NCBI GenBank assembly: GCA_018818835.1
Contig: JAHIRD010000141.1
Coordinates: 4,608-68,607, forward strand
Source of the DNA: Pseudomonadota bacterium
GTDB taxonomy: Bacteria; Desulfobacterota; Desulfobacteria; Desulfobacterales; Desulfolunaceae
Direction of reading: 5' to 3'
DNA: 64,000 nt
Shown here: positions 1-64,000 of the stretch, in pieces
Numbering within the stretch: the first letter of the stretch is position 1
How the letters are laid out: the number at the start of each line of letters is the position of its first letter
Program-made: the position numbers and the translations under genes
Notes under the pieces: model-generated
The model's database searches: none
Seen by the model: the letters and a program-made list of their open reading frames with translations, nothing else
What the model was told of the DNA's origin: nothing

Positions 1-2292
1 GCCCCAACCGGTCTGTGATTCCAGGTCAAACGGAGTACTGATAAAACATCCCGAATCAATGGTGGGAACCAGATCCTCGGAGATATCAGTTTTCGTTGAG
101 TCATAGAGATAAAGGATTTTGATGCCGGCTGATCCATTGGCAAGGGTGATATAAGGTGTTTCATCGACCATGTTTGCTATAATTTCGGATACATGGGCCC
201 ATGAGCTGTAATGGGTGAGTTCCACCGGATTATCCGGTGTGCTGATATTAAGCACCAGAACGCCCTGATCGCCAATGGCCACATAGGCCTTGTCTTCAAG
301 AACAGAAATACCAGTGGCATTTATGTCAATGGCGGGCGTGACGATGGTAATGGTGTCATCGTCTTCCGTTACGGTGCCTTGGTCATCTGTTTCGGTAACC
401 TCAGCAATGGTTGTAAATGAAGCAGGTTCGGGCAGAGGCGATGAAAGATCGGAAATATTTAAAATTTTGACACCGGAGTTACCATCTGCCACAAGCAGAT
501 ATGTTTGATCCCCGCTGTGATAGGCAGCTATGGAATTGGCATTGTCCATAGGGGCAGATGCCTTCAGTACAGGGCTTGATGGTGTGGTGATATCGAAAAT
601 CTCTATGCCTGACGGGCCTTCAGCGATGTACGCGTGGTTATCCGAGATAAAGATGCCCTGGGCTGGTCCTGTCGTTGGGGTTGAGCCCAGGTCAACCGGA
701 TTTAAGGGGTCTTGAATATCCACAAGGTGCAATCCGGTGATACTATCTGCAATAGAAAGAATGTTTTCAGAGACACACAAGGCCATGGGGGCAGGTGATG
801 TGATGGAAACCCCTGTAAAAAAGGGATTGGAAGGGTCTGTCACATCAGCCACCTTAATATCACCGGCCTCAGCACTTAAATACGCATAATTCCCGGACAC
901 AACAACATCGGTTGATGGCTCAGAATCTTCAAGGAAACCTTTTAGCAAGGCATAAGAGTGCTCAGAGCTGTCAAAGATTCGAAGACCATTGTCATGGTCC
1001 AGCATGTAAGTATAATCACCCTCAACAAAGATATCATCGGCGGTCAAAGGCGAATCGATTTGGCTTGACAAGGTGGGTGCTGAGGGTGTGGACACATCCA
1101 GCTTGCTCAAGCCGCTTTGGACAGAGCCCATATACACCGAGGGTGGGTCTGCAAGGATGCTGTACGACATGCCCACATTCGTAGTGTACTCGCCGATGAC
1201 TTGATACTCAAGTACTTCATCACTTTGAGCAGGTTCGGCAAAGATGTCCACAATCTGAAGCCCTGAATCCCCGTCAGCCACATAGGCATAGGAGCCGGAA
1301 ATACTTAAACTCCGGGCATTGCCAGGCATAATACACCGACCGAAGTTTGTGATGGTAATGCCGTTGACATCTGAAATATCCATGCGTGATACGGCATAGC
1401 TTTTTTCATATTCGTAGGTCCCACTAATGTATACGGTGAGACGCCCCCCGGTTACTGTGACAAAAAGGTCTGACAACAGAGATATGGACCCATACCAGAA
1501 GCTGGTTAGTGTGTCTTTGATGACCGGGTCAAGGATCACCGCAGGATTGGTAACATCAAAAATTTTGATCCCATGATAAAAATCAAGAACAAAGGCATAG
1601 ACCTTCCCGCCAAAGGGATACAGATTCATGTTCACATACCCACCGGTGGCGGTGTAACTTCCATTGACGTCCGGCTGTTTATAGCCGGAAATTCTTTCAT
1701 CATCCTGAAGATCCTCAGGAAGAGTCAGAAGAATTTCGACGGGTTGGGATGGATCGGTAACATTTATGGCACGGAGCCCGAAGTTATCATCGGCTAGATA
1801 CAGTGTCCCATTGTAAAGACCCAGTGCACGGGCATCGATATCCGGAACATCCACACTTATTGTATCGCTTTCACGAAAGGCCCCCGGGTTGTCCGGTGCT
1901 TGATCAAAGGTGGTGACAAGAATAGGATCCGCAGGGTCAGTCAGTGAATAAATCTGAAGCCCTCCGGCTTGGTGCCGGGTGTCATATCCTGCTGCAATAT
2001 AAAGATTCGAATTTGGGTCATCAAAGAGCATATCCTGAATGCTTGTACTGGTCTCTATCCGAAAAATGCTGGAAACCGTATAGGAAGCTTTATCAATAAC
2101 AACAACTGTGTCCCCCAGTGCCCAGAAAATAAAATCCCCACCTGATTCAACGGCATTGACGCCCCCATGAAGAAAAAGTGTTGGGGGTGAAAAGGGCCAT
2201 TCGGCTGTTTTTCTCAGTGTCGTTGTTCCCCATGCCCCCATAGCATGGAAGATAATCAGGACTGACAGAATGATAATTTGTTTTAGTTTCAT
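1..2292 (-). CDS. Secreted LVIVD-repeat beta-propeller protein; the 3' end runs off the left window edge
   Basis: ATG at 2292-2290 is preceded by AAAGG. My translation starts MKLKQIIILSVLIIFHAMGAWG (signal peptide). The frame must stay open to position 1, because no closed minus-strand ORF is listed in the track. Repeated units GLQIVDIF, GLHLVDIQDPLNP, GIEIFDITTPSSP, GVKILNISDLSSP and GVLVLNISTPDNP match the LVIVD repeat signature. Confidence 0.75.
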   Translation of the reverse strand, partial: MKLKQIIILSVLIIFHAMGAWGTTTLRKTAEWPFSPPTLFLHGGVNAVESGGDFIFWALGDTVVVIDKASYTVSSIFRIETSTSIQDMLFDDPNSNLYIAAGYDTRHQAGGLQIYSLTDPADPILVTTFDQAPDNPGAFRESDTISVDVPDIDARALGLYNGTLYLADDNFGLRAINVTDPSQPVEILLTLPEDLQDDERISGYKQPDVNGSYTATGGYVNMNLYPFGGKVYAFVLDFYHGIKIFDVTNPAVILDPVIKDTLTSFWYGSISLLSDLFVTVTGGRLTVYISGTYEYEKSYAVSRMDISDVNGITITNFGRCIMPGNARSLSISGSYAYVADGDSGLQIVDIFAEPAQSDEVLEYQVIGEYTTNVGMSYSILADPPSVYMGSVQSGLSKLDVSTPSAPTLSSQIDSPLTADDIFVEGDYTYMLDHDNGLRIFDSSEHSYALLKGFLEDSEPSTDVVVSGNYAYLSAEAGDIKVADVTDPSNPFFTGVSITSPAPMALCVSENILSIADSITGLHLVDIQDPLNPVDLGSTPTTGPAQGIFISDNHAYIAEGPSGIEIFDITTPSSPVLKASAPMDNANSIAAYHSGDQTYLLVADGNSGVKILNISDLSSPLPEPASFTTIAEVTETDDQGTVTEDDDTITIVTPAIDINATGISVLEDKAYVAIGDQGVLVLNISTPDNPVELTHYSSWAHVSEIIANMVDETPYITLANGSAGIKILYLYDSTKTDISEDLVPTIDSGCFISTPFDLESQTGWG

Positions 2293-2326
2293 ATGATGAT
2301 GCCTTTGTTAAACGTCAGATCACTGC

Positions 2327-3202
2327 TTAAAAACGGCTTGTTACGTTGATTCCAAGACCTTTTTCATCTCCGGCCCTTATTTCGAGGCCCAGAGAGAATA
2401 ACTCCTTGATATTCATGGTCACCCCCACGAAATATCCAATGTTTTTAGACCATGTGATATCTTCTGTGTAATGAATGAACCCCTCATTAAAATAGAGGGT
2501 GCTGTAATTTCTGTTCGTATAATCCTCCGACCCGGTGATGCTGGCGACTTTTACTCCCATGTATGGAGAATAGGTTGGCATGTTTGCCGATAAACAGAAC
2601 GCCAGTTGAACCTCGTCAAGTGTGGATGCGTAGGATATTCCTTCTGACTTGAATCGGTCTTCTTCTATGGTTAATCGTCGGTAGGTGATATCCATTCCAA
2701 ATGTCACAGGGATATCACCTTTGTATTCTCCCCGGTGCATGACAAAACTTGCACCCATGCCATAATAAAGATCAGGCCCTGACTCGAAGGTATCATGGCT
2801 TGCATAGGACCTGCTGACGGTCCAGTCGCTGTAATCGAAATTAATGGTAGATGTGCTGGTCCCCAGAAGGGCGTAAATGATACTGCTGTCGTTGATGGGA
2901 GCACCGACTTTAAGCCCCATGGTATCCATGGTATTTTTTGATTTTCGTGTCTGGGGGTAATGGCGCTGCTCAGGAGGCGAAATGTTCGGATTGGTCCAGG
3001 GAAAACGCGTGATCTGTTCGGGAAGATCATTGACCTGCCTGTCAAAGGAAACCGTGGTGATGATTGATATTCCACCATCTTTCTGGAACGGACCTGGATT
3101 CCACAATGCCGGATCACCGATATTACCAACAGGAGCGGCACATACGGCAATGGGCAGTAAGATACAGAAGCAGATCAATAGCATGTAGGGTGTACGGTTC
3201 AT
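2327..3202 (-). CDS. Outer-membrane beta-barrel protein, possibly MOMP-like
   Basis: ATG at 3202 with a GGAGAAAAGGA RBS. Signal peptide LLICFCILLPIAVCA. Alternating-polarity strands and a C-terminal ...NVTSRF with terminal Phe, the typical BAM signal. The mature N-terminus PVGNIGDPALW weakly recalls the LPVGNPAEPSL start of chlamydial/Legionella major outer-membrane proteins (from memory). Confidence 0.6.
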   Translation of the reverse strand: MNRTPYMLLICFCILLPIAVCAAPVGNIGDPALWNPGPFQKDGGISIITTVSFDRQVNDLPEQITRFPWTNPNISPPEQRHYPQTRKSKNTMDTMGLKVGAPINDSSIIYALLGTSTSTINFDYSDWTVSRSYASHDTFESGPDLYYGMGASFVMHRGEYKGDIPVTFGMDITYRRLTIEEDRFKSEGISYASTLDEVQLAFCLSANMPTYSPYMGVKVASITGSEDYTNRNYSTLYFNEGFIHYTEDITWSKNIGYFVGVTMNIKELFSLGLEIRAGDEKGLGINVTSRF

Positions 3203-3279
3203 TCCTTTTCTCCGAATAAAACCTCGAACAAATCAGGACAAGCCAGGCAATGGACCGTTATTCCCACAGTTTATCATGA

Positions 3280-3317
3280 TGAAAAAATATCATGGGGGCG
3301 GGTTTTACTCCGCCCCA
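3280..3317 (-). terminator. Rho-independent terminator after the 166-aa secreted-protein gene
   Basis: Minus sense reads GGGGCGGAGTAAAACCCGCCCCC followed by ATGATATTTTTTCATC. It lies about 100 nt downstream of the stop at 3414. Confidence 0.5.
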
Positions 3318-3413
3318 TGCATCATGGTGTGCTTTAAATATACTGGGATTTTATAACGGACTGTTTTCTGACGAAAAAAAGGAGGTAAAAGAGTGGCTGG
3401 TATAACGGCCCCA

Positions 3414-3914
3414 TTAGTTGGTCGTTATTCGCACGTTTCCGCTGATCTGGGCATGATAGTCACGGATGCTGATACTCCCGAAACTGTTTCCTTCTCCTGG
3501 TTCCGTTCCCACGGTGATGGATCCGATGTCAAAATGATCGACGTCAATGGTGGCGCCGTTTAAGCTGACATTGATTCCTGTCATCATGGTATGGGAAAAA
3601 AGATCTTGCTCGGTTGTAACAGAAATGGATACGGGTTCTTGAAGGTTGATAACGCCCTGGAATGAAACGTCATTGACGCTTAAATACCCAGCAGTGCCAT
3701 CGGTCCCGTCCGAATCTCCGTAAACCATGCTTCCGATTTCCATGTTAAGGGCAATTTGATCTGCTGCTGTAATTGCAATTCCCGCCTGTGCTGTTGCTTC
3801 GCGCATTCCCGTCTCAGTAAGTGCAGACAAGACCGCATACCCTTTTGAAGGAGTGATGGCCATACCCATAGAAACACATAATACAATTGTCATTAGGAAA
3901 CTAAGCTTTTTCAT
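3414..3914 (-). CDS. Small secreted protein (166 aa) with an N-terminal TAQAG box; paralog family member a
   Basis: The best start is ATG at 3914 (MKKLSFLMTIVLCVSMGMA) with a GGAGA RBS; the longer track ORF to 4040 runs into the riboswitch array. After the signal peptide comes LTETGMREATAQAGIAI, a box shared with ORFs 10042..10746, 10793..11599 and 11812..12642. Confidence 0.7.
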   Translation of the reverse strand: MKKLSFLMTIVLCVSMGMAITPSKGYAVLSALTETGMREATAQAGIAITAADQIALNMEIGSMVYGDSDGTDGTAGYLSVNDVSFQGVINLQEPVSISVTTEQDLFSHTMMTGINVSLNGATIDVDHFDIGSITVGTEPGEGNSFGSISIRDYHAQISGNVRITTN

Positions 3915-3944
3915 TGAGATCTCCTTATCTGTCAACGTCCTACA

Positions 3945-4006
3945 GGCAACCCGGCTGTCCATGGAGGACCCGTGGCTTTCCGTCCCAGGATTGCTCCTGG
4001 TTTGGC
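3945..4006 (-). promoter_or_regulatory. c-di-GMP-I (GEMM-I)-like riboswitch aptamer, unit 1 (closest to the gene)
   Basis: Minus sense: GCCAAACCAGGAGCAAUCCUGGGACGGAAAGCCACGGGUCCUCCAUGGACAGCCGGGUUGCC. The blocks are CAAACC, a 6-bp stem with a GCAA (GNRA) loop, GGGACGGAAAGCC, a second hairpin, and GGGUUGCC. This order matches the GEMM-I aptamer architecture as I recall it. Confidence 0.8.
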
Positions 4007-4010
4007 ATAG

Positions 4011-4092
4011 GAGGCGGCTCGGCTGTCCATGAAATTGCAATGCAAAAAAATGGACCCGTGGCTTTCCGTCCCAGGGTTACCCCTGGTTTGGC
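4011..4092 (-). promoter_or_regulatory. GEMM-I-like aptamer, unit 2
   Basis: Minus sense: GCCAAACCAGGGGUAACCCUGGGACGGAAAGCCACGGGUCCAU[19-nt loop]AUGGACAGCCGAGCCGCCUC. GUAA tetraloop. The 3' end is the variant CCGAGCCGCC. Confidence 0.65.
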
Positions 4093-4119
4093 CTTGTACG
4101 TCTTCTGTTAACTGTTACA

Positions 4120-4197
4120 GGTAACCCGGCTATCCATTTTATCATAAAGAAAAAATGGACCCGTGGCTTTCCGTCCCAGGGTTACCCCTGGTTTGGC
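4120..4197 (-). promoter_or_regulatory. GEMM-I-like aptamer, unit 3
   Basis: Minus sense: GCCAAACCAGGGGUAACCCUGGGACGGAAAGCCACGGGUCCAU[AU-rich loop]AUGGACAGCCGGGUUACC, except that plus-strand tatcc at 4131-4135 gives GGAUAGCC in place of GGACAGCC. Nearly identical to unit 5. Confidence 0.8.
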
Positions 4198-4200
4198 TCT

Positions 4201-4270
4201 GGAGGCGGCCCGGCTGTCCACACAATTATGGACCCGTGGCTTTCTGTCCCAGGGTTACCCCTGGTTTAGC
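4201..4270 (-). promoter_or_regulatory. GEMM-I-like aptamer, unit 4
   Basis: Minus sense: GCUAAACCAGGGGUAACCCUGGGACAGAAAGCCACGGGUCCAUAAUUGUGUGGACAGCCGGGCCGCCUCC. Two point variants are present (CUAAACC, GACAGAAAGCC). It resembles unit 2. Confidence 0.65.
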
Positions 4271-4277
4271 AATAAAT

Positions 4278-4355
4278 GGTAACCCGGCTGTCCATTTTAT
4301 CATAAAGAAAAAATGGACCCGTGGCTTTCCGTCCCAGGGTTACCCCTGGTTTGGC
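4278..4355 (-). promoter_or_regulatory. GEMM-I-like aptamer, unit 5 (5'-most in the RNA)
   Basis: Same blocks as unit 3; 3' end GGACAGCCGGGUUACC. Confidence 0.8.
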
Positions 4356-4515
4356 GCGCTTGTCACCCTTTTACCTCCACGCCCACCCTTTTTTTACGAA
4401 AAGGGCAGGCATGGTCTGTCCCGACTTGTCAAAGAACATGAGCTCACCCCAACCATGCAGATAACCTAAGACGGATATCGACATGATACAGGGAAAACTT
4501 AACGATAATAATTGA

Positions 4516-6021
4516 TCAGTTCGATAAAGTGACAGTGATCCTGAAAAATTCCGGATCAGGATTATCCAGCACACTGATCAGATGAAGTTTATTTGAACCA
4601 TCAAAAACAAGGGGTATCCCATCAATAATGCTTTTAATCTTTAAATTAATTTCGTGGTCGTTAATTACCAGAATCACATTTTTCCCCTTTTCGGCCAGAT
4701 ACGCTATATTCATCCCATCCGGGCTGAACAGGGGATTGAAAATCCGTGAATAGCCACGTCCTTCAATCCCGTCAGTAACCAGAAAGATATTTTTTTTATC
4801 GAGAACTTCATAAAACATATGGTTTGAGTCATTACTGAAACATGGGCTTTTTACATCCATATATTTTTTACCGGGTTTACCGTCTAAAATCACCATGTTA
4901 TTTTTTTCAGTTTTGACTGTATAGGCAACGTGTTTTGAATCCGGGCTGAACACCGGAGTACCCACAAATGGATAAAATCCTTGTTCCTGCCCGTCACAAA
5001 TCACGGTAAACTTATTCTTTTTAATTCCGATATGGGCAAAACGATTGGAATCAGGACTGAAAATATATGTACCGAGAAGATCATATGCGGAACCTTCTTT
5101 CCTATCCATAACAAGTACCCATTTGTTTCCTTTTTTTGCAGGGTAGGCCATATGTTTTGAGTCGGGGCTGAATACGGGAAGGCCCACAGTAGGATATTTT
5201 TCATGTTCCTTACCATCTTCGACGATGAAGATTTTAAACTTTTTTTGGGCTGCATAGGTAAGTCTGGTGGAATCAGGGCTCCATGTAATGGTCAGAACAT
5301 TCTCATAGGGTTTCCCCGTGAATCCGTCTTTGAATAGGAACCATGCCCCGTCTTTGAGTACAGCGCCGGCCAGATGGTTTGAATCCGGACTGAAAATAAG
5401 CTCTTTGATTCCCAAAAATGTGCCGATCTTCCGGGAATTTTTGATAACAAACCATTCCTTACCTTTTACGGCGATATAAGCCAGGTGTTTTGAATCCGGG
5501 CTGAACAAGGGCCGGCTTTTAATTTGATCAAACGGTTCGCCTGCCCTGTGATTTAACACGACAAAGAGTTCATTTCCCATCTTGGCCTTATACGCAAACT
5601 GTTTGCCGTCCGGGCTGAAAATCAGGTCGGATACCCCATCGAAATCCGGTCCTTTTTTCCCATCGATCACCACACATTGCTTGGAACCTTGAACCGCGAT
5701 ATAAGCAAGCCGGTTTGTTTTCGGGCTGAAAAAAGGGGTCCCCTTGGCGATACCATCAAAATCCGGGCCTTTCTTCGTGTCCAGATGAACAGCCATTTTC
5801 TGGTTAACTCGCGTTGCATATGCCACATGCTCTGCATCAGGCTTGTTCGTAGTCAGTCCGAACAGTTTGGACTCTTTGGGGAGTTTTCCTAAAGAGGTTT
5901 TGGTGATTGATACAGTCGGTTTGTCGCTTTTTTGACCTGCAAAGACAGCCAGGGTATGTGAAAAAAAACCGATCAGGCAAATAGAAAACAATGTCATACT
6001 TATTTTTTGAAACAAAACCAT
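4516..6021 (-). CDS. Periplasmic PD40 (TolB-type WD40-like) beta-propeller repeat protein
   Basis: ATG at 6021 and signal peptide LFSICLIGFFSHTLAVFA. About ten repeats of roughly 45 aa carry FSPD(S/G)(K/N)xxAY (FSPDGKQFAY, FSPDSKHLAY, FSPDSNHLAG, FSPDSKHMAY, FSPDGMNIAY). Confidence 0.8.
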   Translation of the reverse strand: MVLFQKISMTLFSICLIGFFSHTLAVFAGQKSDKPTVSITKTSLGKLPKESKLFGLTTNKPDAEHVAYATRVNQKMAVHLDTKKGPDFDGIAKGTPFFSPKTNRLAYIAVQGSKQCVVIDGKKGPDFDGVSDLIFSPDGKQFAYKAKMGNELFVVLNHRAGEPFDQIKSRPLFSPDSKHLAYIAVKGKEWFVIKNSRKIGTFLGIKELIFSPDSNHLAGAVLKDGAWFLFKDGFTGKPYENVLTITWSPDSTRLTYAAQKKFKIFIVEDGKEHEKYPTVGLPVFSPDSKHMAYPAKKGNKWVLVMDRKEGSAYDLLGTYIFSPDSNRFAHIGIKKNKFTVICDGQEQGFYPFVGTPVFSPDSKHVAYTVKTEKNNMVILDGKPGKKYMDVKSPCFSNDSNHMFYEVLDKKNIFLVTDGIEGRGYSRIFNPLFSPDGMNIAYLAEKGKNVILVINDHEINLKIKSIIDGIPLVFDGSNKLHLISVLDNPDPEFFRITVTLSN

Positions 6022-6081
6022 GTTAAAACCTTTTCTTATTTACAAAATTATATGGTTGCATGATATCTCTGCACGGTCCAA

Positions 6082-7965
6082 TTAGTTGTATTCCGCTGAT
6101 AAACGCTCAAGATATCTGTTGAACTCTTCTTCTTCCGTTTCCTCGGTTGTATTCAATTTTGATTCATCCGATTCCGGATGTTTTTTCTTTTTAAAGGGAT
6201 TTAATTTATGAAACAGCTCTTTGATTTTATGGATGCTGTGCTTCATCATCATCTGTTGGTGGTGAAGCATCTCCATCTGGACTTCCAGGGGCATGGTCAC
6301 GCCGAATGTGACAAGATAGATGCTTAAATCCTGCTCGTAATCAAGGCCGGCAAAGGGATTTCCCATCTGGGTGAAATCCAGGGAGTTCATATTGGTGCTT
6401 TCGTTATTATAAATGGTGAAATGATTGCTCCACAGATATCCCAGGCCCAGGTCAAAATCGATGCCGTTGGGGAGTTTGAGGCCAATGCCCGCTCCCACGA
6501 AATCAGCGTCCGGGATAAAATACAGGGCATCGAACTGATCATGCTGCAAAGATGTGGGGCGTTTTTCGTACCCGCAGCGCAAGGTCAGTTTATCGTTGAC
6601 CTCGAATTCCATGGCAGTACTCCAGTGCCAGGTGTCTTTCATGTTTCTGTCCACCACAAAGGTATAGGCCCCATGCTGGTAGCCCAGCATTTTTGCAATA
6701 CGAAGAATCTGGATCCTTTGGTCAAACACAAATCGGTCTTCTTTGCCGGCTGCTGCCCAGTTGGCCCAATGAACATCAAAAAGAAATTTAATCCTGTCCA
6801 AGGGGCGGACCATAATCCCTGTTTGAACCCGTGCAGGAAAAATCTGAGTGGCTGTAACGGTTCCGCTCTGATAGGGCACGGCCTTGATGGGAAGGTCCAG
6901 CATGCCTGCCGATTCCATGGTCATGGGGGTCGAGGCATTCCAGGCCACCTGTTTTTGGAACTGCTTGCTGTATTCCCACATGTATTTTCCGGAAATTTCT
7001 CCTACGGATTCACTTTGATAGCAGAACCCGTAGGAAAACCAAGTCCGAGGGCGCCATAAAAGACCCAGGTTGTATGAGGGAACAAAATCGTCTCTAAGGT
7101 CCATGGTAATGCTGATGTTGTGCTCATAAGGCCCAAGGCCGCCTCCCAACCAAGGGGGCGGGAGGGTTTGCTCTGACACCACGGGAATTTCAAGATCCTT
7201 GGTAGCATCCCCGATAACACGGGTCATGGCCACGAGTTCGTTGGGTGTCCGTACATCCAATTCAAGGCCCATGGCTCGCTGGGCCATACCAATGGAAACA
7301 CCCAGGAAAAGCTGGTCAGATACAGCAAAACTGGCTGAAGGTGCTGCATAGATCAAATGTTGTGCATACAGGGACTTGCATCCGAACTGGAAGGGATCAC
7401 CCTCATCCCGGTGGGCCATTCCGCCAGCAAAGGGGGCATAGTTGGCGTATGCAAAGGTCCACTTGCTGTCCGGCTTTCGTGAGGCCAAGCCCAGGTTCGG
7501 ACCTGCTAAAAAATCAATGGGGCCGTAGAAGGGCAGGTACATACGTCCTGATGAGTTTGTACCCGATTTCCCGTTCAATGGGTCAGGCCCGCCGTGGTCG
7601 CTGTTGGGATCGGTTGCGGAATCGTAATATTCAGGATATTTATTCTCATCCGGCCCCCAGTAACCGTTCATGAACCCTTCAAAATCATCAGCGGTCTTAA
7701 ACCGTCCTGTTCGTTTGATGATGGGCAGGGCAAATCCGTTGCTGAAGGTCTTGCCTTCATCTAATAAAGACAATCCCGCAGGATTGTAATGAACGGACAT
7801 CAGGCCGGGCGGGTCGGCTGTGCAGGTATTGGCCAGGGACACGGCACGGGCATCCACGGCAAGCTGCTCATTAAAAACCGCATGGCTCAAGGAAGGCATC
7901 AGGAATATACAGATAGGTATGGTGAACAACCCGCTGTATTTTATTATGAGACAGAGAACGCGCAA
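6082..7965 (-). CDS. FadL/TodX-family outer-membrane channel with an unusual charged C-terminal tail
   Basis: After the signal peptide: DARAVSLANTCTADPPGLMSVHYNPAGLSLL, a FadL-type N-terminal motif. I prefer the TTG start at 7965 (AGGAGA, then 6 nt, then TTG, giving M-RVLCLIIKYSGLFTIPICIFLMPSLSHA). The track ORF start at 8046 would overlap the upstream gene by 52 nt. Confidence 0.7.
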   Translation of the reverse strand: MRVLCLIIKYSGLFTIPICIFLMPSLSHAVFNEQLAVDARAVSLANTCTADPPGLMSVHYNPAGLSLLDEGKTFSNGFALPIIKRTGRFKTADDFEGFMNGYWGPDENKYPEYYDSATDPNSDHGGPDPLNGKSGTNSSGRMYLPFYGPIDFLAGPNLGLASRKPDSKWTFAYANYAPFAGGMAHRDEGDPFQFGCKSLYAQHLIYAAPSASFAVSDQLFLGVSIGMAQRAMGLELDVRTPNELVAMTRVIGDATKDLEIPVVSEQTLPPPWLGGGLGPYEHNISITMDLRDDFVPSYNLGLLWRPRTWFSYGFCYQSESVGEISGKYMWEYSKQFQKQVAWNASTPMTMESAGMLDLPIKAVPYQSGTVTATQIFPARVQTGIMVRPLDRIKFLFDVHWANWAAAGKEDRFVFDQRIQILRIAKMLGYQHGAYTFVVDRNMKDTWHWSTAMEFEVNDKLTLRCGYEKRPTSLQHDQFDALYFIPDADFVGAGIGLKLPNGIDFDLGLGYLWSNHFTIYNNESTNMNSLDFTQMGNPFAGLDYEQDLSIYLVTFGVTMPLEVQMEMLHHQQMMMKHSIHKIKELFHKLNPFKKKKHPESDESKLNTTEETEEEEFNRYLERLSAEYN

Positions 7966-7993
7966 AAAAAATCTCCTGTTCCTGAACCTGCCA

Positions 7994-9100
7994 TTACAAT
8001 TCGTAGGCAAAAGGGACTCTAACCTGAAGGGAAAAATCAGAGTCATTATTGGTCAAACCGATTCCCAGCCGGACATTCACAGAACGTTTCGGTGTAATGT
8101 TCCAGCCTGTTCCTATGCTGAAAACCGAGGAAATAGATCCTTCGGAACGTGTTTCCCGTGGCCCTTCCGGTCTGACCCAGTCATAGGATGTTTTGGACTG
8201 GTATGAATACTGATAGCTCAAGGTCAGGGATGCTTTATAGGACAGGGAATAGCCGATACCCATGGAAAAGGAATAAACTTCTCCAGGCTTGACACCGGCG
8301 AGGAATATTCCGGCTTCACCTTGAGTCCCGGTTTTGGAATTCAAATGGGTGGTTTCAATCCCATGCTCCACATTTATACCACCAAAAGCAACCAGGGGGT
8401 CGATGGATTTGCTGACATTGCAGCCCATGCCGATGGAATAGGTTCCGTTGCCCGTCGACATTTCTTTGGTGCTGTCAATTTTATAGGGGCTTCTTCCTGT
8501 TGGGCATGTTAATGACCCCGAGACAATTATTGATGGCAGGTCCTTACCGCTTTTCACGGGTTGGAATTGGAGACCGAACGACGTATCTCCAAAATCTGAA
8601 ACATTCTTTGCTGACGTATTGGTCTGGCTGTTGTATTTGTAAACAAAGGGGATATTGCTGTTTACTGTCAGGTTTTCTTTGACAGGATACTCGATGAGAA
8701 ATGAATTGGTCACCGTGTGGTATGCGTTGTGTTTCACGGCCACAATACTATCTGCATTGGCGGTGACGTTATCATAAGAATCACCGGCATAGCGAATGCT
8801 GTATTCAAAACCCAGTTTCCCAGGCTTCATGAGGGTATAATCACGGCCTGCGGCTGAAAGAATCGCGTCATCTTCAGAACTTTTTTCTTCCTGGGTGGTT
8901 TCAAGACGCCGCCTAATATCATTTTCTTCTTCCATTTTCGTGAGCTTGTCTTCAAGTCGTTTGATCTGCTCCTTGAATTGCTCCATATCGCTTGAAGGCT
9001 GCGCCTGCACGTTCACCACAGGGGGGGCTTCGGCATAAACCGCAGAGGTGAGAGTTATCATGGCTAAAATGATCAGTAGTTTTGTAAAATGTTTTATCAC
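7994..9100 (-). CDS. Outer-membrane beta-barrel with an N-terminal coiled coil (FapF-like architecture)
   Basis: GTG at 9100 follows GGAGG at 8-nt spacing and gives the signal peptide IKHFTKLLIILAMITLTSAVYA. Alternative starts are 9127 and 9139. A heptad-rich segment MEQFKEQIKRLEDKLTKMEEENDIRRRLETTQEEK is followed by about 270 aa of amphipathic strands ending ...QVRVPFAYEL. Confidence 0.6.
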   Translation of the reverse strand: MIKHFTKLLIILAMITLTSAVYAEAPPVVNVQAQPSSDMEQFKEQIKRLEDKLTKMEEENDIRRRLETTQEEKSSEDDAILSAAGRDYTLMKPGKLGFEYSIRYAGDSYDNVTANADSIVAVKHNAYHTVTNSFLIEYPVKENLTVNSNIPFVYKYNSQTNTSAKNVSDFGDTSFGLQFQPVKSGKDLPSIIVSGSLTCPTGRSPYKIDSTKEMSTGNGTYSIGMGCNVSKSIDPLVAFGGINVEHGIETTHLNSKTGTQGEAGIFLAGVKPGEVYSFSMGIGYSLSYKASLTLSYQYSYQSKTSYDWVRPEGPRETRSEGSISSVFSIGTGWNITPKRSVNVRLGIGLTNNDSDFSLQVRVPFAYEL

Positions 9101-9147
9101 CTGGTTTCCCTCCGGACTCGGAACCATCTGGTCAGACAAAAATGGTT

Positions 9148-9912
9148 CTATTGTTTATACCGGTTAGTCTTTGTGTCTGTCGTAGTTCCATTATTATGAA
9201 AATCAGCTTCCCATTCCTGGGGAAGGTCAAATGGTCTGTCTACATCGAACATCAGAGTTTTTTCCATATCCTTATCTATAAACCGGAGATCCTGTTCTTT
9301 GAGGCTTAGGCAGGACAGGGCGTTCCCGTATTTCGGGTAGATTCTGAAAAGGATATTGTTATACCACATGCCCATAAACTGGTCCACCGGGTAACTCCCG
9401 TTTCCCCGCCAGGGATCGGCTACGAACACATGGCCTTTGTGAATGGCTTTCAAGACCACAAAATGACGGTAGCCGAACAGCTCTATGGGAACAATGCATG
9501 GCCAGAGTTCAGGATTTTTCAGGTCGGAAAGCTCCGCGTTGTAGCCACCGGCCTTGTACCCCAGAACATCCACGAACTTCTGCATGTCCCAGAGGGAAAA
9601 AGCTCTGAGTTTTTTAATTTGTTCTTTGTCCCCATACTCTAGAAGACCCTTGATAATTTGTTTTTCAGTAAAATTTTCTCCCAGGTAGTTGTTGAGGATG
9701 GTCCCTAAAGCCGCTGATCCGCAGCTGTAATCGTAATTTTGCTTCATCAGGCAGGCCTGGGAACTTTCGGAGAGAGGGATGACTTCAGGGTAGATGCGCA
9801 AGGCTTCATTAGTCCCCATGGCAATATTCAATTCACCTTTGGGGGATGAATGGAAGGGATGAAATCCTGAGATCAGTCCAGCAAAAATGATAAATGCAAA
9901 AACCACATGCAT
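9148..9912 (-). CDS. Secreted C39-family (bacteriocin-processing type) cysteine peptidase domain protein
   Basis: ATG at 9912 with an N-terminal hydrophobic signal. Q-x5-C motif in KQNYDYSCGSAALGTIL, His in YRHFVVLKAI, and Asp in HVFVADPW. This is the complete C39 Gln/Cys/His/Asp arrangement. Confidence 0.8.
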   Translation of the reverse strand: MHVVFAFIIFAGLISGFHPFHSSPKGELNIAMGTNEALRIYPEVIPLSESSQACLMKQNYDYSCGSAALGTILNNYLGENFTEKQIIKGLLEYGDKEQIKKLRAFSLWDMQKFVDVLGYKAGGYNAELSDLKNPELWPCIVPIELFGYRHFVVLKAIHKGHVFVADPWRGNGSYPVDQFMGMWYNNILFRIYPKYGNALSCLSLKEQDLRFIDKDMEKTLMFDVDRPFDLPQEWEADFHNNGTTTDTKTNRYKQ

Positions 9913-10041
9913 ATTATAACCCTCTATCCATCGCGCAGGAGAAATTTCCTGCCCACTGTTCCCAAAGTATTGAAACAGTACATATCAAAAAATATCGGAA
10001 AAGGCACTGTATTATTGCTGTGATATCCAGGTTCACGGCGG

Positions 10042-10746
10042 TCATGGAGAATCCCACCACGTTCCAATTGAACCCGATTTAATCTCAGTCTCATCATACC
10101 CTGCAACGACCTTGAGGCCGGGCGTTGATCCACTCTGGCCCAGGTCTAATATAAAAAAAAGACCCATGTTACTGGTTGGGCTTCCATCGGAATTGAAATT
10201 AAATGTGGTCTGCCCCAGGTTGGCTTTATCATATACGGTCGGGCTTCCACCACTTAAGGCGATGGCAGGATTGTATGTGCCGGAGTAGCTGAGCATGTTG
10301 GCGCTGATCGTCCCCTGGAGCCGATTGGATCCTATGACGATGCGTTCGAGAACAGGATTTGTGGCAGAGGTGTCATCAAAGTCGGCAATAAAGACCAAAC
10401 CGTCAATGGTCAGGGGGGTATCCGTAGATGTATCCCCCAAAATCACATTGTTCCATTGAATATCATAGTTTGCTGCTGCTCCGCTCCTTAAGCTGTCGAT
10501 GGTCGCGTAGGTTTCCATATGAATATCCAGAAAAAGTCGGGCCGTACTGTTGCTCATGGTGAAATTGGTTAAACCGGCCTGGCCGGTCGATGATTTGAGC
10601 GCGTTTTCGTCCATGGCTTTGAGCTCGGCATGGAGCGACGATGGTAAGAATATAAAACAGAAAATAACAAGCACCATTAACTGGTAAACCAGTTTATCTC
10701 TGAACAAAAGTCCATCGAATCGGTGTATGAAAATTACTCTGTTCAT
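10042..10746 (-). CDS. Secreted protein (234 aa) with an N-terminal TGQAG box; paralog family member b
   Basis: ATG at 10746. Signal LMVLVIFCFIFLPSSLHA, then ELKAMDENALKSSTGQAGLTNF. Ser/Thr/Gly/Asn-rich and beta-rich, with no Cys after the signal peptide. Confidence 0.7.
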   Translation of the reverse strand: MNRVIFIHRFDGLLFRDKLVYQLMVLVIFCFIFLPSSLHAELKAMDENALKSSTGQAGLTNFTMSNSTARLFLDIHMETYATIDSLRSGAAANYDIQWNNVILGDTSTDTPLTIDGLVFIADFDDTSATNPVLERIVIGSNRLQGTISANMLSYSGTYNPAIALSGGSPTVYDKANLGQTTFNFNSDGSPTSNMGLFFILDLGQSGSTPGLKVVAGYDETEIKSGSIGTWWDSP

Positions 10747-10792
10747 TATGCTGTATTCCTGCCTTACCCTATTTATTCGTTATGATAACGGC

Positions 10793-11599
10793 TTAAGGAT
10801 TTCCTAACCCACGGCCGGGGATCTCTATGTAAAGTTTTTGAACATTCATGCCGTCAATTGCAAATAGACCCAAGTCTGTCGTGCCTGAGTCAGGAGCATT
10901 GACCTGTATATTATCGATATGGAAGGAACCCGACATGGGCATGTTCAAGCTGATATGTGCATTAGATTCAGCTGAAATATCGATGGTTGCAGGCTTGTTA
11001 TTCGTAAGATCACCCACTTGAATATCAAAGGTGATACCGGAAAAGTTCAACGCGTCTGTCGTGTTGTACTTATAAGAGAGAGTGTCTATTGTGATTTTGT
11101 GGCCTAGTTCGTAGTCGATACCCATACTGCCGACATGGGGCCCAATGAACAGGTGAAAAGATGACAGGACCATGGATTCAGCGGTTAGAGAACCGATATT
11201 TGTTCCGGAAAAATCGATGGCGTCAATGGTCATATCCGTGGATATTGAAATATCAGGACTTTGGCTAAAAAACATGATTTGATCATTGTAAGTGCCCACA
11301 TCAATGCTCAAATGGTTGATTTTGCCGTCATCGTCCATGTCAGATGAACCTGTGTTTGTGTGGGTAAGAATATGGATGTCGTTGAAGCTTATATATTCAG
11401 TTTCATCATCGGGATTGTAAAAGGTCATGTTGTCACTGTGGACTTCTGTGATCATGTCACCAATGGCGATATCAATACCGGCCTGGGCCATGGTTTTTTT
11501 CATCTGTTGGTTGGACAGTGCTTCAAGGCAGCATCCGGTGTCCGGGATGATGCTTATGATGCTCAACACGATGAATAAGTATGTTAAGGCCTGGGTCAC
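10793..11599 (-). CDS. Secreted protein (268 aa) with an N-terminal MAQAG box; paralog family member c
   Basis: GTG at 11599 after AAGGA. Hydrophobic N-terminus LTYLFIVLSIISII, then LEALSNQQMKKTMAQAGIDIAIGD. Asp/Ser/Thr/Ile-rich. Confidence 0.65.
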   Translation of the reverse strand: MTQALTYLFIVLSIISIIPDTGCCLEALSNQQMKKTMAQAGIDIAIGDMITEVHSDNMTFYNPDDETEYISFNDIHILTHTNTGSSDMDDDGKINHLSIDVGTYNDQIMFFSQSPDISISTDMTIDAIDFSGTNIGSLTAESMVLSSFHLFIGPHVGSMGIDYELGHKITIDTLSYKYNTTDALNFSGITFDIQVGDLTNNKPATIDISAESNAHISLNMPMSGSFHIDNIQVNAPDSGTTDLGLFAIDGMNVQKLYIEIPGRGLGNP

Positions 11600-11641
11600 A
11601 GAGTTGTCCTTTAAAACATAATGTTTTGTATGTCACTCCAA

Positions 11642-11708
11642 GGCAACCCGACCATCCGGTGGGCACCGGACTCGAAGCTTTCCGTCCCCGGATTGCTCCG
11701 GGTTTGGC
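11642..11708 (-). promoter_or_regulatory. GEMM-I-like riboswitch aptamer in the leader of the 10793..11599 operon
   Basis: Minus sense: GCCAAACCCGGAGCAAUCCGGGGACGGAAAGCUUCGAGUCCGGUGCCCACCGGAUGGUCGGGUUGCC. Stem 1 is CCCGGA/UCCGGG with a GCAA loop (compensatory changes relative to the other copies). It ends 42 nt upstream of the start codon. Confidence 0.8.
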
Positions 11709-11732
11709 GTTTCTTGAAACATTTGATCCTAT

Positions 11733-11776
11733 GAAAAAGCCCCTTCCGGGAAACATCTATGTTCAGGGAAGGGGCT
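11733..11776 (-). terminator. Rho-independent terminator after the 276-aa gene
   Basis: Minus sense: AGCCCCTTCC-loop-GGAAGGGGCT (10-bp stem) followed by TTTTTCAT. It starts about 35 nt downstream of the stop at 11812. Confidence 0.65.
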
Positions 11777-11811
11777 CCACGTAAATCACTTATGAGGATT
11801 GTGCTAATTCA

Positions 11812-12642
11812 TTAGTGAGCAGCGATTTCAACAATTCCACCAAGGATAGCCATTGCGCTCTGGCCTTTGGAAATTTTGATGAAGTTTGCATTATTGTTGA
11901 TACCGGTTCCTGCAACACCAACTGAATATTCATCAGCTGTGGTGGAGATAAGAAGGGTCGGAAGACCAATCACAACACCAGTGACAGCCTGAGTGGTACC
12001 AATCGCAGTTGCTGTAGGATCAGCTGCAAGAGTAGCAACACCGGAACCTAAAAGAACGCCGGCTTCAGAGATGTCACGAACATCAGTATCTGCAGAAATA
12101 GTAGCAAGTGCAGTTGCTTTTGCAGTACCGAGAGCAATAAGGTTGGCCATAGAAGGATCGCCAGCATAGGTAGCAGCTGCTGTGGCAACAAGACCTGATT
12201 GAGTCAATACGGTAGTCAGGAGTGCACCGGCATCAGCATTAATGATGGCATTATTGGCATTAACTCCAGCTGCAAGGATTGAACAAGCTCCTACGTCAAT
12301 GTTAAGAGCAGCAGCTTCAACCCAAGTACCCTTGTTGACAACACCAGCTGCAGCAAGGAAGTCAGCTTCGTAATCAGTCTGTGAAGTCATGGCTAGGTAT
12401 TCTTTCACAACGTGTTTGTCACTGATAACGATTGAGCCTTCAACACCGTTTGTTCCGTCTTCATCCGTATAAGTGGTTGAACCTGTGAATTGTTCGATCA
12501 CAACGTTATCCAAAGTGATGCTCACACCAGCCTGACCAGTGGCGGATTTCATGTTGGCGTCAGTCATTGAAGTCAAAGCAAAGACTGAAGGAGCGATTGC
12601 GAGAGATGCACCAAGAACTAAACTCATAGCTAATTTTTTCAT
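11812..12642 (-). CDS. Secreted Ala/Gly/Thr/Val-rich protein (276 aa) with an N-terminal TGQAG box; paralog family member d
   Basis: ATG at 12642 with a GGAGAAGAAA RBS (the track start 12654 is a TTG). Signal MKKLAMSLVLGASLAIAPSVFA, then LTSMTDANMKSATGQAGVSITLDN. The rest is low-complexity A/G/T/V sequence. It has its own terminator and its own riboswitch-like leader. Confidence 0.75.
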   Translation of the reverse strand: MKKLAMSLVLGASLAIAPSVFALTSMTDANMKSATGQAGVSITLDNVVIEQFTGSTTYTDEDGTNGVEGSIVISDKHVVKEYLAMTSQTDYEADFLAAAGVVNKGTWVEAAALNIDVGACSILAAGVNANNAIINADAGALLTTVLTQSGLVATAAATYAGDPSMANLIALGTAKATALATISADTDVRDISEAGVLLGSGVATLAADPTATAIGTTQAVTGVVIGLPTLLISTTADEYSVGVAGTGINNNANFIKISKGQSAMAILGGIVEIAAH

Positions 12643-12686
12643 TTTCTTCTCCAAAGTAAAATTAAAAATTAATTTAATTTACCAGA

Positions 12687-12762
12687 GGCAACCCGACCAT
12701 CCCCATCGCAAGCATGATGCGGACTCGTTGGCTTTCCGTCCCTGGATTACTCCAGGTTTGGT
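12687..12762 (-). promoter_or_regulatory. GEMM-I-like riboswitch aptamer, variant with A at the selectivity position
   Basis: Minus sense: AUACCAAACCUGGAGUAAUCCAGGGACGGAAAGCCAACGAGUCC...GGAUGGUCGGGUUGCC. Stem 1 is CCUGGA/UCCAGG with a GUAA loop. The base two nt 5' of CAAACC is A here; it is G in the other six copies. Confidence 0.75.
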
Positions 12763-13765
12763 ATTTTCTTTGGCGGTTTTGCTTGCGCACCCTTGCGCAA
12801 GACAAATTGATTTGTAAAAACGATTTACCATTAAACAGATTCGTTTAACGTTCTTAAGAATTAGCCTCCTTTCCATATAAAAAGAAATGTCCCCACATTC
12901 CAGTTAATATTCATATCCCTAATGAGTCTTTTTAAAGATCTTAAGGGACACGCGACGACCTAACTAAAGCCGCCGGAAACAACATGTATGTAAATTTTAG
13001 AAAGAGCTGATTTATGCCTACCTCGTAAACCGGTTGGCTGTGCGGCCCATGTGTTCTCGTGTGTGGGCCTTGTCTTCGCATTCAATCATCGGATGAACCA
13101 TTCAAAAATTGAAAGACCGTAACAATGTTTTATAAAACGTACGAAGATAATCCTTATGTACGAAAGTAGTAGGGTCGAATGATGATTGTATATCCGCTGC
13201 CCTTTTGCTTTGTCAATTAAAAATTTTCGATTTTCTTAAAAATTAAATTGTACGAGTATAAAAAAAAGTACTTGAAACGATTGACAATAGTCATTGTGAA
13301 CGCTGTTCATCAGTTGTGCCAAATGTACTAAATAGGTCCATTCGGTTGTACAGCTGTTAAAATATCGAAATTTCAGGCATTTGAATTATAGCCCCGAAAA
13401 ATGATTTCGCGAAATCCTGCGAAAATATGGGCTTTTACCGAACAATGTTCATGTACTGGAATGGGATTTTGAGGAAAAAATATGATTTCTATTGAGTTTT
13501 TAAGGAACTTGCGCGTTTGGTAAGGTACCTTTTTGATAAATCGGGGGTCACCATGGGCGTTTGTCAGGTGAAAGTAATTCAATTATCCGATTTTAAAGGT
13601 ATTTTAACTGAATATATGTAAAAAAGTTCTTAGCTTTATTAAGTATTTTACCCAAGGAGAGAAACATAGTTTCAATAAATGGACATAGATCTTAATGACG
13701 ATCATGATACTCAGACCCTATGTTTTTAAGGGCTCGCAGGCGTTTAATTGAAGGATGGCATGGGA

Positions 13766-13781
13766 TGGCACGTATGTTGCT
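13766..13781 (+). promoter_or_regulatory. Sigma-54 (-24/-12) promoter, orphan
   Basis: TGGCACGTATGTTGCT is an exact match to the TGGCACG-N4-TTGCW consensus. There is no plus-strand ORF of 60 aa or more downstream before 19959. Confidence 0.5.
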
Positions 13782-14354
13782 ATTTTATCCATTATTATTC
13801 GAGGGGTCGGATAATACAAAAGATCATGTCATAGGATGTGGCAAAGAAAAGCACATTGGAAATTTTAAAGGCATCATAGGTCTCTTGGGTTTAAGCCGCT
13901 GAGACCGCATTATCGGGAAAGGTTATCCTTATTGGATTCCCGTTACACACATAAAGCCTGGTATACGCGTGTTGAACGGTAATCTGGGGAATGATTGTGA
14001 CATCCTGTAATGAATGGTTCTTCATTTGGCTTAAGCAAGGGGTACCCTTACATGCCCCAACGACGCTTATCTACGCGTCGTAGATCATACTTATTTTTCG
14101 CAAGTGTTTAACCAGAAGCCTTTCCGCGACGACTTCAAGGAATTTCTGCGATTTTTTTCAGCCTATTTGGCCATTTTATTCATCAGTGGCTCAGGGTTTT
14201 CTCTGTTTTAAATTTCCAAATTATACACTATAAAAAATTAGCCATGTGGTTTTCCCAAAGAGAGTCCTATATATAAGGTGCAAAATCTTATGATTTTCTC
14301 ACAGAGGTACAAAAATTCGGAGAACAACTCAGGGACAGGCCAATAATACACTCA

Positions 14355-14659
14355 CCACCCGGTCGCATAGCTCACTGAAAAACACAGCGTGGCAAAGCCA
14401 CACCCAAAAGCCTCGTCTCTCACGGTGGCACAAAGATTACGGAGAAGTGCCAAAAGCTGATTGCGATGTAAAAAGCCCCATATACAGCGTTATCGTGTTT
14501 AGCTGGGCTTAAATATACGACCAAGTATGCCTTCACGCCCGGCTAAACACTATGCCTTGCCTATGGACCTTGTTTCATAGCCATCCATCGACTTTTTATG
14601 AGTTCATCAAAGCTTGTGAATAATAGTTTTTTCTTTGTGATCTTTGTGCCTCTGTGGGA
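14355..14659. repeat. Composite MITE-like repeat: a family-A hairpin element with a family-B element nested in its loop
   Basis: Family A arms are tctcacggtggcacaaagattac (14417-14440) and gtgatctttgtgcctctgtggga (14637-14659), which are inverted. The interior 14465-14613 matches the family-B element at 58016-58175 (cgtgtttagctggg...cccggctaaacac hairpin, then ...ccatccatcg...gagttcatcaaagc). Confidence 0.7.
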
Positions 14660-14870
14660 AAAATTTGTGCACATCCCCCAACAGTTAAAACATACTTGCG
14701 CTCAATTTCTATCCTATGGACGCACAGATTAAACCTGTTTGGCAACCTTTTTAAAAGGTTGGCCCCCGGCAGGGGACTCATTTTGCCCTTCTTCGTGTTC
14801 TTCAGCGAACCACTAAGAGTGGGTGGTAGAAAAACAGATTTTGAGAAGTATGAAGAAAAAAATCCCTTCA

Positions 14871-15926
14871 TCAAATATGATCTTTGACCACATGAAAATG
14901 AAGGGTGGATTCTGTGACGGTGCTTTTCCCCATATACATAAATACGACGAGCCAAAGTCCCTGGACTGTCAGAATAACCAGGGGGTTCCACAAAAACAAA
15001 AGCCCTTGGGCAATGTCTGGAACCATGGGGCTGTTTTGCCTGAAGATCAGGGCGATGACAAGGGCGTAGGTTCCAGCGATTATGCCCATGATCTGGTAGG
15101 CGGAAAAAGTGCCTTCTCCCCGGTAATCGGCCCTGAAGAATTCCGAAAAACTTCGCCAGGTCTGGGTGACCCCAAGGGTCAGGACCAGGGCTGTGCCTGG
15201 GTGACCTGCAAAGAACAACCCCAATCCGATCAGGGCTGAAACGGCATAGATCACCGATGTCACTGCCTGAATGGGAAGAACTTTAACACCCTCAAGCCCT
15301 GACGCATAACATGCTTTGCGGGTAGCCCCCCGGTAAATAAAATGGTGCTTTGAAAAAAAACGTTGGAGCAGGGGATGGGTTTCGGAAAGGGCTTTCCCGT
15401 AACAGCATCCAAAACTGACACAGGACAGACGGCCCAAAGATTCACCCAGGCTGTATGAAATGGCAAAGGCGGCAAGCGTCTCTACAATGGGGAACCGAAA
15501 GCCAGGCACAGGTTCAAAATGATTGAATCCACAAATCACCCAGGGAGAGATGAGAATGCCCGTGAACACACTTCCGCCGATGGTGAAGGTGTGTTTCTTT
15601 TTTTCCACGATCCGGGCGATCCATCGGGCAGAGGGCAGGAGGACGGAAAGAAGCAGGGTGATCAGACAAAGGCTTGCCATGATGGGCGTTCCCATAGATG
15701 AACTGAGAATCAAAAACAAAATCACGGCCACGCATACCCCATTGGCAGACAACAGGCCGTACCAGGTGAAATTGACACCCTGGAAAAAACTGTCTTTGAT
15801 CCGTTGTTTGGGCATGGCCGCAAAAATCTGGCGGTTTTCAGCGGTAAGGCGGGTGAAGCCCCAGTACAAATAAAGGGCTGTGAACAGGCCTAAACATAAA
15901 ACAAATAAAATCTGGTAAATCATCAT
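14871..15926 (-). CDS. lgt: Prolipoprotein diacylglyceryl transferase (Lgt) family membrane protein; possibly a paralog
   Basis: Multi-TM protein. LGRLSCVSFGCCYGK aligns with the E. coli Lgt GRLGNFINGELWG block, VLPIQAVTS with LPRHPSQLYE, and WRSFSEFFRADYRG...FSAYQIMGI with FRIIVEFFRQPD...ISMGQILSI (E. coli sequence from memory). Confidence 0.7.
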   Translation of the reverse strand: MMIYQILFVLCLGLFTALYLYWGFTRLTAENRQIFAAMPKQRIKDSFFQGVNFTWYGLLSANGVCVAVILFLILSSSMGTPIMASLCLITLLLSVLLPSARWIARIVEKKKHTFTIGGSVFTGILISPWVICGFNHFEPVPGFRFPIVETLAAFAISYSLGESLGRLSCVSFGCCYGKALSETHPLLQRFFSKHHFIYRGATRKACYASGLEGVKVLPIQAVTSVIYAVSALIGLGLFFAGHPGTALVLTLGVTQTWRSFSEFFRADYRGEGTFSAYQIMGIIAGTYALVIALIFRQNSPMVPDIAQGLLFLWNPLVILTVQGLWLVVFMYMGKSTVTESTLHFHVVKDHI

Positions 15927-15941
15927 CTTCCTTTAATAGTT

Positions 15942-16964
15942 TTAGTTAGCGTCAGGTTTAATACCTTTTCCAATATCGCAACGGACGCATAGGTCCGTTT
16001 CAACCAATGGCTGGCCAAACCCCTTGGTGAATCTGCTTGTAACATCGTGCCGGGCTACGTTTTCCAGAAGATCCGGGCTGAATGTGAAACGGTTCTTCTG
16101 GAAAAGAAGAACCACCGTGGAGCTTCCCGGTCTGAAAAGGCTTTTGGGCTGGCCTTTTCTAAGGGTTTCTCCGATGCGGATCTCTCTGGGAGAATCATAA
16201 GCAACATCGCTGTATTGTTGGACAATATCCCCGATCATCAAAGCAACGATCTCGATCATGGCAACAAGGCCGGCGCCGGTACCTCCCGGGACATCCGTAT
16301 CGATGATGGTCACCACCCGTTTGTTTTTGGAATAGGGCGTCGCCACCTCAATGACGGCTGAGGGATTGCAGGAATGGTAGACTCCCCGGACGCCATAGAA
16401 ATCCATCACCGTCCCGGTGACGGGCATATGGTTGTAATGATATTTGTCCGGTGTCAAACGGAAAATCGCGTAATGCCCCTCTTCAAAGGCCGTGATCCAG
16501 TGTTGGTTTTCTCGTCCCAAAAGGTCTTGAACATCGAAGAATTTATCTTTGATGAAAAAGGTGGCCCCGTGATCCAGTGAGCCCGGTATCATCCTTGAAT
16601 CACAGGGGGAAACCACCTGATGGGGTGAGTGATGCATGGGGCGGGCCGTCCAGTATGTAATTTTTCTTTCAAAAAGTTGGCGGACCGAACGAATCGTTTC
16701 GGGCTCAAGGGCTTCATCCATATTCAGACCCAGGTCCCGGATGATGCGTTGGATTTTCTCCGGCCGGTGATTCAAGGGAAAATCGTAGTTGAAACAGGCC
16801 AGAAGATCCGAGGCCAATGATCCGGTCAAGGATTTGAATAGAAAGGACGCATTTTCACGGATACGGGAGTAGAGCATGCGGACCATCCGGTCTCCCAAAA
16901 GTTTTTCCGTTTTGATTTCACCGCTTCGTCGTTCAATGTATTGGTGGGGGTAACACAGGTCCAT
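15942..16964 (-). CDS. psd: Phosphatidylserine decarboxylase family (pyruvoyl-dependent) protein
   Basis: FRLTPDKYHYNHMPVTGTV matches the L-x-P-x-DYHR-x-H-x-P motif. LFRPGSSTVVLLF contains the G-S-(S/T) self-cleavage site. Confidence 0.75.
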   Translation of the reverse strand: MDLCYPHQYIERRSGEIKTEKLLGDRMVRMLYSRIRENASFLFKSLTGSLASDLLACFNYDFPLNHRPEKIQRIIRDLGLNMDEALEPETIRSVRQLFERKITYWTARPMHHSPHQVVSPCDSRMIPGSLDHGATFFIKDKFFDVQDLLGRENQHWITAFEEGHYAIFRLTPDKYHYNHMPVTGTVMDFYGVRGVYHSCNPSAVIEVATPYSKNKRVVTIIDTDVPGGTGAGLVAMIEIVALMIGDIVQQYSDVAYDSPREIRIGETLRKGQPKSLFRPGSSTVVLLFQKNRFTFSPDLLENVARHDVTSRFTKGFGQPLVETDLCVRCDIGKGIKPDAN

Positions 16965-16969
16965 GGGGC

Positions 16970-19483
16970 TTATCCTTTTGTCACTGTTTTTAATGACAGG
17001 TGGCTTTTTGATTTTTCCCGGAAAGGGGCGGAATGGGTCTGGGTTGAGTCGTCTTTGGCTTTTTTGTCAAAATAAATCTGAAGAATCAAAAGCCTGGCCA
17101 TGGCAAGGATGTCTTTTTCTGAGGCCCTGTCATTTAAAATGGGGTCTTTGATCCGGTTCAGAAAATCCACCGGGCTTTCCGAGCCAAGGATTGAACAGAC
17201 AACATCCTTGAAGACAGGCTCTCGGTAAGTGACCCAGAGTTCCATTTTCTCAATGTCCTGTTTCATTTGGCCCAGGGCCTCCTGGATGTGTTTTGTCCTC
17301 AACCCGTTTCTGTAATAGTCTTCGGCCATGCTGTTGAATTCTTCGGCCGGAATTTTCATGGGGTTTTTGATGGTTTTTTTCTTTTTACGGGAGATGTGAC
17401 CCATAATTCCCTGGCTGAGCTTTGATGAAACCGACGATTCAACATGATGTGTCAGGCGATTCTCAAGATCGGCCATGGTTTTTTCAAGGCCAAGTTCACG
17501 GATCAGCTCTTTTCCATCTTCTTTGAGCATGGACAGAAGACCCATGCGATATTCCTGATTTTTAACCCGGACATATCGGGGATACCGATTGCTTTTTCTG
17601 CTTTTTTTTGTGTGGCTGAGAATGTTCGAAAGAAAACGGTTTGTGCTGTCCATGGAGACGTAGAAGGTCGGTATGCCGATGGCCGTCCCAAAAAAGATCT
17701 GTCGCCTCTCACTTTCCGTGAATGGATCATCGGGGATATCCAGGTGATCGACCTGACCCGTGAGGATGTACTGATAGCACAAGGCCGTGATCAACATCTG
17801 AAGATTGATCGCATGGGTGAGGTCTTCTCCCGGATTGTCGAACATGCTGTAATAGCGACCTTCAAATCCGGAAAAACCCATGTCCGAGTGCTTGCGCATC
17901 CGATACAGAAGGTACATGGGCATTCTCATGTCAAAAATACCCATGTCGTCCAGGTCTTTTTTAAGGCGGGTATCATTTCCCGGGCGTCCGTCCAAAGCCG
18001 GACTTTCATCGGAACTCATCAGGCAGGCAAAATAGTCGATGAGCCTGAAGTCGGGGACCACATCACCTTTAAGGCCGAATATGCGGCTGGTCAGTCGGTC
18101 CACCCATTCGGGACCGAAGGGCGTGAGGGTCCGGCCCAGGATATTTAATGAGGCCTTTTTTTTCCATCGCCGCCATATCATCCGAAGATGTGTGAAATCA
18201 AGTTCATGGGGAAGAAAGCTCAGAACTTTTTCAGGATGAAAATCCTTGAAAGAAAGCCTGTAGGGGGCCGCACTGTAGGTGTTCACAAAAAGGGGGAGAA
18301 AATGTTCGGTGATTTTGATCACCAGATCACCCAGGTATTTTTCATGCTCTGCTGTGAACCCCGAGTTTTTATTTTCAAGGAGACGGGATAGTTTTTTGCT
18401 GCCCAGGCTCACATGGGTTCCGTTATTGGCAAGACTGATGTTGGACATGTTGGGCAAAACCACCAGATTCCGGGTGATAATGCCCGCATTTTTCAGTTTG
18501 GATACCGCATTCATCTGGCTTCGGGAAAGGACACGGTGGCAGAGTCCCATGTATTGTTTTTTTTCCTCGCCTTTATCCCAGCCCGAAAGGCAGGGGCTCA
18601 TGAATAATTCCCGGTAGAACGAATCCGGGATGATGTCATTGATCATTTTCTGACGTACGGGCGGGGTGGCAGCCGAATACGTGAAAACGGTTTGCCCGCT
18701 TTGGTTGAGGCCGAATTTTTTGTTGGCATACTGGGTGAGAATCTGTGTGAGGAGAAACCGTTTCACGGCCTCTCCTGATGCAGCTTCCCCGATGCTTGAT
18801 CCTTTGCTGTGCTGGGCCGTGTAAAAGGAAAAAATTTCAGGGGAGGAGTTATCGTTTAAAAAATGATGCATCAGGCTCTCTCCGGTCACTTTGATCACGC
18901 TGTGGGTGTCCGGCTCAGAGCCGATGATGTCGGCCAGTGACAGTTTCAGAAGATAGCTGACCGGGATGCGGAGCAGGCTCATGTCATCGTCTTTGATGAA
19001 AAAAGTGTGTGCATCACTGCGGCGGGGGGAGTCGGGTTTGGATTTATCGCTCAGAAGATCCTGGTTGAAAACAAGTTTTGCATAAGAGCTTAAACAGGAC
19101 ATATCCAGGCGAACCCAGCTGTTTTCCCAGATCTGGCTGTGATTATTTTCGATAAATTGCCGGAGTCTCTCTTGAAGTGATCTGTCATTGTCACCTGACT
19201 GGGCCCGTTTGATGACGTTTCTGTAATAGTTGGAGTTCCTGATCATCCGGGGCAGATCCACCCGGTCACCGGAACCCATGACAACAGTCTGGAATTCATT
19301 TTCAAGTCCTGCTGTTGTGTCGTTTGATGAAAAGGGCAGGGATTTAACAAGATTTTCCGGTGAACTGAAATCAATGCCCAACAAGTCGCAGAGTTGGGAT
19401 AAAAGGGAATTTGAGGTATCATGGGGTGTTTGAATTTTTATTTGAGTGTTAATTAGCACATGAATCCTTTTCTGAATAGACAC
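16970..19483 (-). CDS. Large (837 aa) cytoplasmic protein of unknown function; first gene of the psd/lgt-like operon
   Basis: Long uninterrupted ORF, 5 nt from the downstream psd-like start. No signal peptide or TM segment, and no motif I can assign. Confidence 0.6.
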   Translation of the reverse strand: MSIQKRIHVLINTQIKIQTPHDTSNSLLSQLCDLLGIDFSSPENLVKSLPFSSNDTTAGLENEFQTVVMGSGDRVDLPRMIRNSNYYRNVIKRAQSGDNDRSLQERLRQFIENNHSQIWENSWVRLDMSCLSSYAKLVFNQDLLSDKSKPDSPRRSDAHTFFIKDDDMSLLRIPVSYLLKLSLADIIGSEPDTHSVIKVTGESLMHHFLNDNSSPEIFSFYTAQHSKGSSIGEAASGEAVKRFLLTQILTQYANKKFGLNQSGQTVFTYSAATPPVRQKMINDIIPDSFYRELFMSPCLSGWDKGEEKKQYMGLCHRVLSRSQMNAVSKLKNAGIITRNLVVLPNMSNISLANNGTHVSLGSKKLSRLLENKNSGFTAEHEKYLGDLVIKITEHFLPLFVNTYSAAPYRLSFKDFHPEKVLSFLPHELDFTHLRMIWRRWKKKASLNILGRTLTPFGPEWVDRLTSRIFGLKGDVVPDFRLIDYFACLMSSDESPALDGRPGNDTRLKKDLDDMGIFDMRMPMYLLYRMRKHSDMGFSGFEGRYYSMFDNPGEDLTHAINLQMLITALCYQYILTGQVDHLDIPDDPFTESERRQIFFGTAIGIPTFYVSMDSTNRFLSNILSHTKKSRKSNRYPRYVRVKNQEYRMGLLSMLKEDGKELIRELGLEKTMADLENRLTHHVESSVSSKLSQGIMGHISRKKKKTIKNPMKIPAEEFNSMAEDYYRNGLRTKHIQEALGQMKQDIEKMELWVTYREPVFKDVVCSILGSESPVDFLNRIKDPILNDRASEKDILAMARLLILQIYFDKKAKDDSTQTHSAPFREKSKSHLSLKTVTKG

Positions 19484-19929
19484 TGTTTAGAGTTTTTAAC
19501 CGCTGCCTTAATTCGCTCAGGGCATCATGACTATGCCTTTGAATTGTTTGGATATAATGAGTGTTATGATATGGTTGTGTTAAGTCGTATTAGGGATGTG
19601 AAAATGATGGTTGTCATTTAAGGGTACATAAAGCCTACAAGATGACACCCATTGAAAAAAAATTGCGACGGGGTTCCATTCATTGATCCTCATAAAGAAT
19701 GTGTCGGATCTGCCTTAATCACTGAAATTAAAAACAATGTATACAATTGGTAACGGTGTGCGTTTAACATTCGGATAAATAAAATTGGTCGATTGGTGAA
19801 AGAAGCTTGACAGATTCCGTGATGTTAATTATTTCAAATAATATTCAGACTATACTTGAAATAATCATGCTCAGAAATGTATCGATGATCATCGTGTATT
19901 AATTTGAATCGAGCCCCTGGTAAGATGTC

Positions 19930-19944
19930 TGGCATCCCGTTTGC
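19930..19944 (+). promoter_or_regulatory. Candidate sigma-54 promoter of giant lipoprotein gene 1
   Basis: TGGCATCCCGTTTGC has GG-N10-GC spacing and lies 54 nt upstream of ATG 19998. Confidence 0.45.
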
Positions 19945-19997
19945 CCTGACAACGCAAGATGGTAACAATTAAATTCAATTTAGTGGTGGAGTTGAAT

Positions 19998-22900
19998 ATG
20001 AAAAAGCATTTATTGATATGGATAACGGCATTTTGTATTGGCCTTATGTTGACTGCATGTGGAACAATGACGGAAAATACGGATGAAGAGGTTGATGAGT
20101 TCCAGAGTAATGGAACCCTGGATCCGGAAATCTACGCAAACTTCAAACTCCTTGAAGTATTTGACGGAAGGGGAGCCCTGGAGGAAATCTGGGACAGCAT
20201 TGATGCCAAGCAAACCAACCCCCGCCTGGAATGCACCGTGGACAAGTATCCCGATGATTTTGTGACCTTCTCCAATGTGGCTGCTGGGATTCTTCGTGCC
20301 GACAGCCAACCTGTTGCCGGCATGTTGTCATCGGAAACGGCGAGTATTATCGGGCGCATTCAGGATGAAAGCCCGGCTTTTATGGACAGCCCTCCGGATG
20401 TCGGAGCCTTTTACACCAAGGGCACGGATGTTTATGCAGATGACTTTTATAGTTTTCTGGACAAACTCTGGGAAGGGGATCAGAATCCGGGTGATCAGGC
20501 CATGGCGGCCATTGCCAGCAAGGTGGTGAGCCGGATTCTGGCTAAAAAGACCGCGGCGGATATTCTTGCCGACATGCAGGAACTGGTTGATGATATCCTG
20601 GATGCCGATTTTGACAGGGATTTCAATGATCTGGCCTCTCTTCTCGGCAAGCTGCTTATCCAGGCAGACTATCCGCTCTGGGTGGATGCTGAAGGACATC
20701 CTGTGAGCAGGGATGCCATTGATCCAACACTGGATACCAACCTGGGCGTGGGAAATGCCGTTGAAGGCATGAACACCTTTGTAAACTGGTTCAATAAATT
20801 AATGGCCAATGCCCAGTCACGGGAACTTCTCTACGGTGTGATCCGTGAGTCTGTGAAAATGTTCGATCCTGATCCCGACTCCCCGAACAGCGAAAAAGTA
20901 AAAGCACTGCTTCGGAATCTGGAAGACCATTTTACAAAAGGCGGATCGGTTTACGAGTCCAACCCCCTTTACAAGAGTGCGCCGGATGATCCCACTTACA
21001 CCGATACGGAACTCGGGCAAACTGTCCGTGAATTCATGCCTTACCTGGCCCAGCTTCTGGCCCGGTCGGACCGGCCCATTTCCCTGGTCAAACATGATGA
21101 GGGTGAGGAGCCTGTGTATCTCTTGAGGGAGATGGTCCATGCCTTGAAGAGCGTCGGCTATGATCCGGATGCCCTGAACATGGAAGATTCCCTGACGATG
21201 ATGATGCAATACGACCTTCTTGGGCGTGATAGGACTGACAAGGATTCCGGAGCTTTCCCGGCATCATTCCTTGAAAGTATGATGTTTCTAACCTGTGCCA
21301 CAACAAATTTCGGATTTGCTGACGGTGGGCACACAGGGGAAACCACCCAGGTTACGAATCCCACCACCCAGCACGGCCACGGAGCATATCTGGAGGCTTT
21401 AACGCTCAACGATTCACTGATCAGCATGACCACGAACAAGACCATGGGGCTTCTCGGGATTTACGATATTTCATTCATGGCAAATGACAAGGAGTACATG
21501 TCCCGGAGTCTGGTGCCGTTCACCACGGATAACCGGAGTGACTATCAATTTGATTTTAATCAGGACTACGCTATTTTAAAGGCCCTTCCCACGAATTGTT
21601 CCGGAGATCTGGGTACACCGGACGGGGGGAATCCCAACGGTGTGAGTCCTGGGAAAAATATGTACACGCCCTATAATCCCACAGGCATTGGCGAAACCCA
21701 GCTGGCGGCATGGACGGTGAACTGGGTGGTCCGAAGTTGCTTCGGGGGAGAAGGACCTTATTACTATGCCGACCCGAATGCGGAAACCGTTACGGTGAAC
21801 GGAAAAGAATATTCTAAATTTTTGCGTCCCGACGGCCGTGTTTATGCCCTTGTCAATATGGCCACCGATCCCTGGGAATATATTTATCCCACAGACGGAG
21901 ACAGGGATGCCGAAGATATGGAAACTGCGGCTCTTGCCGATTATAACGGCCAACGCCAGCGTTTGAACCGGTTTAAATCAACCTGGCATTCGGATTATTA
22001 CATGTACCGGAGGAATAATCTGATCCGGACGGTGGACAACAGCAGCGGAAATTTTACAACCGTGGCATTGAGAGACGGAGACGCGGCACAAAGGCTTACC
22101 TATCATGAACTGATTCCCGAAGATGACCGGACCCATGTGCGAGCCTGCGCAAGTCCTGAAGAAGCATTTTTCAGAAACTATCAGTGGGTTTACATGGAAA
22201 AGAAAATGGTCTTGATCATTCCCCAGAGTTTGAGCCTCATGGGGCTTGGCTATGGCCATGTGTTCATGGTCCTGGAAGCCAATGGCTGGTCTGGACTTGC
22301 AAATATGAGGATTTTAGAAGAAAACCATGTGTGGGCCAAACAAAAAACCGATGGAATCTCGGATATCCCGGGTGATTACCGGGTTGAGTTGAAAGCCGAC
22401 ATGACAGCCATTACATCCGTTGCCGTAAACACAGGCTCTGTTTACAATGGAACATTGGGCAGGGGACATTCCACGCCGGCCATTGTTGGAAAAAATCTTC
22501 CGGCACTCTATCGGCTGGCCTTTCCTATCAGTCCTGAGATGGACCGGGGCAATGGTGTGATCGATGTTGAACTGGGATCCCGGGAATTTGAGGTGGGGGA
22601 TGAGATATGGCAGCGACGAAATGCCGTTGCACCGGCCTTTGTCTCATTGCTCTACGCCATTGATAAACACCGGGTACTCTATCCGGATTTTGACCCGTCC
22701 TCCCTGCAAAGCGGCATTCATGGTAACTTGAACAACCTGGTTCCCCTGATAAAGCCTTTGATGTTTTATGCAAAAAACGGTGAGGGGAACATTCCGCCAT
22801 ATGATGTCTGGAAAGTTCGCGTTCAGTCCGCACCCAACAGTGAAGATTGGGCTGGAGAACCCTATCTGAGACCCAGCATAGGCTTTTCGGGCAACCAGAG

Positions 22901-23999
22901 GTGGGATGGAACCGATGATGAATGGACCTATTACCAGCCTGCTGTGATGAAAAACTTTATCAATGTCTTGATTGACAGTGATATCATGGCATCGGTGACC
23001 CAGGGAAAACGCATGGACGGGATTCTGCCTGTCATGGCGGAAAACAGGGCTGTGACCAATCTTTTTAAAATTTTGATGAGCGATATCAACGATACCAATG
23101 AGCTGTACAGTGCTTTGGAGCAGATCACCGGGGCCGTAAAATACACCGAAGGCCAGTTGACAGCAATCAACCGCCCGATGGATTCAGCCAAGAAACTTTC
23201 CTTCCCCGACTGGATGTTCGCCCAGGGAACGGGTGCCGACGAATTCGGTTTTTATACGGAGTTTACAGGTGTGCGCCCCGAGGATATCATTCTTGACATC
23301 GGTCTGGACCGGCTTGTGGGCCATAATTCTTTTGATGATGGTGTGGAACATGAGGGCTATGGCCTTGCCTACTATGTGGATGACCAGGAAGCATTAAGCT
23401 GGGCTGATTTTGACAAGGATGTGGATGCCATGGAGGATTTACTGCATCCTGACAGTGAATACAGCATCGTGGAGTCCTTCATCGATATGCAGGATGCCAT
23501 CTTTGCAAGGGATTATCAGTATTCACAGGATCAGGTGGCAGGTCTCTTGTATACCCTGGGAAAGGTCTTTACCCGTTTTGATCATGACCAGAGTCGGTGG
23601 GTGGTCCAAGGGGAAGCCGGTTTTAATGATCTATACTCCATTTTAAAGCAGAGGGTCCCGGTTATCCACGATATGGTCAAGGACGAGACCGGAGCCAATT
23701 ATTGGTCCTTTATGAAAGTGAACAAGGACATGCTTGCCCAGATAAACGCGTGCGAATCCTCCAATGGAATGATGCCCTACCTTCTGAGTGCCATGAGCAG
23801 CGACGATGGGGCAGAAAAGATCATGACCGATTTCCACACCTTTTTGATGGATGACATCGTGTCCAAACCCGCCCCATTGTGGACCACTCTGGCTGATCTT
23901 CTGGCAGACATGGCCCAGGCCGTGGATAACTCCAATGAAGGGGAGCTGGTTGAAAAGGTTTTCGAGTCCTATGGGTTCCAGCGCAACGGGGATTATTGA
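19998..23999 (+). CDS. Giant lipoprotein (1333 aa), unknown function; paralog 1
   Basis: ATG at 19998 lies 7 nt after GGAG. MKKHLLIWITAFCIGLMLTAC carries a lipobox (LTAC). Acidic, no recognisable domain. Collinear with ORF 24664..28740 along its whole length; both end ...YGFQRNGDY. Confidence 0.85.
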   Translation: MKKHLLIWITAFCIGLMLTACGTMTENTDEEVDEFQSNGTLDPEIYANFKLLEVFDGRGALEEIWDSIDAKQTNPRLECTVDKYPDDFVTFSNVAAGILRADSQPVAGMLSSETASIIGRIQDESPAFMDSPPDVGAFYTKGTDVYADDFYSFLDKLWEGDQNPGDQAMAAIASKVVSRILAKKTAADILADMQELVDDILDADFDRDFNDLASLLGKLLIQADYPLWVDAEGHPVSRDAIDPTLDTNLGVGNAVEGMNTFVNWFNKLMANAQSRELLYGVIRESVKMFDPDPDSPNSEKVKALLRNLEDHFTKGGSVYESNPLYKSAPDDPTYTDTELGQTVREFMPYLAQLLARSDRPISLVKHDEGEEPVYLLREMVHALKSVGYDPDALNMEDSLTMMMQYDLLGRDRTDKDSGAFPASFLESMMFLTCATTNFGFADGGHTGETTQVTNPTTQHGHGAYLEALTLNDSLISMTTNKTMGLLGIYDISFMANDKEYMSRSLVPFTTDNRSDYQFDFNQDYAILKALPTNCSGDLGTPDGGNPNGVSPGKNMYTPYNPTGIGETQLAAWTVNWVVRSCFGGEGPYYYADPNAETVTVNGKEYSKFLRPDGRVYALVNMATDPWEYIYPTDGDRDAEDMETAALADYNGQRQRLNRFKSTWHSDYYMYRRNNLIRTVDNSSGNFTTVALRDGDAAQRLTYHELIPEDDRTHVRACASPEEAFFRNYQWVYMEKKMVLIIPQSLSLMGLGYGHVFMVLEANGWSGLANMRILEENHVWAKQKTDGISDIPGDYRVELKADMTAITSVAVNTGSVYNGTLGRGHSTPAIVGKNLPALYRLAFPISPEMDRGNGVIDVELGSREFEVGDEIWQRRNAVAPAFVSLLYAIDKHRVLYPDFDPSSLQSGIHGNLNNLVPLIKPLMFYAKNGEGNIPPYDVWKVRVQSAPNSEDWAGEPYLRPSIGFSGNQRWDGTDDEWTYYQPAVMKNFINVLIDSDIMASVTQGKRMDGILPVMAENRAVTNLFKILMSDINDTNELYSALEQITGAVKYTEGQLTAINRPMDSAKKLSFPDWMFAQGTGADEFGFYTEFTGVRPEDIILDIGLDRLVGHNSFDDGVEHEGYGLAYYVDDQEALSWADFDKDVDAMEDLLHPDSEYSIVESFIDMQDAIFARDYQYSQDQVAGLLYTLGKVFTRFDHDQSRWVVQGEAGFNDLYSILKQRVPVIHDMVKDETGANYWSFMKVNKDMLAQINACESSNGMMPYLLSAMSSDDGAEKIMTDFHTFLMDDIVSKPAPLWTTLADLLADMAQAVDNSNEGELVEKVFESYGFQRNGDY

Positions 24000-24057
24000 T
24001 GGCGTCGTAAAAAAGAAATTGTGATGGGCAAGCGAATCCTGCCCAATATTTATATCG

Positions 24058-24089
24058 AAAGGGCGGGTAATAACCCGCCCTTTGTTTTT
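24058..24089 (+). terminator. Rho-independent terminator of paralog 1
   Basis: AAAGGGCGGG-taataa-CCCGCCCTTT followed by GTTTTT. Confidence 0.65.
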
Positions 24090-24142
24090 GAAGTACTTCG
24101 CGTTGTGTAGCCGCAACCAAAAAAATAGATCTCTCAAAAAGA

Positions 24143-24270
24143 CACAGCGTGGCAAAGCCACAACCAAAAAGCCTCGTCTCTCACAGAGGCACAGAGATCA
24201 CGGAGAAGAGCTAAAAGCTTGGTAATGAAAGTTTTTCTTTGTGATCTTTGTGCCTCTGTGAGAAAAATTC
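24143..24270. repeat. Family-A MITE-like hairpin repeat, simple form
   Basis: cacagcgtggcaaagccacaaccaaaaagcctcg is followed by inverted arms tctcacagaggcacagagatcac (24179-24201) and gtgatctttgtgcctctgtgaga (24241-24263). Related copies lie at 14355-14659, 33160-33250 and 62635-62735. Confidence 0.7.
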
Positions 24271-24663
24271 TTCCTGTTGTCTGTGAAAGGGACGTACATG
24301 TTATCCACGGTCCCCATGGCCCCAAAATGCTGTCAGATATCCAAATTGTTTTTTTGATGGTAAACCCATGTCATGCCTTTCTTAGTTGTTGAAATCAATG
24401 AACAATGTACACCCAAGATAACGTTGTGAGTTTTGCACGTGTAAAATAAAGTGGGGGGCGTTGTTGAAAGATTCTTGACAGTCGCTTTAATGCCATTTAT
24501 TTCAATATAATAGTTAGATTGTATTGGGTGGGGGCCTTCTTGATTTTTTAGATGATCTCTGTTGTTTTTGCTTGCAAAGTACCTGCGTATGAAGTCTGGC
24601 GCCCCGGATGTCCCGAAATATTAAATGGTAACGTAAGATTCATTGACGAGCTGGAGTTTGAGA

Positions 24664-27600
24664 ATGAAAAAACGTTTATTCGTATGGGTAATGGCTATGG
24701 GGCTTGGCTTATTTTTAAGCGCCTGTGGAATGATGAGTGATGATTCAACAGACAATGGTGACGCATTTCAGAAAAATCAGACACAGAATCCTGATGATCC
24801 CTATCCGGAATTTAAGCTTCTTGAGATATTCGATGGTCGTGGCGCTCTTGAGGAAATTTGGGACAGCATTGATGCCAAGAAAACCAACCCGCCTTTGGAA
24901 TGTACGGTGGATCGTTACACCGATGAGTTTGTGACCTTTTCCAATGTAACGGCCGGAATTCTCCGTGCTGATAGCCAGCCCGCAGCCCATCTTTTATCCG
25001 TAGAAACAGCGAGTATTCTTGGGCTCATACGAAATGAGGACCCGTCTTTTATAGAAAGCCCCCCGGATATCGGGGCCTTTTACAGCAAGAGTTCTGATGT
25101 TTACGCCGATGATTTTTACGCCTTTCTGGACAAACTCTGGGAAGGGGATCATAACCCGGGAGACCAGGCCATAGCAGCTATTGCAGGCAAGGTTGTGAAC
25201 CGGATTCTGGCAAAAAAAGATGCCGGAGAAATCCTTGCAGACATGCAGGACATGATCGATGATATTCTGGATGATAAGTTTGACCGGGATTTCAATGATT
25301 TGGCTTCACTTCTGGGTAAGCTCCTGCTCCAGGCAGATTATCCCCTCTGGATAGATACTGACGGGAATCCGGTGGGCCGGGATTTAATTGATCCTTCTTT
25401 GGATACCAATCTGGGAGTGGGTAACGCCGTTGAAGGCATGAACACCTTTGTGAACTGGCTTAACAAAATGATGTCAAACGTCCAGTCACGGGAAATGCTC
25501 TATGGTGTGATCCGGGAATCCGTAAAAATGTTCGATCCCGATCCCGACTCTTTGAACAGTGAAAAAGTCAAAGTTCTGCTGCAAAATATCGAAGACCATT
25601 TTACCAAAGGCGGTTTGGTTTACGAGGCCAACCCCCTTTACAAAAGTCTGCCTGCTGACCCCACATACACCGATTCCGAACTGGGGCAGACCGTCCGTGA
25701 ATTCATGCCCTACCTGGCCCAACTCCTGGCCCGGTCAGACCGGCCCATTTCCCTGATCAAAAATGATCAGGACGAAGAACCGGTTTATCTTCTCAGGGAG
25801 CTTGTGAATTCCTTGAAAAGTATTGGATATGATCCGGATACCCTGAGCATGGAAGACTCTCTGACCATGATGATGCAACACGACCTTCTGGGGCGGGACC
25901 GGACCCAGGCTGATTCCGGTGCCTTCCCGGCATCAATGGCCGAAAGCCTGGTCTTTCTCACCTGCGCCACCACCCATTTCGGGTTTGAAGATGGGGGGAA
26001 TACGGGAGAAACGACTGCAGCTGTGAATCCCATTACTCAGCACGGTCATGGGGATTATACCGAGGCTATGAGCCTGAACGATTCATTGATCAGCATGACC
26101 ACCACGAAGACCGCGGGCCTTTTGGGTCTTTATGATATCTCTCTTTTGGATGGGGATGACGAGTATCTGTCCCGAAGCAGTGTTCCATTTACCACAGCCA
26201 CCCGGAGCAACTACAAGTACGATGTTGACCAGGATTACCCGATTCTTGGTGCCTTGCCCGGGACCTGCGCCGGGGATTTCGGAACGCCGGATGGTGGAAA
26301 TCAAGGCGGGGCGATTATCCCAAAAAATCAATACAAACCTTACAACCCCACCGGCCTCGGGGAAACCCAACTGGCGGCCTGGACCGTTAACTGGGCCGTT
26401 AGAAGCTGTTTCGGCGGAGAAGGCCCCTATTATTACGAGAATCCCAATGCAGACATTGTGACGGTAGACGGGAAAGACTTTTACGCGTATCTGCGTCCCG
26501 ATGGAAGGGTCTACGCCCTGGTCAACAAGGACAACGATGTCTGGGAATACATTTATCCTACGGATGAGAGAGATGCGGAAGATCCGGAAACATCTGTTCT
26601 TGGTGATTACAACAACCTGAGGCAGCGTTTCAATCGATATAAATCCACCTGGCATTCGGATTATTACATGTACCGTCGAAGCAATCAGATCCGTACGGTG
26701 GACAACAGCAGCGGCAATTTGGAAACCCGTGCACTGAATGACGGTGATTCTGCACGGTCCCTGACCTATAATGAATTGATCCCCGAGGACGATGAAACGC
26801 ATATGAGGGCCTGTTCCAGTCCTGAAGAGGCTTTTTTCAGGAATTATCAATGGGTGTACATGGAGAAAAAAATGGTGCTGGTTATCCCCCAGAGTCTGTC
26901 TGTGAATGTCTTGGGCCTGGGCTTGGGGTATGGCTCCGTGTTTATGGTTATGGAGGCCCATGGATGGTCCGGGCTGGCAAACTTGCGAATTTTTAATGGC
27001 AATCATGTCTGGGCAAAAAAAGGAACGAACGGGACTTCGGATATCCCCGGTGATTATCGGGTGGAGTTGATCGCCGATATGGTATTTCCAGCCTCATTGG
27101 CTGTGACGACCAATACGGTATATAATTCGACCCTGGGCCGGGGTAATGCCAATCCGGCCATCATCGGCAAGAACCTGCCGGCGCTGTACCGGTTGGCCTT
27201 CCCCCTCAGCCCGGGAATGGACCGGGGTAACGGCATTGTGGATGTGGAGCTGGGTTCCCGTGATTTCCAAGTGGATGATGCCATTTGGCAGGACCGAAGC
27301 GCTGTCGCGCCAGCCTTTGTTTCTTTGCTCCAGGCCATTGAAAAAAACCGGGTCAATTATTCGGATTATGATCGTAACTCACTGAAGAACGGAATTCTCG
27401 GAAATGTGAATAATTTGGCTCCCCTGATGAAGCCACTGATTTATTACAGTAAAAACACAGACGGAACCTTCCCCAAAGAAACCTGGAAAGTTCGAGTGCA
27501 GACGGCACCCAGTAGCGAAGATTGGTTTGGTGAGCCCTATTTGCAACCCAGCGTCGGTTTTGACACAGAAGAAGCACAGAGGTGGGATGGGACAGATCAC

Positions 27601-28740
27601 GAGTGGCAGCATTACCAGCCTGCGGTGATGAAAGATTTGATCAATGTCTTGATTGACAGTGATATCACCGCACCGGTGGCTGATGGAAAGAGAATGGACG
27701 GGATACTTCCGGTGTTGGCTGAAAACCATACGGTGACCAACCTTCTCAAGGTGCTGATGAGTGATACCAACGATAGCAATGATCTGTATAGTGCTCTGGA
27801 GCAGATTGTGGGAGCCGTTAAATACACTGAAGGGCAGATGACGAAAATCAATCGGGCAGCGGACGCCACAAAGAAAATTCCATTTCCTGACTGGATGTTC
27901 GCCCAGGGAACAGGTGCCGACGAATTTGGTTTTTATACGGATTATTCCGATGTGCGTGATGAGGATATCATTCTTGACATCGGTCTGGACCGGCTGATAG
28001 GGCATAACAGCTTTGAGGATGGCACCTTCCATGAGGGCTATGGCTTGGCCAACTACGTGGATGAACAGGAAAATCTCACCCCGGTTGCCTGGGCTGATTT
28101 TGACAAGGATGTGGACACCCTGGAAGATCTTCTCTACCCTGGCCCGGTAACCTATGATGGAGTGCCTTACGTTGAAAATCCCTATTGCATCGTAGAGTCA
28201 ATTATAGATATGCAGGATGCTATTTTTGCAAGGGATTCTCTGTATTCCCAAGATCAGGTTGCAGGTCTCTTGTACACGCTCGGCAAGATGTTTACCCGCT
28301 ATGACAGCGAACTGGGCCAATGGGTGGTTCAAGGAGACGCTGGATTCGCAGACCTATACACTATTCTGAAGGTCAGGGTTCCGGCCATTCATGATCTGGT
28401 CAAGGACGATACCGGAGCCAATTATTGGGCCTTTATGGTTGTGAACGGGGATATGCTTGTGAACAAGGATATGCTTGCCCTGGAAAATCCCTGCGGGATC
28501 TCCAACGGTATGATACCCTATCTTCTGGAAGCCATGAGCAGTGATGACGGGGCTGAAAACATCATGAGAGATGCTCACACCTTTTTGATGGATGATCTCG
28601 TCTCTGAACCTGCTCCTTTGTGGTCCACCTTGGCCGATCTATTGTCGGATATGGCAACGGCCACGAAGGAGGCCAAGGAAGGTAATCTGGTTGAAAAGGT
28701 ATTCGAAAACTACGGGTTCCAACGTAACGGGGATTATTGA
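24664..28740 (+). CDS. Giant lipoprotein (1358 aa), unknown function; paralog 2
   Basis: ATG at 24664 lies 7 nt after GGAG. MKKRLFVWVMAMGLGLFLSAC carries a lipobox (LSAC). Collinear with paralog 1; by eye well over half of the residues are identical. Confidence 0.85.
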   Translation: MKKRLFVWVMAMGLGLFLSACGMMSDDSTDNGDAFQKNQTQNPDDPYPEFKLLEIFDGRGALEEIWDSIDAKKTNPPLECTVDRYTDEFVTFSNVTAGILRADSQPAAHLLSVETASILGLIRNEDPSFIESPPDIGAFYSKSSDVYADDFYAFLDKLWEGDHNPGDQAIAAIAGKVVNRILAKKDAGEILADMQDMIDDILDDKFDRDFNDLASLLGKLLLQADYPLWIDTDGNPVGRDLIDPSLDTNLGVGNAVEGMNTFVNWLNKMMSNVQSREMLYGVIRESVKMFDPDPDSLNSEKVKVLLQNIEDHFTKGGLVYEANPLYKSLPADPTYTDSELGQTVREFMPYLAQLLARSDRPISLIKNDQDEEPVYLLRELVNSLKSIGYDPDTLSMEDSLTMMMQHDLLGRDRTQADSGAFPASMAESLVFLTCATTHFGFEDGGNTGETTAAVNPITQHGHGDYTEAMSLNDSLISMTTTKTAGLLGLYDISLLDGDDEYLSRSSVPFTTATRSNYKYDVDQDYPILGALPGTCAGDFGTPDGGNQGGAIIPKNQYKPYNPTGLGETQLAAWTVNWAVRSCFGGEGPYYYENPNADIVTVDGKDFYAYLRPDGRVYALVNKDNDVWEYIYPTDERDAEDPETSVLGDYNNLRQRFNRYKSTWHSDYYMYRRSNQIRTVDNSSGNLETRALNDGDSARSLTYNELIPEDDETHMRACSSPEEAFFRNYQWVYMEKKMVLVIPQSLSVNVLGLGLGYGSVFMVMEAHGWSGLANLRIFNGNHVWAKKGTNGTSDIPGDYRVELIADMVFPASLAVTTNTVYNSTLGRGNANPAIIGKNLPALYRLAFPLSPGMDRGNGIVDVELGSRDFQVDDAIWQDRSAVAPAFVSLLQAIEKNRVNYSDYDRNSLKNGILGNVNNLAPLMKPLIYYSKNTDGTFPKETWKVRVQTAPSSEDWFGEPYLQPSVGFDTEEAQRWDGTDHEWQHYQPAVMKDLINVLIDSDITAPVADGKRMDGILPVLAENHTVTNLLKVLMSDTNDSNDLYSALEQIVGAVKYTEGQMTKINRAADATKKIPFPDWMFAQGTGADEFGFYTDYSDVRDEDIILDIGLDRLIGHNSFEDGTFHEGYGLANYVDEQENLTPVAWADFDKDVDTLEDLLYPGPVTYDGVPYVENPYCIVESIIDMQDAIFARDSLYSQDQVAGLLYTLGKMFTRYDSELGQWVVQGDAGFADLYTILKVRVPAIHDLVKDDTGANYWAFMVVNGDMLVNKDMLALENPCGISNGMIPYLLEAMSSDDGAENIMRDAHTFLMDDLVSEPAPLWSTLADLLSDMATATKEAKEGNLVEKVFENYGFQRNGDY

Positions 28741-28771
28741 TCCCGGCAATTCCATGACATGATCTCTTGAT

Positions 28772-28804
28772 AAGGGCGGGTCCTTGACCCGTCCTTATTT
28801 TTTC
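28772..28804 (+). terminator. Rho-independent terminator of paralog 2
   Basis: AAGGGCGGGT-ccttg-ACCCGTCCTT followed by ATTTTTT. Confidence 0.6.
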
Positions 28805-29039
28805 TTAAACACTGGAAGATAATAGGACATATAAGTCCCATGGGTCCCATAGGTCCCATAAGACTTTTATGTCCTTTTTTTTAGAAAACCTGTGTTTTCC
28901 AGGGCGGAGTCCCCGGCTTTTCTTTTCAGGTTTGTTTGATCAAGGGATTGATCAAACAAATCACGATGTGATACATTTAATTCACGTATTTTTTATTCTG
29001 TGTCATGGCAATTCCCAGTTTAATTCACGAGGCCACTGT

Positions 29040-30470
29040 ATGTTTAGGCTATTGATGACATGGCGAACCATTCTTGACATTGTGCTCATCGCCGGAGCGC
29101 TTTTCTTTTTGTACAGGACTCTGATCCGCCTGGGAACCTGGAAGATCGTGTCCGGGATTCTAATTGCGGCCATTGTGTTTATCCTTTCAAGTTTTATGGA
29201 TTTGAAAGGCATTGAATGGATTTACCAAAATCTCAGCCATGTTGCCGTCATCAGCCTGGTGGTGATTTTTCAGCCAGAACTCCGAAAAATCTTGGAGAAA
29301 ACTGCCACCATGAGGCGGAACAAAGGCCTGGCCTATGATGAAGAATTTTCCAAGCTCATTGCCGGGAGTATTTGGGAAATGGCATCCAAGCGGATCGGGG
29401 CGATTATTGTCATCCCCGGCAATGAACCGGTGACACCCTGGTTGACCGGTGGCCTTCCCATCGACGCCATCCCAAGCCATTCATTGATTTTGAGTATCTT
29501 TGACCCCAACTCTCCTGGCCATGACGGCGCTTTGATTGTCAATCAAGGAAAGCTTTCCTCTTTTGGTGTCCGCCTGCCGATTTCAAGAAGCGGAAAACTT
29601 TCGGAGGATTTCGGCACTCGACATCAGGCTGCCATGGGTTTGAGTGAACGGTGCGATGCCCTGGTCATTGTCGCTTCGGAGGAGCGTGGGGTTGTCTCGG
29701 TGTTCTTTAACGGTGGAATCAGTACCATGGCCGGTGAACAGATGATTTTCGATGCCATTTGTTCTCACTGCAATGACGACGGAACCTCCCATCTGGATAT
29801 TCAGCCTGTGCATATGGGGCGGAAAATCATCAGGGATGGCGTGGGTTCCCTTCTGGTCGCCCTGATTTTCTGGTTGACGATGATTTATTCCCAAAGTGAA
29901 ATCTTGGAAAAAATTATTTCAGTGCCCATCGAATACACTGCCACGGCCCAGGACGTGGTCATGATCGGAGAAAAACCCAAGGAGATAAGGGCCCATCTTA
30001 CGGGTTCCAAGTCCGACCTGGACGCCTTGAACCCCGCCTCCCTGAGTGTCAAGCTCGACCTATCCAAATCCGAGGAGGGCAAGCAGACATTTCCCATCAA
30101 CGAAGACAATATCCAGCTGCCCAAAGGACTCCGGCTCATCGACGTGGAACCGTCCTCGGTTGATATCACCATGGCCAAGCTCATCATGAAAGAGGTTGGT
30201 ATCAACCCCCAGCTCGTGGGCAAACTGCCCGATGGGTTTGAACTGGTTTCGGTCAAAACCGTGCCGGAAAAAATAGCCGTGTCCCTGCCATCGGCAGAAA
30301 ACGGTCAGACAAGCCAACATGTGACCACCACACCGGTCTACCTCAGCACCATCCGGGAAACCACCACCTTGTTCTGCAAAATCGTGGCCCCGCCCACGGT
30401 GCAACTTCGTGAAAAACAATGGCCGGATGTGTCGGTGACCCTCACCGTCAAGGAGGTCAAACCGCGATAA
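29040..30470 (+). CDS. cdaA: Diadenylate cyclase CdaA fused to C-terminal YbbR (CdaR-like) domains
   Basis: The preferred start is ATG 29040 (MFRLLMTWRTILDIVLIAGALFFLYRTL). Three N-terminal TM segments, IFQPELRKILE, and DAC-domain motifs GHDGALIV and GTRHQAAMGLSE. A further TM follows, then YbbR-like repeats (ISVPIEYTA..., LSVKLDLS..., VEPSSVDITMAK). Confidence 0.8.
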   Translation: MFRLLMTWRTILDIVLIAGALFFLYRTLIRLGTWKIVSGILIAAIVFILSSFMDLKGIEWIYQNLSHVAVISLVVIFQPELRKILEKTATMRRNKGLAYDEEFSKLIAGSIWEMASKRIGAIIVIPGNEPVTPWLTGGLPIDAIPSHSLILSIFDPNSPGHDGALIVNQGKLSSFGVRLPISRSGKLSEDFGTRHQAAMGLSERCDALVIVASEERGVVSVFFNGGISTMAGEQMIFDAICSHCNDDGTSHLDIQPVHMGRKIIRDGVGSLLVALIFWLTMIYSQSEILEKIISVPIEYTATAQDVVMIGEKPKEIRAHLTGSKSDLDALNPASLSVKLDLSKSEEGKQTFPINEDNIQLPKGLRLIDVEPSSVDITMAKLIMKEVGINPQLVGKLPDGFELVSVKTVPEKIAVSLPSAENGQTSQHVTTTPVYLSTIRETTTLFCKIVAPPTVQLREKQWPDVSVTLTVKEVKPR

Positions 30471-30502
30471 CGGGGATTAATGGTCCCGCTTATTCTGTGA
30501 CA

Positions 30503-31081
30503 TTATAAAGAAAAAACCCCATGCCCATGGAGGATATTGATGCCGATGACGATCAGGACCAGTCCGCCCAGGATTTCGGTGTAACGGCTGAGCCGGGTCA
30601 TGTTGCCCAGTCTGGCCCCCATATTTATGCCCACGGCGGTGAACAGGGCCGCCACAATACCGATGACCAGGGCCGGATAAACAATGGACACATTCAAAAC
30701 AGACAGGGTGAAGCCAATGGCCAGGGCATCGATGCTGGTGGCCACGGAAAGAACAATCAGTTTGATTGATTTTGTCGGGTCCTTAGGGGGTGGGGCATCA
30801 TCATCCTTTTCAGCAAAAGCTTCTACCAGCATTTTTCCTCCCACCATCAAAAGCAGCCCAAAGGCGATCCAATGATCATATTTTTCGATGTAGGAGATCA
30901 CATGAACCCCCAGGCTCCATCCCAGAACAGGCATCAGGGCCTGGAATAGGCCAAAGTGCCAGGATAGCCGGAGGGTCTGACGCAAGCTGACCTTTTTTAA
31001 AATGATACCGGAGGCAATGGACACGGCAAAGGCATCCATGGCAAGGGCAACGGCAATGGCCATGATATTGAAAAGAGTCAT
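30503..31081 (-). CDS. mntP: Manganese efflux pump MntP
   Basis: MTLFNIMAIAVALAMDAFAVSIASG, HWIAFGLLLMVGGKML, SIDALAIGFTLS and EILGGLVLIVIGINIL align along the full length with E. coli MntP as I recall it. Confidence 0.85.
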   Translation of the reverse strand: MTLFNIMAIAVALAMDAFAVSIASGIILKKVSLRQTLRLSWHFGLFQALMPVLGWSLGVHVISYIEKYDHWIAFGLLLMVGGKMLVEAFAEKDDDAPPPKDPTKSIKLIVLSVATSIDALAIGFTLSVLNVSIVYPALVIGIVAALFTAVGINMGARLGNMTRLSRYTEILGGLVLIVIGINILHGHGVFSL

Positions 31082-31434
31082 TGTTTTTCCTCTTGTTTGA
31101 CAATAAAAAGCGGATTATAGACGTAATGAAGGGGATTGGCAACGATCATAATCCAATGTTTAATGGTTTATGCTGAGACGGATACGTCATGTATTTCGTA
31201 TCAGCAAGAATAACTTAATCGTTTTTTTTATTGATTCTTGTTTTGAAATATGGGACTGTTACCATGATTTAAGGTGGGGTAGATTCTTTCATATGGTTAT
31301 GATATTACCGGTAATGTGAAACTAACCGGAGAACAGTATATCCGAAAAATACGGCATCCTTCAATCTCATGAGAGTGTTTGGCGGTATCTGGGCTTTCCG
31401 GCCAAAGGGTTTTACGGGCGTTCATGGGGAGAAA

Positions 31435-31827
31435 ATGGTGATGTTAACAGAAAACAGGCTTGATCGACGTTTCTTTGAACGATTCAAAGTATTGGGCCCT
31501 GCCTATGCGGCCATTGGACCGGGTTTCGAGCGGATGGGCCACATTATCAACATCAGCAGAAGCGGAATTGCCTTCAATTATATCCAGCATGCAGGTACAC
31601 CCGCGATTTTGGGTGAAAGCTTTATACAGATCAGCGACAACTTTCAGGTGATCAGTGTCATGCCCTTTATTTCAATCCTTGATGACAGCGGTGATTTGCC
31701 TGATCCTCACAGTTCAGTTGAAATCAGATGCCACCGGGGACGTTTCGGCCCCCTTTCCCGAAACCAGCTGGATACCCTGATCGGGTTCCTCGAAGAAAAA
31801 ACACAGTTTGAACTGATCAAGAACTGA
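31435..31827 (+). CDS. Single-domain PilZ protein (c-di-GMP receptor type)
   Basis: ATG at 31435 after GGGGAGAAA. RRFFERF (RxxxR) is followed by INISRSGIAF, the (D/N)xSxxG motif. Confidence 0.65.
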   Translation: MVMLTENRLDRRFFERFKVLGPAYAAIGPGFERMGHIINISRSGIAFNYIQHAGTPAILGESFIQISDNFQVISVMPFISILDDSGDLPDPHSSVEIRCHRGRFGPLSRNQLDTLIGFLEEKTQFELIKN

Positions 31828-32266
31828 ATAAAATGGCCGGCACTAAGGGCTCTGTGAGACTGCCTTGTAAAATTTAGTTGCTCTTGCTGGAAATTAGAAG
31901 ACGCGTTTCATAACATTCTCAACATTCGATGCTTCAGAGCCCATCGTCAAAATTTATCTTATTTCCTCAAATAAATCTGTCAGGATCCTCAAGAATCTTT
32001 CTGTCGTGATGATCACCATCTATTCCTATCTTTGCGGTTTTGCGAGAGTCAACCCTTGTAAACCCATTCCCAGTCTTCATATTCCGGGAGCAAGGCCTGA
32101 TTTACATGATGTAAAAAAGCCTGACATACCCGGGTTCCCCTTTGATTTAAAATCCAACTCTTAAGAACAATTCCTTAGGTTTTGCGACGGCGTTCGTGCT
32201 CCAAAACAGTGTCGTGGGGCAATGCACAGGTGTTTCTCGGTTTTCTTCACGTGGGCCATGGGGCCA

Positions 32267-32282
32267 TGGCATATCTTTTGCT
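32267..32282 (+). promoter_or_regulatory. Candidate sigma-54 promoter
   Basis: TGGCATATCTTTTGCT has correct GG-N10-GC spacing and lies about 105 nt upstream of ATG 32387. Confidence 0.45.
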
Positions 32283-32386
32283 TTTATAAAGAGAAAACGC
32301 CATCATGCAACGGCCCAAAATGGACCGGGCAGCCGTATCCCTATAACAAAAACCCAATAGCATAGTGGGTTTAAAAGGAGGCCACC

Positions 32387-33133
32387 ATGACTCACCATAT
32401 AGATTTATCCGATTATAAACCGGGTGATTACAGAAAGAAACGGGTGAAACCCTCGGACTGGCTCAATGCCCAATTCCAGAAATGGTGCAGTGCACAGGAA
32501 GAGCACAAGAGACAAAAAATAGCGAAGATCATGGTTCCCACTGTGTGTATTTCGAGAAAAATCGGAGTGGGTGCCCTTGAGGTCGCCGACCACCTTTCGA
32601 ATATGATCGACTACAAAGTGGTGGATCGACAGATTTTGGAGCATATGGCTGCTGACGGGCAGCTGTCCGAAAAAACAGTCAATATTTTTGATGAACGGTA
32701 TCCTGGAAAAATGAAGGAATTTTCAGCCCTTCTTTTTGCGGAAAAATCTTTTATCAAAAGTGATTACGCTCGGCAGCTTGCCAAATCCGTAATCGCGTTG
32801 GCTAACCTTGAACCCACCATCTTTGTTGGACGGGGCACGCATCTGGTGCTTCCCAGGGAAAATGTCATGGCAGTGCGTCTGATCGGAAGCCCGGCTTACC
32901 GAATCAAACGTCTGGCCGGTATCATGGAGGTGAGCGAGGCTGAAGCGGAAAAACGTATGGCCATAATTGACAAGGAACAGCGGGAATTTTTCAAGACTAT
33001 GTATAATAAAAAAGACGCGGTTCCCTATGAATTTGATCTTGTGATTAACATGGATTACATCCCAGAGCCAAAAAAGGTAGCGAATATCATCGCCTGTGCC
33101 TTTGATGAAAAATTTGAGGACCGGAAGGTCTGA
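32387..33133 (+). CDS. Cytidylate-kinase-like family (AAA-type) protein
   Basis: VCISRKIGVGALEVADHLS resembles the ISREyGSGG N-terminal motif of the cytidylate-kinase-like family. RBS AAGGAGG. Confidence 0.55.
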   Translation: MTHHIDLSDYKPGDYRKKRVKPSDWLNAQFQKWCSAQEEHKRQKIAKIMVPTVCISRKIGVGALEVADHLSNMIDYKVVDRQILEHMAADGQLSEKTVNIFDERYPGKMKEFSALLFAEKSFIKSDYARQLAKSVIALANLEPTIFVGRGTHLVLPRENVMAVRLIGSPAYRIKRLAGIMEVSEAEAEKRMAIIDKEQREFFKTMYNKKDAVPYEFDLVINMDYIPEPKKVANIIACAFDEKFEDRKV

Positions 33134-33159
33134 TTGCCAACGTAATCATTGGCCCAACC

Positions 33160-33250
33160 CGTTCGCGTAGCTCACCGGGAGCGGGTGGTATACATTAAAC
33201 TGTTTTTAGACCTTCTCCGTACTCTTTGTGCCTCCGTGTACGGAAAATTC
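33160..33250. repeat. Family-A repeat fragment overlapping the 3' end of the pterin dehydratase gene
   Basis: cccaacccgttcgcgtagctcaccgggagcgggtgg ... cttctccgtactctttgtgcctccgtgtacgga. The same building blocks occur at 62635-62735 and 24143-24270. Confidence 0.5.
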
Positions 33251-33580
33251 ATCAAAGGCATTATCGACTTTGGCGGCAAAGATAAAATCGCTTTCCACCA
33301 GACCCTTGATTTTGTGGGTGGTGATCTCAATACCCAATCGTCCCCAGCTGATGTGAAGATCCGGGTGGTGGTTTTCCGCCTCGGCTATGTCCCCGATTTT
33401 TATGGCAAGGGCCATGGCGTCCTTGAAGTTTTTAAAGCGGAAGTTGCGCGTCAGGTGCGTGCTGTCGTCTTTCAGGTCCCAGTCCGGGTGAACCTGCTTC
33501 TTCATGGCCTGGGCCTGTTCAGGGGAAAAGGGCTTGACACCGCCCTGGCAGGGAATGCATGTTTTTTGGAATAATTCCAT
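33206..33580 (-). CDS. phhB: Pterin-4a-carbinolamine dehydratase (PCD/DCoH family)
   Basis: ATG at 33580 after GGAGG (MELFQKTCIPCQGG). The catalytic block is EAENHHPDLHISWGRLGIEITTH. Confidence 0.8.
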   Translation of the reverse strand: MELFQKTCIPCQGGVKPFSPEQAQAMKKQVHPDWDLKDDSTHLTRNFRFKNFKDAMALAIKIGDIAEAENHHPDLHISWGRLGIEITTHKIKGLVESDFIFAAKVDNAFDEFSVHGGTKSTEKV

Positions 33581-33748
33581 GGGAGCCTCCTTGTTTGAAA
33601 AAACGAATCTCATCGGCTTTCGGATATGCTGCCCTAAGCCCTTTGTGTCTCAACTAATCTTAGAATATAATCACTGTTTGAAGCAAGGGCAAGGCCATGG
33701 AATGAGGAAGGGAGCGTCTCGGAACATTCCCGGACGCTCCCTTTTAAT

Positions 33749-34204
33749 TTATTTAAGGTCGTAGGTGAATTCGTCCGTGAGGTTTTTCCCATCGGCAGTG
33801 ACTTTGGTTTTAATGGTATACGTCCCTGGATTCATCATGCTGATGTCGGCACCGAACCCATCTCCCATGGCCATACACATGGCTTTCTGGGTCTTTCCAT
33901 CCGGGCCGGTGACCATATAACCGGCCTGGCCCTTCACGGGTCCATTGGGGCCCTTGACCGTGACCATCAAGTGATGGGTGGCTTTCATGTCCATGCCTTC
34001 CATATGCCCCATTTTTTTCATGTTTTCACGCATGTCCATCATGCGGTAGTCCATGGTGTAGCCATCAACCTTTCCGGTGTGAATGGCGTCTCCATCATGG
34101 CTCATATCCATGGCCGGGGCCTGGGCTGCGAAAAGAAAGAGGGTTGCAATCAGGATTGCGAGTTTATGTGTTATTTTGTTCATGGTGTTCTCCTTTAACG
34201 TCAA
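33749..34204 (-). CDS. Periplasmic Met/His-rich metal-binding protein; last gene of the cus operon
   Basis: Signal peptide LAILIATLFLFAAQAPA, then MDMSHDGD...MMDMRENMKKMGHMEGMDMKATHH and a beta-rich C-terminal half. Its start lies 4 nt after the cusA stop. Confidence 0.55.
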   Translation of the reverse strand: MTLKENTMNKITHKLAILIATLFLFAAQAPAMDMSHDGDAIHTGKVDGYTMDYRMMDMRENMKKMGHMEGMDMKATHHLMVTVKGPNGPVKGQAGYMVTGPDGKTQKAMCMAMGDGFGADISMMNPGTYTIKTKVTADGKNLTDEFTYDLK

Positions 34205-34207
34205 TAT

Positions 34208-37200
34208 TTATAGTGGTTTATGAATTTCCCGGTGCTTCACGATAAAGTAAATGGCCGGGATAATGACCAGTGTTAAAATGGTGGAGGAAATCAGTCCCCC
34301 CACCATGGGTGCTGCAATCCGTTTCATGATTTCCGAACCTGTTTCGCTTCCCCACATGACGGGCAGAAGACCGATGAGGGTGGTTGAAACGGTCATCAGT
34401 TTGGGCCGGACCCGATCCACGGCTCCTTCCATGATGCCCTGGTGCAGGTCCTTATCGTTTGTCATGGTGCCTTCGGCTTTTTTCCGGTCAAAGACATCGT
34501 CCAGATAAACCAGCATGACCACGCCGGTTTCCGATGCCAGGCCGGCCAGGGCGATGAACCCCACCACCACGGCCACGGATATATGGTAATCCAAAAGATA
34601 GATCAGCCAGATTCCCCCCACCAGGGCAAAGGGCAGGCTGGCCATGACAATGACGGCCTCGGTGATGTTTTGAAAGTGAAGGTATAAAAGGATAAAAATA
34701 ATCACCAGGGTGGCCGGAACGATCAGGTTCAGGGTTTTTCTGGCTTTTTCCATGTATTCGAACTGGCCGGACCAGACCATGGAATAGCCGGGGGGCAAGG
34801 GAACTTTTTGATCGATCAGGACTTTGGCCTTGTGCACATAGGACCCCAGGTCCACGCCTTTGATATCCACATAGACCCAGGCTGTTCTCCTGGCGTTTTC
34901 ACTTTTGATTCCGGCAGGCCCTTTGTGGATGGACAGATCCGCCAGTTGGGCCAGGGGAATCTGGGCTCCTGTGGGGCTTAAGACCAGGACCCGTTTCAGG
35001 GCATCGAGATTGTCCCTGAGTTCCCGGTTGTAGCGGAGGCTCACCGGATAACGTTCCAGGCCTTCCACGGTGTAGGTCACATTGGTCCCTCCAATGGCGG
35101 TCATGATCACCTCTTCCACATCGGCAATGGTCAGGCCATATCGGGCAATGGCCTCCCTTTGGATGGTGAAATCCAGATAATTGCCGCCGGTGATCCGTTC
35201 GGAAAAGGCGGAAAGGGTTCCGGGCACAGCCTTGATTTCAGCCTCGACTTTTTCACCCAGGCGGGTGAGCACATCAAGATCAGGTCCCATGATTTTGATG
35301 CCCACCGGGGTTTTGATGCCGGTGGCCAGCATGTCGATGCGGGTCTTGATGGGCATGGTCCAGGCATTGGTGACACCGGGAAACATGATGGCGCTGTTCA
35401 GATCATCAATCAGTTCGCCTATGGTGATGTGCCGCTCAAGGGGAAGCACGAGGGACAGGGGTTTTTTAAGAAAACCGGGCCAGGTTTCAAAAAATCGGGG
35501 AATGGCTTTTTTTCGCCATTCATGAACAATCCGACCTTTTTTCATCTCGGGGAAAACAAGAGAAAGGGGCGCTTTGAGCCAGTCCGGCCAGCTGGGAAAA
35601 AACCGTTTAACCGGAATCATTTCATACTCCACCTGGGGACGGAGCATGATGGTGGTCTCGATCATGGAAAGGGGCGCGGGGTCCGTGGGTGTTTCGGCCC
35701 GTCCTATTTTTCCCAGGGTATGGTGGACTTCGGGAAAGCTCTGGATGATTTTGTCGGTCTGCTGCAATAGTTCCCGTGCCTTGGTGATGGAAATCCCAGG
35801 CAGGGTGGTGGGCATATACAAAAGATCCCCTTCGTTCAAGGGAGGCATGAACTCACTGCCCAGTTTTGACAGGGGGAAAAGGCTCAGGACCATGAGGGCC
35901 AGGGCAACGGCCACGGTGGTTTTTCGAAAACGTAAGACCAGATGGATCACCGGGGTGTAGATACGGATAAAAAACCGGCTGATGGGGTTGGCAGATTCGT
36001 CCAGGATTTTCTGGTGCAGCATCAATGAAAAAATCATGATGGCTACCACAAGGGCAAGGATCAGGCTCCAGTCGGGCAGGGCCACTCCAAGAAAACCTAA
36101 CATCAGCACCAGAGCCACCGGCAGTGTTGAAAATAAAAACAGGTACCGCTTTTTTGCTTTTTGGCCCGGCAACTGTCCAAGGCCTTCTTCCCGGATAAAA
36201 AAGGTCATCAAAACCGGGATCACGGTGATGGCCAGCACAGAAGACGCGGCCATGGCAAAGGTCTTGGTAAAGGCCAGGGGCTTGAACAGACGGCCGGACT
36301 GTTCTTGGAGGGTGAATACGGGCAGAAAGGACACGGTGATGATCAACAAGCTGTAAAACAGGGCGGGCCCCACTTCCTTGGACGCCTTGATAATCAGGTC
36401 CGTATGATTCAGCTTATCGGGGTTGTTCTTGATGTGTTTGTGGGCGTTTTCAACCAGCACCACCGAGGCGTCCACCATGACCCCGATGGCAATGGCAATG
36501 CCACCCAGACTCATGATATTGGCGTTGATATTCATGGCATACATGATGATCAGCGAGATCAGGATACCCACGGGCAAGGTGAAAATCGCCACAAAGGCCG
36601 ACCTGAAATGGAGCAGGAAAAGAACGCAGATCAGGGCCACCACAGTCATTTCTTCCACGAGTTTGCTCGAAAGGGTGGAGACGGCCCTGTGGATCAGGTC
36701 CGAACGATCGTAGCCCATCTCAATGGTCACGCCATCTGGAAGCCCTTTTTCAAGGTCCTTTAATTTTGTTTTGACCCGGTCAATGGTTTTAAGGGCATTT
36801 TCCCCGAATCGCATCAGGACGATGCCGCCGACAATTTCCCCTTCCCCGTTCCATTCCAGGATGCCCCTCCGAAGCTCGGGGCCTGTATGGATGGATGCTA
36901 CATTTTTCAGTAAGATGGGCGTTCCTGCTTTATCGACTCCCAGGGCAATATTTTCAAGGTCATGAATGGATTTTATATAACCCAGGCCCCGGACCATGAA
37001 TTCGGTTTCGGCCATTTCCACCAGCTTGCCGCCCACATCGTTGTTGGACCGTTTGATGGCCTCTTTGACTTTGGGAATGGATAGATTATAGGCCCAGAGG
37101 CGGTTGGGGTCCACCTCCACCTGGTACTGTTTGACAAAGCCACCGATGCTGGCTACTTCGGACACACCGGGCACGGCTGTCAGTTCATAGCGAAGGTACC

Positions 37201-37684
37201 AGTCCTGGATGCTTCGCAGCTGCTGAAGATCATGCTTGCCCGACGAGTCTTTCAGAACATATTCATAAACCCAGCCCACACCGGTGGCATCGGGTCCCAA
37301 ACTTGGTGTGACGCCCTGGGGCAGCCGCTGTGAGACCCCGTTCAGATATTCAAGAACCCTGGACCGTGCCCAGTAAAGATCCGTGCCGTCTTCAAAAATG
37401 ATGTACACAAAGGACAGGCCGAAAAAGGAGTATCCACGAACCACCTTGGCATAGGGTACGCTGAGCATGGCTGTGGTCAGAGGGTAGGTGACCTGATCCT
37501 CCACAACCTGGGGGGCCTGACCCGGATAATCGGCGGAGATGATCACCTGGACATCGGACAGATCCGGGATGGCATCCAGGGGCATGTTTTTCATGGCGAT
37601 AAGACCGCCCGCCACGATGAACACCATGGCCACGATGACCAGGAATCTGTTTTTCACTGACCATTCAATGATATGTTCTATCAT
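34208..37684 (-). CDS. cusA: Cu(I)/Ag(I) RND efflux pump CusA (heavy-metal efflux family) with two insertions
   Basis: Full-length collinearity with CusA (MIEHIIEWSVKNRFLV..., GGIAIAIGVMVDASVVLVEN, AIPLAQLADL...). 1158 aa, against about 1047 aa in E. coli. Confidence 0.9.
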   Translation of the reverse strand: MIEHIIEWSVKNRFLVIVAMVFIVAGGLIAMKNMPLDAIPDLSDVQVIISADYPGQAPQVVEDQVTYPLTTAMLSVPYAKVVRGYSFFGLSFVYIIFEDGTDLYWARSRVLEYLNGVSQRLPQGVTPSLGPDATGVGWVYEYVLKDSSGKHDLQQLRSIQDWYLRYELTAVPGVSEVASIGGFVKQYQVEVDPNRLWAYNLSIPKVKEAIKRSNNDVGGKLVEMAETEFMVRGLGYIKSIHDLENIALGVDKAGTPILLKNVASIHTGPELRRGILEWNGEGEIVGGIVLMRFGENALKTIDRVKTKLKDLEKGLPDGVTIEMGYDRSDLIHRAVSTLSSKLVEEMTVVALICVLFLLHFRSAFVAIFTLPVGILISLIIMYAMNINANIMSLGGIAIAIGVMVDASVVLVENAHKHIKNNPDKLNHTDLIIKASKEVGPALFYSLLIITVSFLPVFTLQEQSGRLFKPLAFTKTFAMAASSVLAITVIPVLMTFFIREEGLGQLPGQKAKKRYLFLFSTLPVALVLMLGFLGVALPDWSLILALVVAIMIFSLMLHQKILDESANPISRFFIRIYTPVIHLVLRFRKTTVAVALALMVLSLFPLSKLGSEFMPPLNEGDLLYMPTTLPGISITKARELLQQTDKIIQSFPEVHHTLGKIGRAETPTDPAPLSMIETTIMLRPQVEYEMIPVKRFFPSWPDWLKAPLSLVFPEMKKGRIVHEWRKKAIPRFFETWPGFLKKPLSLVLPLERHITIGELIDDLNSAIMFPGVTNAWTMPIKTRIDMLATGIKTPVGIKIMGPDLDVLTRLGEKVEAEIKAVPGTLSAFSERITGGNYLDFTIQREAIARYGLTIADVEEVIMTAIGGTNVTYTVEGLERYPVSLRYNRELRDNLDALKRVLVLSPTGAQIPLAQLADLSIHKGPAGIKSENARRTAWVYVDIKGVDLGSYVHKAKVLIDQKVPLPPGYSMVWSGQFEYMEKARKTLNLIVPATLVIIFILLYLHFQNITEAVIVMASLPFALVGGIWLIYLLDYHISVAVVVGFIALAGLASETGVVMLVYLDDVFDRKKAEGTMTNDKDLHQGIMEGAVDRVRPKLMTVSTTLIGLLPVMWGSETGSEIMKRIAAPMVGGLISSTILTLVIIPAIYFIVKHREIHKPL

Positions 37685-37696
37685 AGTTTTGTCCTT

Positions 37697-39127
37697 TTAA
37701 TTCATATCCTTGAAAAAATCATCGGCTTCGGGTTCTGTTTTCACAGGCTCCGGCATTTTCTCAGGTTCGGTCATTTTCCGGAGGGATTCCTTGAGTTTGG
37801 ATTCCGAATCCAGAAGGAACTGTCCGGATACCACCACCCGGTCTCCGGGGACAATGCCGCTGATAATGTGAATGGTGCCATGGTCCATGGCAACTCCTGG
37901 CACGACGCGTCTTGGACTGAATTTACCATTACCCCTGTCAACGAAGACCAGGTTCGTCTCGCCCGAGCGCAGGACCGCTTCCTCGGGAATGATGGTTCCG
38001 GTCTCACCTTTCTGTGTGCGAATGCTCACATCCGTGAACATGTCGGGCTTTAACATCTGGTCGGCATTTTCGAATTCAAGGCGGACCACCACATCCCGGG
38101 TTTTTTGTTGAAGATAAGGATAGATATAGGTCACTTTTCCCCTAAAAATTTTACCGGGATGGTAAGGCAGGGTGATTTCGGCGTCTTGCCCCAGTTTGAC
38201 CAGATCAAGCTCGTATTCATAGATGTGGGCTTCCACCCAGATGTTGGACAGATCGGAAATGCTGTAAACCTTGGTGCCCGCATTGAAGTAACTCCCTTCC
38301 ACAAGGGGTTTGTCCATGACAATACCGTCAAGGGGCGAGTAGATGGTCAAGCTTGTCTTGGGGGAATTGCGTTTTTCCATATCCCTGATTTCATTGAGGG
38401 GAATGTCATAATTCAGGAGTCGTTGACGGATGGCGGAAAGCATGGACCCGGAGTTATGACTCCGGTACACGTTCAGGTATTCTTCCTGGGCTGAAATCAG
38501 CTCGGGGGAATAGACGGTGAACAGGGCCTGGCCCTTGGATACGCTCTGGCCCGTGACGTTGGCCATCAGTTTTTCAACCCAGCCGCTGAACCTGGGATTG
38601 ATCTGGGCGGTGCGCGTTTCGTCAACGGTCACATGGCCGTATGTTCGTATGGTATGGACCAGGGGGCCGCTTTGGGCGACTTCCACGCGGATACCCATGG
38701 ATTGCTGGGTCACGGGATCAATGCGGATATCAACACCCCCTTTGAGTTCATCCTCGTAAACAGGGACAAGATCCATGCCCATGGCACTTTTTCCGGGCTG
38801 TTTGTAGATTTCCCGGGGGTTCATGGGAGCTTTCCAGTACGCTATTTTTCGCTCACCTGTTGCCTCGGTGGGTGCGTCCTTTGTCTTGGGGACCAGGGTC
38901 ATGCCGCAAATGGGGCAGTTTCCCGGTTCTTTCTGGATGACAAAGGGATGCATGCTGCAGGTGTAAAGGGTTTCTGCCCCATGGTCATGATTGGTTTCCG
39001 TTTCCTGAACGCCCCTGCTTCCGGACATGGTGATGTAAAAAAAAGCGAAACACAGGGCAGAGGTGATCAGAGCCGTTACGAGTACGACCCGGGCCGGGAA
39101 TCCTTGCTTAGGGTTGAGGTTTGTCAT
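37697..39127 (-). CDS. cusB: Periplasmic adaptor (membrane fusion protein) CusB with an N-terminal Cys-rich metal-binding motif
   Basis: YTCSMHPFVIQKEPGNCPICGMTLV (heavy-metal-binding domain) followed by barrel-sandwich/lipoyl HlyD-type regions. Overlaps cusC by 4 nt. Confidence 0.85.
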   Translation of the reverse strand: MTNLNPKQGFPARVVLVTALITSALCFAFFYITMSGSRGVQETETNHDHGAETLYTCSMHPFVIQKEPGNCPICGMTLVPKTKDAPTEATGERKIAYWKAPMNPREIYKQPGKSAMGMDLVPVYEDELKGGVDIRIDPVTQQSMGIRVEVAQSGPLVHTIRTYGHVTVDETRTAQINPRFSGWVEKLMANVTGQSVSKGQALFTVYSPELISAQEEYLNVYRSHNSGSMLSAIRQRLLNYDIPLNEIRDMEKRNSPKTSLTIYSPLDGIVMDKPLVEGSYFNAGTKVYSISDLSNIWVEAHIYEYELDLVKLGQDAEITLPYHPGKIFRGKVTYIYPYLQQKTRDVVVRLEFENADQMLKPDMFTDVSIRTQKGETGTIIPEEAVLRSGETNLVFVDRGNGKFSPRRVVPGVAMDHGTIHIISGIVPGDRVVVSGQFLLDSESKLKESLRKMTEPEKMPEPVKTEPEADDFFKDMN

Positions 39128-40437
39128 GGCATGGTCCTCGTCAAGGTGTTGGGGGTTAACGGCAGGCCCACAAGCTCATTGAGCTCCGCCCGCTTTTTTT
39201 TAATGAGAAAAAGGAAATTTGTTGCCTCAAGCTCCAGGGTCAATGCTTTGATTTGGGAAGAAATCAGGGTGCTGAATTCGCTTTTCCCCACCTCATAATC
39301 TGATTGAGCAGAACGGGCAATGTCCTTTGCTGTGGGTATCAGTTTGTTTGTGTAAAGGGTGTACCGCCTAATTGTTTCCCGGATATCGGTGGCCAGACGA
39401 TCCACATCGTGGGGGATTCGGCTCTGGAGGTTCCGAAGCTTTAGTGTTGCGGATTGCACAGCCGATTCCTGGGCCGCCAGATTTTTATCCTGCCTGCTAT
39501 GCTTCCACAAGGGAATGGACAGGCCTGCGGACAAGGACACGAAATCCGTTCGGGTTTTGCCCATGGGATCATCGTCCCTCTGGCCGTAGGTGAGCCTCAT
39601 ATCCACATCCGGATAATAGTCCTTCTGGGCAAGCATCCGCTGGGCTTTGTTTTTTTCAATATCCAGCTTTAATACGGCAAGTTCCGGGTTGTTTTCAAGG
39701 GCCTGCTCCACAAGATCCGGGATGTGTGGCAGACTCTCTGAAACACCGGGTGTATCATTATGGGCCACCGGTAAGTAATTGCTCCGGTTCAAGAGGCCGT
39801 TGATGCGGTCTTCGATCTGACGGTATGCGTTTTCAAGCATAATCCGTTCATCCTCACGCTTGTCCAGCTCCATGCGGGCCATCAGGATGTCCTGGCGGTT
39901 TCCTTTTCCCGAGGTGTATCGGGTTTCTGCCACCTGGATCAGTTTTTGGACCAGCTCGTAGATGTTTCGGTTCAGGACAAGGCTTTGTCCAATAAAACCG
40001 AGATCATAGTAGTTTTCGGTAAGGGTTCGGATCATGGATAGTTTTTTGGATCGGAGTTGATGTTCGAGCTTTTTCGCATCAAAGTCAACCGATTGAGATT
40101 TCAGTGCCCGTTTTCCCGGCCAGGGAAATTTCTGGCCCACAAATATCTGCTTCTGAGTCATGGCTTCATCCCGGAAACTTAACGAATCAATGGGGACGTT
40201 TGACAGGGAAAATCCAATCTGGGGATCGGTCAAGGCACCTTCAAAAGAGGCCTTTGACCTGAGGCTGTCAATGGCCGACTCCATGGCCTTTATGTCCTGG
40301 TTTTTTTCAAAGGCTTCCTTGATAAGCAGAGAAAGGCCTGAACCACGCCCAGGGGTTTCCATGGCAAAGGACCCCATGGGTTGCGAAAGGGAGACAACCA
40401 GAGTGAAGGCAATAAAGAATGGGTAATAAATATTCAT
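39124..40437 (-). CDS. cusC: TolC-family outer-membrane factor CusC
   Basis: Signal peptide, then two tandem alpha-helical/coiled repeats typical of the OEP family. First gene of a three-gene RND operon. Confidence 0.8.
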   Translation of the reverse strand: MNIYYPFFIAFTLVVSLSQPMGSFAMETPGRGSGLSLLIKEAFEKNQDIKAMESAIDSLRSKASFEGALTDPQIGFSLSNVPIDSLSFRDEAMTQKQIFVGQKFPWPGKRALKSQSVDFDAKKLEHQLRSKKLSMIRTLTENYYDLGFIGQSLVLNRNIYELVQKLIQVAETRYTSGKGNRQDILMARMELDKREDERIMLENAYRQIEDRINGLLNRSNYLPVAHNDTPGVSESLPHIPDLVEQALENNPELAVLKLDIEKNKAQRMLAQKDYYPDVDMRLTYGQRDDDPMGKTRTDFVSLSAGLSIPLWKHSRQDKNLAAQESAVQSATLKLRNLQSRIPHDVDRLATDIRETIRRYTLYTNKLIPTAKDIARSAQSDYEVGKSEFSTLISSQIKALTLELEATNFLFLIKKKRAELNELVGLPLTPNTLTRTMP

Positions 40438-40526
40438 AGCGATTCCTCGATAATGTCTTGATGCCGTGAACCATCTTTAATCTTTTTATGAGTTCAACAG
40501 GGTGTAATGGCCCTTGGATACAGGAT

Positions 40527-40542
40527 AGCAGGGATCATGCCA
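40527..40542 (-). promoter_or_regulatory. Candidate sigma-54 promoter of the cus operon
   Basis: Minus sense TGGCATGATCCCTGCT has GG-N10-GC spacing and lies about 90 nt upstream of ATG 40437. Confidence 0.35.
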
Positions 40543-40889
40543 TAAAAGGCTGCCGGTATGTTCGCGTGTGATTCCAGATGATTAAAGAATAAGACTGGGC
40601 TTGTCTTTGGGCGGCACTGTGTGTATAGTAAAGAATAATCAACAGTGGCTTTAAAGAATAATCTTCATATCAGAAAAAATCAATGAAAATAAAAATGTTT
40701 CAATTTTATATCTTCTCATGTATTTTATAGGTGAGATTAATCGCCATTCCCGTTGATACCTAACGCAGTAAGCGAAAATAATGATCAGTTTCAATTACAT
40801 CTAAAGGTAATGAAAGATAAGCGGGCTTTTCTTTTTATACGTTTCTTTCCATGAATGAACATTGAATGGAGGCATCATGAAGGAGAACC

Positions 40890-41639
40890 ATGGAGTTTGA
40901 CGACTTGTTTGGTCTTGAGGAGAAAATCATTCGTCATGGGGAAAAAATCATGAGCTTGGACTCACCCCAAGGGACCATGTGGAAGGATGAGTATGCAACA
41001 CTCCTGAAACACTATGAAAAAATGTATAAGCAGTTGACCCGATTGATCAAGATTAACGACAGGCAGCAGAGTAAACTTTCCCAGGCCAACACCATCCTTG
41101 AAAAACACTCCAAATACGATGAGCTGACCGGGATATGCAACCGGCGAATGTTCAATGAGATGTACGAACGTGAGTGGCGTCGATGTATCCGTTATAAACA
41201 AACCATGTCAATTCTGATATTTGATATCGATCATTTCAAGCAGGTTAATGATGAATACGGTCACCAGGCAGGGGATGAGATTCTGAAAATAACGGCCAAA
41301 AAAATTGATAAGGTGGCGCGACGTGTCGGGGATCTGGCCGCGCGATATGGCGGAGAAGAGTTTATCCTTCTTCTCCCGGACACTGAGAAAATGGGTGCCT
41401 TTAAGATGGCCGAAGAGATCCGCAAGGATATTTCGAAAATACGGTTCCCCTATGAGGACAAGACCATTGGCATTACCATCAGTGCCGGGCTTGCCTTCAT
41501 GGTTCCTGATATGGGCAATGATCCTGAAAAATTGATCCGGAGATCTGACGATGCCTTGTACATGGCCAAACGGACGGGTCGAAATCGCGTGTGTATCTTT
41601 GAGGACATTCGGATGGAGGGGGCGGATCATGCTGGATAA
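40890..41639 (+). CDS. Diguanylate cyclase (GGDEF) with an N-terminal helical module and intact I-site
   Basis: DIDHFKQVNDEYGHQAGDEIL, and RVGD-LAARY-GGEEF (RxxD I-site five residues before GGEEF). No TM segment and no sensor domain other than an N-terminal module of about 75 aa. Confidence 0.9.
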   Translation: MEFDDLFGLEEKIIRHGEKIMSLDSPQGTMWKDEYATLLKHYEKMYKQLTRLIKINDRQQSKLSQANTILEKHSKYDELTGICNRRMFNEMYEREWRRCIRYKQTMSILIFDIDHFKQVNDEYGHQAGDEILKITAKKIDKVARRVGDLAARYGGEEFILLLPDTEKMGAFKMAEEIRKDISKIRFPYEDKTIGITISAGLAFMVPDMGNDPEKLIRRSDDALYMAKRTGRNRVCIFEDIRMEGADHAG

Positions 41640-42189
41640 ACTCTATGGTATGGTGGAATATTTCAAAGACCATGAGCTGGTTTTCTGGTATAATGGACCC
41701 GTATCCCAGGTTCTTGTGGTGGAGATAGGAGACATCATCAAGAAAAGCATTGATACGTCATCGGATAAAAAGGTCATCACCAGGATATTCGGCATCCTGG
41801 TGGAACAGATGCAGAACATTATTAAATATTCAGTTCAAAAAACACCACGTATGGACAAAGTAAACCGTTTTTTCATGAGTTCCGGCCTGATTGCCGTAGG
41901 CATTGAAAATGAATTCTATTCGGTGGTCAGTGGAAATCCAGTCAAAAACAAGGATATTAAACGCATTAGTGAGCGTTTGGACAGAATTATCGCCATGGAC
42001 CGGGAGGGCCTGAAAGACTATTACAAAACCATGAGGAGACAGGAGCCAGACGAACAAAGCCTTGGAGCAGGTCTGGGTTTTATCGAGATGGCAAAAAAAG
42101 CCAGCATGCCCCTGGAATACAGATTTACAGCCATTGATGAGAATCATAGTTTTTTTTCCATGAAAGCGCTTGTTAAGATGGAGCCATGA
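41629..42189 (+). CDS. SiaB-like (GHKL-type) partner-switch protein kinase
   Basis: ATG at 41629 after GGAGGGGG, overlapping the GGDEF stop. LVFWYNGPVSQVLVVEIGDIIKK and GAGLGFIEMAKKASMPLEYRF resemble the SiaB family blocks F-x-GP-x-S and GAGLGL...P-L-x-Y-x-F (from memory). Confidence 0.6.
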   Translation: MLDKLYGMVEYFKDHELVFWYNGPVSQVLVVEIGDIIKKSIDTSSDKKVITRIFGILVEQMQNIIKYSVQKTPRMDKVNRFFMSSGLIAVGIENEFYSVVSGNPVKNKDIKRISERLDRIIAMDREGLKDYYKTMRRQEPDEQSLGAGLGFIEMAKKASMPLEYRFTAIDENHSFFSMKALVKMEP

Positions 42190-42569
42190 TGGATGATCTG
42201 ATCATAAACGCTACCCCGTTCACACCTGAAATCCGATTTTATTACTCGAAAGATTGCCTTGAAATCTCAGGGGAATCCTATCCCGAAAACACGTCGGAAT
42301 TTTACGGCCCGGTGTTTCGGAGTCTTTCCACCTACCTGGACGGTATCATTGACCGAACCGTGACCGTAATCGTGCGTATGAAATATTTTAACAGTAGCTC
42401 CTCTAAAATATTGATCAATCTGTTTGATCAGCTTGACGATGCCTGCGAAAAGGGAAATGATATCACCGTAAACTGGTTTTATAGAAACGGCGACGATGAT
42501 TCACGTGAATTTGGCGAAGAATTCTCAGAAGATCTTCAGTACCTGCATTTCAATATCGTGCCTGAATGA
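42186..42569 (+). CDS. SiaC-like DUF1987 protein (partner-switch component)
   Basis: ATGA overlap with the upstream gene. TPFTPEIRFYYSKDCLEISGESYPENTSEFYGPV...KYFNSSSSKILINLF...ITVNWFY matches the DUF1987 pattern tP.v.f......l.isG.S.PEn...FY.P...yfNTsSsK (from memory). Confidence 0.75.
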   Translation: MMDDLIINATPFTPEIRFYYSKDCLEISGESYPENTSEFYGPVFRSLSTYLDGIIDRTVTVIVRMKYFNSSSSKILINLFDQLDDACEKGNDITVNWFYRNGDDDSREFGEEFSEDLQYLHFNIVPE

Positions 42570-42627
42570 GAGGGGTTAAGAATACACAGGGGGTTAAGAT
42601 CTCCTGAATGTATCCTTATGAAAAAAT

Positions 42628-44439
42628 ATGAGTGACGATCTACTATTTAGTCTTGAAGAAACGATAATCACTGAGGCAGAAGACGTCTTGAAACACATGT
42701 CTTCTTCGGACGCCTCTTTGAATAAGCATTACGCTAAGCTCCTAAAACAATACAAGAAAATTTTCAAAAATCATAAAAAACTCATCAAGATCAATGATAT
42801 TCAACAGAAAAAACTCAATGAAGTGATCAAGGAGGTGGAGCAGGCCAAAGAAGCCGCTGAAACAGCGAATAAATCCAAAAGCAGCTTTCTTGCCAACATG
42901 AGCCATGAGATCCGGACACCCATGAATGGCATTATTGGAATGACTGGCCTTCTCCTTGAAACACCCCTTAACGTGGAACAGATCGATTATGCCCGGACGA
43001 TTCAGTTCAGCGCGGATTCCCTACTGACCATAGTCAACGATATCCTTGATTTTTCTAAAATTGAAGCCAAAAAACTTGAACTGGAAATGACTGATTTTGA
43101 TCTCCGGCAATCCATGGAGGATGTGGTGGAGCTCATCTCTGTCAACGCCCATGAAAAAGAGTTGGAGCTTATTTTGAACATCGCCGTTGACGTGCCTTGC
43201 TTTTTAATTGGTGACCCGGGACGATTGCGTCAAATCCTGTTCAATCTTGCAGGAAATGCCGTGAAGTTCACTGAAAAAGGTGAGGTGGCCATCAGGATAT
43301 CCACGGAAGATGATGATGGAAAAACCGTTAGGCTAAGATTTGAGGTGTCGGATACCGGTATGGGAATTCCTGAAAATCGTTTGAATCGGCTTTTCAAATC
43401 CTTTTCCCAGGTGGACGAATCCACCACTCGAAAATACGGCGGTACAGGTCTTGGGCTTGCCATATCAAAAGAACTGTCCGAAATGATGGGTGGGGCAATC
43501 GGGATTATTCCGAATCCGGGTCAGGGTGTGACCTTCTGGTTCACTGCTGTGTTTGAAAAACAGGCCCAGGGGCAGGAATGTCTACCGGTGATTCCCTCGT
43601 CCGTTTCCGGGAAAAAGATTCTGGCCGTGGAAGATAATGAGACCAATCGCCTGGTCCTGGAGGGATATCTCAAATCATGGGGCTGCAGGTGTATTTCGGT
43701 CCCGGGTGCAAAACAGGCGCTTTCGATGATGAAAGAGGCCCTGGCCGCAGGAGATCCCTTCCATCTGGCTGTGATCGATCACATGATGCCTGGTATGGAT
43801 GGCGAAATGCTTGGGAAAATGATAAAGGCGGATCCCTCCTTGTCCGGTACCCGGTTGGTGATTCTGGGATCTCGTGGTTTGAGGGGCGATGCTGATGCCT
43901 TGGAAAAGGCCGGATTTGATCGGGTCATTACCAAACCAGTGCGCCAAAATCAGCTTCTGGAATGCATATCGCTCCTTCTCGGGGATGTTCCAGGCACACA
44001 GGTTGACAGTAGTATCCTCCCTGGGGAGGATAGAGTCATGGGCAGAATCAGGCCCAAACGGAAAATGCGAATTCTTCTTGCCGAAGACAACATCGTCAAC
44101 CAGAAACTGGCTTTGGTTCTGTTGAGAAAATTCGGGTTCAATGTCGATGCCGTGGCCAACGGTAAGGAAGCTGTGGAATCCCTGAAAAAAATACCCTACG
44201 ACCTCGTTCTCATGGATGTCCAGATGCCTGAGATGGATGGTTTTGAAGCTACCGGAATCATTCGTGATCCACGTTCAGGGGTCCTTAATAACGAGGTCAT
44301 GATCATCGCCATGACAGCCCATGCCATGAGGGGTGACAGGATGCGGTGTATTGAGGCAGGGATGAACAGCTATGTGTCAAAACCCATTGACCCCCGGACA
44401 CTGATTGACGTGATCCAGGAGGTTTTCCAGGGGGGGTGA
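42628..44439 (+). CDS. Cytoplasmic hybrid histidine kinase with two receiver domains
   Basis: H-box [18 protein letters not shown]. HATPase blocks [17 protein letters not shown] and [11 protein letters not shown]. Two REC domains ([13 protein letters not shown]...DHMMPGMDG and [13 protein letters not shown]...[10 protein letters not shown]). Confidence 0.9.
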
Positions 44440-44449
44440 GCAGGTGTTA

Positions 44450-47400
44450 TCACGCCGGAATAGAATAGCTTGTAATATCAATCATGGTTCGATCATCAAT
44501 GGGCATGTCAAATTTTAGGTGAAGGGAAAAATGAGTTCCTTTTTGTTCTCTGGCACTGATGATGGTCCCCACCCCAGCCACTTCGATGGGTTTGCTCCGG
44601 GTCAGTATGGCGATGGCCATGTTGAGCTTTCGGCCAAGCAGAAGACGAGCCGTTTCCTTTTTCGTTGTCTTGATCATGAATGAAATCCCCCCGATGGAAA
44701 AATCCAGGAGTTTGCCCTTAAATGGCTTTCCAATGGGCTTTTCGTGTGTATCCAGAAGCTGAACCAGAGTTTTCCCGTTTAGATTCAGTCGTTTTTGCTG
44801 GCGACGATCAAGTCCTGTTTTCGTGACCAGGGTGTTAATCCCATCCCCCAGAGCACAATAATCCATCAGTTTTTTTTCCAGTTCGGGATGTTTGAAACAC
44901 AGATTTTTCAAAGTGTCCCGATCCAGATAACTCACTTTGACCTGGGACAGGGTGATAAGGGACACCGTGGACACCGAGATTGCGAAAAAGGTGTCGTCAC
45001 CGGCAATATCTCCGGCACCTAACATTTTTAAAAAAAACTCGTTGTCCCCATGGGTATAGACAATTTTCAGCTGACCCCGGTTGATGAAATAGAGCCTTGC
45101 GTTTTTTTGATGCTGGGTGATGATGGTTTCATCCGAGGCGTATTCGGCTACTTTTAAGCTGTAAAAAAGATCATTGGCTTCTTCGTTGTTCAGCCGTTCA
45201 TACAGATTCCCCCAGATATTCATGTAATCGTTGATAATGGCATTGTTTTTTTCTTCTTCGATCACATCGCCGGTTTTCACAATTTCATTGAGGGCCATGG
45301 GATCCACTTCAAAAAGTTTTTCCCGGAGTTCTTCGGCTTTGGTGAAATTTTTCTCCCTGGCAAATTTGACAGTCATTCGGTAAAGGAGCCGGACGGCTTC
45401 AGCCGTGTTTTTTTGTCTGACATACTCATCCACCAGTGCCTCAAGGCGCGCGGGATCCGCAGTGAGCAGATCTTCGGTTTTTGCGTCGCCCCGGGTACGA
45501 CTTTTTTTCGTGTTTGAGTCGGTTTTGTTTTTTTCCGCCTCATCTTTTGCCCCTTTCGTGGGCAGACTCTGTAGGTATTTTAATGTCAGGGATGCAGACT
45601 GCCGTAATTCCGGTCCATAACTATTGATTCCCAGGATTCCTTTCTGGGTGACAATGGAGCTGAGTGTGGGGATGGCTTTTTTGGAGCCGATTCGTTTCAA
45701 GGCAGCGCATATGGTCAGATCAAGCTCATTTTTCGCTTCAGCAGACTCTGCTGCTTTTGCCTTGAGGACCTGTGTCAGGGGAAAGACACCCTCGTCACTT
45801 TCAGTTTTTCCAATCAGATCAGCGGCCAGACGTTTGATGCTGTCATCCGGAATGGCAAGGGCTTGGATAAAAAATTTGACTCTTTCCTTGCCTCCGATAT
45901 CAAAGGCACAGTTCAGAGCCGCTTTGGGGACCTTCTCATTTTTATGTTTCAAAAGAGGTCTGAGTATGTCCAAGTGCTCTTCGGAACCCATGTCGCTGAG
46001 AAGTTTGATGAGGTTCCTCATATAGAACCATGAACTACCTTGCTGGAGGCGTAGCACAATGGCGGGCAGGGCCGGTGTCCCGATTTCTGTGAGAGCATTG
46101 ATGGTGCGCACCCGTTGGGACATGTCTTCACTGGTTCTAAGCAGGTCCAGAAGGGGGATAACCGAGATTTCGCTCAATCGAATTAGCGTGTAATAGGCGT
46201 TTTTACCTTCATTTTTTTCATTATCACGAAATTCAGAGAACACCAGATCAAAGGTCGCTTCATTGGCAATGTCGCTAAGAATCCTTGCTGCGATGTCTTT
46301 GATTTCCGTGTTTTTTCTGAGACGCCCATCGGTGATGAAGCTGAATGTTTCAAGGATGGTGTTGGCCTCGGAGAATTGATAGTTGTGGATGAGCTGCCGG
46401 GTATGGCTCTGTAGCATCTTGCAGGCCGCTTTAAAGTTGAAGGTGGCCTCGGTTTCAAATTTAATCCAGAGGTTAAGCTTGTGGGCGAGTTTGTTGATTT
46501 CATCCTGTTTGTTTTCGGAAATGAACGTCTCCATGATGGAAAGGAGAGCTGAAGACGCTAAGGACCTGATCTTCAAGGATTCATTGAGAAGACCATCGGC
46601 TATTCTGTTGATAAGGTTATGGGCCGAATCTACCTTGCCCGAATTGAACCAGAATCCTATCCGACCTGAAATACTCTCCATGATAAGGGGGTCGGCCAAA
46701 GACATAAAATCTCCCTGGAGGATTTTGTTTATTCCTTTCTGCTGATGGACCTTGTCCAGGGCGATCCTTTTTTTTTCTGTCAGGATTTTTTGTTTGATTT
46801 CTTCCCGGAGTACTCGGGTTTTCTGATTTTTTTTAAGCAGGCTCATGACGCTTGCAAACTGAGCGCTTTCTTCGGTCGTCAGTTGTTTGTCTGCATAGGC
46901 ATGGTTTTCGTTGATTCGGTTGATTTCGGAGAAAAAATCCACATACTGATCATCGGAAAGGGTTTTGACCAAGGTGTCAAAGAGGTTGCCAGCCTGGTTT
47001 TTCGCCATGACAACCGTGAGGAGTTCCTTATCGTTGTCAGACAAAGCACGGGTGATGCTGGAGGACACCCGGTCCCAGTTTTCCCGGGGTGTGGACCGGC
47101 CAAAGGCTTGAACCATTTTGCTGATGGTGTCGGGAAGAAGACTGTCAGCAAGGTTGATCCCCTGGCGCTTGATCAGTTGGATGCCTGTCTTGAAAAATTC
47201 ATTCACCCATTGGGAATCCGACGATTTTTCCCCAATACGCAGAAAATCGGTTTCCATGATACGCCGTTCACCCAGAAATGATTTGATCAGATCAATGTCT
47301 GTGCTGTCAAGCAAGGATGATTGAATTTGAGCGGTTTCAGGAATAAACAGGGAAGGGGAGATGGAGATGGAGCTTAAACCAGCCCCTGCCGCTATTTTTT

Positions 47401-47782
47401 GAATGCCACCCTCCAGATCGACCTCATCGCTGTTTTTGCTCAGGATATACAGCAAGTTTCTGAATTCAGTCGGGCTCGTTTCTTTTTTAAGAATGATGCT
47501 TTTAATCCTGAGATCGGACAAGATGTTCCTGAACGACGCCACCTGAGGAAACTGCTGGTGTTTGAAGCTTAATGGCTCTCCTGAAATCAGAAGGCTCTTT
47601 TCCGATTCTGCGATGAGAAGGGGCGTGTTCGACGTAATGGCATTTTGAATTCCGTTAAAGGCCTTATCGATGGAATTTGCGATCAGTGCACTTGATGGAG
47701 GATAAAGTCGAATATTATTTATGGCTGCAATCATGGCTGCAAGAATGTTAATAATTTTATCCATTGGAATCGAATTGGGCAT
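44450..47782 (-). CDS. 1110-aa HEAT-repeat / cNMP-binding / PilZ multidomain protein
   Basis: The helical N-terminal 700 aa contain HEAT-like units (RVRTINALTEIGTPALPAIV, ICAALKRIGSKKAIPTL). A cNMP-binding-like segment follows (LYFINRGQLKIVY...GAGDIAGDD). The C-terminal PilZ has RRQQKRL (RxxxR) and DFSIGGISF (DxSxxG). Confidence 0.75.
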   Translation of the reverse strand: MPNSIPMDKIINILAAMIAAINNIRLYPPSSALIANSIDKAFNGIQNAITSNTPLLIAESEKSLLISGEPLSFKHQQFPQVASFRNILSDLRIKSIILKKETSPTEFRNLLYILSKNSDEVDLEGGIQKIAAGAGLSSISISPSLFIPETAQIQSSLLDSTDIDLIKSFLGERRIMETDFLRIGEKSSDSQWVNEFFKTGIQLIKRQGINLADSLLPDTISKMVQAFGRSTPRENWDRVSSSITRALSDNDKELLTVVMAKNQAGNLFDTLVKTLSDDQYVDFFSEINRINENHAYADKQLTTEESAQFASVMSLLKKNQKTRVLREEIKQKILTEKKRIALDKVHQQKGINKILQGDFMSLADPLIMESISGRIGFWFNSGKVDSAHNLINRIADGLLNESLKIRSLASSALLSIMETFISENKQDEINKLAHKLNLWIKFETEATFNFKAACKMLQSHTRQLIHNYQFSEANTILETFSFITDGRLRKNTEIKDIAARILSDIANEATFDLVFSEFRDNEKNEGKNAYYTLIRLSEISVIPLLDLLRTSEDMSQRVRTINALTEIGTPALPAIVLRLQQGSSWFYMRNLIKLLSDMGSEEHLDILRPLLKHKNEKVPKAALNCAFDIGGKERVKFFIQALAIPDDSIKRLAADLIGKTESDEGVFPLTQVLKAKAAESAEAKNELDLTICAALKRIGSKKAIPTLSSIVTQKGILGINSYGPELRQSASLTLKYLQSLPTKGAKDEAEKNKTDSNTKKSRTRGDAKTEDLLTADPARLEALVDEYVRQKNTAEAVRLLYRMTVKFAREKNFTKAEELREKLFEVDPMALNEIVKTGDVIEEEKNNAIINDYMNIWGNLYERLNNEEANDLFYSLKVAEYASDETIITQHQKNARLYFINRGQLKIVYTHGDNEFFLKMLGAGDIAGDDTFFAISVSTVSLITLSQVKVSYLDRDTLKNLCFKHPELEKKLMDYCALGDGINTLVTKTGLDRRQQKRLNLNGKTLVQLLDTHEKPIGKPFKGKLLDFSIGGISFMIKTTKKETARLLLGRKLNMAIAILTRSKPIEVAGVGTIISAREQKGTHFSLHLKFDMPIDDRTMIDITSYSIPA

Positions 47783-47867
47783 AACTTACCTAAAATGAAA
47801 CGAAAATAGTGTATTAGAAGAAAAATTATTTTTCATAAAATTACAACGCCAAAGCAAACCACTTACG

Positions 47868-47896
47868 AATATAAGGATTTTGCATGGAATTGTCAA
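47868..47896 (-). promoter_or_regulatory. Sigma-70-type promoter of the 1110-aa gene
   Basis: Minus sense TTGACA, 17 nt (ATTCCATGCAAAATCCT), then TATATT. About 85 nt upstream of ATG 47782. Confidence 0.4.
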
Positions 47897-47965
47897 ACCA
47901 ACATACAGAAATCAAGGGAAAGATTTAGATGTGGCTGAAAAAAATGTAAAATTAAAAACTTATAT

Positions 47966-48634
47966 TCATGGGCCGGTGAATAGGAAAGGGATAAGGTCCG
48001 GGAAGAGACGGGTTACCAGTGCAGTGGAAAATAATAGAAGGAGTGAGTAGGTGACAAAGGTGCTGAATATGTCATTCCCCACAAGTTTCAATGCGCTTCC
48101 TGAGGAACGTTTGACCACCACGATGAAACCGAATTTGAGGCTCATGGCGTGGAGCTCGTCAAGGATAAGATGGGACAGGCAGCCGCAGAATACGGACAGG
48201 CTCCCGTAAAAGGCGATAAACTTACCCGAGCTGTCCAAGAGAATATAAGCCGCTTCCGCAGACAAAAAGGCAAAGGGAAGACTGTGCATCATGCCCCTGT
48301 GCCGAGTCATTTTTTTGACCATAGGGCAGGCCAGGTAATTGATAAAAAGATAAAAAATAGGAAAATAGCAGAGCTGAAAAGTTATATCCGTTACGAGACC
48401 CGGCTTGACATGGGGATAAACCAGAATGGGGATTAATACTGAAACCAATTGAAAGAGAAGAGCCAGGGGTTTTCCAGAGTCACTGTCGATGTCAGGAAGA
48501 AGACCTCCCGTGGCTCCAAGGATCAAAACAGCTCCAGCCTGGATTGGATCAAGGTCATGGCCGATGAAACCCGCCGTGGCCATGGCCGTTCCGGTGAGTA
48601 CCCCGGCAGTAAGATGTATGTTGAAATCCGGCAT
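47966..48634 (-). CDS. Membrane-bound metal-dependent hydrolase-like protein (YdjM/DUF457 type)
   Basis: Polytopic membrane protein. N-terminal NIHLTAGVL, and PDIDSDSGKP after TM2 as in the YdjM family. Assignment is weak. Confidence 0.45.
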   Translation of the reverse strand: MPDFNIHLTAGVLTGTAMATAGFIGHDLDPIQAGAVLILGATGGLLPDIDSDSGKPLALLFQLVSVLIPILVYPHVKPGLVTDITFQLCYFPIFYLFINYLACPMVKKMTRHRGMMHSLPFAFLSAEAAYILLDSSGKFIAFYGSLSVFCGCLSHLILDELHAMSLKFGFIVVVKRSSGSALKLVGNDIFSTFVTYSLLLLFSTALVTRLFPDLIPFLFTGP

Positions 48635-48975
48635 GGATATTCCTTCTCCTTATGTTTTCTTTCAGATACCAGTACGGCCCCATATGTGGCAAGGAAAAAA
48701 CATCATGGATTGTCTGTTATGTTCAAACAGGGGTTTTTACTCAGAAGTGAAGGCCCATTTACTTTAAATTATTTGGTTTTTTAGTGTGACAAACCCCGAG
48801 GCTCATCTCTTGGTGCTCGATTTTTCTAATTGACAGCTTTGCTGAGAAAACGTTATAGTTTGAAGGTAAACGAATACTATTTGGAGTGTCTCATTGACTG
48901 TCCGTCCTGAACTTGGGGATGGTGTTTCTTTTTATCAGCCTTATGAATCATGGGTGCGCATGGAGATATTAAATT

Positions 48976-50313
48976 TTGAGCGACAGCGATAAGGACAATA
49001 AATTCAAGGAAGAGCTGGAAAAAGAACTTGAAACCGGTTTGCATAATACGTCAGACGATGGTGGTGCAGATGATTTCACTGTCAAAGTCCGCCGTGAGGA
49101 ATATATCGTCAAGCGGCGGTTTTATGATAAAGATAAGGCCCTTGAGGCCGCTGAATCCTTGCGAAAAGACAAGCGGAATCTTGTTGAGGACAATATCCAG
49201 GGTCAGGCCCTCTCATCTGATGAGGACGTAGAAGATGAAAAGGTGGACTGGGATAAGCTGGTGGATGCCGGCCTGGTGTTTGACCCACCCATTGCCCAGG
49301 CTGTGGAAAAGAAACCCGGTGAAGCCGTGCTGGTAGTGGCCCAACGGGTGACAAAGGCTGTCATTGATGACAAGGAACTGGAAAAAACCCTGGTGGTCAG
49401 GCGGCCGAAAGTTGTACCTCTTTCCGAAACGGATGATGAGGATGAGGACGGGGAATTTGAGGATGACGAGACCGAATTGGATCAGGATACATCGGCCGCT
49501 CAAAAATCAAGACGTCTATGGTTGGTTTTGGTCCTCCTTGTTCTGGCTCTGGGGGGAACCCTGTTTTATGTTATGCAACAGTCTCCTGAAAAGGCGGCCC
49601 TGAATTCCACAGATACGAGATTAGATAAGGCCGAGCCCAAGGACCTTGGGCATAAAACCACACCCCTGACTCCCAATGCAAAAAATGACGAAAAACAGGT
49701 GTCAAAAACGTTGGACAATCAGGCGAAACCCGTGGCGGCCCCTAAACCAAAACCCCCGGCTATGGTCACGACCCTGGCGGATAATGCCCCGTATCACGTT
49801 GAGAAAACCCCCCCTGTTTCTTCCAAACCGGATAAAATCAATACAGACGTGACGCAACATTTTACCCATACGGTTCATGTGAGTTCTTACAGGGATAACA
49901 AACGTTCGACCACAGCCGTTGCCCAGTTGAAGAAAAAAGGGTTTAACGCCTTTTCAGGTGTGATTCGAATCCCCGGTAAAGGGGACTGGTACAGGGTTTA
50001 TGCCGGCTATCTCACGAATCTCGATGAGGCCAGGACCCTTGCAAATAAAATTAAGAAGACACTCCGTGAGGACGCCGTACCACGTAAAACCCCCTGGGCA
50101 ATCCAGGTGGGAGACACAGTGCCTTTGTCACAAACCAAGGAACTTATTTCCCGTTTACAGAAAAAAGGGTATTCGGTAAACACAGTGCCCGTATCCAAGG
50201 ATAATGACGTGGTCCGTATTCTTGCCGGTGCCTTCATGTCTGAGTCAGAAGCATCGACCATGAAATCGTTTCTGGCCAAAGATGGATTTTCCGTAAAGAC
50301 TGTTCAACGATGA
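48976..50313 (+). CDS. SPOR-domain (septal peptidoglycan-binding) protein with an acidic N-terminus and one TM segment
   Basis: TTG start 9 nt after GGAGA. TM segment LWLVLVLLVLALGGTLFYV. Two C-terminal SPOR-like units (HVSSYRDNKRS...WYRVYAGYLTNLDEARTLANKI and a second unit ending RILAGAFMSESEASTMKSFL). Confidence 0.75.
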   Translation: MSDSDKDNKFKEELEKELETGLHNTSDDGGADDFTVKVRREEYIVKRRFYDKDKALEAAESLRKDKRNLVEDNIQGQALSSDEDVEDEKVDWDKLVDAGLVFDPPIAQAVEKKPGEAVLVVAQRVTKAVIDDKELEKTLVVRRPKVVPLSETDDEDEDGEFEDDETELDQDTSAAQKSRRLWLVLVLLVLALGGTLFYVMQQSPEKAALNSTDTRLDKAEPKDLGHKTTPLTPNAKNDEKQVSKTLDNQAKPVAAPKPKPPAMVTTLADNAPYHVEKTPPVSSKPDKINTDVTQHFTHTVHVSSYRDNKRSTTAVAQLKKKGFNAFSGVIRIPGKGDWYRVYAGYLTNLDEARTLANKIKKTLREDAVPRKTPWAIQVGDTVPLSQTKELISRLQKKGYSVNTVPVSKDNDVVRILAGAFMSESEASTMKSFLAKDGFSVKTVQR

Positions 50314-50839
50314 TCCTGATAACCATTCAGGTTCTTTGATTATAAACCACTCGGGTTACTCAGCGTGACAAACAATCTAACTATCGCCAAGGATCACTGG
50401 TGCGAAGACTTAGCGTCCGGTGCATCCGTTTGTTTGGATTAAGTTTCTTCGGGATCGGAATCGATTTGCTCAAATCCACAGACCCGGGAGTCTTCTTTGA
50501 TCCCGCGCGGGTCGGTGGACGCCGCTTAGATTTCCGGCTTTCTCGAAAATTCGGGCGACATAGCCGATTGAAAGGCCTTAGGCATCACGCTTTTCGTGTC
50601 CAAGTGTCATTTCGATTGCACTCCCGATTATCCCAACATATTCGTTCATCCACGAAGGATATTCGCTCAGCAAATCTATAATAAAAATGCACAAAACATT
50701 CTATGATATGCCCGGGCCGGGGTTAAGTGCATGGGCTGCCTTATAATTTTTTGACACAAGTCTGGTTTTCGGTTATGAAGTAATGGACGTCACGAGTGAA
50801 TGATTTATCGAAAGGGCTTAGAAGACAAGGAGAAGAGGA

Positions 50840-51997
50840 ATGAGTGATAAACTCACAAAAGAGCCGTCTGTTTTTATTCAGTTTGCCGGTCAAGGTGTTA
50901 AATACATGGAGGATCTTCGCAGGATGTATACAACATGCCCGGATATCCGTCCGTTTATTCACGCATCCATTGCTGAGATTAAGGCCCAGGCCTCTTTGTA
51001 TGATGATTCACAGACCCACTTTTTTACCAAGGGACTGGACGTGGATGTTTGGATCGAAAAGCCTGAAACAACACCGGAGTTGAGTTATCTTTTGTCTTCC
51101 CCCCTGTCCCATCCCCTTATCAGTCTGACCCAGATGGCGTCGTATATGTCGGCTTTAACAGAGGGGATAGACCAGGACAGACTTCTGGCACAGACACACA
51201 GCGCAACAGGATTTTCAACAGGTATTGTGGCCGCTATCCTGGTGTCCATGGGGCTGCCCTATGATGATTTATGCCGCATGGCCATCAAGGTCCAAGCCAT
51301 GTTCTTCTGGCAGGGGGTTCGGTGTCAGGAATCCATGCTCACCTTTGGCGTGAATCCAAAACTCGTCACTGAACTTTATCATTCGGTGGAGGGGAGTCCC
51401 AGTTGTATGGCCAGTATCACCAATTTGACCCGGAGCAAGTTGGAGACCGCCATACACTCTTTTTCAGGAAACGGAAACTGCAACATCTATCCTGCCTATG
51501 AGCTTTTCCCTGGTCGATGGATCGTATCCGGACTTCCCGACGACCTTTCGGTGCTCAATCAATACCTCAAGAAGGAAGAAGCCCAGGCCACATGGCGTTA
51601 CATTCCTTCCACCATCGGTGCCCATTCGCCTTTTCTTGCCCATGCTTATGAAACATCTCCCAGGGATGCCAAACGACTGGGGCTGTCATTTAATGGGAAG
51701 GACATGAAAATTCCAGTCTTGTCCAATGACAAAGGTGAAGACCTGAGGGCTCTGGATGACATTATTGATGAGGTGATGCGGGCCTATTTCCTCTGTCCGG
51801 CCATATGGAGAAAACAGATTTCTCCGATTTTGCCTCCCACGAAAATTCGTTATGTACTGGATTTTGGGCCAGGGACAGGTGTGGCCAGCCTGACAGAGAA
51901 CCATAGTGCCAGTTCAGGCATTCAGGTGGTTCGGTGTTCCATTCCCCTTGGGCGCAAGAAACTCATGGAAGAGATCCGGCCGCAACTGGGATTGTGA
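50840..51997 (+). CDS. Acyltransferase-fold protein related to FAS/PKS malonyl-acetyl transferases, with an atypical active-site motif
   Basis: RBS AAGGAGAAGAGGA. FAGQGVKYMEDL resembles the F-G-G-Q-G-x-x-(W/Y) AT start. HSATGFSTGIVAAI takes the place of the GHS(L/Q)G nucleophile elbow (His replaced by Phe). Confidence 0.45.
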   Translation: MSDKLTKEPSVFIQFAGQGVKYMEDLRRMYTTCPDIRPFIHASIAEIKAQASLYDDSQTHFFTKGLDVDVWIEKPETTPELSYLLSSPLSHPLISLTQMASYMSALTEGIDQDRLLAQTHSATGFSTGIVAAILVSMGLPYDDLCRMAIKVQAMFFWQGVRCQESMLTFGVNPKLVTELYHSVEGSPSCMASITNLTRSKLETAIHSFSGNGNCNIYPAYELFPGRWIVSGLPDDLSVLNQYLKKEEAQATWRYIPSTIGAHSPFLAHAYETSPRDAKRLGLSFNGKDMKIPVLSNDKGEDLRALDDIIDEVMRAYFLCPAIWRKQISPILPPTKIRYVLDFGPGTGVASLTENHSASSGIQVVRCSIPLGRKKLMEEIRPQLGL

Positions 51998-52099
51998 CCG
52001 TTTTGATGGCCCTAACGAAATTTTAACCTAATTCTTATCTGATCCATATCACGGAGGCCTAAAAATGCATTAAAACATAATTTAAGGAGAAAAAAATAC

Positions 52100-52480
52100 A
52101 TGGGTAAACACTCACAAAAGGAAGCCCTCCAGCGAGCCCTGGATTATCTGCAGTCACTTCACGATGAATTCATTGACGAAATAGAATCTAAAACCCGTGA
52201 CATCAGTATCCATCGGGCCAGACGTGAACACCTGAACGACATATGCAAAGAACCTCCGGATATGATACGCCAATTGCAAGCATGGCGACGGACCAGTTTT
52301 GCTCTGCACCAGAGGCGATCCAAACTAAAGACCATGGATGATAACCTTGTTCGTCAGATCAATGAGGTGAAAATGACACTGGACCGCCTGGAAGACATGA
52401 CAGCCCGGATGTCAGTATCCCATGAGGGGGTGTCCATAAACAGACCCAACCTGTCAATGCCCCTTCAGGATTTTATCTGA
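52100..52480 (+). CDS. Hypothetical 126-aa helical protein
   Basis: ATG follows a strong AAGGAGA RBS. Charged helical sequence with no recognisable family. Confidence 0.5.
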   Translation: MGKHSQKEALQRALDYLQSLHDEFIDEIESKTRDISIHRARREHLNDICKEPPDMIRQLQAWRRTSFALHQRRSKLKTMDDNLVRQINEVKMTLDRLEDMTARMSVSHEGVSINRPNLSMPLQDFI

Positions 52481-52841
52481 ATAATCCGATTTCGATTTAT
52501 CATTGCCTGCAAACGTGGCCCATTCTCGGAGCTGACTTTTGCTTACGCTCACTTCGGAGCAAGTCTGAGAATTAAATTTGACACAGAACTCTGAACACTC
52601 CCCCAATTCTCACCTGTGAAAATCCCATAAGTATCCCTTCGTGTTTTTATATTCATGATATCCGGTTGATTAATTATCACCACTCCAAGGTTGAACACAA
52701 TTTGGGGTGTTTAAATATCATCTGGGTTTTTGATCAATGCCATGCCAATTCTTTTTTCCCCATGGAAGATGGTTTCGGTTATGTACTCCAAAGGCCTTAT
52801 AATAGCGAGACTTGGCCGCTTGCATGGAATTGTGTCTGTGT

Positions 52842-52857
52842 TGGCACGAATATCGCT
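52842..52857 (+). promoter_or_regulatory. Candidate sigma-54 promoter
   Basis: TGGCACGAATATCGCT has GG-N10-GC spacing and a perfect -24 box; the -12 box is TCGC. About 130 nt upstream of ATG 52986. Confidence 0.4.
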
Positions 52858-52985
52858 AATAGATGTTAGAAGATCATAAAAAAATCACGCCTTGAAGAAA
52901 CGTGCCCGTTTCCTTTAAGGGAAAAAACATAAAAGAATCATAAATAATCCTGATGACAGGGATGCATTGAGTTGGAGCCATTTTT

Positions 52986-53891
52986 ATGAACAAGGTCAGC
53001 AGCAGATGGCAGGAAGATAAGAGTCTTTCGGAATCCTATTTTGGGGAGGATTCTTCATTGTGTGGTGGATATTCATTGATCCCGTATGAGATTGGCAGTA
53101 CAGGGTGTGGGCCTGTGTTTGAATTTTTTGGGTGCTGGTTTGATTTGTATAAAGATATGAGCACCGAAGAACTGGGAGTATTTAACAGCATCCTTCAATC
53201 AAGAACATACGACCGCGAGACAGCCCTGATGACTCAGGGCATGGTGAGCGACCGGCTATATTTCATAAACAAGGGCCATGTCAAAACAATTTTCAATGAA
53301 AAGGGAGCCCGGCTCATGGGGGCGTCCATGGGCATGGGGGACATCACCGGTGTGGAAACGTTTTTTGGCGGGGGACTCAGCAAACGTTCTGTCCTGGCTG
53401 AACAGGGCACACGGGTGGATTTTCTTGAAAAAGATGATGTTCTGGAACTTTTTGCCCATGTTCCGGGACTGATTGGGAAATTGAAATCATTTTGTTTGAA
53501 AAGGAAAAACGATATGCATGCCATTCAATTGTCAACAATGGAAAAACGAGCCCAGAAACGGTATGCCGTGTCCGGATTGACCGCTGCAAAAATTCTGGAT
53601 ACCGAAGGCATTCCAACGGGAAAACCATTCCGCGGTGAGCTTCTGGACATTTCCCCGGGTGGATTCTCCTTTAACCTCCGGCTGACCGAAGAGAATATGG
53701 CTCAGCGGCTCCAGGGTCGGAGTATCGTGTCCCTGCTCAAGATTCATCAGTCCCGTCCCGGTGAGGATGTGTTCTGGGGCGGGCGCATTGTCAAAGTATG
53801 CAGGCGCAGTGGCCTCAATTATTCGGTGCACCTCAAGGGCGATGTCACATCCAGTCATGTGTCGTCCATGCTTGAGAATTTGTGTGATTGA
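52986..53891 (+). CDS. cNMP-binding domain / PilZ fusion protein
   Basis: LYFINKGHVKTIF...GMGDITG (cNMP-binding-like beta-roll), then RAQKRYA (RxxxR) and DISPGGFSF (DxSxxG). The same two-domain C-terminus occurs in the 1110-aa protein. Confidence 0.75.
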   Translation: MNKVSSRWQEDKSLSESYFGEDSSLCGGYSLIPYEIGSTGCGPVFEFFGCWFDLYKDMSTEELGVFNSILQSRTYDRETALMTQGMVSDRLYFINKGHVKTIFNEKGARLMGASMGMGDITGVETFFGGGLSKRSVLAEQGTRVDFLEKDDVLELFAHVPGLIGKLKSFCLKRKNDMHAIQLSTMEKRAQKRYAVSGLTAAKILDTEGIPTGKPFRGELLDISPGGFSFNLRLTEENMAQRLQGRSIVSLLKIHQSRPGEDVFWGGRIVKVCRRSGLNYSVHLKGDVTSSHVSSMLENLCD

Positions 53892-53989
53892 AGTTGATGG
53901 GAAGGCTTAAGCCTTGCCCATCTCATTCACTGCAATATGGTATCGGGTAAAATGCATCATGTCCACCATCAGTGACATATCGACAGTGT

Positions 53990-55120
53990 CTACCGGGTCG
54001 TTTTCAAAAGTGCCTGATGGATTTCTTCCCCAACCGGATTTTCAGAGGTCATGTTCCGACTGAACTGTTCCAGGGCCTTCCGGGCCTCTTTCCCTCCGAT
54101 TCTTCCCAGTGCCCAGGCGATCATCCCCTTAACCCGCTCATCGGTGTTTTCTTCAAATGCCCTTGTTAAATCGGGAATGTAAACCGGATCCAGGCTGTTT
54201 CCCATGACCCGCGCAACATTCATCCTCCACCGCCAGATATCCTCATAAGACATGTAAAACATATGGGGCCATATTTTATTCTCAAAATAGTCTTTGTCCA
54301 TATGGAGCAGACGTGAAAGATCAAAATCATCGGCTTTGACCACCACGTTTTCGTTGACCGGAAGGTCTTTGGCCAGCCAGGCCAGGTTCCGGGGACAGAC
54401 ATTCTGGCAGCGGTCGCACCCGTATACAAACATCCCCATGGGTTCACGGAGCTCTGTGGGCGTGATGCCCTGGCCAAAATAGCTGAGGTAAGAGATACAT
54501 TTTCTGGGGTCGATCCGGCTGTTGCCTTTGAGAGCCCGGGTGGGGCAGGCCGCGATGCATGCATTCCTGCACCAGTCCGGGCAGTTCGTTTCAATGGTTG
54601 GGATACCCGGCTCAAAGACATGGTCAACCACAAGGGCAATGGGAAGGGTCCAGGAACTCTGCCGGGCCACCTTGCTTGAGTAAAACAAACAGTTTTTCCC
54701 AAAGGTCCCCATGCCTGCACGGGCAGCAGCCACCCGGTGGGGGAGGTTGAAGGGCACCTTGGACGCGATGCCCTGGTCCCGAAGATAGGACCTGAATGCT
54801 TTGATTCTGAGGCTGAGGCCGTCTTTGGTCACACGGTCGTCATCCAGGTAGCAGCGCCCGAAGGTCCCTTCCATTTTCCTTGGATAGGATTTTTTAAAAT
54901 AAAGTTCCAGAAGCACAATAATGGACTGGGCCCCTTTAAGAATGGTCTTGGGGTCTGTGCCGTTTATAAGGTCTATGCCCGCAGCCTGGGTCCATCCGTA
55001 TTCGTCCGGCATGGACTCAAGCAGTTTTTTGTGATCATCAAAGGCCTCGGCCGTGGTGAATCCAATATCTTCGAACCCCAGTTCCCGTGCTTTGGCGATA
55101 ATATCCGAATTTGTGACCAT
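53990..55120 (-). CDS. queG: Epoxyqueuosine reductase (QueG)-like Fe-S protein
   Basis: Two ferredoxin-type clusters (CRNACIAACPTRAL and CDRCQNVCPRN) and a C-terminal HEAT-like unit ERVKGMIAWALGRIGGKEA, as in QueG. Confidence 0.65.
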   Translation of the reverse strand: MVTNSDIIAKARELGFEDIGFTTAEAFDDHKKLLESMPDEYGWTQAAGIDLINGTDPKTILKGAQSIIVLLELYFKKSYPRKMEGTFGRCYLDDDRVTKDGLSLRIKAFRSYLRDQGIASKVPFNLPHRVAAARAGMGTFGKNCLFYSSKVARQSSWTLPIALVVDHVFEPGIPTIETNCPDWCRNACIAACPTRALKGNSRIDPRKCISYLSYFGQGITPTELREPMGMFVYGCDRCQNVCPRNLAWLAKDLPVNENVVVKADDFDLSRLLHMDKDYFENKIWPHMFYMSYEDIWRWRMNVARVMGNSLDPVYIPDLTRAFEENTDERVKGMIAWALGRIGGKEARKALEQFSRNMTSENPVGEEIHQALLKTTR

Positions 55121-55487
55121 TTATGTTCTCCCTTTTATATGGGGTAACCCCAATCCCCGAACAAAAACGCGCGATCTACCCAATTGGTATGTTGGTAGCC
55201 ATAAGATATATTTGGTATAATAGAAATTTCATCTTATTAATATAGAACAAGATGAAATTTTGCCTATAAAACGGTTTATCGCATGCATATGGAATATGAC
55301 AACGTATTTTTTGTCAGATTATTTAACAATAAATAATTTGTTAAAATAATTAGGGACGAATAAATGGAGCCATTAATAACATTTGGCCTACCTTGCTTAA
55401 AATTCTTTCACCGCAGATGCTTAACCGTGTTTTGCGATTCATTACTCCCTAAACCCCAAATACCCCAAGGCGAAAATGAGCCCTGTT

Positions 55488-56957
55488 TCAGGGGTGCCCG
55501 GAATTGACATTCAGTGAATCCAACAGGTCCTTGACCATGATCCAGACGAAGCCCACGGGAAAGAGCAGGGGGAAGACCACGGTCCATTGGCGGGTTTGCC
55601 ACAGGAACCAGACCGGGAACAGGGTGTAGATGAAGATGGGGAGATTGATCGCCATGGCGCCGAGGGAAGGACGCTGGTACACCCGGAACAAGCCGGACAG
55701 GCGGGTCCGGCTGGGTACACCGTATTTGGGGGTTCGTACAAAGGTTCCGCCACGGGTAAACAGGCCCGATATCACGGAAAGGGAAAGGACCGGGGCCATG
55801 CCGATGGACAGCAGCGGGATCAGGGGCAGGATCCGGACCGACGACTTGTGGTAAGTCAGGGCGAACACCAGGAAATAAAACAACACGGCCCCGCTTGAGA
55901 AAAAAAACAGACCGATTCCCACCTGAAGCAGGAGCGGCGGGATCAAGGTTCGACTCATGGTCACGGCCGGGTAGAGGGTCAACGTCATGATCAGGCACAG
56001 GAGCCAGCCCAGATTGGCCAGGAGATGGGCCGTTGCTTCCAGTTTGGCCGTGGGGGTCAAGGTGTTTGAGAAAACAATGCGTGGCAGGAGTTTCCGTGCG
56101 GTCTGGATGGACCCTTTGGTCCAGCGTTTCTGCTGGTTTCTAAAGGCGTCCAGGGTGGTTGGAAGTTCGGACGGCACGGTGTAATCATCCACATACACAA
56201 AACGCCAGCCCTTGAGTTGGGCCCGGTAGCTGATGTCCAGATCCTCGGTCACCGTGTCCGCCTGCCAGCCTCCGGCATCAATCAGAGCTTCTTTTCTCCA
56301 GATCCCTGCCGTGCCGTTGAAATTGAAGCACATCCCAAAATGATGGCGGACCCGGTGTTCGATCCGGAAGTGGGAGGCCAGCATGATTGCCTGAATCCGG
56401 GTGAGCCAGGAGTGATCTTCGTTTAAAAACCCCCAGCGGCACTGGACCATGCCGATATCCTTGTGTGAAAAACAGGGCACGGTCCTAAGTAGAAAATCCG
56501 TTCCCGGAACAAAATCCGCATCAAACACGGCGATGAGCGACCCCTTGGCCTGCTGAAGCCCCTGGGCCAGGGCTCCGGCCTTGAATCCCATTCGGTTGGT
56601 TCTTCGAAACACCCGGATATCCACACCCTGGTCCCTGAAGTGGGTTACACGCTCGTCCACAATGGATCGGGTGTGGTCCGTGGAATCATCGAGAACCTGA
56701 ATTTCCAGACGGTCCCTGGGCCAGGTCAGGGCGGCGGTGGCGTCGATAAGCCGTTTGGCCACGAATCGTTCGTTGTACAGGGGCAGTTGGATGGTTACCC
56801 ATGGAACCGATGCGTCACAAACCATGGCCGGAGGACTCGGTTGCGGGGGAAGCCGCCGCCAGAGGATCAAAAGCCAGATGCGGTGGACGCCGTAAAGGGC
56901 CAGGCCGCACAGGGCTGTCATGTGAACCAGCCAAAGGCCGTATGTGGTTGAATCCAT
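55488..56957 (-). CDS. Family-2 glycosyltransferase, processive membrane type (cellulose-synthase-like fold)
   Basis: VLDDSTD, AVFDADF, TEDLD and QQKRWTKG (QxxRW) motifs. N-terminal TM segments and four or more C-terminal TM segments. Confidence 0.8.
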   Translation of the reverse strand: MDSTTYGLWLVHMTALCGLALYGVHRIWLLILWRRLPPQPSPPAMVCDASVPWVTIQLPLYNERFVAKRLIDATAALTWPRDRLEIQVLDDSTDHTRSIVDERVTHFRDQGVDIRVFRRTNRMGFKAGALAQGLQQAKGSLIAVFDADFVPGTDFLLRTVPCFSHKDIGMVQCRWGFLNEDHSWLTRIQAIMLASHFRIEHRVRHHFGMCFNFNGTAGIWRKEALIDAGGWQADTVTEDLDISYRAQLKGWRFVYVDDYTVPSELPTTLDAFRNQQKRWTKGSIQTARKLLPRIVFSNTLTPTAKLEATAHLLANLGWLLCLIMTLTLYPAVTMSRTLIPPLLLQVGIGLFFFSSGAVLFYFLVFALTYHKSSVRILPLIPLLSIGMAPVLSLSVISGLFTRGGTFVRTPKYGVPSRTRLSGLFRVYQRPSLGAMAINLPIFIYTLFPVWFLWQTRQWTVVFPLLFPVGFVWIMVKDLLDSLNVNSGHP

Positions 56958-57169
56958 GGATAGACTCCCGGGTGATGGTTATTGCCTGAAACCATGGGTT
57001 ATCGCTGAATCAGCGGTTGGGGTCAAATCAAAATTTCCGATAGAAGGTATCGAAATCATCCGGAATATCGATTTGCATTTAGGTCTATGGCAAGATACCT
57101 TGCTTTTTTCCATGACAAAAAAATAAGTAAGGGTTGTTAGGAGAGAACTCCAAATTGAAGGTGACTGTG

Positions 57170-58018
57170 ATGAAAAAAAGGGTGACAAACCTTATCCTGG
57201 CGGCAGGATGGGCGGGGGTGATGCTGATCGTTATACCGGTGATGTGTTTTGCCGGGGCCTGGACCCAGGAAAAGGGGGCCTCGTATCATCAGTTCACACT
57301 GAACTGCTATTATGCGGACCGGTATTTTGATGATGACGGGCATGATCAAACCATGGCTGACCAGGGAGAATTCAGGGATATCCATGTCAGTTATTACGGG
57401 GAATACGGCCTTGGGGAACGGCTGACAGTGCTGACGTCCCTTTCTTTCAAATATCTGAAATTTGAAGACAACACGGTGGAATCCGATTCTTACGGGGTGT
57501 CGGATATTGATCTGGGACTTAAGTACAAACTCGTGGATTCACCCCTGGGTATCGTATCTGTCCAGGGGCTGGTGAAGATCCCCGAAGCCTACGACGAGGA
57601 TGACGCGGTACCTCTGGGCAACGGCCAGTATGATCTGGAGTGCCGTCTCCTTTACGGAAAATCTCTGTATCCCTTTATTCCGGGGTATATGAACCTGGAA
57701 GCCGGATATAGGTGGCGGGCCGATTTCCCTGCCGATGAATTCAGGTATCTCGCGGAATTCGGAGTAAACGTCACATCGAAAATCTATGGCCGTATGAAAC
57801 TCGACGGCATTTGCAGCATGGGCAACAGCGATACCCTGGACGCAGCCGGAAACAATCCCAGTGTGACTCCGGAGTTTGATCTTGGAAAACTCGATTTGGC
57901 TGTGGGATATAAGGTTACGGAATCCTGTCTGGTGGAAGTGGGTTTCAGGCCGGAAATCTACGGCCAGAACACGTCCAAAGGGAACAATGCCTCGGTTTCG
58001 GTAGCTTTCAAACGGTGA
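57170..58018 (+). CDS. Outer-membrane beta-barrel protein
   Basis: ATG at 57170 (MKKRVTNLILAAGWAGVMLIVIPVMCFAGA signal). Alternating strands with Y/G-rich turns. No family assigned. Confidence 0.55.
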   Translation: MKKRVTNLILAAGWAGVMLIVIPVMCFAGAWTQEKGASYHQFTLNCYYADRYFDDDGHDQTMADQGEFRDIHVSYYGEYGLGERLTVLTSLSFKYLKFEDNTVESDSYGVSDIDLGLKYKLVDSPLGIVSVQGLVKIPEAYDEDDAVPLGNGQYDLECRLLYGKSLYPFIPGYMNLEAGYRWRADFPADEFRYLAEFGVNVTSKIYGRMKLDGICSMGNSDTLDAAGNNPSVTPEFDLGKLDLAVGYKVTESCLVEVGFRPEIYGQNTSKGNNASVSVAFKR

Positions 58019-58175
58019 TGGCGTCGTAAAAAGATCCATATGCGGCGTTATAGTGTTTGGCCGGACGTTCGACATACGCTCGTGTATGCCTTCACGCCCG
58101 GCCAAACACTATGCCTTGCCTATGGACCTTTTTCCATAGCCATCCATCTGTAGCCTTTTTACGAGTTCATCAAAC
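58016..58175. repeat. Family-B MITE-like hairpin repeat
   Basis: tgatggcgtcgtaaaaag..., then a tagtgtttggccgg/cccggccaaacacta hairpin, then ccttgcctatggacc...ccatccatc...gagttcatcaaac. Matches 14465-14613. The first 17 nt also occur at 23997-24015. Confidence 0.65.
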
Positions 58176-59483
58176 GGTGGATGATTTTCCAAAGGCTTTG
58201 ACCAGATACCCGGCAAAGCAGGCCCCAAGGGGCCCTGCCCAGATCAGATTGATGGACAGGGGATCCTCGGTCCAGGCCCCGGTGAGGACATAGGGAATCT
58301 GAACGGAATAGGCCAGAAACACGGACCAGCTCAGAATGACGCCGGCCATGCCCGGAACAAAGGGCAGCATGGCGGTCATGTACAGGGCGTACCAAGGGTG
58401 AAGGGTGGGCGTTAAAAAAAGAAAGGCCAGGTTGATCAGATAAAACGGATAAAAGACCCGGTGTGTGAAATCTCCCGGACCCAGGGCGTACCTGCAAACG
58501 ATCCCGGTAAGGGCCAGGACAAAGGCCGAGCCGAGGATCACCCGGGAAAGATCCCCGGATAAGCCCCACTGCCTGAGCCAGAAAAAGGAAAAACCGGAAA
58601 ACTCCCAGTGTCGGGTATAGGTCCCAAGGGTGCCAAACATGTGAGGCAGATCGGGCAGAAAGGGATGGCATAACAGCAGGGTGCCGGATACCGCGCCCGC
58701 GAGAAAGAGAATCCGTTGGCGTTTGTGAAGACTGAAGAAAAATAAGGGAAAAAAGACCAGGGGAAACAGCTTGACCAGGCAGGACCAGGCGAATAACCCG
58801 CCGGAAAGCCCCAGGCACAAGGGCCTTATTTTTGAATTCCAAATGGTCTGGGCCAGGGTCAGAGATAAAAACAGAAAAAAGATTCCGGCCCCGTCAATAT
58901 GGCCGGACCCCGCGATTTCAAGGACGGCCAGGGGATGCCAGGCATAGATCAGACTCCGGGTGACGGGCTGCCCCAGTTGGCGGAGCCATTGGATGATCAG
59001 GGCGCAGGTGGCCAGGTCCATCAGGACGAGAAGGGTTTTCAGAACGATGGGCCAAGGACCGATGAGGGCTGCGGCAAAAAAGACGACCTGGGCTCCGGGA
59101 GGGTACACGGTGATCAGACCGGGATGATTGACCAGGGGCAAAAGCGTCCGGGCCGCCTGGCTACCGGAAACGACCTGGGCCGGAGCCAGCTGGTAGGGAT
59201 TGTGCCCCGAAACTGTTTGGAGCCCGTCCCAGAGATAGCGGAAGATATCATCGGACAATTCCGGAGCCCGGAACAGGACCATGATCCGTATGATGGCGGC
59301 CACAGTAAGGATCAGGCCCGGTGACAGGTCCTGGTCTGTGTAAATGCTCACCAAAATGAGAACCATCACCCAGGCCGTGGCAAACACGACAAGGGGCAGA
59401 GAAAGACGCAGGTCCTGCGCAAAGGCCATCATGGCGTATAAACCGAGGACTCCGGCGCTTATGGAGAACGTGGATAATTTCAC
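58170..59483 (-). CDS. Polytopic GT-C-type glycosyltransferase-like membrane protein (DUF2029/GT87-like)
   Basis: GTG start. About 11 TM segments. The loop DDIFRYLWDGLQTVSGHNPY resembles the DUF2029 family N-terminal loop motif. Confidence 0.5.
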   Translation of the reverse strand: MKLSTFSISAGVLGLYAMMAFAQDLRLSLPLVVFATAWVMVLILVSIYTDQDLSPGLILTVAAIIRIMVLFRAPELSDDIFRYLWDGLQTVSGHNPYQLAPAQVVSGSQAARTLLPLVNHPGLITVYPPGAQVVFFAAALIGPWPIVLKTLLVLMDLATCALIIQWLRQLGQPVTRSLIYAWHPLAVLEIAGSGHIDGAGIFFLFLSLTLAQTIWNSKIRPLCLGLSGGLFAWSCLVKLFPLVFFPLFFFSLHKRQRILFLAGAVSGTLLLCHPFLPDLPHMFGTLGTYTRHWEFSGFSFFWLRQWGLSGDLSRVILGSAFVLALTGIVCRYALGPGDFTHRVFYPFYLINLAFLFLTPTLHPWYALYMTAMLPFVPGMAGVILSWSVFLAYSVQIPYVLTGAWTEDPLSINLIWAGPLGACFAGYLVKAFGKSSTV

Positions 59484-59612
59484 TCAGTACCTTGCATGGT
59501 TAGCGTTAAACGCGGAAAGCTCTCGGCAGGATCGCCCGAAGCAAAAATACTATTAAGCTACAAAAAACCTTTTGTCAAAGATAGATGAACACGAACGCTA
59601 TAGGAGATGAGA

Positions 59613-62540
59613 ATGATGAAGAAAACGTTTCGGTTATACCAACAGCTCGCCATGATGGTCTTGCTGGCTGCCCTGGTCTCGGGCTGTAACAGTTCCACCC
59701 ATGTGAAAGAAACGGGAACCCCCATAACGACCGTCTCTGACCCCCAGACCGGCGATGTGTCCCTGTTTCCCAATTCGACTCTCCTGGCTTCGGCCAAGGA
59801 TATCCAAGATAACCCGGACGGGCTGATTCTGATCGATACCCGGTCTGGGGACGCCTATGCCGCAGGGCATATACCGGGAGCCATTTCCATGGATTGGAAA
59901 GAGTATGTTCTCTGGAATGATCCGCCCCAGAAAGCCGTACTCAAATCAGTGGCCAACCTGGAGTCCGCTTTGGGCAATAAGGGATTGACTCGTCTGTCTC
60001 ATATCGTGATCTACGATGACACCGTGACCTCCTGGGGTTCGGCGGGTCGGATTTTCTGGATGCTGGAAACTCTGGGCTGCACCCATGTCCGAATTCTCAA
60101 TGGCGGCTGGGATAAATGGATTACCGACGGTCTCGGGACCGAAACCACGGCCAGCACCCTGGACCGGGCGAAATTCGAGGCGGACCTGACCTTGTTTAGC
60201 GGGAACAGCGTGGATAAAGCGTATATTAAAAGCCGTCTTTCCGATGATGATTTTGCCGTGGTGGATACGCGGACCGATGCGGAATATATCGGCTGGAAAC
60301 TTTATGGAGAGGCCCGTGGCGGTCACATCCCCGGCGCGGTTCAGCTTCCCTATGAATCCTATTACAATGCAGATCATACCCTTCTTGGATACGATGATCT
60401 AAAAGCCATGCTTGACGCCCACGGGATCACTGCGGACAAGGAAGTGACGGCCTACTGCACCGCCGGAATCCGGTCCGGATTTTTTTATTTCCTGGGGCGG
60501 CTCATGGGCTTTCACCGGATCGCTAACTATGATGGGTCCATGTGGGACTGGTCTGCGGCCGATGAAGCCGACTATCCCATGGATACCATGGCTCATTATC
60601 AGGCGTTGGTGTCTCCTTCCTGGCTCGATACCCTGATCAAGGGTGAGGAAACCCCGGAAACGTTTCCGGCAGGCCAGGACTATGTGATTCTGTTTACGTC
60701 CTATGCGGCCCGTTACAGTGAAAACCGCACGGATTACGTGGGAACACCCTATGAAACCGGGCATATTCCCGGTGCCATTTTTCTCGATACCTATTCCATT
60801 GAAAACGGCCCATCTTCTGAATACGGGGACGGCTACCAGTCTCCCGAAGAAGGCAACGCCAAACCCATAGCTGACCTTCAGGACCTGTTCGGTTCTCTGG
60901 GTATTGCCCATGACACCACCGTGATTGTGTATGCGGATGATGAGATTTCCATGATGACCGCCGGGCGAGTGGCCTGGTCCCTGCTGCTGGCCGGAGTGGA
61001 GGATGTGAGAGTGTTAAACGGGAATTTTAAGGCCTGGGTGGCTTACGGTGGCGCGACGGAAACCGCTGTGAATGTCCTTGATCCGGTGGCCTTCGGCCAT
61101 GTCCCCGGCCGGGCGGATGTGCTGGCCGACATGGATGATCTAAACGATGTGATTGACGGCACAACCCCCGATGCCCTCATCGTGGATGACCGGGAATGGG
61201 CCGAATATGTGGGGTCATCCAATTCCTATTATCCCTATTTCAGCGAATACGGGCGGATTCCCACGGCCCAGTGGATCGGTGACTGGGTCAAGGTGGTCAG
61301 CGATGATATGCAATTTTTGAAAAGCCCCTATGCCGTGGATAAAGACTGGCGCGACGCCGGATTCACCCCGGCCAAAACCATGTATTTTTACTGCGGCACG
61401 GGCTGGCGCTCGGGCCTTTATACGTTCTATGCCTATCTGATGGGATGGCCCGCGGCCAACTTCGACGGGGGCTGGTTTCAATGGTCGTCTGTGGAGGGAA
61501 ATGACAGGGAGACCGGAAACTCAGATAAGCTCGTTACAGCATCCTGGGTCAAGACCATGGTCGACACGGAAAACGACGGGAATCCCTATGTGATCGTCGA
61601 AACGGGATGGGGCCAGCCTCCGGCGTCTTATTTAGACGGCCATATTCAAGGCGCCATCTGGGTAAACACCGATGAAATCGAATACGACTGTTTCAACGCC
61701 CGGAACGACTGGCCCGTGGATGAGGGTTACCCGGCCTGCATGGACCGGAGTACCACAGAAGAGGAAGACCTGGCCAAAGGATTGGGCCCTGATGATGCCC
61801 TGCCGAGAAATTGGTGGAACATCTATCCGGATCGCTACCTGCTTCCGGCCATCACCAACATGGGTATCGACAAGAACACCACGGTGGTGGTGTACGGCAA
61901 AGGCGGTTCCGCTGCCGCCAGGGTACTCTGGACCCTGATGTACGCCGGGGTTTCGGACGTGCGGTTCCTGAACGGCGGGAAGACCGCCTGGACAAGCGCC
62001 GGATACACTCTTGAAACCGGCTCCGTCACCCGGACACCGGTGGACTTTTTTGATCCGGATGACCAAGCGCGCGATACGGCCCTGCATCCCGAATACAAGG
62101 TGGATATCCCCTATGTCCGTGACGTGGTGAACGGGGTGTATCCCGACGATGTTTTGGTGGATATCAGGTCCCAAGACGAGTTCATCGGTGCCAGCCGTCC
62201 CTACCGCTACATCCCCACCGACGGCCGGGTTCCCGGAGCGGTCTGGGGCACCGATGATTTTACAAACACCGACGGCACCCTGGTCTCACCGGCGGAGATC
62301 TACCCCTACTGGCGGTCCTTGGGCATCACCCAGCGTGTCCACTCAAGCTACTACTGCGGCACGGCCTGGCGCTCCAGCCTGGCCTGGTTTTACGCTTACC
62401 TGATGGGTTACCCCGACATCAGCAACTTCGACAGCTCCTGGTTTGAATGGAGTATGGGCCTAGGGTCTGACTACAACGGGGACGATCCCGTGCTGAACCC
62501 CATTGAGGATGACAGCCCCACCTTGCCTGAACTGGAGTAG
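59613..62540 (+). CDS. Lipoprotein with six rhodanese domains (three tandem thiosulfate/polysulfide sulfurtransferase modules)
   Basis: AGGAGA RBS and lipobox LVSGC. GHIPGA occurs four times, plus GHIQGA and GRVPGA. Active-site loops CTAGIRS, CGTGWRS and CGTAWRS are in domains 2, 4 and 6. Confidence 0.85.
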   Translation: MMKKTFRLYQQLAMMVLLAALVSGCNSSTHVKETGTPITTVSDPQTGDVSLFPNSTLLASAKDIQDNPDGLILIDTRSGDAYAAGHIPGAISMDWKEYVLWNDPPQKAVLKSVANLESALGNKGLTRLSHIVIYDDTVTSWGSAGRIFWMLETLGCTHVRILNGGWDKWITDGLGTETTASTLDRAKFEADLTLFSGNSVDKAYIKSRLSDDDFAVVDTRTDAEYIGWKLYGEARGGHIPGAVQLPYESYYNADHTLLGYDDLKAMLDAHGITADKEVTAYCTAGIRSGFFYFLGRLMGFHRIANYDGSMWDWSAADEADYPMDTMAHYQALVSPSWLDTLIKGEETPETFPAGQDYVILFTSYAARYSENRTDYVGTPYETGHIPGAIFLDTYSIENGPSSEYGDGYQSPEEGNAKPIADLQDLFGSLGIAHDTTVIVYADDEISMMTAGRVAWSLLLAGVEDVRVLNGNFKAWVAYGGATETAVNVLDPVAFGHVPGRADVLADMDDLNDVIDGTTPDALIVDDREWAEYVGSSNSYYPYFSEYGRIPTAQWIGDWVKVVSDDMQFLKSPYAVDKDWRDAGFTPAKTMYFYCGTGWRSGLYTFYAYLMGWPAANFDGGWFQWSSVEGNDRETGNSDKLVTASWVKTMVDTENDGNPYVIVETGWGQPPASYLDGHIQGAIWVNTDEIEYDCFNARNDWPVDEGYPACMDRSTTEEEDLAKGLGPDDALPRNWWNIYPDRYLLPAITNMGIDKNTTVVVYGKGGSAAARVLWTLMYAGVSDVRFLNGGKTAWTSAGYTLETGSVTRTPVDFFDPDDQARDTALHPEYKVDIPYVRDVVNGVYPDDVLVDIRSQDEFIGASRPYRYIPTDGRVPGAVWGTDDFTNTDGTLVSPAEIYPYWRSLGITQRVHSSYYCGTAWRSSLAWFYAYLMGYPDISNFDSSWFEWSMGLGSDYNGDDPVLNPIEDDSPTLPELE

Positions 62541-62560
62541 TGACAGTAAACCCCATGGAA

Positions 62561-62594
62561 TCCGGCTGCCTGTAACTTCAGGCAGCCGGATTTT
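62561..62594 (+). terminator. Rho-independent terminator of the rhodanese gene
   Basis: TCCGGCTGCCTG-taacttc-AGGCAGCCGGA followed by TTTT. Confidence 0.8.
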
Positions 62595-62634
62595 ATGCGT
62601 TCATGGGGTAAATCATACGCCTATGCTTTTTATT

Positions 62635-63110
62635 AACCACCCGTTCGCGTAGCTCACTGAAGGGCACGAAGAACACAGCGCGGCATAGCCACAACTAAAA
62701 AGCCTCGTCTCTCACGGAGAGGCGCACAAAGAACCTGATGACGTGTCAATGGGAATATGGCCTTGGGCGGAACATAGTTTTTTTATCAACCACCCACTCC
62801 CGTTGGTCGTTTGCGAACACGAAGAACAAGCGCGGCAGACAGTGTTCCAATGTCCGTGTCAGTCCGTGGTCGTCTGTGTTCGTCCACGAAAGAAATAGCC
62901 TGGACAAACACGGACTGTCACAGACAAACACGGACATGTTCCACAGACGGTGTTGCAAGGTTAAACTGCTTTTTTTCAATCCCAGGCAAGGACTGGGATT
63001 TTTATAATCACCATGAAGGTCATGAAGTTTAGGGTGGATATGTTTTCTTTTTTTAAACCACCCGTTCGCAACGCTCACTGAAGGACACGAAGAAAAAGAA
63101 ATAATTTTCC
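62635..63110. repeat. Cluster of intergenic repeats (family-A left half, three accacccgttcgc-type heads, gtccgtg-rich palindrome)
   Basis: accacccgttcgcgtagctcactgaagggcacgaagaacacagcgcggcatagccacaactaaaaagcctcgtctctcacggagagg at 62635-62735. Related heads lie at about 62789 and 63055. An imperfect palindrome gtccgtgtcagtccgtg...cacggactgtcacagacaaacacggac is at 62851-62936. Confidence 0.6.
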
Positions 63111-63130
63111 TGACCTTACCCATTTAAGTT

Positions 63131-63907
63131 TTACGACTTTTTTGCCCTTTGTTTTCTGACGATAAGGGGAATGGATGACACGATTCCGATCAGAACCCCT
63201 CCGGCAACGAAGGCGGGTGAAACATGACCACGGAGAATGTCAGGAAGAGAGCTTGAAAAAACAATGAAGGCGATGCATGCCGGAAGCATGCAGAAAAATG
63301 ACGTGACCGCATAGTGAATAAAGCTGATTTTGGTAAGACCAAAGGCATAGTTCAGCAGGTTGTAGGGGAAAACCGGAATAAGGCGTGTGAACGCGACGAT
63401 TTTCCATCCCTGACGTCCCACGTCCTCATCAAGGCGTTTCAGCCGGGGATGGGCCATCAGCATGGTTTCAGCCCAGGACCTTGCCCCGTATCGTGCAATA
63501 AGAAACGACACGCAGGCACCCAGGGTGGCCCCGGTGATGGCGTACACCACGCCCCAGAATGGCCCGAACAGTATGCCTCCCACGATTGTAACAGGTAGCC
63601 CCGGAAGAAACAGGGCAGGGGATATGGAATAGATAAGTATATAAATAAGGGGTGCAAAAACGCCCCCGCGTTCTACCCAGGCTTTCAGAGTTTCCGTTTC
63701 AAGGTAGCCGGACGCACCAGAGAATTTTAAGGCCAGTATTGCACTGATGATCAGGGACACAATGAAAAATCCCCGCGCTGCTCCGTGTTTGCGGCCATTA
63801 TCGTCGGCTCTGAACCGTCTCTCTCTGGTGATTGCCCCAGGATAGTCTTTTTTTATCCGGCGTTTCACAATCAGACGGTTTATGTATGTGACAGGAGATG
63901 ATGACAC
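63131..63907 (-). CDS. TVP38/TMEM64 (DedA-related) family membrane protein
   Basis: PGLPVTIVGGILFGPFWGVVYAITGATLGACVSFLIARY is the family signature. The listed start 63907 is a GTG, and the frame stays open to the window edge (63908-64000), so the 5' end is uncertain. Confidence 0.75.
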   Translation of the reverse strand: MSSSPVTYINRLIVKRRIKKDYPGAITRERRFRADDNGRKHGAARGFFIVSLIISAILALKFSGASGYLETETLKAWVERGGVFAPLIYILIYSISPALFLPGLPVTIVGGILFGPFWGVVYAITGATLGACVSFLIARYGARSWAETMLMAHPRLKRLDEDVGRQGWKIVAFTRLIPVFPYNLLNYAFGLTKISFIHYAVTSFFCMLPACIAFIVFSSSLPDILRGHVSPAFVAGGVLIGIVSSIPLIVRKQRAKKS

Positions 63908-64000
63908 CTTGGATTTCCCGGCAATAGCCTTATCGGTATCAAAAATAATGTCAAGGATATGGGAGATGTTTGACGGTCCTTTGAGATAATTTGAGCACCC

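Follow-up and report, generated by a model that had tools for sequence, protein, structure and literature searches.

A probable five-aptamer c-di-GMP-I array with a single translational platform ahead of a filA-like (DUF6160) gene in Desulfobacterales

The window analysed here, a stretch of 64,000 nucleotides of a Desulfolunaceae genome, carries on its minus strand a run of five similar units ahead of a gene for a small secreted protein. What do these units sense, are all five of them in use, and how would they act on the gene? Our analysis points with good probability to the core of a ~550-nt 5′ leader of a filA-like (DUF6160) fibre-subunit gene, 4355-3945, that holds five functional class-I c-di-GMP aptamers and a single translational platform (Table 1).

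Table 1. Features of the leader and its gene, from 5′ to 3′ in the sense of the gene.
Feature	Position	Strand	Description
Candidate sigma-28 (FliA)-type promoter	4475-4502	-	-35 TTAAGTTT (4502-4495), -10 GTCGATAT (4482-4475)
Leader element UUCUUUGACAAGUCGGGAC	4418-4436	-	invariant columns in alignments A6 and A7
5′ hairpin	4377-4414	-	16 bp, 6-nt loop, no U-tract after it; in MFE fold
Invariant motif GGAGGUAAAAGGGUGACAAGCGC	4356-4378	-	directly 5′ of first aptamer; alignments A2, A6, A7
Aptamer U5	4355-4278	-	78 nt; type A, end GGGUUACC; G20 at 4355; P2 loop GUAA; RF01051, 64.9 bits
Aptamer U4	4270-4204	-	67 nt; type B, end GGGCCGCC; RF03167, 54.7 bits, E 5e-13
CCUCC (last two C of U4 plus linker)	4201-4205	-	second candidate anti-Shine-Dalgarno element; invariant in A7
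Aptamer U3	4197-4120	-	78 nt; type A; RF01051, 64.1 bits
27-nt linker UGUAACAGUUAACAGAAGACGUACAAG	4093-4119	-	conserved, decayed copy of post-U1 expression platform; alignments A2, A7
Aptamer U2	4092-4013	-	80 nt; type B, end CCGAGCCGCC; RF03167, 62.7 bits
CCUCCU (U2 terminal CC plus linker)	4009-4014	-	complementary to Shine-Dalgarno; 2 nt before G20 of U1
Aptamer U1	4006-3945	-	62 nt; type A, GCAA loop; RF03167, 53.3 bits, E 1e-11
Platform hairpin CUGU-N9-ACAG	3929-3945	-	begins at terminal C of U1; loop holds AGGAC (3941-3937)
Shine-Dalgarno AAGGAG	3921-3926	-	6 nt before AUG; invariant in A7
Gene for 166-aa signal-peptide protein, DUF6160 (FilA-like fibre subunit)	3414-3914	-	Pfam PF19657, E 4.9e-09
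Terminator-like hairpin	3295-3316	-	~100 nt after stop; consensus scan only; fits a monocistronic transcript

An initial annotation of the sequence had described five minus-strand units at 3945-4355 that repeat the same blocks in the same order, and all of these blocks were found in all five units. With the unit boundaries of the present analysis the linkers from U5 to U1 measure 7, 6, 27 and 6 nt, which replaces the earlier series of 4, 27, 3 and 7 nt. P2 is capped by a GNRA tetraloop in every unit (GUAA in U5-U2, GCAA in U1), and the P3 loop of U1 is short in the window genome. Of the two pairs that had been called near-identical, U5 and U3 are indeed 99% identical, which is peculiar to the window genome, but U4 and U2 share an overall identity of only 76%. 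Tandem Repeats Finder reported no repeats on 3850-4520 because the unit periods differ with P3 loop length. In the 64 kb window the minus strand has seven occurrences of the string GGGAC[AG]GAAAGC and the plus strand none.

All five units match Rfam models (53-65 bits, E 1e-10 to 1e-14), and the Rfam scan of the plus strand gave no matches. Five hits to RF01051 had been predicted for the minus strand. Every unit did match the clan concerned (CL00126), with U5 and U3 reported as RF01051 and U2, U1 and U4 as RF03167, and three of the five (U5 and U3 as RF01051, U2 as RF03167) passed the gathering scores of 35 and 59, respectively, in the scan of the whole window. U1 (53.3 bits in the region scan) and U4 (54.7 bits when scanned alone) fall under the RF03167 score of 59, and U4 was missed in wider scans because of overlap with its neighbours. 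Strictly, three units thus reach a curated gathering score of the clan and very probably all five do so, the RF01051 scores of U1 and U4 being masked by competition within the clan. The mark of the RF03167 variant (c-di-GMP-I-GGC), a G at position 47, is absent from all five units, which read GACGGAAAG or GACAGAAAG, that is A, at this place; the RF03167 matches of the array units reflect the closeness of the clan models and not variant identity. A flank-free covariance model (R1), built from the seven copies in the window, scored U5 at 102, U4 at 84.3, U3 at 100.5, U2 at 91.6 and U1 at 81.4 bits.

Alignment to the Rfam consensus indicated that the pocket bases are kept in all five units, namely the G before the 2-bp helix, the A after GACGG and the terminal CC. 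The ligand contacts in the Vc2 structure are G20, A47 and C92 (PMC5888326), where the choice of C92 between the two terminal C rests on the RF03167 structure line. Covariation of the stem among the seven window copies, which had been noted initially, was borne out for P2: 97.7% of cells are paired and four pairs are changed on both sides, against 20-53% paired in slid controls. Among 84 units from 18 sources 96.5% are paired, with compensatory changes in nine pairs and 70 cells (slid controls 19-54%), in an alignment fitted to a covariance model, which favours the structure. Compensatory changes across units were also found in the P3 stems, and the 2-bp helix of U4 shows C>U / G>A as a compensatory change, kept at the U4 position in all orthologues. 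Rfam matches, covariation, pocket bases and conservation among orthologues all agree with the original reading of five c-di-GMP-I aptamers, in gene sense, in the 5′ leader of the gene for the 166-aa secreted protein.

In comparison to the well-known Vc2 aptamer of Vibrio cholerae (RF01051), the array units show the same 2-bp helix, GNRA-capped P2 and bulged P3, share the joining sequences CAAACC, GGGACG.AAAGCC and AGCCGGG..CC as well as G20, A47 and C92, and are likewise placed in gene sense in a 5′ UTR ahead of a surface-structure gene. They differ from Vc2 in being joined head to tail by 6-7 nt and in having no P1 formed by the flanks; in its place stands a local 3′ hairpin or a CCUCCU:SD helix, each starting from the terminal C. 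No closing helix P1 was found from the 5′ and 3′ flanks, which are the 6-7-nt linkers common to adjoining units, and the P1 pairs of RF03167 are non-canonical or absent in the array units; the RF01051 model does not include P1. Both single riboswitches of the window, in contrast, possess a P1 (UUCAAG/CUUGGA and CCAAAG/CUCUGG).

Among the matches listed, about 20 other Desulfobacterota loci have small DUF6160 (FilA-like) genes that are preceded by arrays, with unit numbers from four up to at least six. Five units are present in an isolate, Desulfatiferula olefinivorans (L001), in a Desulfobotulus MAG (L043) and at the loci L007, L008, L011, L134, L137 and L138, at least six in L136, and four in Smithellaceae, Syntrophaceae, Smithella, Thermodesulfobacteriota and Desulfobacteraceae MAGs. 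A Clostridia MAG carries a five-unit array ahead of an S-layer-homology protein, and this array is convergent. The scan of GTDB genomes with a three-motif DNA pattern returned at least 120 loci, most of them without an aptamer-model match, and is a sample and not a census; a protein-pattern scan of metagenome contigs, with a narrower alignment, returned only five loci. Copy numbers are those of short-read assemblies, which are often broken or collapsed at repeats (L002, L003, L005, L006, L009, L010, L012, L013). The initial annotation had considered five units an extreme arrangement. The array does exceed the tandems in the literature searched, but the number five is not unique to it: relatives have from four up to at least six, and the Clostridia MAG has five.

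Across nine genomes the unit cores are 94-99% identical at every position from U5 to U1. As synonymous sites (third codon positions at conserved residues) are only 61% identical in the same genomes, all five units are under purifying selection; the distal P3 loops are at 55-72%. Identity is 0.962 when same-position units of different genomes are compared and 0.907 for different positions within one genome. The units are orthologous by position across related Desulfobacterales, and the array is of old date rather than the product of recent expansion at this locus. Type B units (ending in GCCGCCUCC) are always followed by a type A unit (ending in GGGUURCC). The duplication of a double-aptamer block had first been proposed with the layout [5-4]-[3-2]-1. 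More likely, the repeated module is [B-A-platform], giving 5-[4-3]-[2-1], because the 27-nt linker that follows U3 and the platform that follows U1 are homologous (CUGUAACAGUUAACAGAAGACG compared with CUGUAGGACGUUGACAGAAAGGAG) and because B always precedes A.

Upstream of the array the candidate promoter is conserved as TCAAGTTT-N12-GCCGATNA, with invariant AGT.T and CGAT, in an alignment of nine orthologous upstream regions (A6). It resembles what we take to be the FliA consensus, TAAAGTTT-N11-GCCGATAA. Transcription is predicted to start near 4468, which would give a 5′ UTR of ~554 nt. The 5′ hairpin shows compensatory changes in seven pairs across orthologues (alignment columns 77-114), and RNAalifold pairs GACAAGC of the UUCUUUGACAAGUCGGGAC element with codons 3-6 of the gene, without covariation. 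The GGAGGUAAAAGGGUGACAAGCGC motif contains GGAGG, complementary to the CCUCC elements described below, and a related motif is seen in Syntrophales arrays. A short upstream ORF (GUG at 4365 after the GGAGG) was rejected, since L001 and L137 have GCG there. Upstream of the leader hairpin the sequence looks like the 3′ half of an aptamer, perhaps the relic of a sixth unit; the flank-free model gave no match to such a relic there.

The protein encoded downstream matches PF19657 with 36.8 bits (cut-off 27). A search found 65 homologues, and an exact-sequence look-up gave no match. At the nucleotide level the first 21 nt of the gene, AUGAAAAAGCUUAGUUUCCU(U/A), are almost invariant. All genes checked downstream of arrays encode DUF6160, including those of L043, L061, L110, L123 and L105 (28-43 bits). 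In the window, neighbouring genes match the NCBIfam families FilB (C39 peptidase, also FapD-like), FilC (also FapF-like) and FilD (FadL-like). DUF6160 is the family of the regulated gene and of two paralogues, one of which matches FilA weakly (26 versus a cut-off of 220). By such distant matches the neighbourhood resembles both the Fil system (FilA-F), a putative pilus of Acinetobacter, and the functional amyloid system Fap (FapD/FapF); the Fil/Fap scores lie far under the curated cut-offs and the window proteins are therefore distant relatives. No report of riboswitch control of Fil or Fap systems was found, the direct literature check covering DUF6160 only and yielding a single paper on another subject.

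After the five aptamers, CCUCCU, a hairpin and the Shine-Dalgarno (SD) sequence together form one platform. In each of the 18 arrays examined, distant lineages included, CCUCCU stands between the final two units, and RNAduplex gives -7.3 to -11.6 kcal/mol for its duplex with the SD region. In folds that span the leader from the U2 end through the AUG, the probability of CCUCCU-SD pairing was 0.25-0.99 in 15 of 15 leaders and at least 0.85 in ten of them; with 27 nt of coding sequence added, pairing shifts to a downstream UUUCCUU in most leaders of the window clade. When the last module was folded by itself, again with 27 nt of coding sequence, none of the 15 leaders had an SD more than 20% unpaired. 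For the module of the window, the score is -34.3 kcal/mol with the SD sequestered and -27.8 kcal/mol for the P1/mimic conformer. In the RNAalifold consensus the CCUCC after U4 pairs with the SD as well (columns 293-296 with 579-582), and in the window ensemble this pairing has a probability of 0.21. As the CCUCC and SD elements are invariant, there is no covariation to prove their pairing. The AGGAC in the loop of the platform hairpin is an SD mimic, complementary to the UCCU of the linker, and present only in the window clade, where AGGACGUUGACAGA at the hairpin is invariant (A7). A hairpin at the platform position is kept across lineages (CUGU-AGU-ACAG, CUGUGU-N8-ACACAG, CUGUGAGAU-UUG-AUCUUACAG, AGAAAGC-N3-GCUUUCU). 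In L043, L123 and L105 the CCUCCU:SD helix occupies the place of P1 and there is no SD mimic.

A consistent folding picture was obtained only from the last module alone. Full-length ensembles were inconsistent across 12 leaders, and the SD of the window leader was 96% free with or without simulated ligand. Ligand was simulated by blocking the terminal C's of each aptamer, which removes part of CCUCCU, so that the model itself accounts for part of any rise in accessibility. Two further pairings were rejected: a helix enclosing U2-U1 (ACGUACA with UGUAGGACGU), in which the changes of L007 and L008 are not compensatory, and an RNAalifold P1 for U2 (CGUA with UAUG), which would use up G20 of U1 and is disrupted in L007 and L008, where 1 nt is deleted. 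A consensus scan found no terminator-like sites inside the array, and linkers of 6-7 nt (one of 27) leave no room for separate terminators. One of the single riboswitches (12687-12762) shows an analogous design to the platform of the array, in that the 5′ strand of its P1, CCAAAG, is perfectly complementary to a CUUUGG overlapping the SD of its gene.

Control of the fibre gene is likely translational, because the sole recognisable platform is a CCUCCU complementary to the ribosome-binding site. CCUCCU and the CCUCC after U4 would pair with the SD and keep the ribosome-binding site sequestered when ligand is absent. CCUCCU stands at the P1-strand position of both aptamers that flank it. With c-di-GMP bound on both sides the aptamers could retain it, or the AGGAC mimic could capture it as P1 of U1, and either route would free the ribosome-binding site. 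Translation would then start only once several ligands are bound, so that the ON response at high c-di-GMP would be steep. Provided that control is translational, we consider an ON switch at high c-di-GMP the somewhat more probable sign. A more elaborate version appears doubtful to us, in which the P1-less, 6-nt-linked aptamers fold and bind cooperatively, pairs of them clamp each CCUCC anti-SD element, and the gene is ON only with four or five ligands (Hill coefficient well above 2); together with the sigma-28-type promoter this would confine expression to the motile-to-attached transition, and if the mRNA is abundant the same sites could also buffer free c-di-GMP.

The opposite sign is unlikely but is the strongest of the alternatives. 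Here c-di-GMP would stabilise the CCUCCU:SD helix at the P1 position of U2, enclosing U1, and turn the gene OFF. In both single riboswitches of the window P1 begins at the terminal C of the aptamer, just as the terminal C of U2 begins the CCUCCU:SD helix, and for the three loci that have no SD mimic the usual rule, by which ligand stabilises P1, predicts OFF. Promoters of the sigma-28 type are used for motility genes, and the candidate promoter would suit a motility-phase gene repressed by c-di-GMP. The local folding, however, sequesters the SD already without ligand and leaves little for an OFF ligand to do, while the invariant SD mimic of the window clade is placed to compete with the SD. 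Characterised c-di-GMP riboswitches of surface adhesins, such as Bc3-5, are moreover ON switches (PMC4759541 for Bc3-5). It is improbable that the main output lies outside translation initiation, be it ligand-dependent RNA stability or protection from Rho or RNases along the ~550-nt leader, or the buffering of free c-di-GMP by five high-affinity sites on an abundant mRNA. In favour of such an output, no platform can be recognised for U5-U3, the untranslated leader is long and has AU-rich linkers between compact domains, and the mRNA of a putative major fibre subunit could be abundant. Yet CCUCCU and the SD-proximal hairpin are conserved universally, a sign that control is exerted at the ribosome-binding site.

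Still less probable is that only the last one or two aptamers regulate and that the upstream units are drifting duplicates or assembly artefacts. This would agree with an evident platform flanked by U2 and U1 only, with the 99% identity of U5 and U3 in the window MAG and with the several assemblies that collapse or break in the arrays. It is at odds with the conservation of all cores from U5 to U1, far above that of synonymous sites (~61%) and P3 loops (~55-72%), with the compensatory changes in P3 and with position signatures, such as the U-A pair of U4, that recur in independent assemblies including the isolate genome. Stacked complete c-di-GMP-I riboswitches are a documented route to a more digital response (PMC4759541, PMC9481103), but we regard it as very improbable that the array is such a pseudo-cooperative tandem of five independent riboswitches, each with its own terminator or anti-terminator. 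No platform follows each aptamer, as linkers of 7, 6 and 6 nt offer no room for one, no terminator hairpin with a U-tract lies within 4355-3945, and the 27-nt linker, which alone could hold a small hairpin, has no U-run. The chance that the repeats are not RNA sensors at all but protein-coding repeats or repetitive DNA (REP, CRISPR-like) is close to nil. Mechanical ORFs do overlap the array (3414-4040 on the minus and 4155-4469 on the plus strand), and public gene callers place ORFs of 169-180 aa on the opposite strand over orthologous arrays. The covariance-model matches are, however, strand-specific with E down to 1e-14, the stem substitutions are compensatory with no codon pattern, and P3 loop lengths vary by non-multiples of three.

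Tandem riboswitches are the textbook RNA-only route to a switch-like response. Among them c-di-GMP-I is the class with most tandem arrangements; the survey by Sherlock et al. (2022), in which hits with overlapping coordinates were discarded, lists 347 doublets and 12 triplets and nothing above a triplet (PMC9481103). Bc3-5 of Bacillus thuringiensis is a triple of complete riboswitches (Zhou et al. 2016, PMC4759541). Both sources concur with the earlier statement that described tandems stop at two or three. Our literature search on DUF6160, FilA and c-di-GMP-I arrays larger than three found nothing relevant; the array is larger than any tandem of its class in the literature searched and represents a new architecture of a known riboswitch class. 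Like Bc3-5, it gathers several c-di-GMP-I sensors in the leader of a single surface or adhesion gene, and further copies are expected to make the response more switch-like. Bc3-5 differs in consisting of three complete, transcriptional units with their own terminators, as opposed to five aptamers with no terminators between them and one ribosome-binding-site platform. In this the array resembles the tandem glycine riboswitch, where two aptamers for the same ligand share one platform, and a two-aptamer module appears to be the repeated evolutionary unit of the array as in the glycine layout. The glycine riboswitch is, however, a different RNA class, whose two aptamers have defined mutual contacts, and the array has five. 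Standard Rfam scans report only three of the five to six units in tight arrays, which along with the discarding of overlaps could explain an undercount in the survey. Databases probably list too few tight arrays and sometimes label them hypothetical proteins.

The arrays are a natural design that is conserved ahead of one gene family across several orders of Desulfobacterota and combines five to six aptamers with a single platform. They bear on whether c-di-GMP aptamers function without P1, on whether neighbours cooperate and on the steepness attainable by RNA-only sensors, and in sulfate reducers they connect c-di-GMP with an uncharacterised fibre system of Fil/Fap-like type.

Our analysis places five tandem c-di-GMP-I (GEMM-I) aptamers, numbered U5 to U1 toward the gene, on the minus strand at 4355-3945. 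Rfam models matched all five units, and R1, a flank-free covariance model trained on the seven copies of the window (the five array units and two single elements), scored them at 81-102 bits. The block layout described in the initial annotation is present in each unit, and a permissive Rfam region scan together with a motif check revealed nothing comparable on the plus strand. The five separate Rfam matches that it had anticipated were all obtained, though at unequal thresholds: three units (U5, U3 and U2) were reported at gathering cut-offs in the whole window, U1 in the permissive region scan only, and U4 only when scanned alone, its match being dropped in the region scan since Rfam models span the flanks and overlap with neighbours in a tight array. 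Overlap of flank-including matches also explains why gathering scans gave three of five to six units in the arrays of the window, Desulfatiferula olefinivorans (L001), L136 and L138; in these arrays Rfam labels some units GGC or UAU variants despite canonical pocket bases. Linker lengths are a function of the chosen unit boundaries, and with those used here they become 7, 6, 27 and 6 nt from U5 to U1; the earlier figures were 4, 27, 3 and 7 nt.

The family helices are paired in 97.7% of cells across the seven window copies, four pairs have changes at both bases, and pairing falls to 20-53% when partners are slid by 1-3 columns, which bears out the stem covariation noted earlier. Among 84 units from 18 sources, aligned by fitting to the covariance model, which favours the expected structure, 96.5% of cells are paired, and nine pairs and 70 cells are compensatory. 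All five units carry a G aligned to G20, an A after GACGG (A47) and a terminal CC. In Vc2 the ligand's two guanines are recognised by pairing with G20 and C92, and one of its 2'-hydroxyls is hydrogen-bonded by the backbone phosphate of A47 (PMC5888326). A GGC-variant pocket, as the best matches to RF03167 might indicate, was rejected, since the base after GACGC that distinguishes the consensus lines (A in RF01051 vs G in RF03167) is A in 5/5 units. On these features every unit belongs to the c-di-GMP-I class, albeit without P1: in the Rfam model alignments no array unit has this closing helix from its own flanks, and both single riboswitches of the window have it, beginning at the terminal C.

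Features of the array, its leader and the surrounding locus (window positions, all on the minus strand)
Feature	Position	Remarks
Fil/Fap-like fibre locus	2327-12654	ORFs and domain/family matches
Single GEMM-I element	12687-12762	upstream of DUF6160 paralogue, probable ATG 12642
DUF6160 gene	12642-11812	behind c-di-GMP-I element
DUF6160 gene	11599-10793	behind c-di-GMP-I element
234-aa ORF		within Fil/Fap-like locus
C39 peptidase, FilB/FapD-like	9912-9148	distant relative
FapF/FilC-like protein	9139-7994	distant relative
FadL/FilD-like protein	8046-6082	distant relative
PD40/TolB-like protein	6021-4516
Candidate promoter box TTAAGTTT	4502-4495	alignment A6
Candidate promoter box GTCGATAT	4482-4475	alignment A6
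Invariant leader element	4436-4418	leader alignments
Covarying hairpin, 16 bp, without U-tract	4414-4377	folding and orthologue alignment
Invariant motif with GGAGG	4378-4356	leader alignments
U5	4355-4278	78 nt; RF01051, 64.9 bits (whole window, gathering cut-offs)
U4	4270-4204	67 nt; RF03167, 54.7 bits, E 5e-13 (scanned alone)
Second CCUCC, 3' of U4	4205-4201	window clade (loci orthologous to the window array)
U3	4197-4120	78 nt; RF01051, 64.1 bits (whole window, gathering cut-offs)
U2	4092-4013	80 nt; clan member RF03167, 62.7 bits (whole window, gathering cut-offs)
CCUCCU	4014-4009	between U2 and U1; two terminal C of U2 plus linker
U1	4006-3945	62 nt; RF03167, 53.3 bits, E 1e-11 (permissive region scan)
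Shine-Dalgarno (SD) mimic AGGAC, in hairpin loop	3941-3937	invariant, window clade
SD AAGGAG	3926-3921	complementary to CCUCCU
Downstream gene	3914-3414	166 aa, signal peptide, DUF6160; behind c-di-GMP-I elements
OMP-barrel-like protein	3202-2327

The 166-aa protein has a 100% identical counterpart in a Proteobacteria MAG. A search gave 65 homologues of it, and homologues were traced to their contigs, which were then searched with R1. Five units lie upstream of the orthologous gene in D. olefinivorans JCM 14469 and in metagenomic loci L007, L008, L011, L134, L137 and L138, at least six in L136, whose contig begins inside the array, and four in L004. L009, L006 and L012 have four, three and two units, respectively, with chimeric junction units, a sign of assembly collapse or recombination, and the contigs of L002, L003, L005, L010, L013 and L135 end within the array. 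Most of the 65 homologues are found on contigs of about 0.9-1.3 kb, which fits assembly breaks at a repeat array just 5' of the gene. In L137, the first of the five units (209-358) has a distal P3 loop extended by an insert of about 80 nt, its core being intact. Public gene calls place hypothetical proteins of 180 aa (L007 1905-2447) and 169 aa (L011 1946-2455) on the strand opposite the arrays, almost certainly false calls caused by the repeats.

GTDB genomes were scanned with a DNA pattern and then with R1, and among the matches listed are a five-unit array in a Desulfobotulus MAG (L043) and four-unit arrays in Smithellaceae, Syntrophaceae, Smithella, Thermodesulfobacteriota and Desulfobacteraceae MAGs. 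All genes checked 3' of these arrays encode DUF6160 proteins of 159-168 aa, the L043 gene being partial (101 aa, running off the locus end). In Syntrophales four-unit arrays, position 20 is A in unit two, counted from the 5' end (L061 1037-1109, L077 2301-2373, L110 3604-3676), and G in the other three, so that these leaders may mix c-di-GMP-type and cGAMP-type pockets in one RNA. An uncultured Clostridia MAG contains five units that are tightly packed (linkers of 0-10 nt) and have GAAA tetraloops (L060 2022-2437); they precede a 672-aa S-layer-homology protein whose SLH domains number three. On a different contig the MAG has another array of similar kind (L038 6681-7209). Many Lachnospiraceae and Oscillospiraceae MAGs carry tight c-di-GMP-I triplets.

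Whole-leader alignments show positional orthology of the units, and a compensatory C>U/G>A pair is always present in U4. Across nine genomes unit cores are 94-99% identical, compared with 61% at third codon positions of conserved residues and 55-72% in distal P3 loops, and identity is higher for the same position between genomes (0.962) than for different positions within a genome (0.907). By these comparisons all five units are kept by selection, and the array is older than these lineages. Type B units (U2, U4) invariably end in GCCG(A/G)GCCGCC, then UCC, and type A units (U5, U3, U1) in GGGUU(A/G)CC. Near-identity had been proposed for two pairs of units; it holds for U5 and U3 (99%), while U4 and U2 share only 76%. 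The duplication layout [5-4]-[3-2]-1 gives way to 5-[4-3]-[2-1], since the 27-nt linker 3' of U3 (CUGUAACAGUUAACAGAAGACG...) resembles the platform 3' of U1 (CUGUAGGACGUUGACAGAAAGGAG). By this likeness the linker derives from the platform as a copy since decayed, which makes [B-A-platform] the more likely repeated module. The B-A pair was duplicated independently in L043.

Nine orthologous upstream regions have TCAAGTTT-N12-GCCGATNA in common (alignment A6), a candidate promoter which we take to resemble the sigma-28/FliA consensus; transcription would start near 4468, with a UTR of about 554 nt. For a gene presumed to encode an adhesive fibre, its occurrence at 9/9 loci was not expected. Further downstream, CCUCCU was found in 18/18 arrays examined, including distant lineages with different other linkers, and its duplexes with the SD have energies of -7.3 to -11.6 kcal/mol. 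Lineages differ in sequence but retain a hairpin that begins with the terminal C of U1 and stops 1-3 nt short of the SD. In folds of the last module by itself, the unpaired fraction of the SD does not exceed 20% in any of the 15 leaders, its partner being CCUCCU or a conserved UUUCCUU of codons 5-7. The first 21 nt of the gene (AUGAAAAAGCUUAGUUUCCUU, 3914-3894 minus), which contain UUUCCUU and in folding models could pair with the SD, are nucleotide-identical including synonymous sites even in a distant Thermodesulfobacteriota MAG (L123 904-926).

We infer that control is translational. Without ligand the SD would be held by CCUCCU or UUUCCUU; by these ligand-free folds the default looks OFF, and c-di-GMP most plausibly turns expression ON, a sign that, given translational control, we favour with moderate confidence. 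The ligand might stabilise a conformer with a P1 for U1 formed by UCCU and the AGGA of the mimic (-27.8 vs -34.3 kcal/mol for the sequestered conformer in the window module), or two folded aptamers might pin CCUCCU between them, either of which would release the SD. The single riboswitch at 12687-12762 follows the same logic: CCAAAG (12773-12768), the 5' strand of its P1, can pair along its whole length with CUUUGG (12656-12651), a stretch overlapping the SD of that gene. U5-U3 could provide a second anti-SD clamp, fold cooperatively, stabilise the RNA or buffer the ligand.

That c-di-GMP instead turns expression OFF is a realistic prospect, to which, on the same condition of translational control, we give somewhat less than an even chance. 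SD accessibility is inconsistent in full-length ensembles, which counts against activation; clades where the mimic is absent place the CCUCCU:SD helix at the P1 position, for which the usual rule predicts OFF; and a sigma-28-like promoter would suit a c-di-GMP-repressed gene.

With its DUF6160 paralogues behind c-di-GMP-I elements and its distant relatives of FilB, FilC and FilD, the locus has the look of a Fil/Fap-type fibre system in which riboswitches control three subunit genes. The two upstream paralogues are larger, each behind one single element (11639-11718 and 12684-12772 at Rfam gathering cut-offs). In element 12687-12762 the base aligned to G20 is A, not G (AUACCAAACC); variants selective for c-AMP-GMP (3'3'-cGAMP) are reported to have this change (PMC9481103). 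Between the first DUF6160 gene and riboswitch 11642-11710 there is a strong terminator-like hairpin (GGAGCCCCUUCC...GGAAGGGGCUUUUU, 11735-11778 minus), leaving <25 nt for a promoter.

In the literature searched, described c-di-GMP-I tandems do stop at two or three aptamers, as the initial annotation had stated. Sherlock et al. 2022 found 347 doublets and 12 triplets, none larger, in RefSeq 80 and environmental data, and dropped overlapping matches (PMC9481103); the passages searched in a 2025 survey give triplets at most. The triple of Zhou et al. 2016 (Bc3-5-type) consists of three complete terminator-type riboswitches (PMC4759541), whereas a terminator scan found no terminator-like sites within our array. 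The same literature contained no report of DUF6160 regulation and none of larger c-di-GMP-I arrays, the latter probably because Rfam gathering cut-offs give three units where five or six exist. The finding is real and its main interpretation correct; it is stronger than the window alone could tell, since relatives conserve the array and selection maintains it, and less singular, since similar arrays occur in relatives and in an unrelated Clostridia MAG. The switch proposed here is a putative mechanism; the array is a new architecture within a known riboswitch class and not a new class.

Follow-up and report, generated by a model that had tools for sequence, protein, structure and literature searches.

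A candidate translational c-di-GMP switch on a DUF6160 gene at the head of a Fap/Fil-like fibre-export operon

Riboswitches of the c-di-GMP-I class (GEMM-I, Rfam RF01051), of which the Vc2 RNA of Vibrio cholerae is an example, are built on a common set of helices, a GNRA tetraloop and three positions, G20, A47 and C92, that act as ligand contacts, and an A at position 20 is the signature of the cGAMP-type GEMM-Ib RNAs (PMC6140456). They are found in the 5′ leaders of surface-structure genes, and several may be gathered at one locus where they control surface or adhesion genes, G20 and A20 forms together: the triple tandem Bc3-5 of Bacillus thuringiensis and a cluster of Desulfobacca acetoxidans that combines c-di-GMP-I and c-AMP-GMP aptamers are cases in point (PMC4759541, PMC9481103). 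Two export systems matter here on the protein side, the Fap functional-amyloid system of Pseudomonas, with its C39 peptidase FapD and its outer-membrane channel FapF (PDB 5o67), and the ‘Fil’ putative pilus of Acinetobacter (NCBIfam NF050077-NF050080), for which riboswitch control is not reported in the literature that we searched. The locus described in the present work brings both sides together. It lies in a window of 64,000 nucleotides from a sulphate-reducer-like bacterium, where a six-gene surface-fibre export operon stands behind a c-di-GMP-I aptamer, and all the features discussed below are on the minus strand.

The stretch 11639-11718 is a canonical c-di-GMP-I aptamer. It covers the full RF01051 model (positions 1-87) with 61.7 bits (gathering score 35; E 1.2e-9 over the whole window), and it confirms, within slightly wider limits, the cyclic-dinucleotide aptamer that the first-pass annotation had placed at 11642-11708. 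Helix P1 pairs 11713-11718 with 11637-11642, the GNRA tetraloop has the sequence GCAA, and the ligand positions, read from the cmscan alignment and mapped by setting the three Rfam consensus lines (canonical, GGC and UAU) side by side, are G20 at 11708, A47 at 11681 and C92 at 11643. All three are found in 11/11 orthologues of this leader, which score 52-66 bits, hence above the Rfam gathering score. Assignment to the GEMM-Ib (3′,3′-cGAMP) riboswitches, which need A20, was rejected, the orthologues having G there in 11 cases out of 11. When 44 local aptamers were aligned by fitting to the covariance model, 96.5% of the cells were paired and 15 of the 22 pairs had changed on both sides, a result that none of 500 shuffles equalled.

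We are dealing with a known riboswitch class in an undescribed context. In contrast to the usual c-di-GMP-I situation, this aptamer comes immediately after the terminator of the paralogous gene before it, its expression platform is very short (42 nt) with predicted Shine-Dalgarno sequestration instead of a terminator, and it is the second of three riboswitch leaders which bring together seven aptamers in a cluster of 9 kb. Leader 1 (12684-12772; RF01051, 53 bits) precedes a 280-aa FilA-like gene and carries a c-di-GMP-I-class aptamer with A at position 20, a base that 11 relatives share. Leader 3 (3942-4365), which precedes a 167-aa DUF6160 gene, contains five tandem c-di-GMP-I aptamers, four of which are recognized by Rfam and all five by direct reading and by a covariance model trained on them (R1). 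These two separate leaders had been announced at 12687-12762 and 3945-4355. While tandem or clustered riboswitches are known elsewhere, here the aptamers differ in that they head successive paralogous cargo genes of a single export cluster.

The 280-aa DUF6160/FilA-like protein, a candidate major subunit, is encoded at 11812-12654, with a likely start at the ATG at 12642 as judged from start context (Pfam PF19657, E 3.6e-9; NCBIfam pilus_FilA, E 5e-6, under cutoff). Beyond leader 2, the run opens with a 268-aa DUF6160 paralog, A268 (10793-11599; PF19657; GUG start at 11597-11599), and a 234-aa paralog, A234 (10042-10746; PF19657, E 4e-7). It continues with a FilB/FapD-like C39 cysteine peptidase that has a hydrophobic N-terminal segment (9148-9912; PF03412, E 4.8e-15; pilus_FilB, 4e-54, and C39_FapD, 7e-33, both under cutoff), a FilC/FapF-like outer-membrane protein made of a coiled coil and a beta-barrel (7994-9139; pilus_FilC, 3e-56, and FapF, 1e-21, both under their cutoffs) and a FilD-like barrel of the FadL/OmpP1 family (6082-8046; Pfam Toluene_X, 2e-30; pilus_FilD, 5e-83, under cutoff). 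It ends with a PD40-repeat (beta-propeller) protein (4516-6021; Pfam PD40, 4e-17), whose gene keeps the same position in relatives. The 167-aa paralog is at 3414-3917 (PF19657, 5.5e-9). As the first-pass annotation had proposed for its secreted paralog family, each of the four DUF6160 paralogs of the window is behind a GEMM-I element, directly or through operon position. In the A268 family (27 homologues) a conserved motif, ...EIPGRGLG(K/N)-P, includes an invariant C-terminal PGRGLG; the AF2 model of the protein (pLDDT 86) is all-beta, and its comparison with the PDB gave no fold match.

With Fap, the locus shares a periplasm-directed C39 peptidase having an intact Gln/Cys/His/Asp set (Q58, C64, H150 and D166 are invariant) and a coiled-coil and barrel protein homologous to FapF (5o67, E 2.4e-15). 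It differs by its cargo candidates, which are DUF6160 proteins, and by its additional FadL-like barrel and PD40 protein; FapA, FapE and the repeat amyloid subunits FapB and FapC are absent from the locus, without any FapB/FapC-type NCBIfam match. With scores of 113.7 against 330 for FapD and 77 against 700 for FapF, and in the absence of FapB/FapC, we have to do with homologous machinery and not with a Fap functional-amyloid system. As for Fil, the FilA, FilB, FilC and FilD models each match their counterpart here, and the order is unchanged, with scores (26/220, 184/475, 191/630 and 279/970 against cutoffs) that fall short of the equivalog level, and judging from these profile matches the locus is a distant relative of Acinetobacter Fil. 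It has several DUF6160 paralogs where Fil has one, and PD40 and outer-membrane protein genes in place of FilE and FilF.

The six genes have the appearance of a single unit, with a common strand, short gaps (46, 129 and 8 nt, an overlap, then 60 nt), a conserved order and no internal intrinsic terminator; if FilC starts at the ATG at 9127, the gap that separates it from the C39 gene becomes about 20 nt instead of 8. The order A268-(A234)-C39-FilC-FilD-PD40 recurs in loci of Desulfobacterales, Syntrophales and Geobacterales, in dozens of genomes, and the five downstream genes are probably co-transcribed with the 268-aa gene. Scanning the minus strand from 13000 to 2200 for hairpins followed by a U tract brought out just two strong intrinsic terminators. 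The first, a terminator or attenuator at 11734-11776 (dG -21.7 kcal/mol), consists of a 10-bp GC-rich stem, AGCCCCUUCC...GGAAGGGGCU, followed by UUUUU; it stands 36 nt past the TAA stop codon (11812-11814) of the 280-aa gene and some 15 nt ahead of the aptamer, which does adjoin the terminator of the upstream gene, as had been noticed. The second, a GGGGCGG...CCGCCCC hairpin at 3285-3316 (dG -18.3), comes after the 167-aa gene. Inside the run the scan found weak hairpins with poor U tracts and no strong terminator, nor did it find a convincing one directly past 4516. The earlier view that transcription would meet no terminator before 4516 is right for the run itself, the next strong intrinsic terminator on this strand being the one at 3285-3316.

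How far the influence of the aptamer extends along this unit is best approached through its immediate platform. The 42 nt lying between the aptamer GCC and the start codon contain no platform of the terminator type and no GC-rich hairpin followed by a U tract. The 3′ strand of the aptamer, GGUCGGGUUGCCUU (11640-11653), is complementary to AAGG-a-CAACUC...GACC (11594-11611), a segment that includes the Shine-Dalgarno sequence (11607-11611) and overlaps with the GUG start, the predicted platform as a whole occupying 11594-11653. In the free minimum-energy fold (-53.5 kcal/mol), a 14-bp helix associates the aptamer 3′ strand with the Shine-Dalgarno and start region; with the aptamer enforced (-41.0 kcal/mol) the Shine-Dalgarno is freed, and the unpaired probabilities of AAGG go from 0.15/0.10/0.09/0.06 to 0.93/0.83/0.40/0.50. 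These figures come from thermodynamic folding alone, which ignores co-transcriptional folding, and the predicted switch requires that ligand binding and tertiary contacts supply about 12 kcal/mol. The aptamer/Shine-Dalgarno duplex reaches only z = -2.2 against shuffles. By two measures 7/9 orthologous leaders behave in the same way; in the two others (L162 and L164 in our numbering of related loci) Shine-Dalgarno accessibility is lower with the aptamer locked, and in L161 it barely shifts. The pairing partners vary from locus to locus with complementarity being kept, GGGUUGCCUU:AAGGaCAACUC in the window and GGGCcGCCU:AGGCGCCC in L001. The folding suggests that leader 2 is a translational ON switch for the first cistron.

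Comparison with relatives (174 related loci with 105 aptamers, and 58 related clusters) points to the same gene. The gene next to the aptamer encodes a DUF6160 protein in 99 of the 105 cases, the contig ending there in the six others, and none of the 105 is placed directly before C39, FilC, FilD or PD40. The operon leader is present in 11/58 clusters and missing from 47 that have the same gene order, and, because model R1 was trained on local sequences including the five-aptamer array, absences in distant loci hold at the sensitivity of R1. In six loci (L009, L010, L012, L042, L043 and L068) aptamers occur only downstream of the machinery. Four close relatives without the leader (L003, L170, L173 and L174) have kept both the hairpin and the operon. 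Relatives share the hairpin sequence whether or not the next aptamer follows it, the U tracts being weaker where it does not. In L173 the first operon gene begins about 16 nt past this same hairpin, with a similar layout in L170, L174 and L003. Since the gene follows the hairpin almost immediately, read-through or a promoter overlapping the hairpin probably feeds the operon there, and the aptamer may be an intercistronic element and not the head of a transcription unit.

The account that we favour, with somewhat more confidence than doubt, is that leader 2 combines its aptamer with a translational ON switch acting on a DUF6160 cargo gene, the genes downstream being affected indirectly at most. 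On its 5′ side the aptamer has the hairpin (terminator or attenuator) of the FilA-like gene, on its 3′ side the next DUF6160 gene. Without ligand, its 3′ strand would pair with the Shine-Dalgarno and GUG of the 268-aa gene and block translation; c-di-GMP would fix this strand in P2 and P1, leave the ribosome-binding site free and so switch on the first cistron. On this view it is the DUF6160 gene, coding for fibre or cargo, that is conserved as the target, rather than the export machinery. The downstream genes may owe their transcription to read-through at the upstream hairpin or else to a promoter that overlaps this hairpin, and any effect of the switch on A234, C39, FilC, FilD and PD40 would be indirect, exerted via Rho polarity or mRNA stability while the first cistron goes untranslated. 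Polarity or mRNA decay making the whole operon ligand-dependent is a possible outcome. A Shine-Dalgarno sequence is evident before A234, C39 and PD40 individually; none is seen ahead of FilC, whose start may depend on translational coupling, and it is uncertain where FilD begins, so that the downstream cistrons are not fully independent. The proposal of the first-pass annotation that the leader gates the whole operon thus survives in its premises, a real aptamer and genes that look like one unit. It is weakened by the lack of a terminator platform, by these separate ribosome-binding sites, by the absence of aptamers before machinery genes and by the many clusters that do without the leader.

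Two other ways of wiring the operon deserve discussion. Tentatively, everything from the 280-aa gene to PD40, perhaps to the 167-aa gene, might be a single transcript begun upstream of 12772, the hairpin fixing the subunit-to-machinery ratio as a leaky attenuator, and the aptamer adjusting translation of the 268-aa gene only, leaving the machinery unaffected. The layout of L173 and its three fellows, which leaves no space for a separate promoter, argues for this arrangement, as do the conservation of the hairpin in all relatives, with weaker U tracts in those that lack the aptamer, and the lack of a strong terminator between 11734 and 3316. However, the hairpin of the window is strong and canonical (U5), hence read-through may be low, -10-like motifs are found past the U tract, and operon-internal riboswitches are uncommon. 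These motifs (TAGGAT in the window, TAAGAT in L161 and L004, TAAAAT in L001) would suit instead an aptamer that heads its own transcription unit from near 11722 and gates all six genes, through Rho polarity and mRNA decay or an unrecognized transcriptional platform, cargo and machinery being jointly c-di-GMP dependent. We find this unlikely, despite the lack of a strong terminator from 11599 to 4516, the conserved gene order, the retention of the leader in 11 related clusters and a concentration of C-rich, G-poor (rut-like) stretches in the first ORF (5/15 such windows, at 11441-10915). Besides the points already raised against operon-wide gating, the U tract is only some 15 nt from the aptamer, so that any promoter would overlap the terminator, and the 129-nt spacer between A234 and C39, which holds a conserved block, could carry an internal promoter. 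A sigma-70 consensus scan, with 7 sites against 19.7 expected, carries no information on this point. That leader 2 acts as an OFF switch, is a relic in decay or senses another dinucleotide such as 3′,3′-cGAMP, as the two discordant orthologous leaders and the A20 of the adjoining leader 1 (PMC6140456) might suggest, is very improbable in view of its invariant G20, A47 and C92, its high-scoring full-model match and its helices maintained by covariation.

If the switch did reach the whole operon, an outer-membrane fibre-export machine and its subunits would be licensed by c-di-GMP at the RNA level, a type of control undescribed in Desulfobacterota. The narrower, translational reading that we prefer also connects cyclic-dinucleotide signalling with a Fap/Fil-type secretion apparatus and with DUF6160, a family whose function is unknown and which has FilA-like members, and provides a hypothesis for these widespread clusters: a biofilm or surface fibre built at high c-di-GMP. 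As a more speculative extension, for which the chances appear slim, the three leaders might form a multi-input, RNA-only circuit for an uncharacterized Fap/Fil-like fibre system. An A20 switch (cGAMP-type or bispecific) would act on the major subunit; a G20 switch inside the message, past a leaky attenuator, would re-license translation of the second subunit and, via polarity, the mRNA including the machinery; a five-aptamer ‘digital’ switch would act on the third. Two dinucleotide signals would in this manner set subunit composition and machinery level. With its mixture of G20 and A20 forms and its array of five aptamers, the locus offers a useful natural test bed for riboswitch logic, and both the array and the A20 variant are more unusual features than leader 2 itself. 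The published survey comprises doublets and triplets only (PMC9481103), against five aptamers in leader 3.

A riboswitch gating an entire export operon, the 268-aa and 234-aa DUF6160 genes together with the machinery that follows them, was what the first-pass annotation had proposed. That proposal is supported in part. The element is real and stands at the head of a plausible operon, or at any rate in front of one, but three things suggest that the first DUF6160 gene is the centre of its control: the translational mechanism predicted for it, the ribosome-binding sites that most downstream genes evidently have to themselves, and the distribution of the aptamers. Any effect on the machinery would be indirect. 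That an aptamer stands before the run of export genes is confirmed: at 11639-11718 on the minus strand, the Rfam scan matched the full RF01051 (c-di-GMP-I, GEMM-I) model at 61.7 bits (E 1.2e-9), above the gathering score of 35, as one of five c-di-GMP-I clan matches in the whole window, all on that strand. The roles of ligand-contact positions 20, 47 and 92 are described in PMC6140456, and we identified the corresponding columns via the Rfam consensus lines, setting the canonical model against the GGC and UAU variant models. Position 20 falls on the unpaired base that stands immediately 5' to the two-pair helix; position 47 is the first A past the 3' side of that helix, and position 92 the first C past the G that comes after P2. 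G11708, A11681 and C11643 thus make up the c-di-GMP combination; UUCAAG (11713-11718) is able to pair with CUUGGA (11637-11642) as P1, and GCAA makes a tetraloop of the GNRA type. A covariance model built from 18 local aptamers found 44 aptamers in the window and 80 genome loci taken together, with pairing in 96.5% of cells and compensatory changes at 15 of 22 pairs, in an alignment that was itself fitted to the model. Identity with the Rfam GGC or UAU variants was rejected, as direct reading of the aptamers concerned gave the canonical G/A/C, so that the variant matches reflect competition within the clan rather than altered binding sites; the window aptamer is an ordinary member of RF01051.

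Downstream lie six minus-strand ORFs (11599-4516). The first two, of 268 and 234 aa, both belong to Pfam DUF6160; they are followed by a 254-aa Peptidase_C39 protein (NCBIfam FilB 4e-54, FapD 7e-33), which retains Gln58, Cys64, His150 and Asp166 in 18 of 18 aligned homologues, a 381-aa protein (FilC 3e-56, FapF 1e-21; PDB FapF 5o67, E 2.4e-15), a 654-aa FadL/Toluene_X protein (FilD 5e-83) and a 501-aa PD40-repeat protein. Because all NCBIfam scores of the cluster genes fall under the curated cutoffs, the cluster is only distantly related to the 'Fil' system of Acinetobacter and the 'Fap' system of Pseudomonas and belongs to neither: its machinery is homologous to FapD/FapF and to FilB-D but fails the membership cutoffs, and, unlike Fap, it has no Fap amyloid subunits. 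In the literature we found no link of DUF6160 or Fil-type clusters to cyclic-dinucleotide riboswitches, and searches on DUF6160, Fil pili and GEMM elements in Desulfobacter-type bacteria likewise turned up nothing on the association. AlphaFold gives the 268-aa protein a confident all-beta model (pLDDT 86) with long antiparallel strands; a fold search of the PDB gave nothing meaningful (E 0.11 at best, every TM-score < 0.3), and a sequence search of the PDB came back empty. The C-terminal PGRGLG of this family (gene at 10793-11599, minus strand) is invariant in 28 homologues, inside a conserved ...EIPGRGLG(K/N)-P motif. The four DUF6160 paralogs of the locus (minus-strand ORFs at 12642, 11599, 10746 and 3917) share only an N-terminal predicted signal peptide and, after it, the motif L-(S/T/K)-x-(L/M)-x3-4-(M/L)-(K/R)-x2-3-(G/A)-Q-A-G-(I/V/L). 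This motif looks like a leader of the double-glycine type, and the periplasmic C39 peptidase encoded alongside may recognise it or cleave there.

The first-pass annotation correctly described the aptamer as lying after an upstream terminator and before a gene run devoid of internal ones. A scan of the minus strand from 13000 to 2200 for hairpins with a U tract behind them gave no more than two strong intrinsic terminators: one at 3285-3316, after the 167-aa DUF6160 gene, and one at 11734-11776, directly upstream of the aptamer, where a AGCCCCUUCC...GGAAGGGGCU hairpin followed by UUUUU (dG -21.7 kcal/mol) lies 36 nt past the stop codon of the 280-aa FilA-like gene. Internal candidates at 9225-9207, 8044-8015, 7787-7770 and 4569-4551 were rejected as uncoupling signals, being intra-ORF with weak stems or poor U tracts; the same scan found no convincing terminator directly after 4516. 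An attenuator after the major subunit gene is the usual layout of fibre operons. All relatives keep the GC-rich hairpin that follows the FilA-like gene, and close relatives that lack the second aptamer retain the same GCCCCTTCC...GGAAGGGGCTTTT hairpin (L173, 6260-6320; L170, 800-920; L174, 1385-1425; L003, 8215-8300). In these loci the U tract is separated from the start of the 268-type gene, the counterpart of the 268-aa gene, by about 16 nt in L173 and by a few tens of nucleotides in the three others, so that the operon there must be fed by read-through or from a promoter overlapping the hairpin. It follows that the window aptamer may be an intercistronic riboswitch carried on a read-through transcript. 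It may, alternatively, head an independent unit, for which the -10-like hexamers (TAGGAT, TAAGAT, TAAAAT) that several orthologues show past the U tract argue weakly; in the window the U tract and P1 lie only about 15 nt apart, any -35/-10 assignment around the terminator is speculation, and a sigma-70 promoter scan, with fewer matches than in shuffled sequence, is uninformative for this organism. Further down, the 129-nt spacer between the 234-aa and C39 genes (9913-10041, minus strand) contains two hairpins and a block, AATAATACnGTGC...TTTTGATA, that is conserved in L161, L162 and L164; in L001, L165 and L167 the spacer is only some 20 nt long. An internal promoter may lie in the 129-nt spacer, or a site of transcript processing.

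The distance from the GCC of the aptamer to the GUG start at 11599 is only 42 nt, and no GC-rich hairpin with a U tract was found in that interval. A terminator-type platform was rejected, the sole hairpin of the leader being an A/U stem of 5-6 bp (ACAUA...UAUGU), too weak for the role and not kept in orthologues. The unconstrained minimum-energy fold (-53.5 kcal/mol) disrupts the aptamer, pairing its 3' strand GGUCGGGUUGCCUU (11640-11653) with AAGG-a-CAACUC...GACC (11594-11611), a segment which covers the Shine-Dalgarno sequence of the 268-aa gene and overlaps its start codon. Once the consensus aptamer is enforced (-41.0 kcal/mol), the unpaired probabilities of AAGG rise from 0.15/0.10/0.09/0.06 to 0.93/0.83/0.40/0.50; for the window this clear exposure is obtained with the enforced-aptamer constraint, while the measure using a trimmed aptamer shows no change. 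The duplex between the aptamer 3' strand and the Shine-Dalgarno region is stronger than in shuffles (z = -2.2), and across orthologous leaders, with two measures, accessibility of the Shine-Dalgarno sequence was higher in seven of nine when the aptamer strand was withheld; the complementary segments themselves vary in sequence from locus to locus. From these folding predictions, the exposure of the Shine-Dalgarno sequence, the duplex and the behaviour of the orthologous leaders, we infer a translational ON switch.

Such a switch, acting on the first cistron alone, would not by itself gate most of the downstream genes, since the 234-aa, C39 and PD40 genes each have an evident Shine-Dalgarno sequence. 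The FilC start shows none upstream, and FilC may be translationally coupled to C39; the start position of FilD is uncertain. Between 12800 and 3300 the minus strand has 15 C-rich, G-poor 78-nt windows, five of which lie within the first operon ORF (10915-11441), where they would be candidate Rho-loading sites were that ORF left untranslated. Such a concentration is compatible with Rho polarity without demonstrating it.

The distribution of the aptamers was followed in 80 loci from one-per-species genomes, fetched with an alignment of C39 homologues, 80 from metagenomes, with few close relatives among them, and 14 retrieved through the exact proteins of the nearest C39 relatives; Desulfatiferula olefinivorans, a cultured bacterium, is the closest named relative (C39 identity 86%), and locus L162 is laid out like the window. 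The gene maps show a widely conserved order: FilA-like, 268-type, 234-type, C39, FilC, FilD, PD40, 167-type gene and an outer-membrane barrel. The model recovered 105 aptamers in distinct loci, 99 of them with a DUF6160-family gene downstream (52 of the 167-type, 30 of the 280-type, 11 of the 268-type and 6 other) and the remaining six next to a contig end; none of the 105 stands directly before C39, FilC, FilD or PD40. Of 58 clusters, 11 have an aptamer directly before the 268-type gene itself (the window, L001, L002, L004, L081, L082, L161, L162, L164, L165 and L167), leaders that Rfam confirmed. The other 47 have no such leader, including the close relatives L003, L170, L173 and L174 (C39 identity 63-76%), and several clusters carry aptamers only downstream of the machinery (L009, L010, L012, L042, L043, L068). 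This distribution indicates that the conserved partner of the riboswitch is the cargo-type DUF6160 gene.

With its three leaders, seven aptamers and a mixture of G and A at position 20, the complete locus holds more interest than the claim made for this one leader. The leader of the 280-aa FilA-like gene (12684-12772, minus strand) has A at position 20, as have its counterparts in L001, L002, L003, L081, L161, L162, L164, L165, L167, L170 and L173; an A in place of G there marks GEMM-Ib RNAs that sense cGAMP or are bispecific. G20 is found elsewhere, in all 11 operon leaders and in 52 of the 53 readable 167-type array aptamers (one more being unreadable), which suggests, from sequence, that the locus may read two different dinucleotides. 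About 10 nt upstream of this first aptamer lies a perfect inverted repeat, TTGCGCA-AGGG-TGCGCAA (12783-12800, minus strand), which may bind a protein or form a hairpin at the 5' end of the leader. The 167-aa DUF6160 gene is preceded, at 3942-4365 on the minus strand, by five complete tandem c-di-GMP-I aptamers (4275-4365, 4201-4280, 4117-4207, 4009-4101 and 3942-4016), the second of which has its two-pair helix altered by a compensatory CU/AG swap; one to four aptamers occupy this position in relatives, and a published survey of tandem riboswitches lists for c-di-GMP-I only 347 doublets and 12 triplets (PMC9481103). After the cluster comes a 291-aa outer-membrane-barrel-like protein (2327-3202, minus strand), followed in L161, L162, L165, L170, L172 and L174 by an LVIVD-repeat protein of about 770 aa, an arrangement suggesting that the functional unit may reach past the terminator at 3285-3316.

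Follow-up and report, generated by a model that had tools for sequence, protein, structure and literature searches.

The window, a stretch of 64,000 nucleotides, carries on its minus strand a locus that probably encodes a c-di-GMP-controlled, Sec-dependent export and assembly system for a surface fibre, of the Fil type, in an uncultured, Desulfobacteraceae-like host of sulfate-reducer type. Systems of this type are already known, little studied and mechanistically uncharacterised. The initial annotation described three small Sec-dependent secreted paralogues, a C39 peptidase and an outer-membrane barrel likened to FapF, read as an undescribed system exporting a fibre, matrix or surface-layer subunit family. 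Indeed, all of these open reading frames (ORFs) are present in that order, and the subunits are best read as forming a surface fibre. The system is not undescribed, since the cargo belongs to Pfam DUF6160 and the core proteins score best against NCBIfam FilA, FilB, FilC and FilD. The core genes stand as annotated, but the module runs on downstream of the region first drawn, with genes for a FadL-like, a PD40 and a small barrel protein and for a fourth cargo. Also missing from the initial annotation were six c-di-GMP-I riboswitch aptamers 5′ of cargo genes 1, 2 and 4, which we found by Rfam search. The features are as follows.

2327..3202, minus: small secreted beta-barrel-like protein, 291 aa
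3414..3914, minus: cargo 4, short DUF6160 protein, 166 aa; box LSALTETGMREATAQAGI
3946..4367, minus: array of four consecutive c-di-GMP-I-type aptamers, 5′ of cargo 4 (Rfam search)
4516..6021, minus: secreted PD40 beta-propeller-repeat protein
6082..8046, minus: FadL/OmpP1-family outer-membrane protein (FilD-like)
7994..9139, minus: FapF/FilC-like outer-membrane beta-barrel
9148..9912, minus: stand-alone C39 cysteine peptidase (FilB/FapD-like)
10042..10746, minus: cargo 3, DUF6160 paralogue; box ELKAMDENALKSSTGQAGL
10793..11599, minus: cargo 2, DUF6160 paralogue, 268 aa; box LEALSNQQMKKTMAQAGI
11639..11718, minus: c-di-GMP-I aptamer, 5′ of cargo 2
11738..11776, minus: terminator-like hairpin and T-run, 3′ of cargo 1 (inverted repeat I7)
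11812..12642 (12654 also given as upstream end), minus: cargo 1, 276 aa; Sec signal peptide, 15-residue leader-like box, mature domain
12684..12772, minus: c-di-GMP-I aptamer, 5′ of cargo 1

Core genes and their relatives

The Fil reference models are NCBIfam NF050077-NF050080, the "putative pilus system" proteins FilA, FilB, FilC and FilD of Acinetobacter. Cargo 1 matched FilA at 5e-06, the peptidase FilB at 4.4e-54, the barrel FilC at 3.4e-56 and the FadL-like protein FilD at 5.4e-83, all far under the curated cut-offs (26-279 bits versus 220-970). Loci in Pseudomonas, with intermediate scores (FilA 1e-15, FilB 5e-85, FilC 3e-100, FilD 7e-159), form a bridge to the Acinetobacter Fil system. 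All four core proteins of the present locus recur in Fil, with their order unchanged: first a DUF6160 subunit carrying a signal peptide and N-terminal box, then a stand-alone C39 peptidase, the FapF-like barrel and a member of the FadL family. The experimental anchor of this likeness is the FilA filaments alone, extracellular and curved, observed in Acinetobacter as Fil fimbriae (PMC3498257, PMC11539960); the Fil machinery and the present locus are known from genes. Fil hosts are Gammaproteobacteria, whereas ours belongs to Desulfobacterota, with very distant scores. The present locus also differs in having accessory genes for a PD40 protein and a small barrel, four diverged subunit paralogues against a single named FilA, riboswitches on subunit genes and an Ala-rich four-helix insert in cargo 1.

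The proposed kinship of peptidase and barrel with FapD and FapF was borne out by NCBIfam, PDB sequences and Foldseek, which mark them as true homologues. The barrel matched the FapF family at 1.2e-21 and FapF crystal-structure sequences at E = 2.4e-15, and its AlphaFold model (pLDDT 85) found FapF as the top Foldseek match (E = 3.8e-22, target TM 0.81-0.89). Its mature N-terminus, earlier called heptad-rich, is predicted to form helices at residues 49-75 and 79-93 with roughly 4-3-4-3 hydrophobic spacing, consistent with a periplasmic segment of coiled-coil type. The peptidase (Peptidase_C39 at 4.8e-15) matched FapD at 7.3e-33, less well than FilB, and also matched the LahT150 and PCAT1 structures. 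The Cys/His/Asp triad reported for it is confirmed: the Cys of SCG, the His of HFVV and the Asp of ADP line up with DCG, HFVV and ADP in PCAT1 (PDB 4RY2). An N-terminal hydrophobic segment predicts a periplasmic location.

The FadL-like protein matched Toluene_X at 2.2e-30 and PorV_fam at 2.7e-09; the public annotation gives it 605 aa, which probably puts the true start within the listed ORF. The PD40 protein (PD40 at 4.4e-17), with homologues in many related loci and 32 ORF matches overall, is probably an accessory component. The small barrel-like protein, which gave a weak OMP_b-brl match (0.0024), is kept in synteny, with a homologue downstream in 10 genome loci. Neither protein matched Fil-family models in the library searched.

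The order cargo, C39, barrel, FadL was found in most of 80 genome loci and is repeated in dozens of genomes, far above chance, with statistics inflated by the shared ancestry of the loci. The FadL-like gene comes next after the barrel gene in all 80, and in both copies of the contig that holds the window. Where 3 kb or more of upstream sequence was available, 39 loci had both C39 and cargo, 3 had C39 only, 17 had neither and, once four regex false positives were removed, none had cargo only. A Smithella/Syntrophaceae clade keeps barrel and FadL genes without C39 or cargo nearby, suggesting that this pair can work in another context.

Riboswitches upstream of the subunit genes

Five of the six aptamers reached the Rfam gathering score, four as RF01051 (53-65 bits versus 35) and one as the clan variant RF03167. 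In the aptamer before cargo 1 (53 bits), the equivalents of G20, A47 and C92 appear canonical in alignments read by eye. The 3′ end of the cargo 2 aptamer (61.7 bits) is complementary to the Shine-Dalgarno region of that gene, with a duplex of -12.6 kcal/mol. The array before cargo 4 comprises copies at 4275-4365 (64.9 bits), 4117-4207 (64.1 bits), 4009-4101 (62.7 bits, best as RF03167, gathering score 59) and 3946-4008 (53.3 bits, partial at model positions 8-75, from an E-value search only). The placement in 5′ leaders is that of typical c-di-GMP-I riboswitches (GEMM-I, RF01051), but here four aptamers in a row lie before a single small gene. Four consensus-pattern matches likewise occur in loci L003, L004 and L011, and both close loci and the distant L026, L061 and L067 have riboswitches immediately 5′ of their cargo 1-like gene. 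The literature searched yielded no association between c-di-GMP-I riboswitches and DUF6160 genes.

From GEMM-I regulons, control by c-di-GMP suggests a role in surface and biofilm structures. We propose that c-di-GMP would be bound by the aptamers 5′ of cargo 1, 2 and 4 and that, for cargo 2 at least, binding probably frees the ribosome-binding site. The direction of control is read from predicted thermodynamic folding only, and weakly so for cargo 1.

The subunits and their N-terminal box

Cargo 1, 2 and 3 all reached the DUF6160 gathering score. PF19657 was matched by cargo 1 at 3.6e-09, cargo 3 at 4e-07, cargo 4 at 4.9e-09 and cargo 2 with 28 bits versus a gathering score of 27. Overall identity among cargo 1-3 is just 19-27%, and BLAST similarity among the paralogues is confined to the first ~50-80 residues; cargo 4 matched cargo 1 at 3e-11, and cargo 2 gave no BLAST match to other paralogues at E <= 0.01. 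On the source contig, the public call for cargo 3 has 211 aa, which implies an internal start near 10677. Cargo 1 is probably the major, FilA-like fibre subunit. Its gene has its own riboswitch in front and the terminator-like hairpin behind (15-nt arms, 87% complementary, 9-nt gap, then TTTTT on the minus strand). Cargo 2, whose orthologous position is maintained in related loci, and cargo 3 are probably minor subunits.

The cargo proteins do share an N-terminal box, as initially noted. Its consensus is L-x-x-[LM]-[ST]-[DE]-x-[DEQ]-[ML]-K-x-[VIA]-T-[GA]-Q, and the core Q-[AST]-G-[ILVMF] lies inside the first 90 residues in 77 of 78 cargo 1 homologues. The box alone matches FilA model positions 19-43. 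In every cargo, the 15 residues behind the Sec signal peptide appear to match the register of double-glycine leaders, which carry Leu-12, Glu-8, Leu-7 and Val-4 on a two-turn helix bound to the C39 domain (PMC6363468). A logo of 55 non-redundant boxes agrees with this pattern, the hydrophobic positions being partly pattern-imposed: Ala at -16 is the signal-peptidase site, S/T/D stands at -11 in 74%, D/E/Q at -8 in 60% and V/A/I at -4 in 82%, while the selecting pattern pre-set Q at -1 and G at +2 (100% each), hydrophobic residues at -15, -12 and -7 and a small residue at -2. AlphaFold predicts a short helix at residues 28-35 and a beta-core from residue 40.

PCAT/AMS systems (LahT, PCAT1, ComA) have a homologous C39 peptidase domain and leaders of the same register, hydrophobic at -12, acidic at -8, hydrophobic at -7 and -4, and small at -2 (PMC6363468). 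Here, however, no ABC transporter is fused to the peptidase, whose predicted site of action is the periplasm. The leader comes after a Sec signal peptide, [G/A]-Q then x-G replaces G-G, and the substrates are structural proteins of 17-28 kDa, not peptides. Fap proteins lack canonical C39 motifs (PMC5557850), unlike the cargo here with its recognisable C39-type leader. A bacteriocin-style leader on the subunits would make the role of the periplasmic protease testable.

On this basis, the four DUF6160 subunits, the C39, barrel and FadL-like proteins and the accessory proteins, judging by signal peptides read in their sequences, would cross the inner membrane via Sec. Signal-peptidase cleavage would leave each subunit with a 15-residue propeptide, which the FilB/FapD-like C39 peptidase may recognise and cut at or just after the invariant Q-x-G. 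By homology with FapF, unfolded or partly folded subunits may then traverse the FapF/FilC-like barrel, with its periplasmic coiled coil recruiting or gating them; the FilD-like partner is a candidate co-channel, anchor or assembly platform. Cargo 1 would polymerise into a thin fimbria like that of Acinetobacter FilA, and cargo 2, 3 and 4, judging by conserved orthologous positions, may be minor, initiator or anchor subunits.

It is possible, if rather doubtful, that the box is instead retained as a targeting, chaperoning or donor-strand element that brings subunits to the barrel or joins them in the fibre, and that the C39 peptidase activates the machinery, for instance through cleavage of a minor subunit or of the linker in the barrel. 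C39 peptidases cleave after Gly-Gly, Gly-Ala or Gly-Ser (PMC6363468). A P1 Gln would be without precedent for them and counts against leader cleavage. Conservation runs on into the first beta-strand (Q-A-G-V-S-I), an AAGR motif is conserved in the barrel linker, and FapE or FapF, instead of the fibre subunit, have been proposed as possible targets of FapD (PMC5557850). Against retention, the register fits the C39 recognition helix (with -12, -7 and -2 pattern-imposed), the box spans exactly the interval from signal-peptidase site to start of the predicted fold, and, among loci with 3 kb or more of upstream sequence, leader-bearing cargo was never found without a C39 gene.

Other readings of the locus

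A Fap-type functional amyloid, with the subunits as a new amyloid family, is quite unlikely. Its FapD- and FapF-like machinery and the composition of the cargo, confirmed as beta-rich with abundant Ser, Thr, Asp, Gly and Ala, would suit such a system, and the locus shares with Pseudomonas Fap a C39 peptidase with catalytic residues and predicted periplasmic location, Sec-dependent substrates and a FapF-fold barrel with an N-terminal helical periplasmic segment. However, homologues of FapA, FapB, FapC and FapE are absent, and the FadL-like partner is obligatory; we know of no such partner in fapA-F. As the initial annotation held, the cargo is unlike FapB and FapC: we found no match to Fap subunit families (NCBIfam models) and no internal repeats, perfect or imperfect, in DNA or protein. 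The cargo 1 model (pLDDT 83), with no fold match in the PDB, predicts a confident globular beta-core with a four-helix insert, not a repeat protein of amyloid type. The nearest named relatives produce curved fimbriae rather than amyloid (PMC3498257, PMC11539960).

Uptake of hydrophobic substrates by the barrel and FadL-like pair (COG4313/FadL type), with DUF6160 proteins binding or emulsifying such substrates at the surface, is likewise improbable. The barrel belongs to Pfam Phenol_MetA_deg, its partner to the FadL family, and the pair occurs without C39 or cargo in Smithella loci. Many hosts are named as hydrocarbon or fatty-acid degraders (Smithella, Desulfatibacillum alkenivorans, Desulfatiferula olefinivorans), and Tol 5 Fil fimbriae were seen on triacylglycerol-grown cells (PMC3498257). 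Yet the second-best Foldseek match of the barrel, the COG4313 channel 4RL8 (E = 5.5e-14), is clearly beaten by FapF, and the barrel keeps a FapF-type periplasmic helical segment. A processing peptidase with leader-bearing secreted proteins favours export, and c-di-GMP control indicates a surface or biofilm structure.

Finally, bacteriocin export typically uses C39 peptidases and double-glycine-type leaders (PMC6363468), but that the cargo are secreted bacteriocin-like toxins matured by the peptidase is highly improbable, as the cluster contains neither an ABC transporter nor an immunity gene, the cargo proteins, at 166-276 aa, carry Sec signal peptides, and their homologues include the fimbrial subunit FilA.

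Composition of the cluster and its relation to Fil and Fap

The genes form one co-oriented cluster on the minus strand, at positions 2327-12772 of the window, and every protein has a signal-peptide-like N-terminus, as read from the sequence.

Features of the cluster, from 5′ to 3′
11812-12642, minus: cargo 1, 276 aa, preceded 5′ by an aptamer
11738-11776, minus: hairpin with T-run 3′ of cargo 1 (putative cargo 1 terminator), then a second aptamer
10793-11599, minus: cargo 2
10042-10746, minus: cargo 3
9148-9912, minus: C39 peptidase, 254 aa
7994-9139, minus: barrel
6082-8046, minus: FadL-family protein
4516-6021, minus: PD40-repeat protein
3946-4367, minus: four consecutive aptamers, 5′ of cargo 4
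3414-3914, minus: cargo 4
2327-3202, minus: barrel-like protein, 291 aa, last of the cluster

The initial annotation had described a C39-type peptidase with catalytic Cys, His and Asp, a barrel and three small secreted paralogues. All of these were confirmed, but it had overlooked the FadL-like partner, which is obligatory, as well as additional cargo and accessory genes and the riboswitches. The peptidase matches Peptidase_C39 (E = 4.8e-15) and two double-glycine protease domains of known structure, LahT150 (6MPZ) and PCAT1 (4RY2). In the alignment with PCAT1, the Cys of SCG, the His of HFVV and the Asp of ADP fall on the equivalent motifs. In PCAT/AMS systems C39 is fused to an ABC transporter, whereas the window peptidase (254 aa) stands alone and has a hydrophobic segment at its N-terminus. 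An ABC transporter was found neither fused to the peptidase nor elsewhere in the cluster.

We then compared the four core proteins with two named systems, the Acinetobacter "putative pilus system" Fil (NCBIfam NF050077-NF050080) and the Pseudomonas functional amyloid system Fap. Fil is the best-scoring NCBIfam family for each of the four.

Matches of the core proteins to Fil and Fap models (E-values)
Cargo 1: FilA 5e-06; Fap model, none
Peptidase: FilB 4.4e-54; FapD 7.3e-33
Barrel: FilC 3.4e-56; FapF 1.2e-21
FadL-like protein: FilD 5.4e-83; Fap model, none

The gene order of Fil (subunit, C39 peptidase, barrel, FadL-like protein) is the same in the window and in related loci. The NCBIfam Fil models are of the narrow "exception" type, and their curated cut-offs were not reached (FilA 26 of 220 bits, FilB 184 of 475, FilC 191 of 630, FilD 279 of 970); Pseudomonas homologues miss them too. 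Against the Fap models, the peptidase scored 114 bits with FapD (cut-off 330) and the barrel 77 bits with FapF (equivalog cut-off 700). Pseudomonas loci found via the barrel score in between (FilA 1e-15, FilB 5e-85, FilC 3e-100, FilD 7e-159), and these intermediate scores therefore point to a family continuum from Acinetobacter through Pseudomonas to Desulfobacterota. Judged by these profiles, the window system is a distant Fil-type relative and not an equivalog. What had been called an undescribed system is a Fil-type fimbria system already named in NCBIfam, and its cargo is Pfam DUF6160.

Fil fimbriae of Acinetobacter sp. Tol 5 are long curved nanofibres, abundant on triacylglycerol-grown cells (PMC3498257), and Tol 5 FilA was identified by Edman degradation according to the citation of Hori et al. 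2011 in that paper. Work on Acinetobacter genomospecies 16 yielded purified "curved, thin FilA pili" and images of them (PMC11539960). Acinetobacter, clinical A. baumannii among them, carries Fil fimbriae in abundance, and fil genes are up in pellicles and biofilms, as reported for A. baumannii filF (PMC3203104, PMC7273844). A subunit filament has been seen for Acinetobacter FilA only (PMC3498257, PMC11539960). Our literature searches found no Fil pilus structure or assembly mechanism and no paper naming both Fil and Fap genes.

With Fap, the window shares the FapD-type secreted C39 peptidase and the FapF-type barrel, whereas the cluster has no FapB/FapC-type amyloid subunits with their imperfect repeats and neither FapA nor FapE. 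Both likenesses had been proposed and both held up, the first through the FapD match and the aligned catalytic residues. The barrel matches FapF crystal-structure sequences at E = 2.4e-15, and in its AlphaFold model (66 homologues, pLDDT 85) two helices (49-75 and 79-93) come before the barrel. When this model was searched with Foldseek, the top matches were all FapF entries (E = 3.8e-22, target TM 0.81-0.89), followed by the COG4313 channel 4RL8 (5.5e-14) and then autotransporter barrels. The protein is thus predicted to be a FapF-type barrel with N-terminal periplasmic, coiled-coil-type helices at 49-93. FapF outscores 4RL8, and membership in COG4313/FadL hydrophobic-compound uptake is not supported. 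No FadL model was among the NCBIfam matches listed for the FadL-like protein.

Two features of these proteins were noted in passing. At barrel residues ~90-103, where the periplasmic helices join the barrel, the barrel alignment A1 has a conserved ILSAAGRxYTL, at a position comparable to the FapF Gly-rich junction discussed as a possible FapD cut site. The C-terminus of the FadL-like protein (6082-6290) is a ~70-residue tail past the barrel, His/Met/Lys-rich and then acidic (MEMLHHQQMMMKHSIHK...EETEEEE). Such a tail would not fit into the FilD-like protein of Pseudomonas (530 aa); the window ORF has 654 aa (605 aa in the public gene call).

Cargo proteins and a candidate second leader

Cargo 1-4 all reach the DUF6160 (PF19657) gathering threshold of 27 bits, with 37.2, 28.0, 30.6 and 36.8 bits. 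Their paralogy is mostly confined to the first 50-80 residues, with overall identity of 19-27%; cargo 1 matches cargo 4 at E = 3e-11. The earlier view that the cargo is not FapB/C-like was upheld: no cluster protein matched a Fap subunit family (FapA, FapB, FapC, FapE), and no tandem or internal repeats were found in the cargo genes and proteins. In the AlphaFold model of cargo 1 (pLDDT 83), an Ala-rich four-helix insert (121-207) splits a beta-core made of residues 40-119 and 221-273. A Foldseek search of the PDB with this model gave no significant match (best E = 0.047, TM < 0.2), and a sequence search of the PDB gave none. As modelled, cargo 1 appears not to be an amyloid repeat protein.

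An exhaustive single-sequence search of 1.84 billion representatives with cargo 1 residues 1-100 matched 123 clusters at 50% identity. Multi-stretch matches P0321, P0352 and P0361 suggested poly-subunit precursors, but all are unrelated Ser/Thr/Gly-rich repeat proteins. A homology search seeded with the Pseudomonas FilA-like protein returned, as its best 120 matches, Pseudomonas and unnamed DUF6160 proteins and no Acinetobacter FilA.

The shared N-terminal region holds a conserved box. Of 78 cargo 1 homologues, 77 have an A-x-A signal-peptide site and, after it, a segment of constant length with an invariant Q-x-G at its end; the window paralogues and Pseudomonas proteins have the same arrangement. 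We built a logo from 55 non-redundant boxes, numbered from Gln as -1. The search pattern itself constrained positions -15, -12, -7, -2, -1, +2 and +3; the remaining positions were free.

Residues in the box logo
-16: A
-15: L/M (pattern-constrained)
-12: L/M/I/V (pattern-constrained)
-11: S/T/D, 74%
-10: D/E, 68%
-8: D/E/Q, 60%
-7: M/L (pattern-constrained)
-4: V/A/I, 82%
-3: T, 72%
-2: G/A (pattern-constrained)
-1: Q, 100% (pattern-constrained)
+1: A, 63%
+2: G, 100% (pattern-constrained)
+3: I/V (pattern-constrained)

In the cargo 1 model, residues 28-35 form a short helix and the first strand starts at residue 40; the box is thus the exact linker from the Sec signal to the folded domain. 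C39 domains recognise double-glycine leaders through Leu-12, Glu-8 and Leu-7 (PMC6363468). Provided that the scissile bond lies after the invariant Gln, the register of the DUF6160 box is exactly that of a double-glycine leader, and alternative registers do not fit. PCAT/AMS leaders have Leu-12, Glu-8, Leu-7, Val-4 and Gly-Gly at -2/-1, whereas the window box has Gln at -1. Box-only 25-mers matched FilA model positions 19-43 (E = 5.6e-06 and 0.004), so bona fide FilA carries the same element; when bacteriocin-leader models were sought in NCBIfam with these 25-mers, only FilA matched.

From this register we infer that the box is a propeptide cut by the C39 peptidase, with LTSMTDANMKSATGQAGVSITL as the candidate substrate peptide. 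It is possible that cleavage occurs after Q-x-G instead, or that the box is not cut. Cleavage after Gln would put Gln at P1, a new specificity. What FapD/FilB-type periplasmic C39 peptidases cut has been a question since the 2017 FapF structure paper, and no canonical C39 motif is present in the Fap system (PMC5557850). A putative bacteriocin-style leader behind a Sec signal offers a direct, cheap test of what they cut.

Genomic co-occurrence

We scanned the barrel alignment against one genome per GTDB species, found 110 relatives and examined the best 80 of the 110 loci. These span Desulfobacteraceae, Desulfolunaceae, Desulfatibacillaceae, Smithella, Syntrophaceae and Geobacteraceae, and take in one Thermodesulfovibrionales MAG, one Bacteriovoracaceae MAG and four Pseudomonas. 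A FadL-like gene lies directly 3′ of the barrel gene in 80/80 loci, and the invariant core is therefore the barrel plus the FadL-like protein. Directly 5′ of the barrel, most of the 80 loci have the C39 gene, with 1-5 DUF6160 genes ahead of it. Orthologous groups like cargo 1, 2 and 3 recur in the order 1-2-3 or 3-1-2, which suggests distinct roles, e.g., major and minor subunits.

The association of barrel, peptidase and cargo in the initial annotation recurs across these genomes. Among loci with at least 3 kb upstream, C39 and cargo occur together in 39, C39 without cargo in 3 and neither of them in 17; after four regex false positives were removed, cargo without C39 was found in none. Fisher's test gives p ~4e-12 for these loci, but this value is too strong, as a single Smithella/Syntrophaceae clade supplies the loci that lack C39. 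The peptidase and the leader-bearing cargo are found together. With its 80 relatives, the locus presents the Fil machinery as the Fap machinery plus a FadL-like partner, widespread in anaerobic Desulfobacterota, with a subunit motif that fits C39 peptidase recognition rules.

The Smithella/Syntrophaceae clade (L017, L020, L021, L023-L025, L028, L029, L032, L036, L039, L042, L045, L048, L050, L051, L054-L057, L064, L065) keeps the FapF-like barrel and FadL-like pair, and C39 and DUF6160 genes are absent nearby. In the three loci inspected (L017, L024, L050), a long low-complexity stretch extends the barrel at its N-terminus, and the gene 5′ of the barrel gene encodes a conserved membrane protein of ~370-390 aa. 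In this clade, the pair may handle a different cargo or have a different role.

Predicted riboswitches and neighboring genes

Rfam places six c-di-GMP-I-clan aptamers in the window, one 5′ of cargo 1, one 5′ of cargo 2 and four 5′ of cargo 4. By score, four are assigned to canonical RF01051 (53-65 bits, gathering threshold 35) and one fits best as RF03167 (62.7 bits versus 59); only the E-value search gave the sixth (3946-4008), and its match is partial. The Rfam label "c-di-GMP-I-GGC variant" was dropped because most copies score higher against canonical RF01051 at gathering thresholds; in the alignment, read by eye, the position that defines the variant is A in these copies and not G. In distant loci L026, L061 and L067, and by consensus pattern in close loci L003-L011, the cargo 1-like gene likewise has an aptamer directly 5′ of it. 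None was found in the Pseudomonas loci and most other distant loci scanned.

At its 3′ end, the aptamer ahead of cargo 2 is complementary to the cargo 2 ribosome-binding site (-12.6 kcal/mol), and the complementarity is weaker for cargo 1. This tentatively suggests that ligand binding switches translation on. A scan for sigma-70 promoters gave fewer matches than shuffled sequence. L003, L004 and L011 have four consensus-pattern matches at the position of the window's four-aptamer array; four aptamers in series ahead of one small DUF6160 gene could provide, for example, cooperativity or a sharper threshold. In Pseudomonas locus L081, a PrrF small RNA (13488-13637, 135 bits) lies ~3 kb downstream of the Fil-like cluster, probably by coincidence.

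We propose tentatively, with somewhat less than even confidence, that Fil-type and, by extension, Fap-type systems are one widespread outer-membrane fibre pathway. Sec-exported structural subunits would carry a second, bacteriocin-style leader, and its removal by the periplasmic C39 peptidase (P2-P1 = [G/A]-Q) would license the subunits to pass through a FapF-like barrel with a FadL-like partner; in the Desulfobacterota version, c-di-GMP riboswitches would be the switch for the whole pathway. If this is true, no substrate motif had been defined for this peptidase clade before the DUF6160 box. The recurrent riboswitches would link fibres to c-di-GMP signalling in organisms whose biofilm biology is scarcely studied. 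The system itself is already named; two points add value to it, a putative leader of bacteriocin style after the Sec signal and predicted, recurrent control by c-di-GMP riboswitches.

The window is identical to a 158-kb metagenomic contig (ENA ERZ27247128 k141_1157839), and the closest named relatives of its proteins are Desulfobacteraceae, e.g., Desulfatiferula, Desulforapulum and Desulfoluna. Adjoining the cluster are very large ORFs of 837, 1346 and 1365 aa (16970-19483, minus; 19959-23999, plus; 24643-28740, plus), for which a Pfam search found no family at E <= 1e-5. A mir-1270 match inside a large ORF (24182-24262, plus; 39 bits, gathering score 90) was taken as chance. Upstream of the cargo 1 riboswitch, ~1.7 kb (12880-14590) is without a convincing ORF and has a 22-nt inverted repeat at 14492-14553; GC is low there (0.405 at 12001-14000), and an Rfam search of 12880-14590 gave no match. 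This stretch could be a promoter/regulatory region or an undescribed RNA. Farther along, 44450-47782 (minus) encodes a 1110-aa protein with HEAT repeats, a cyclic-nucleotide-binding domain and, at the C-terminus, a domain of the c-di-GMP receptor family PilZ, and 28869-30470 (plus) encodes a CdaA-type diadenylate cyclase. Cyclic-dinucleotide signalling genes are therefore frequent in the window.
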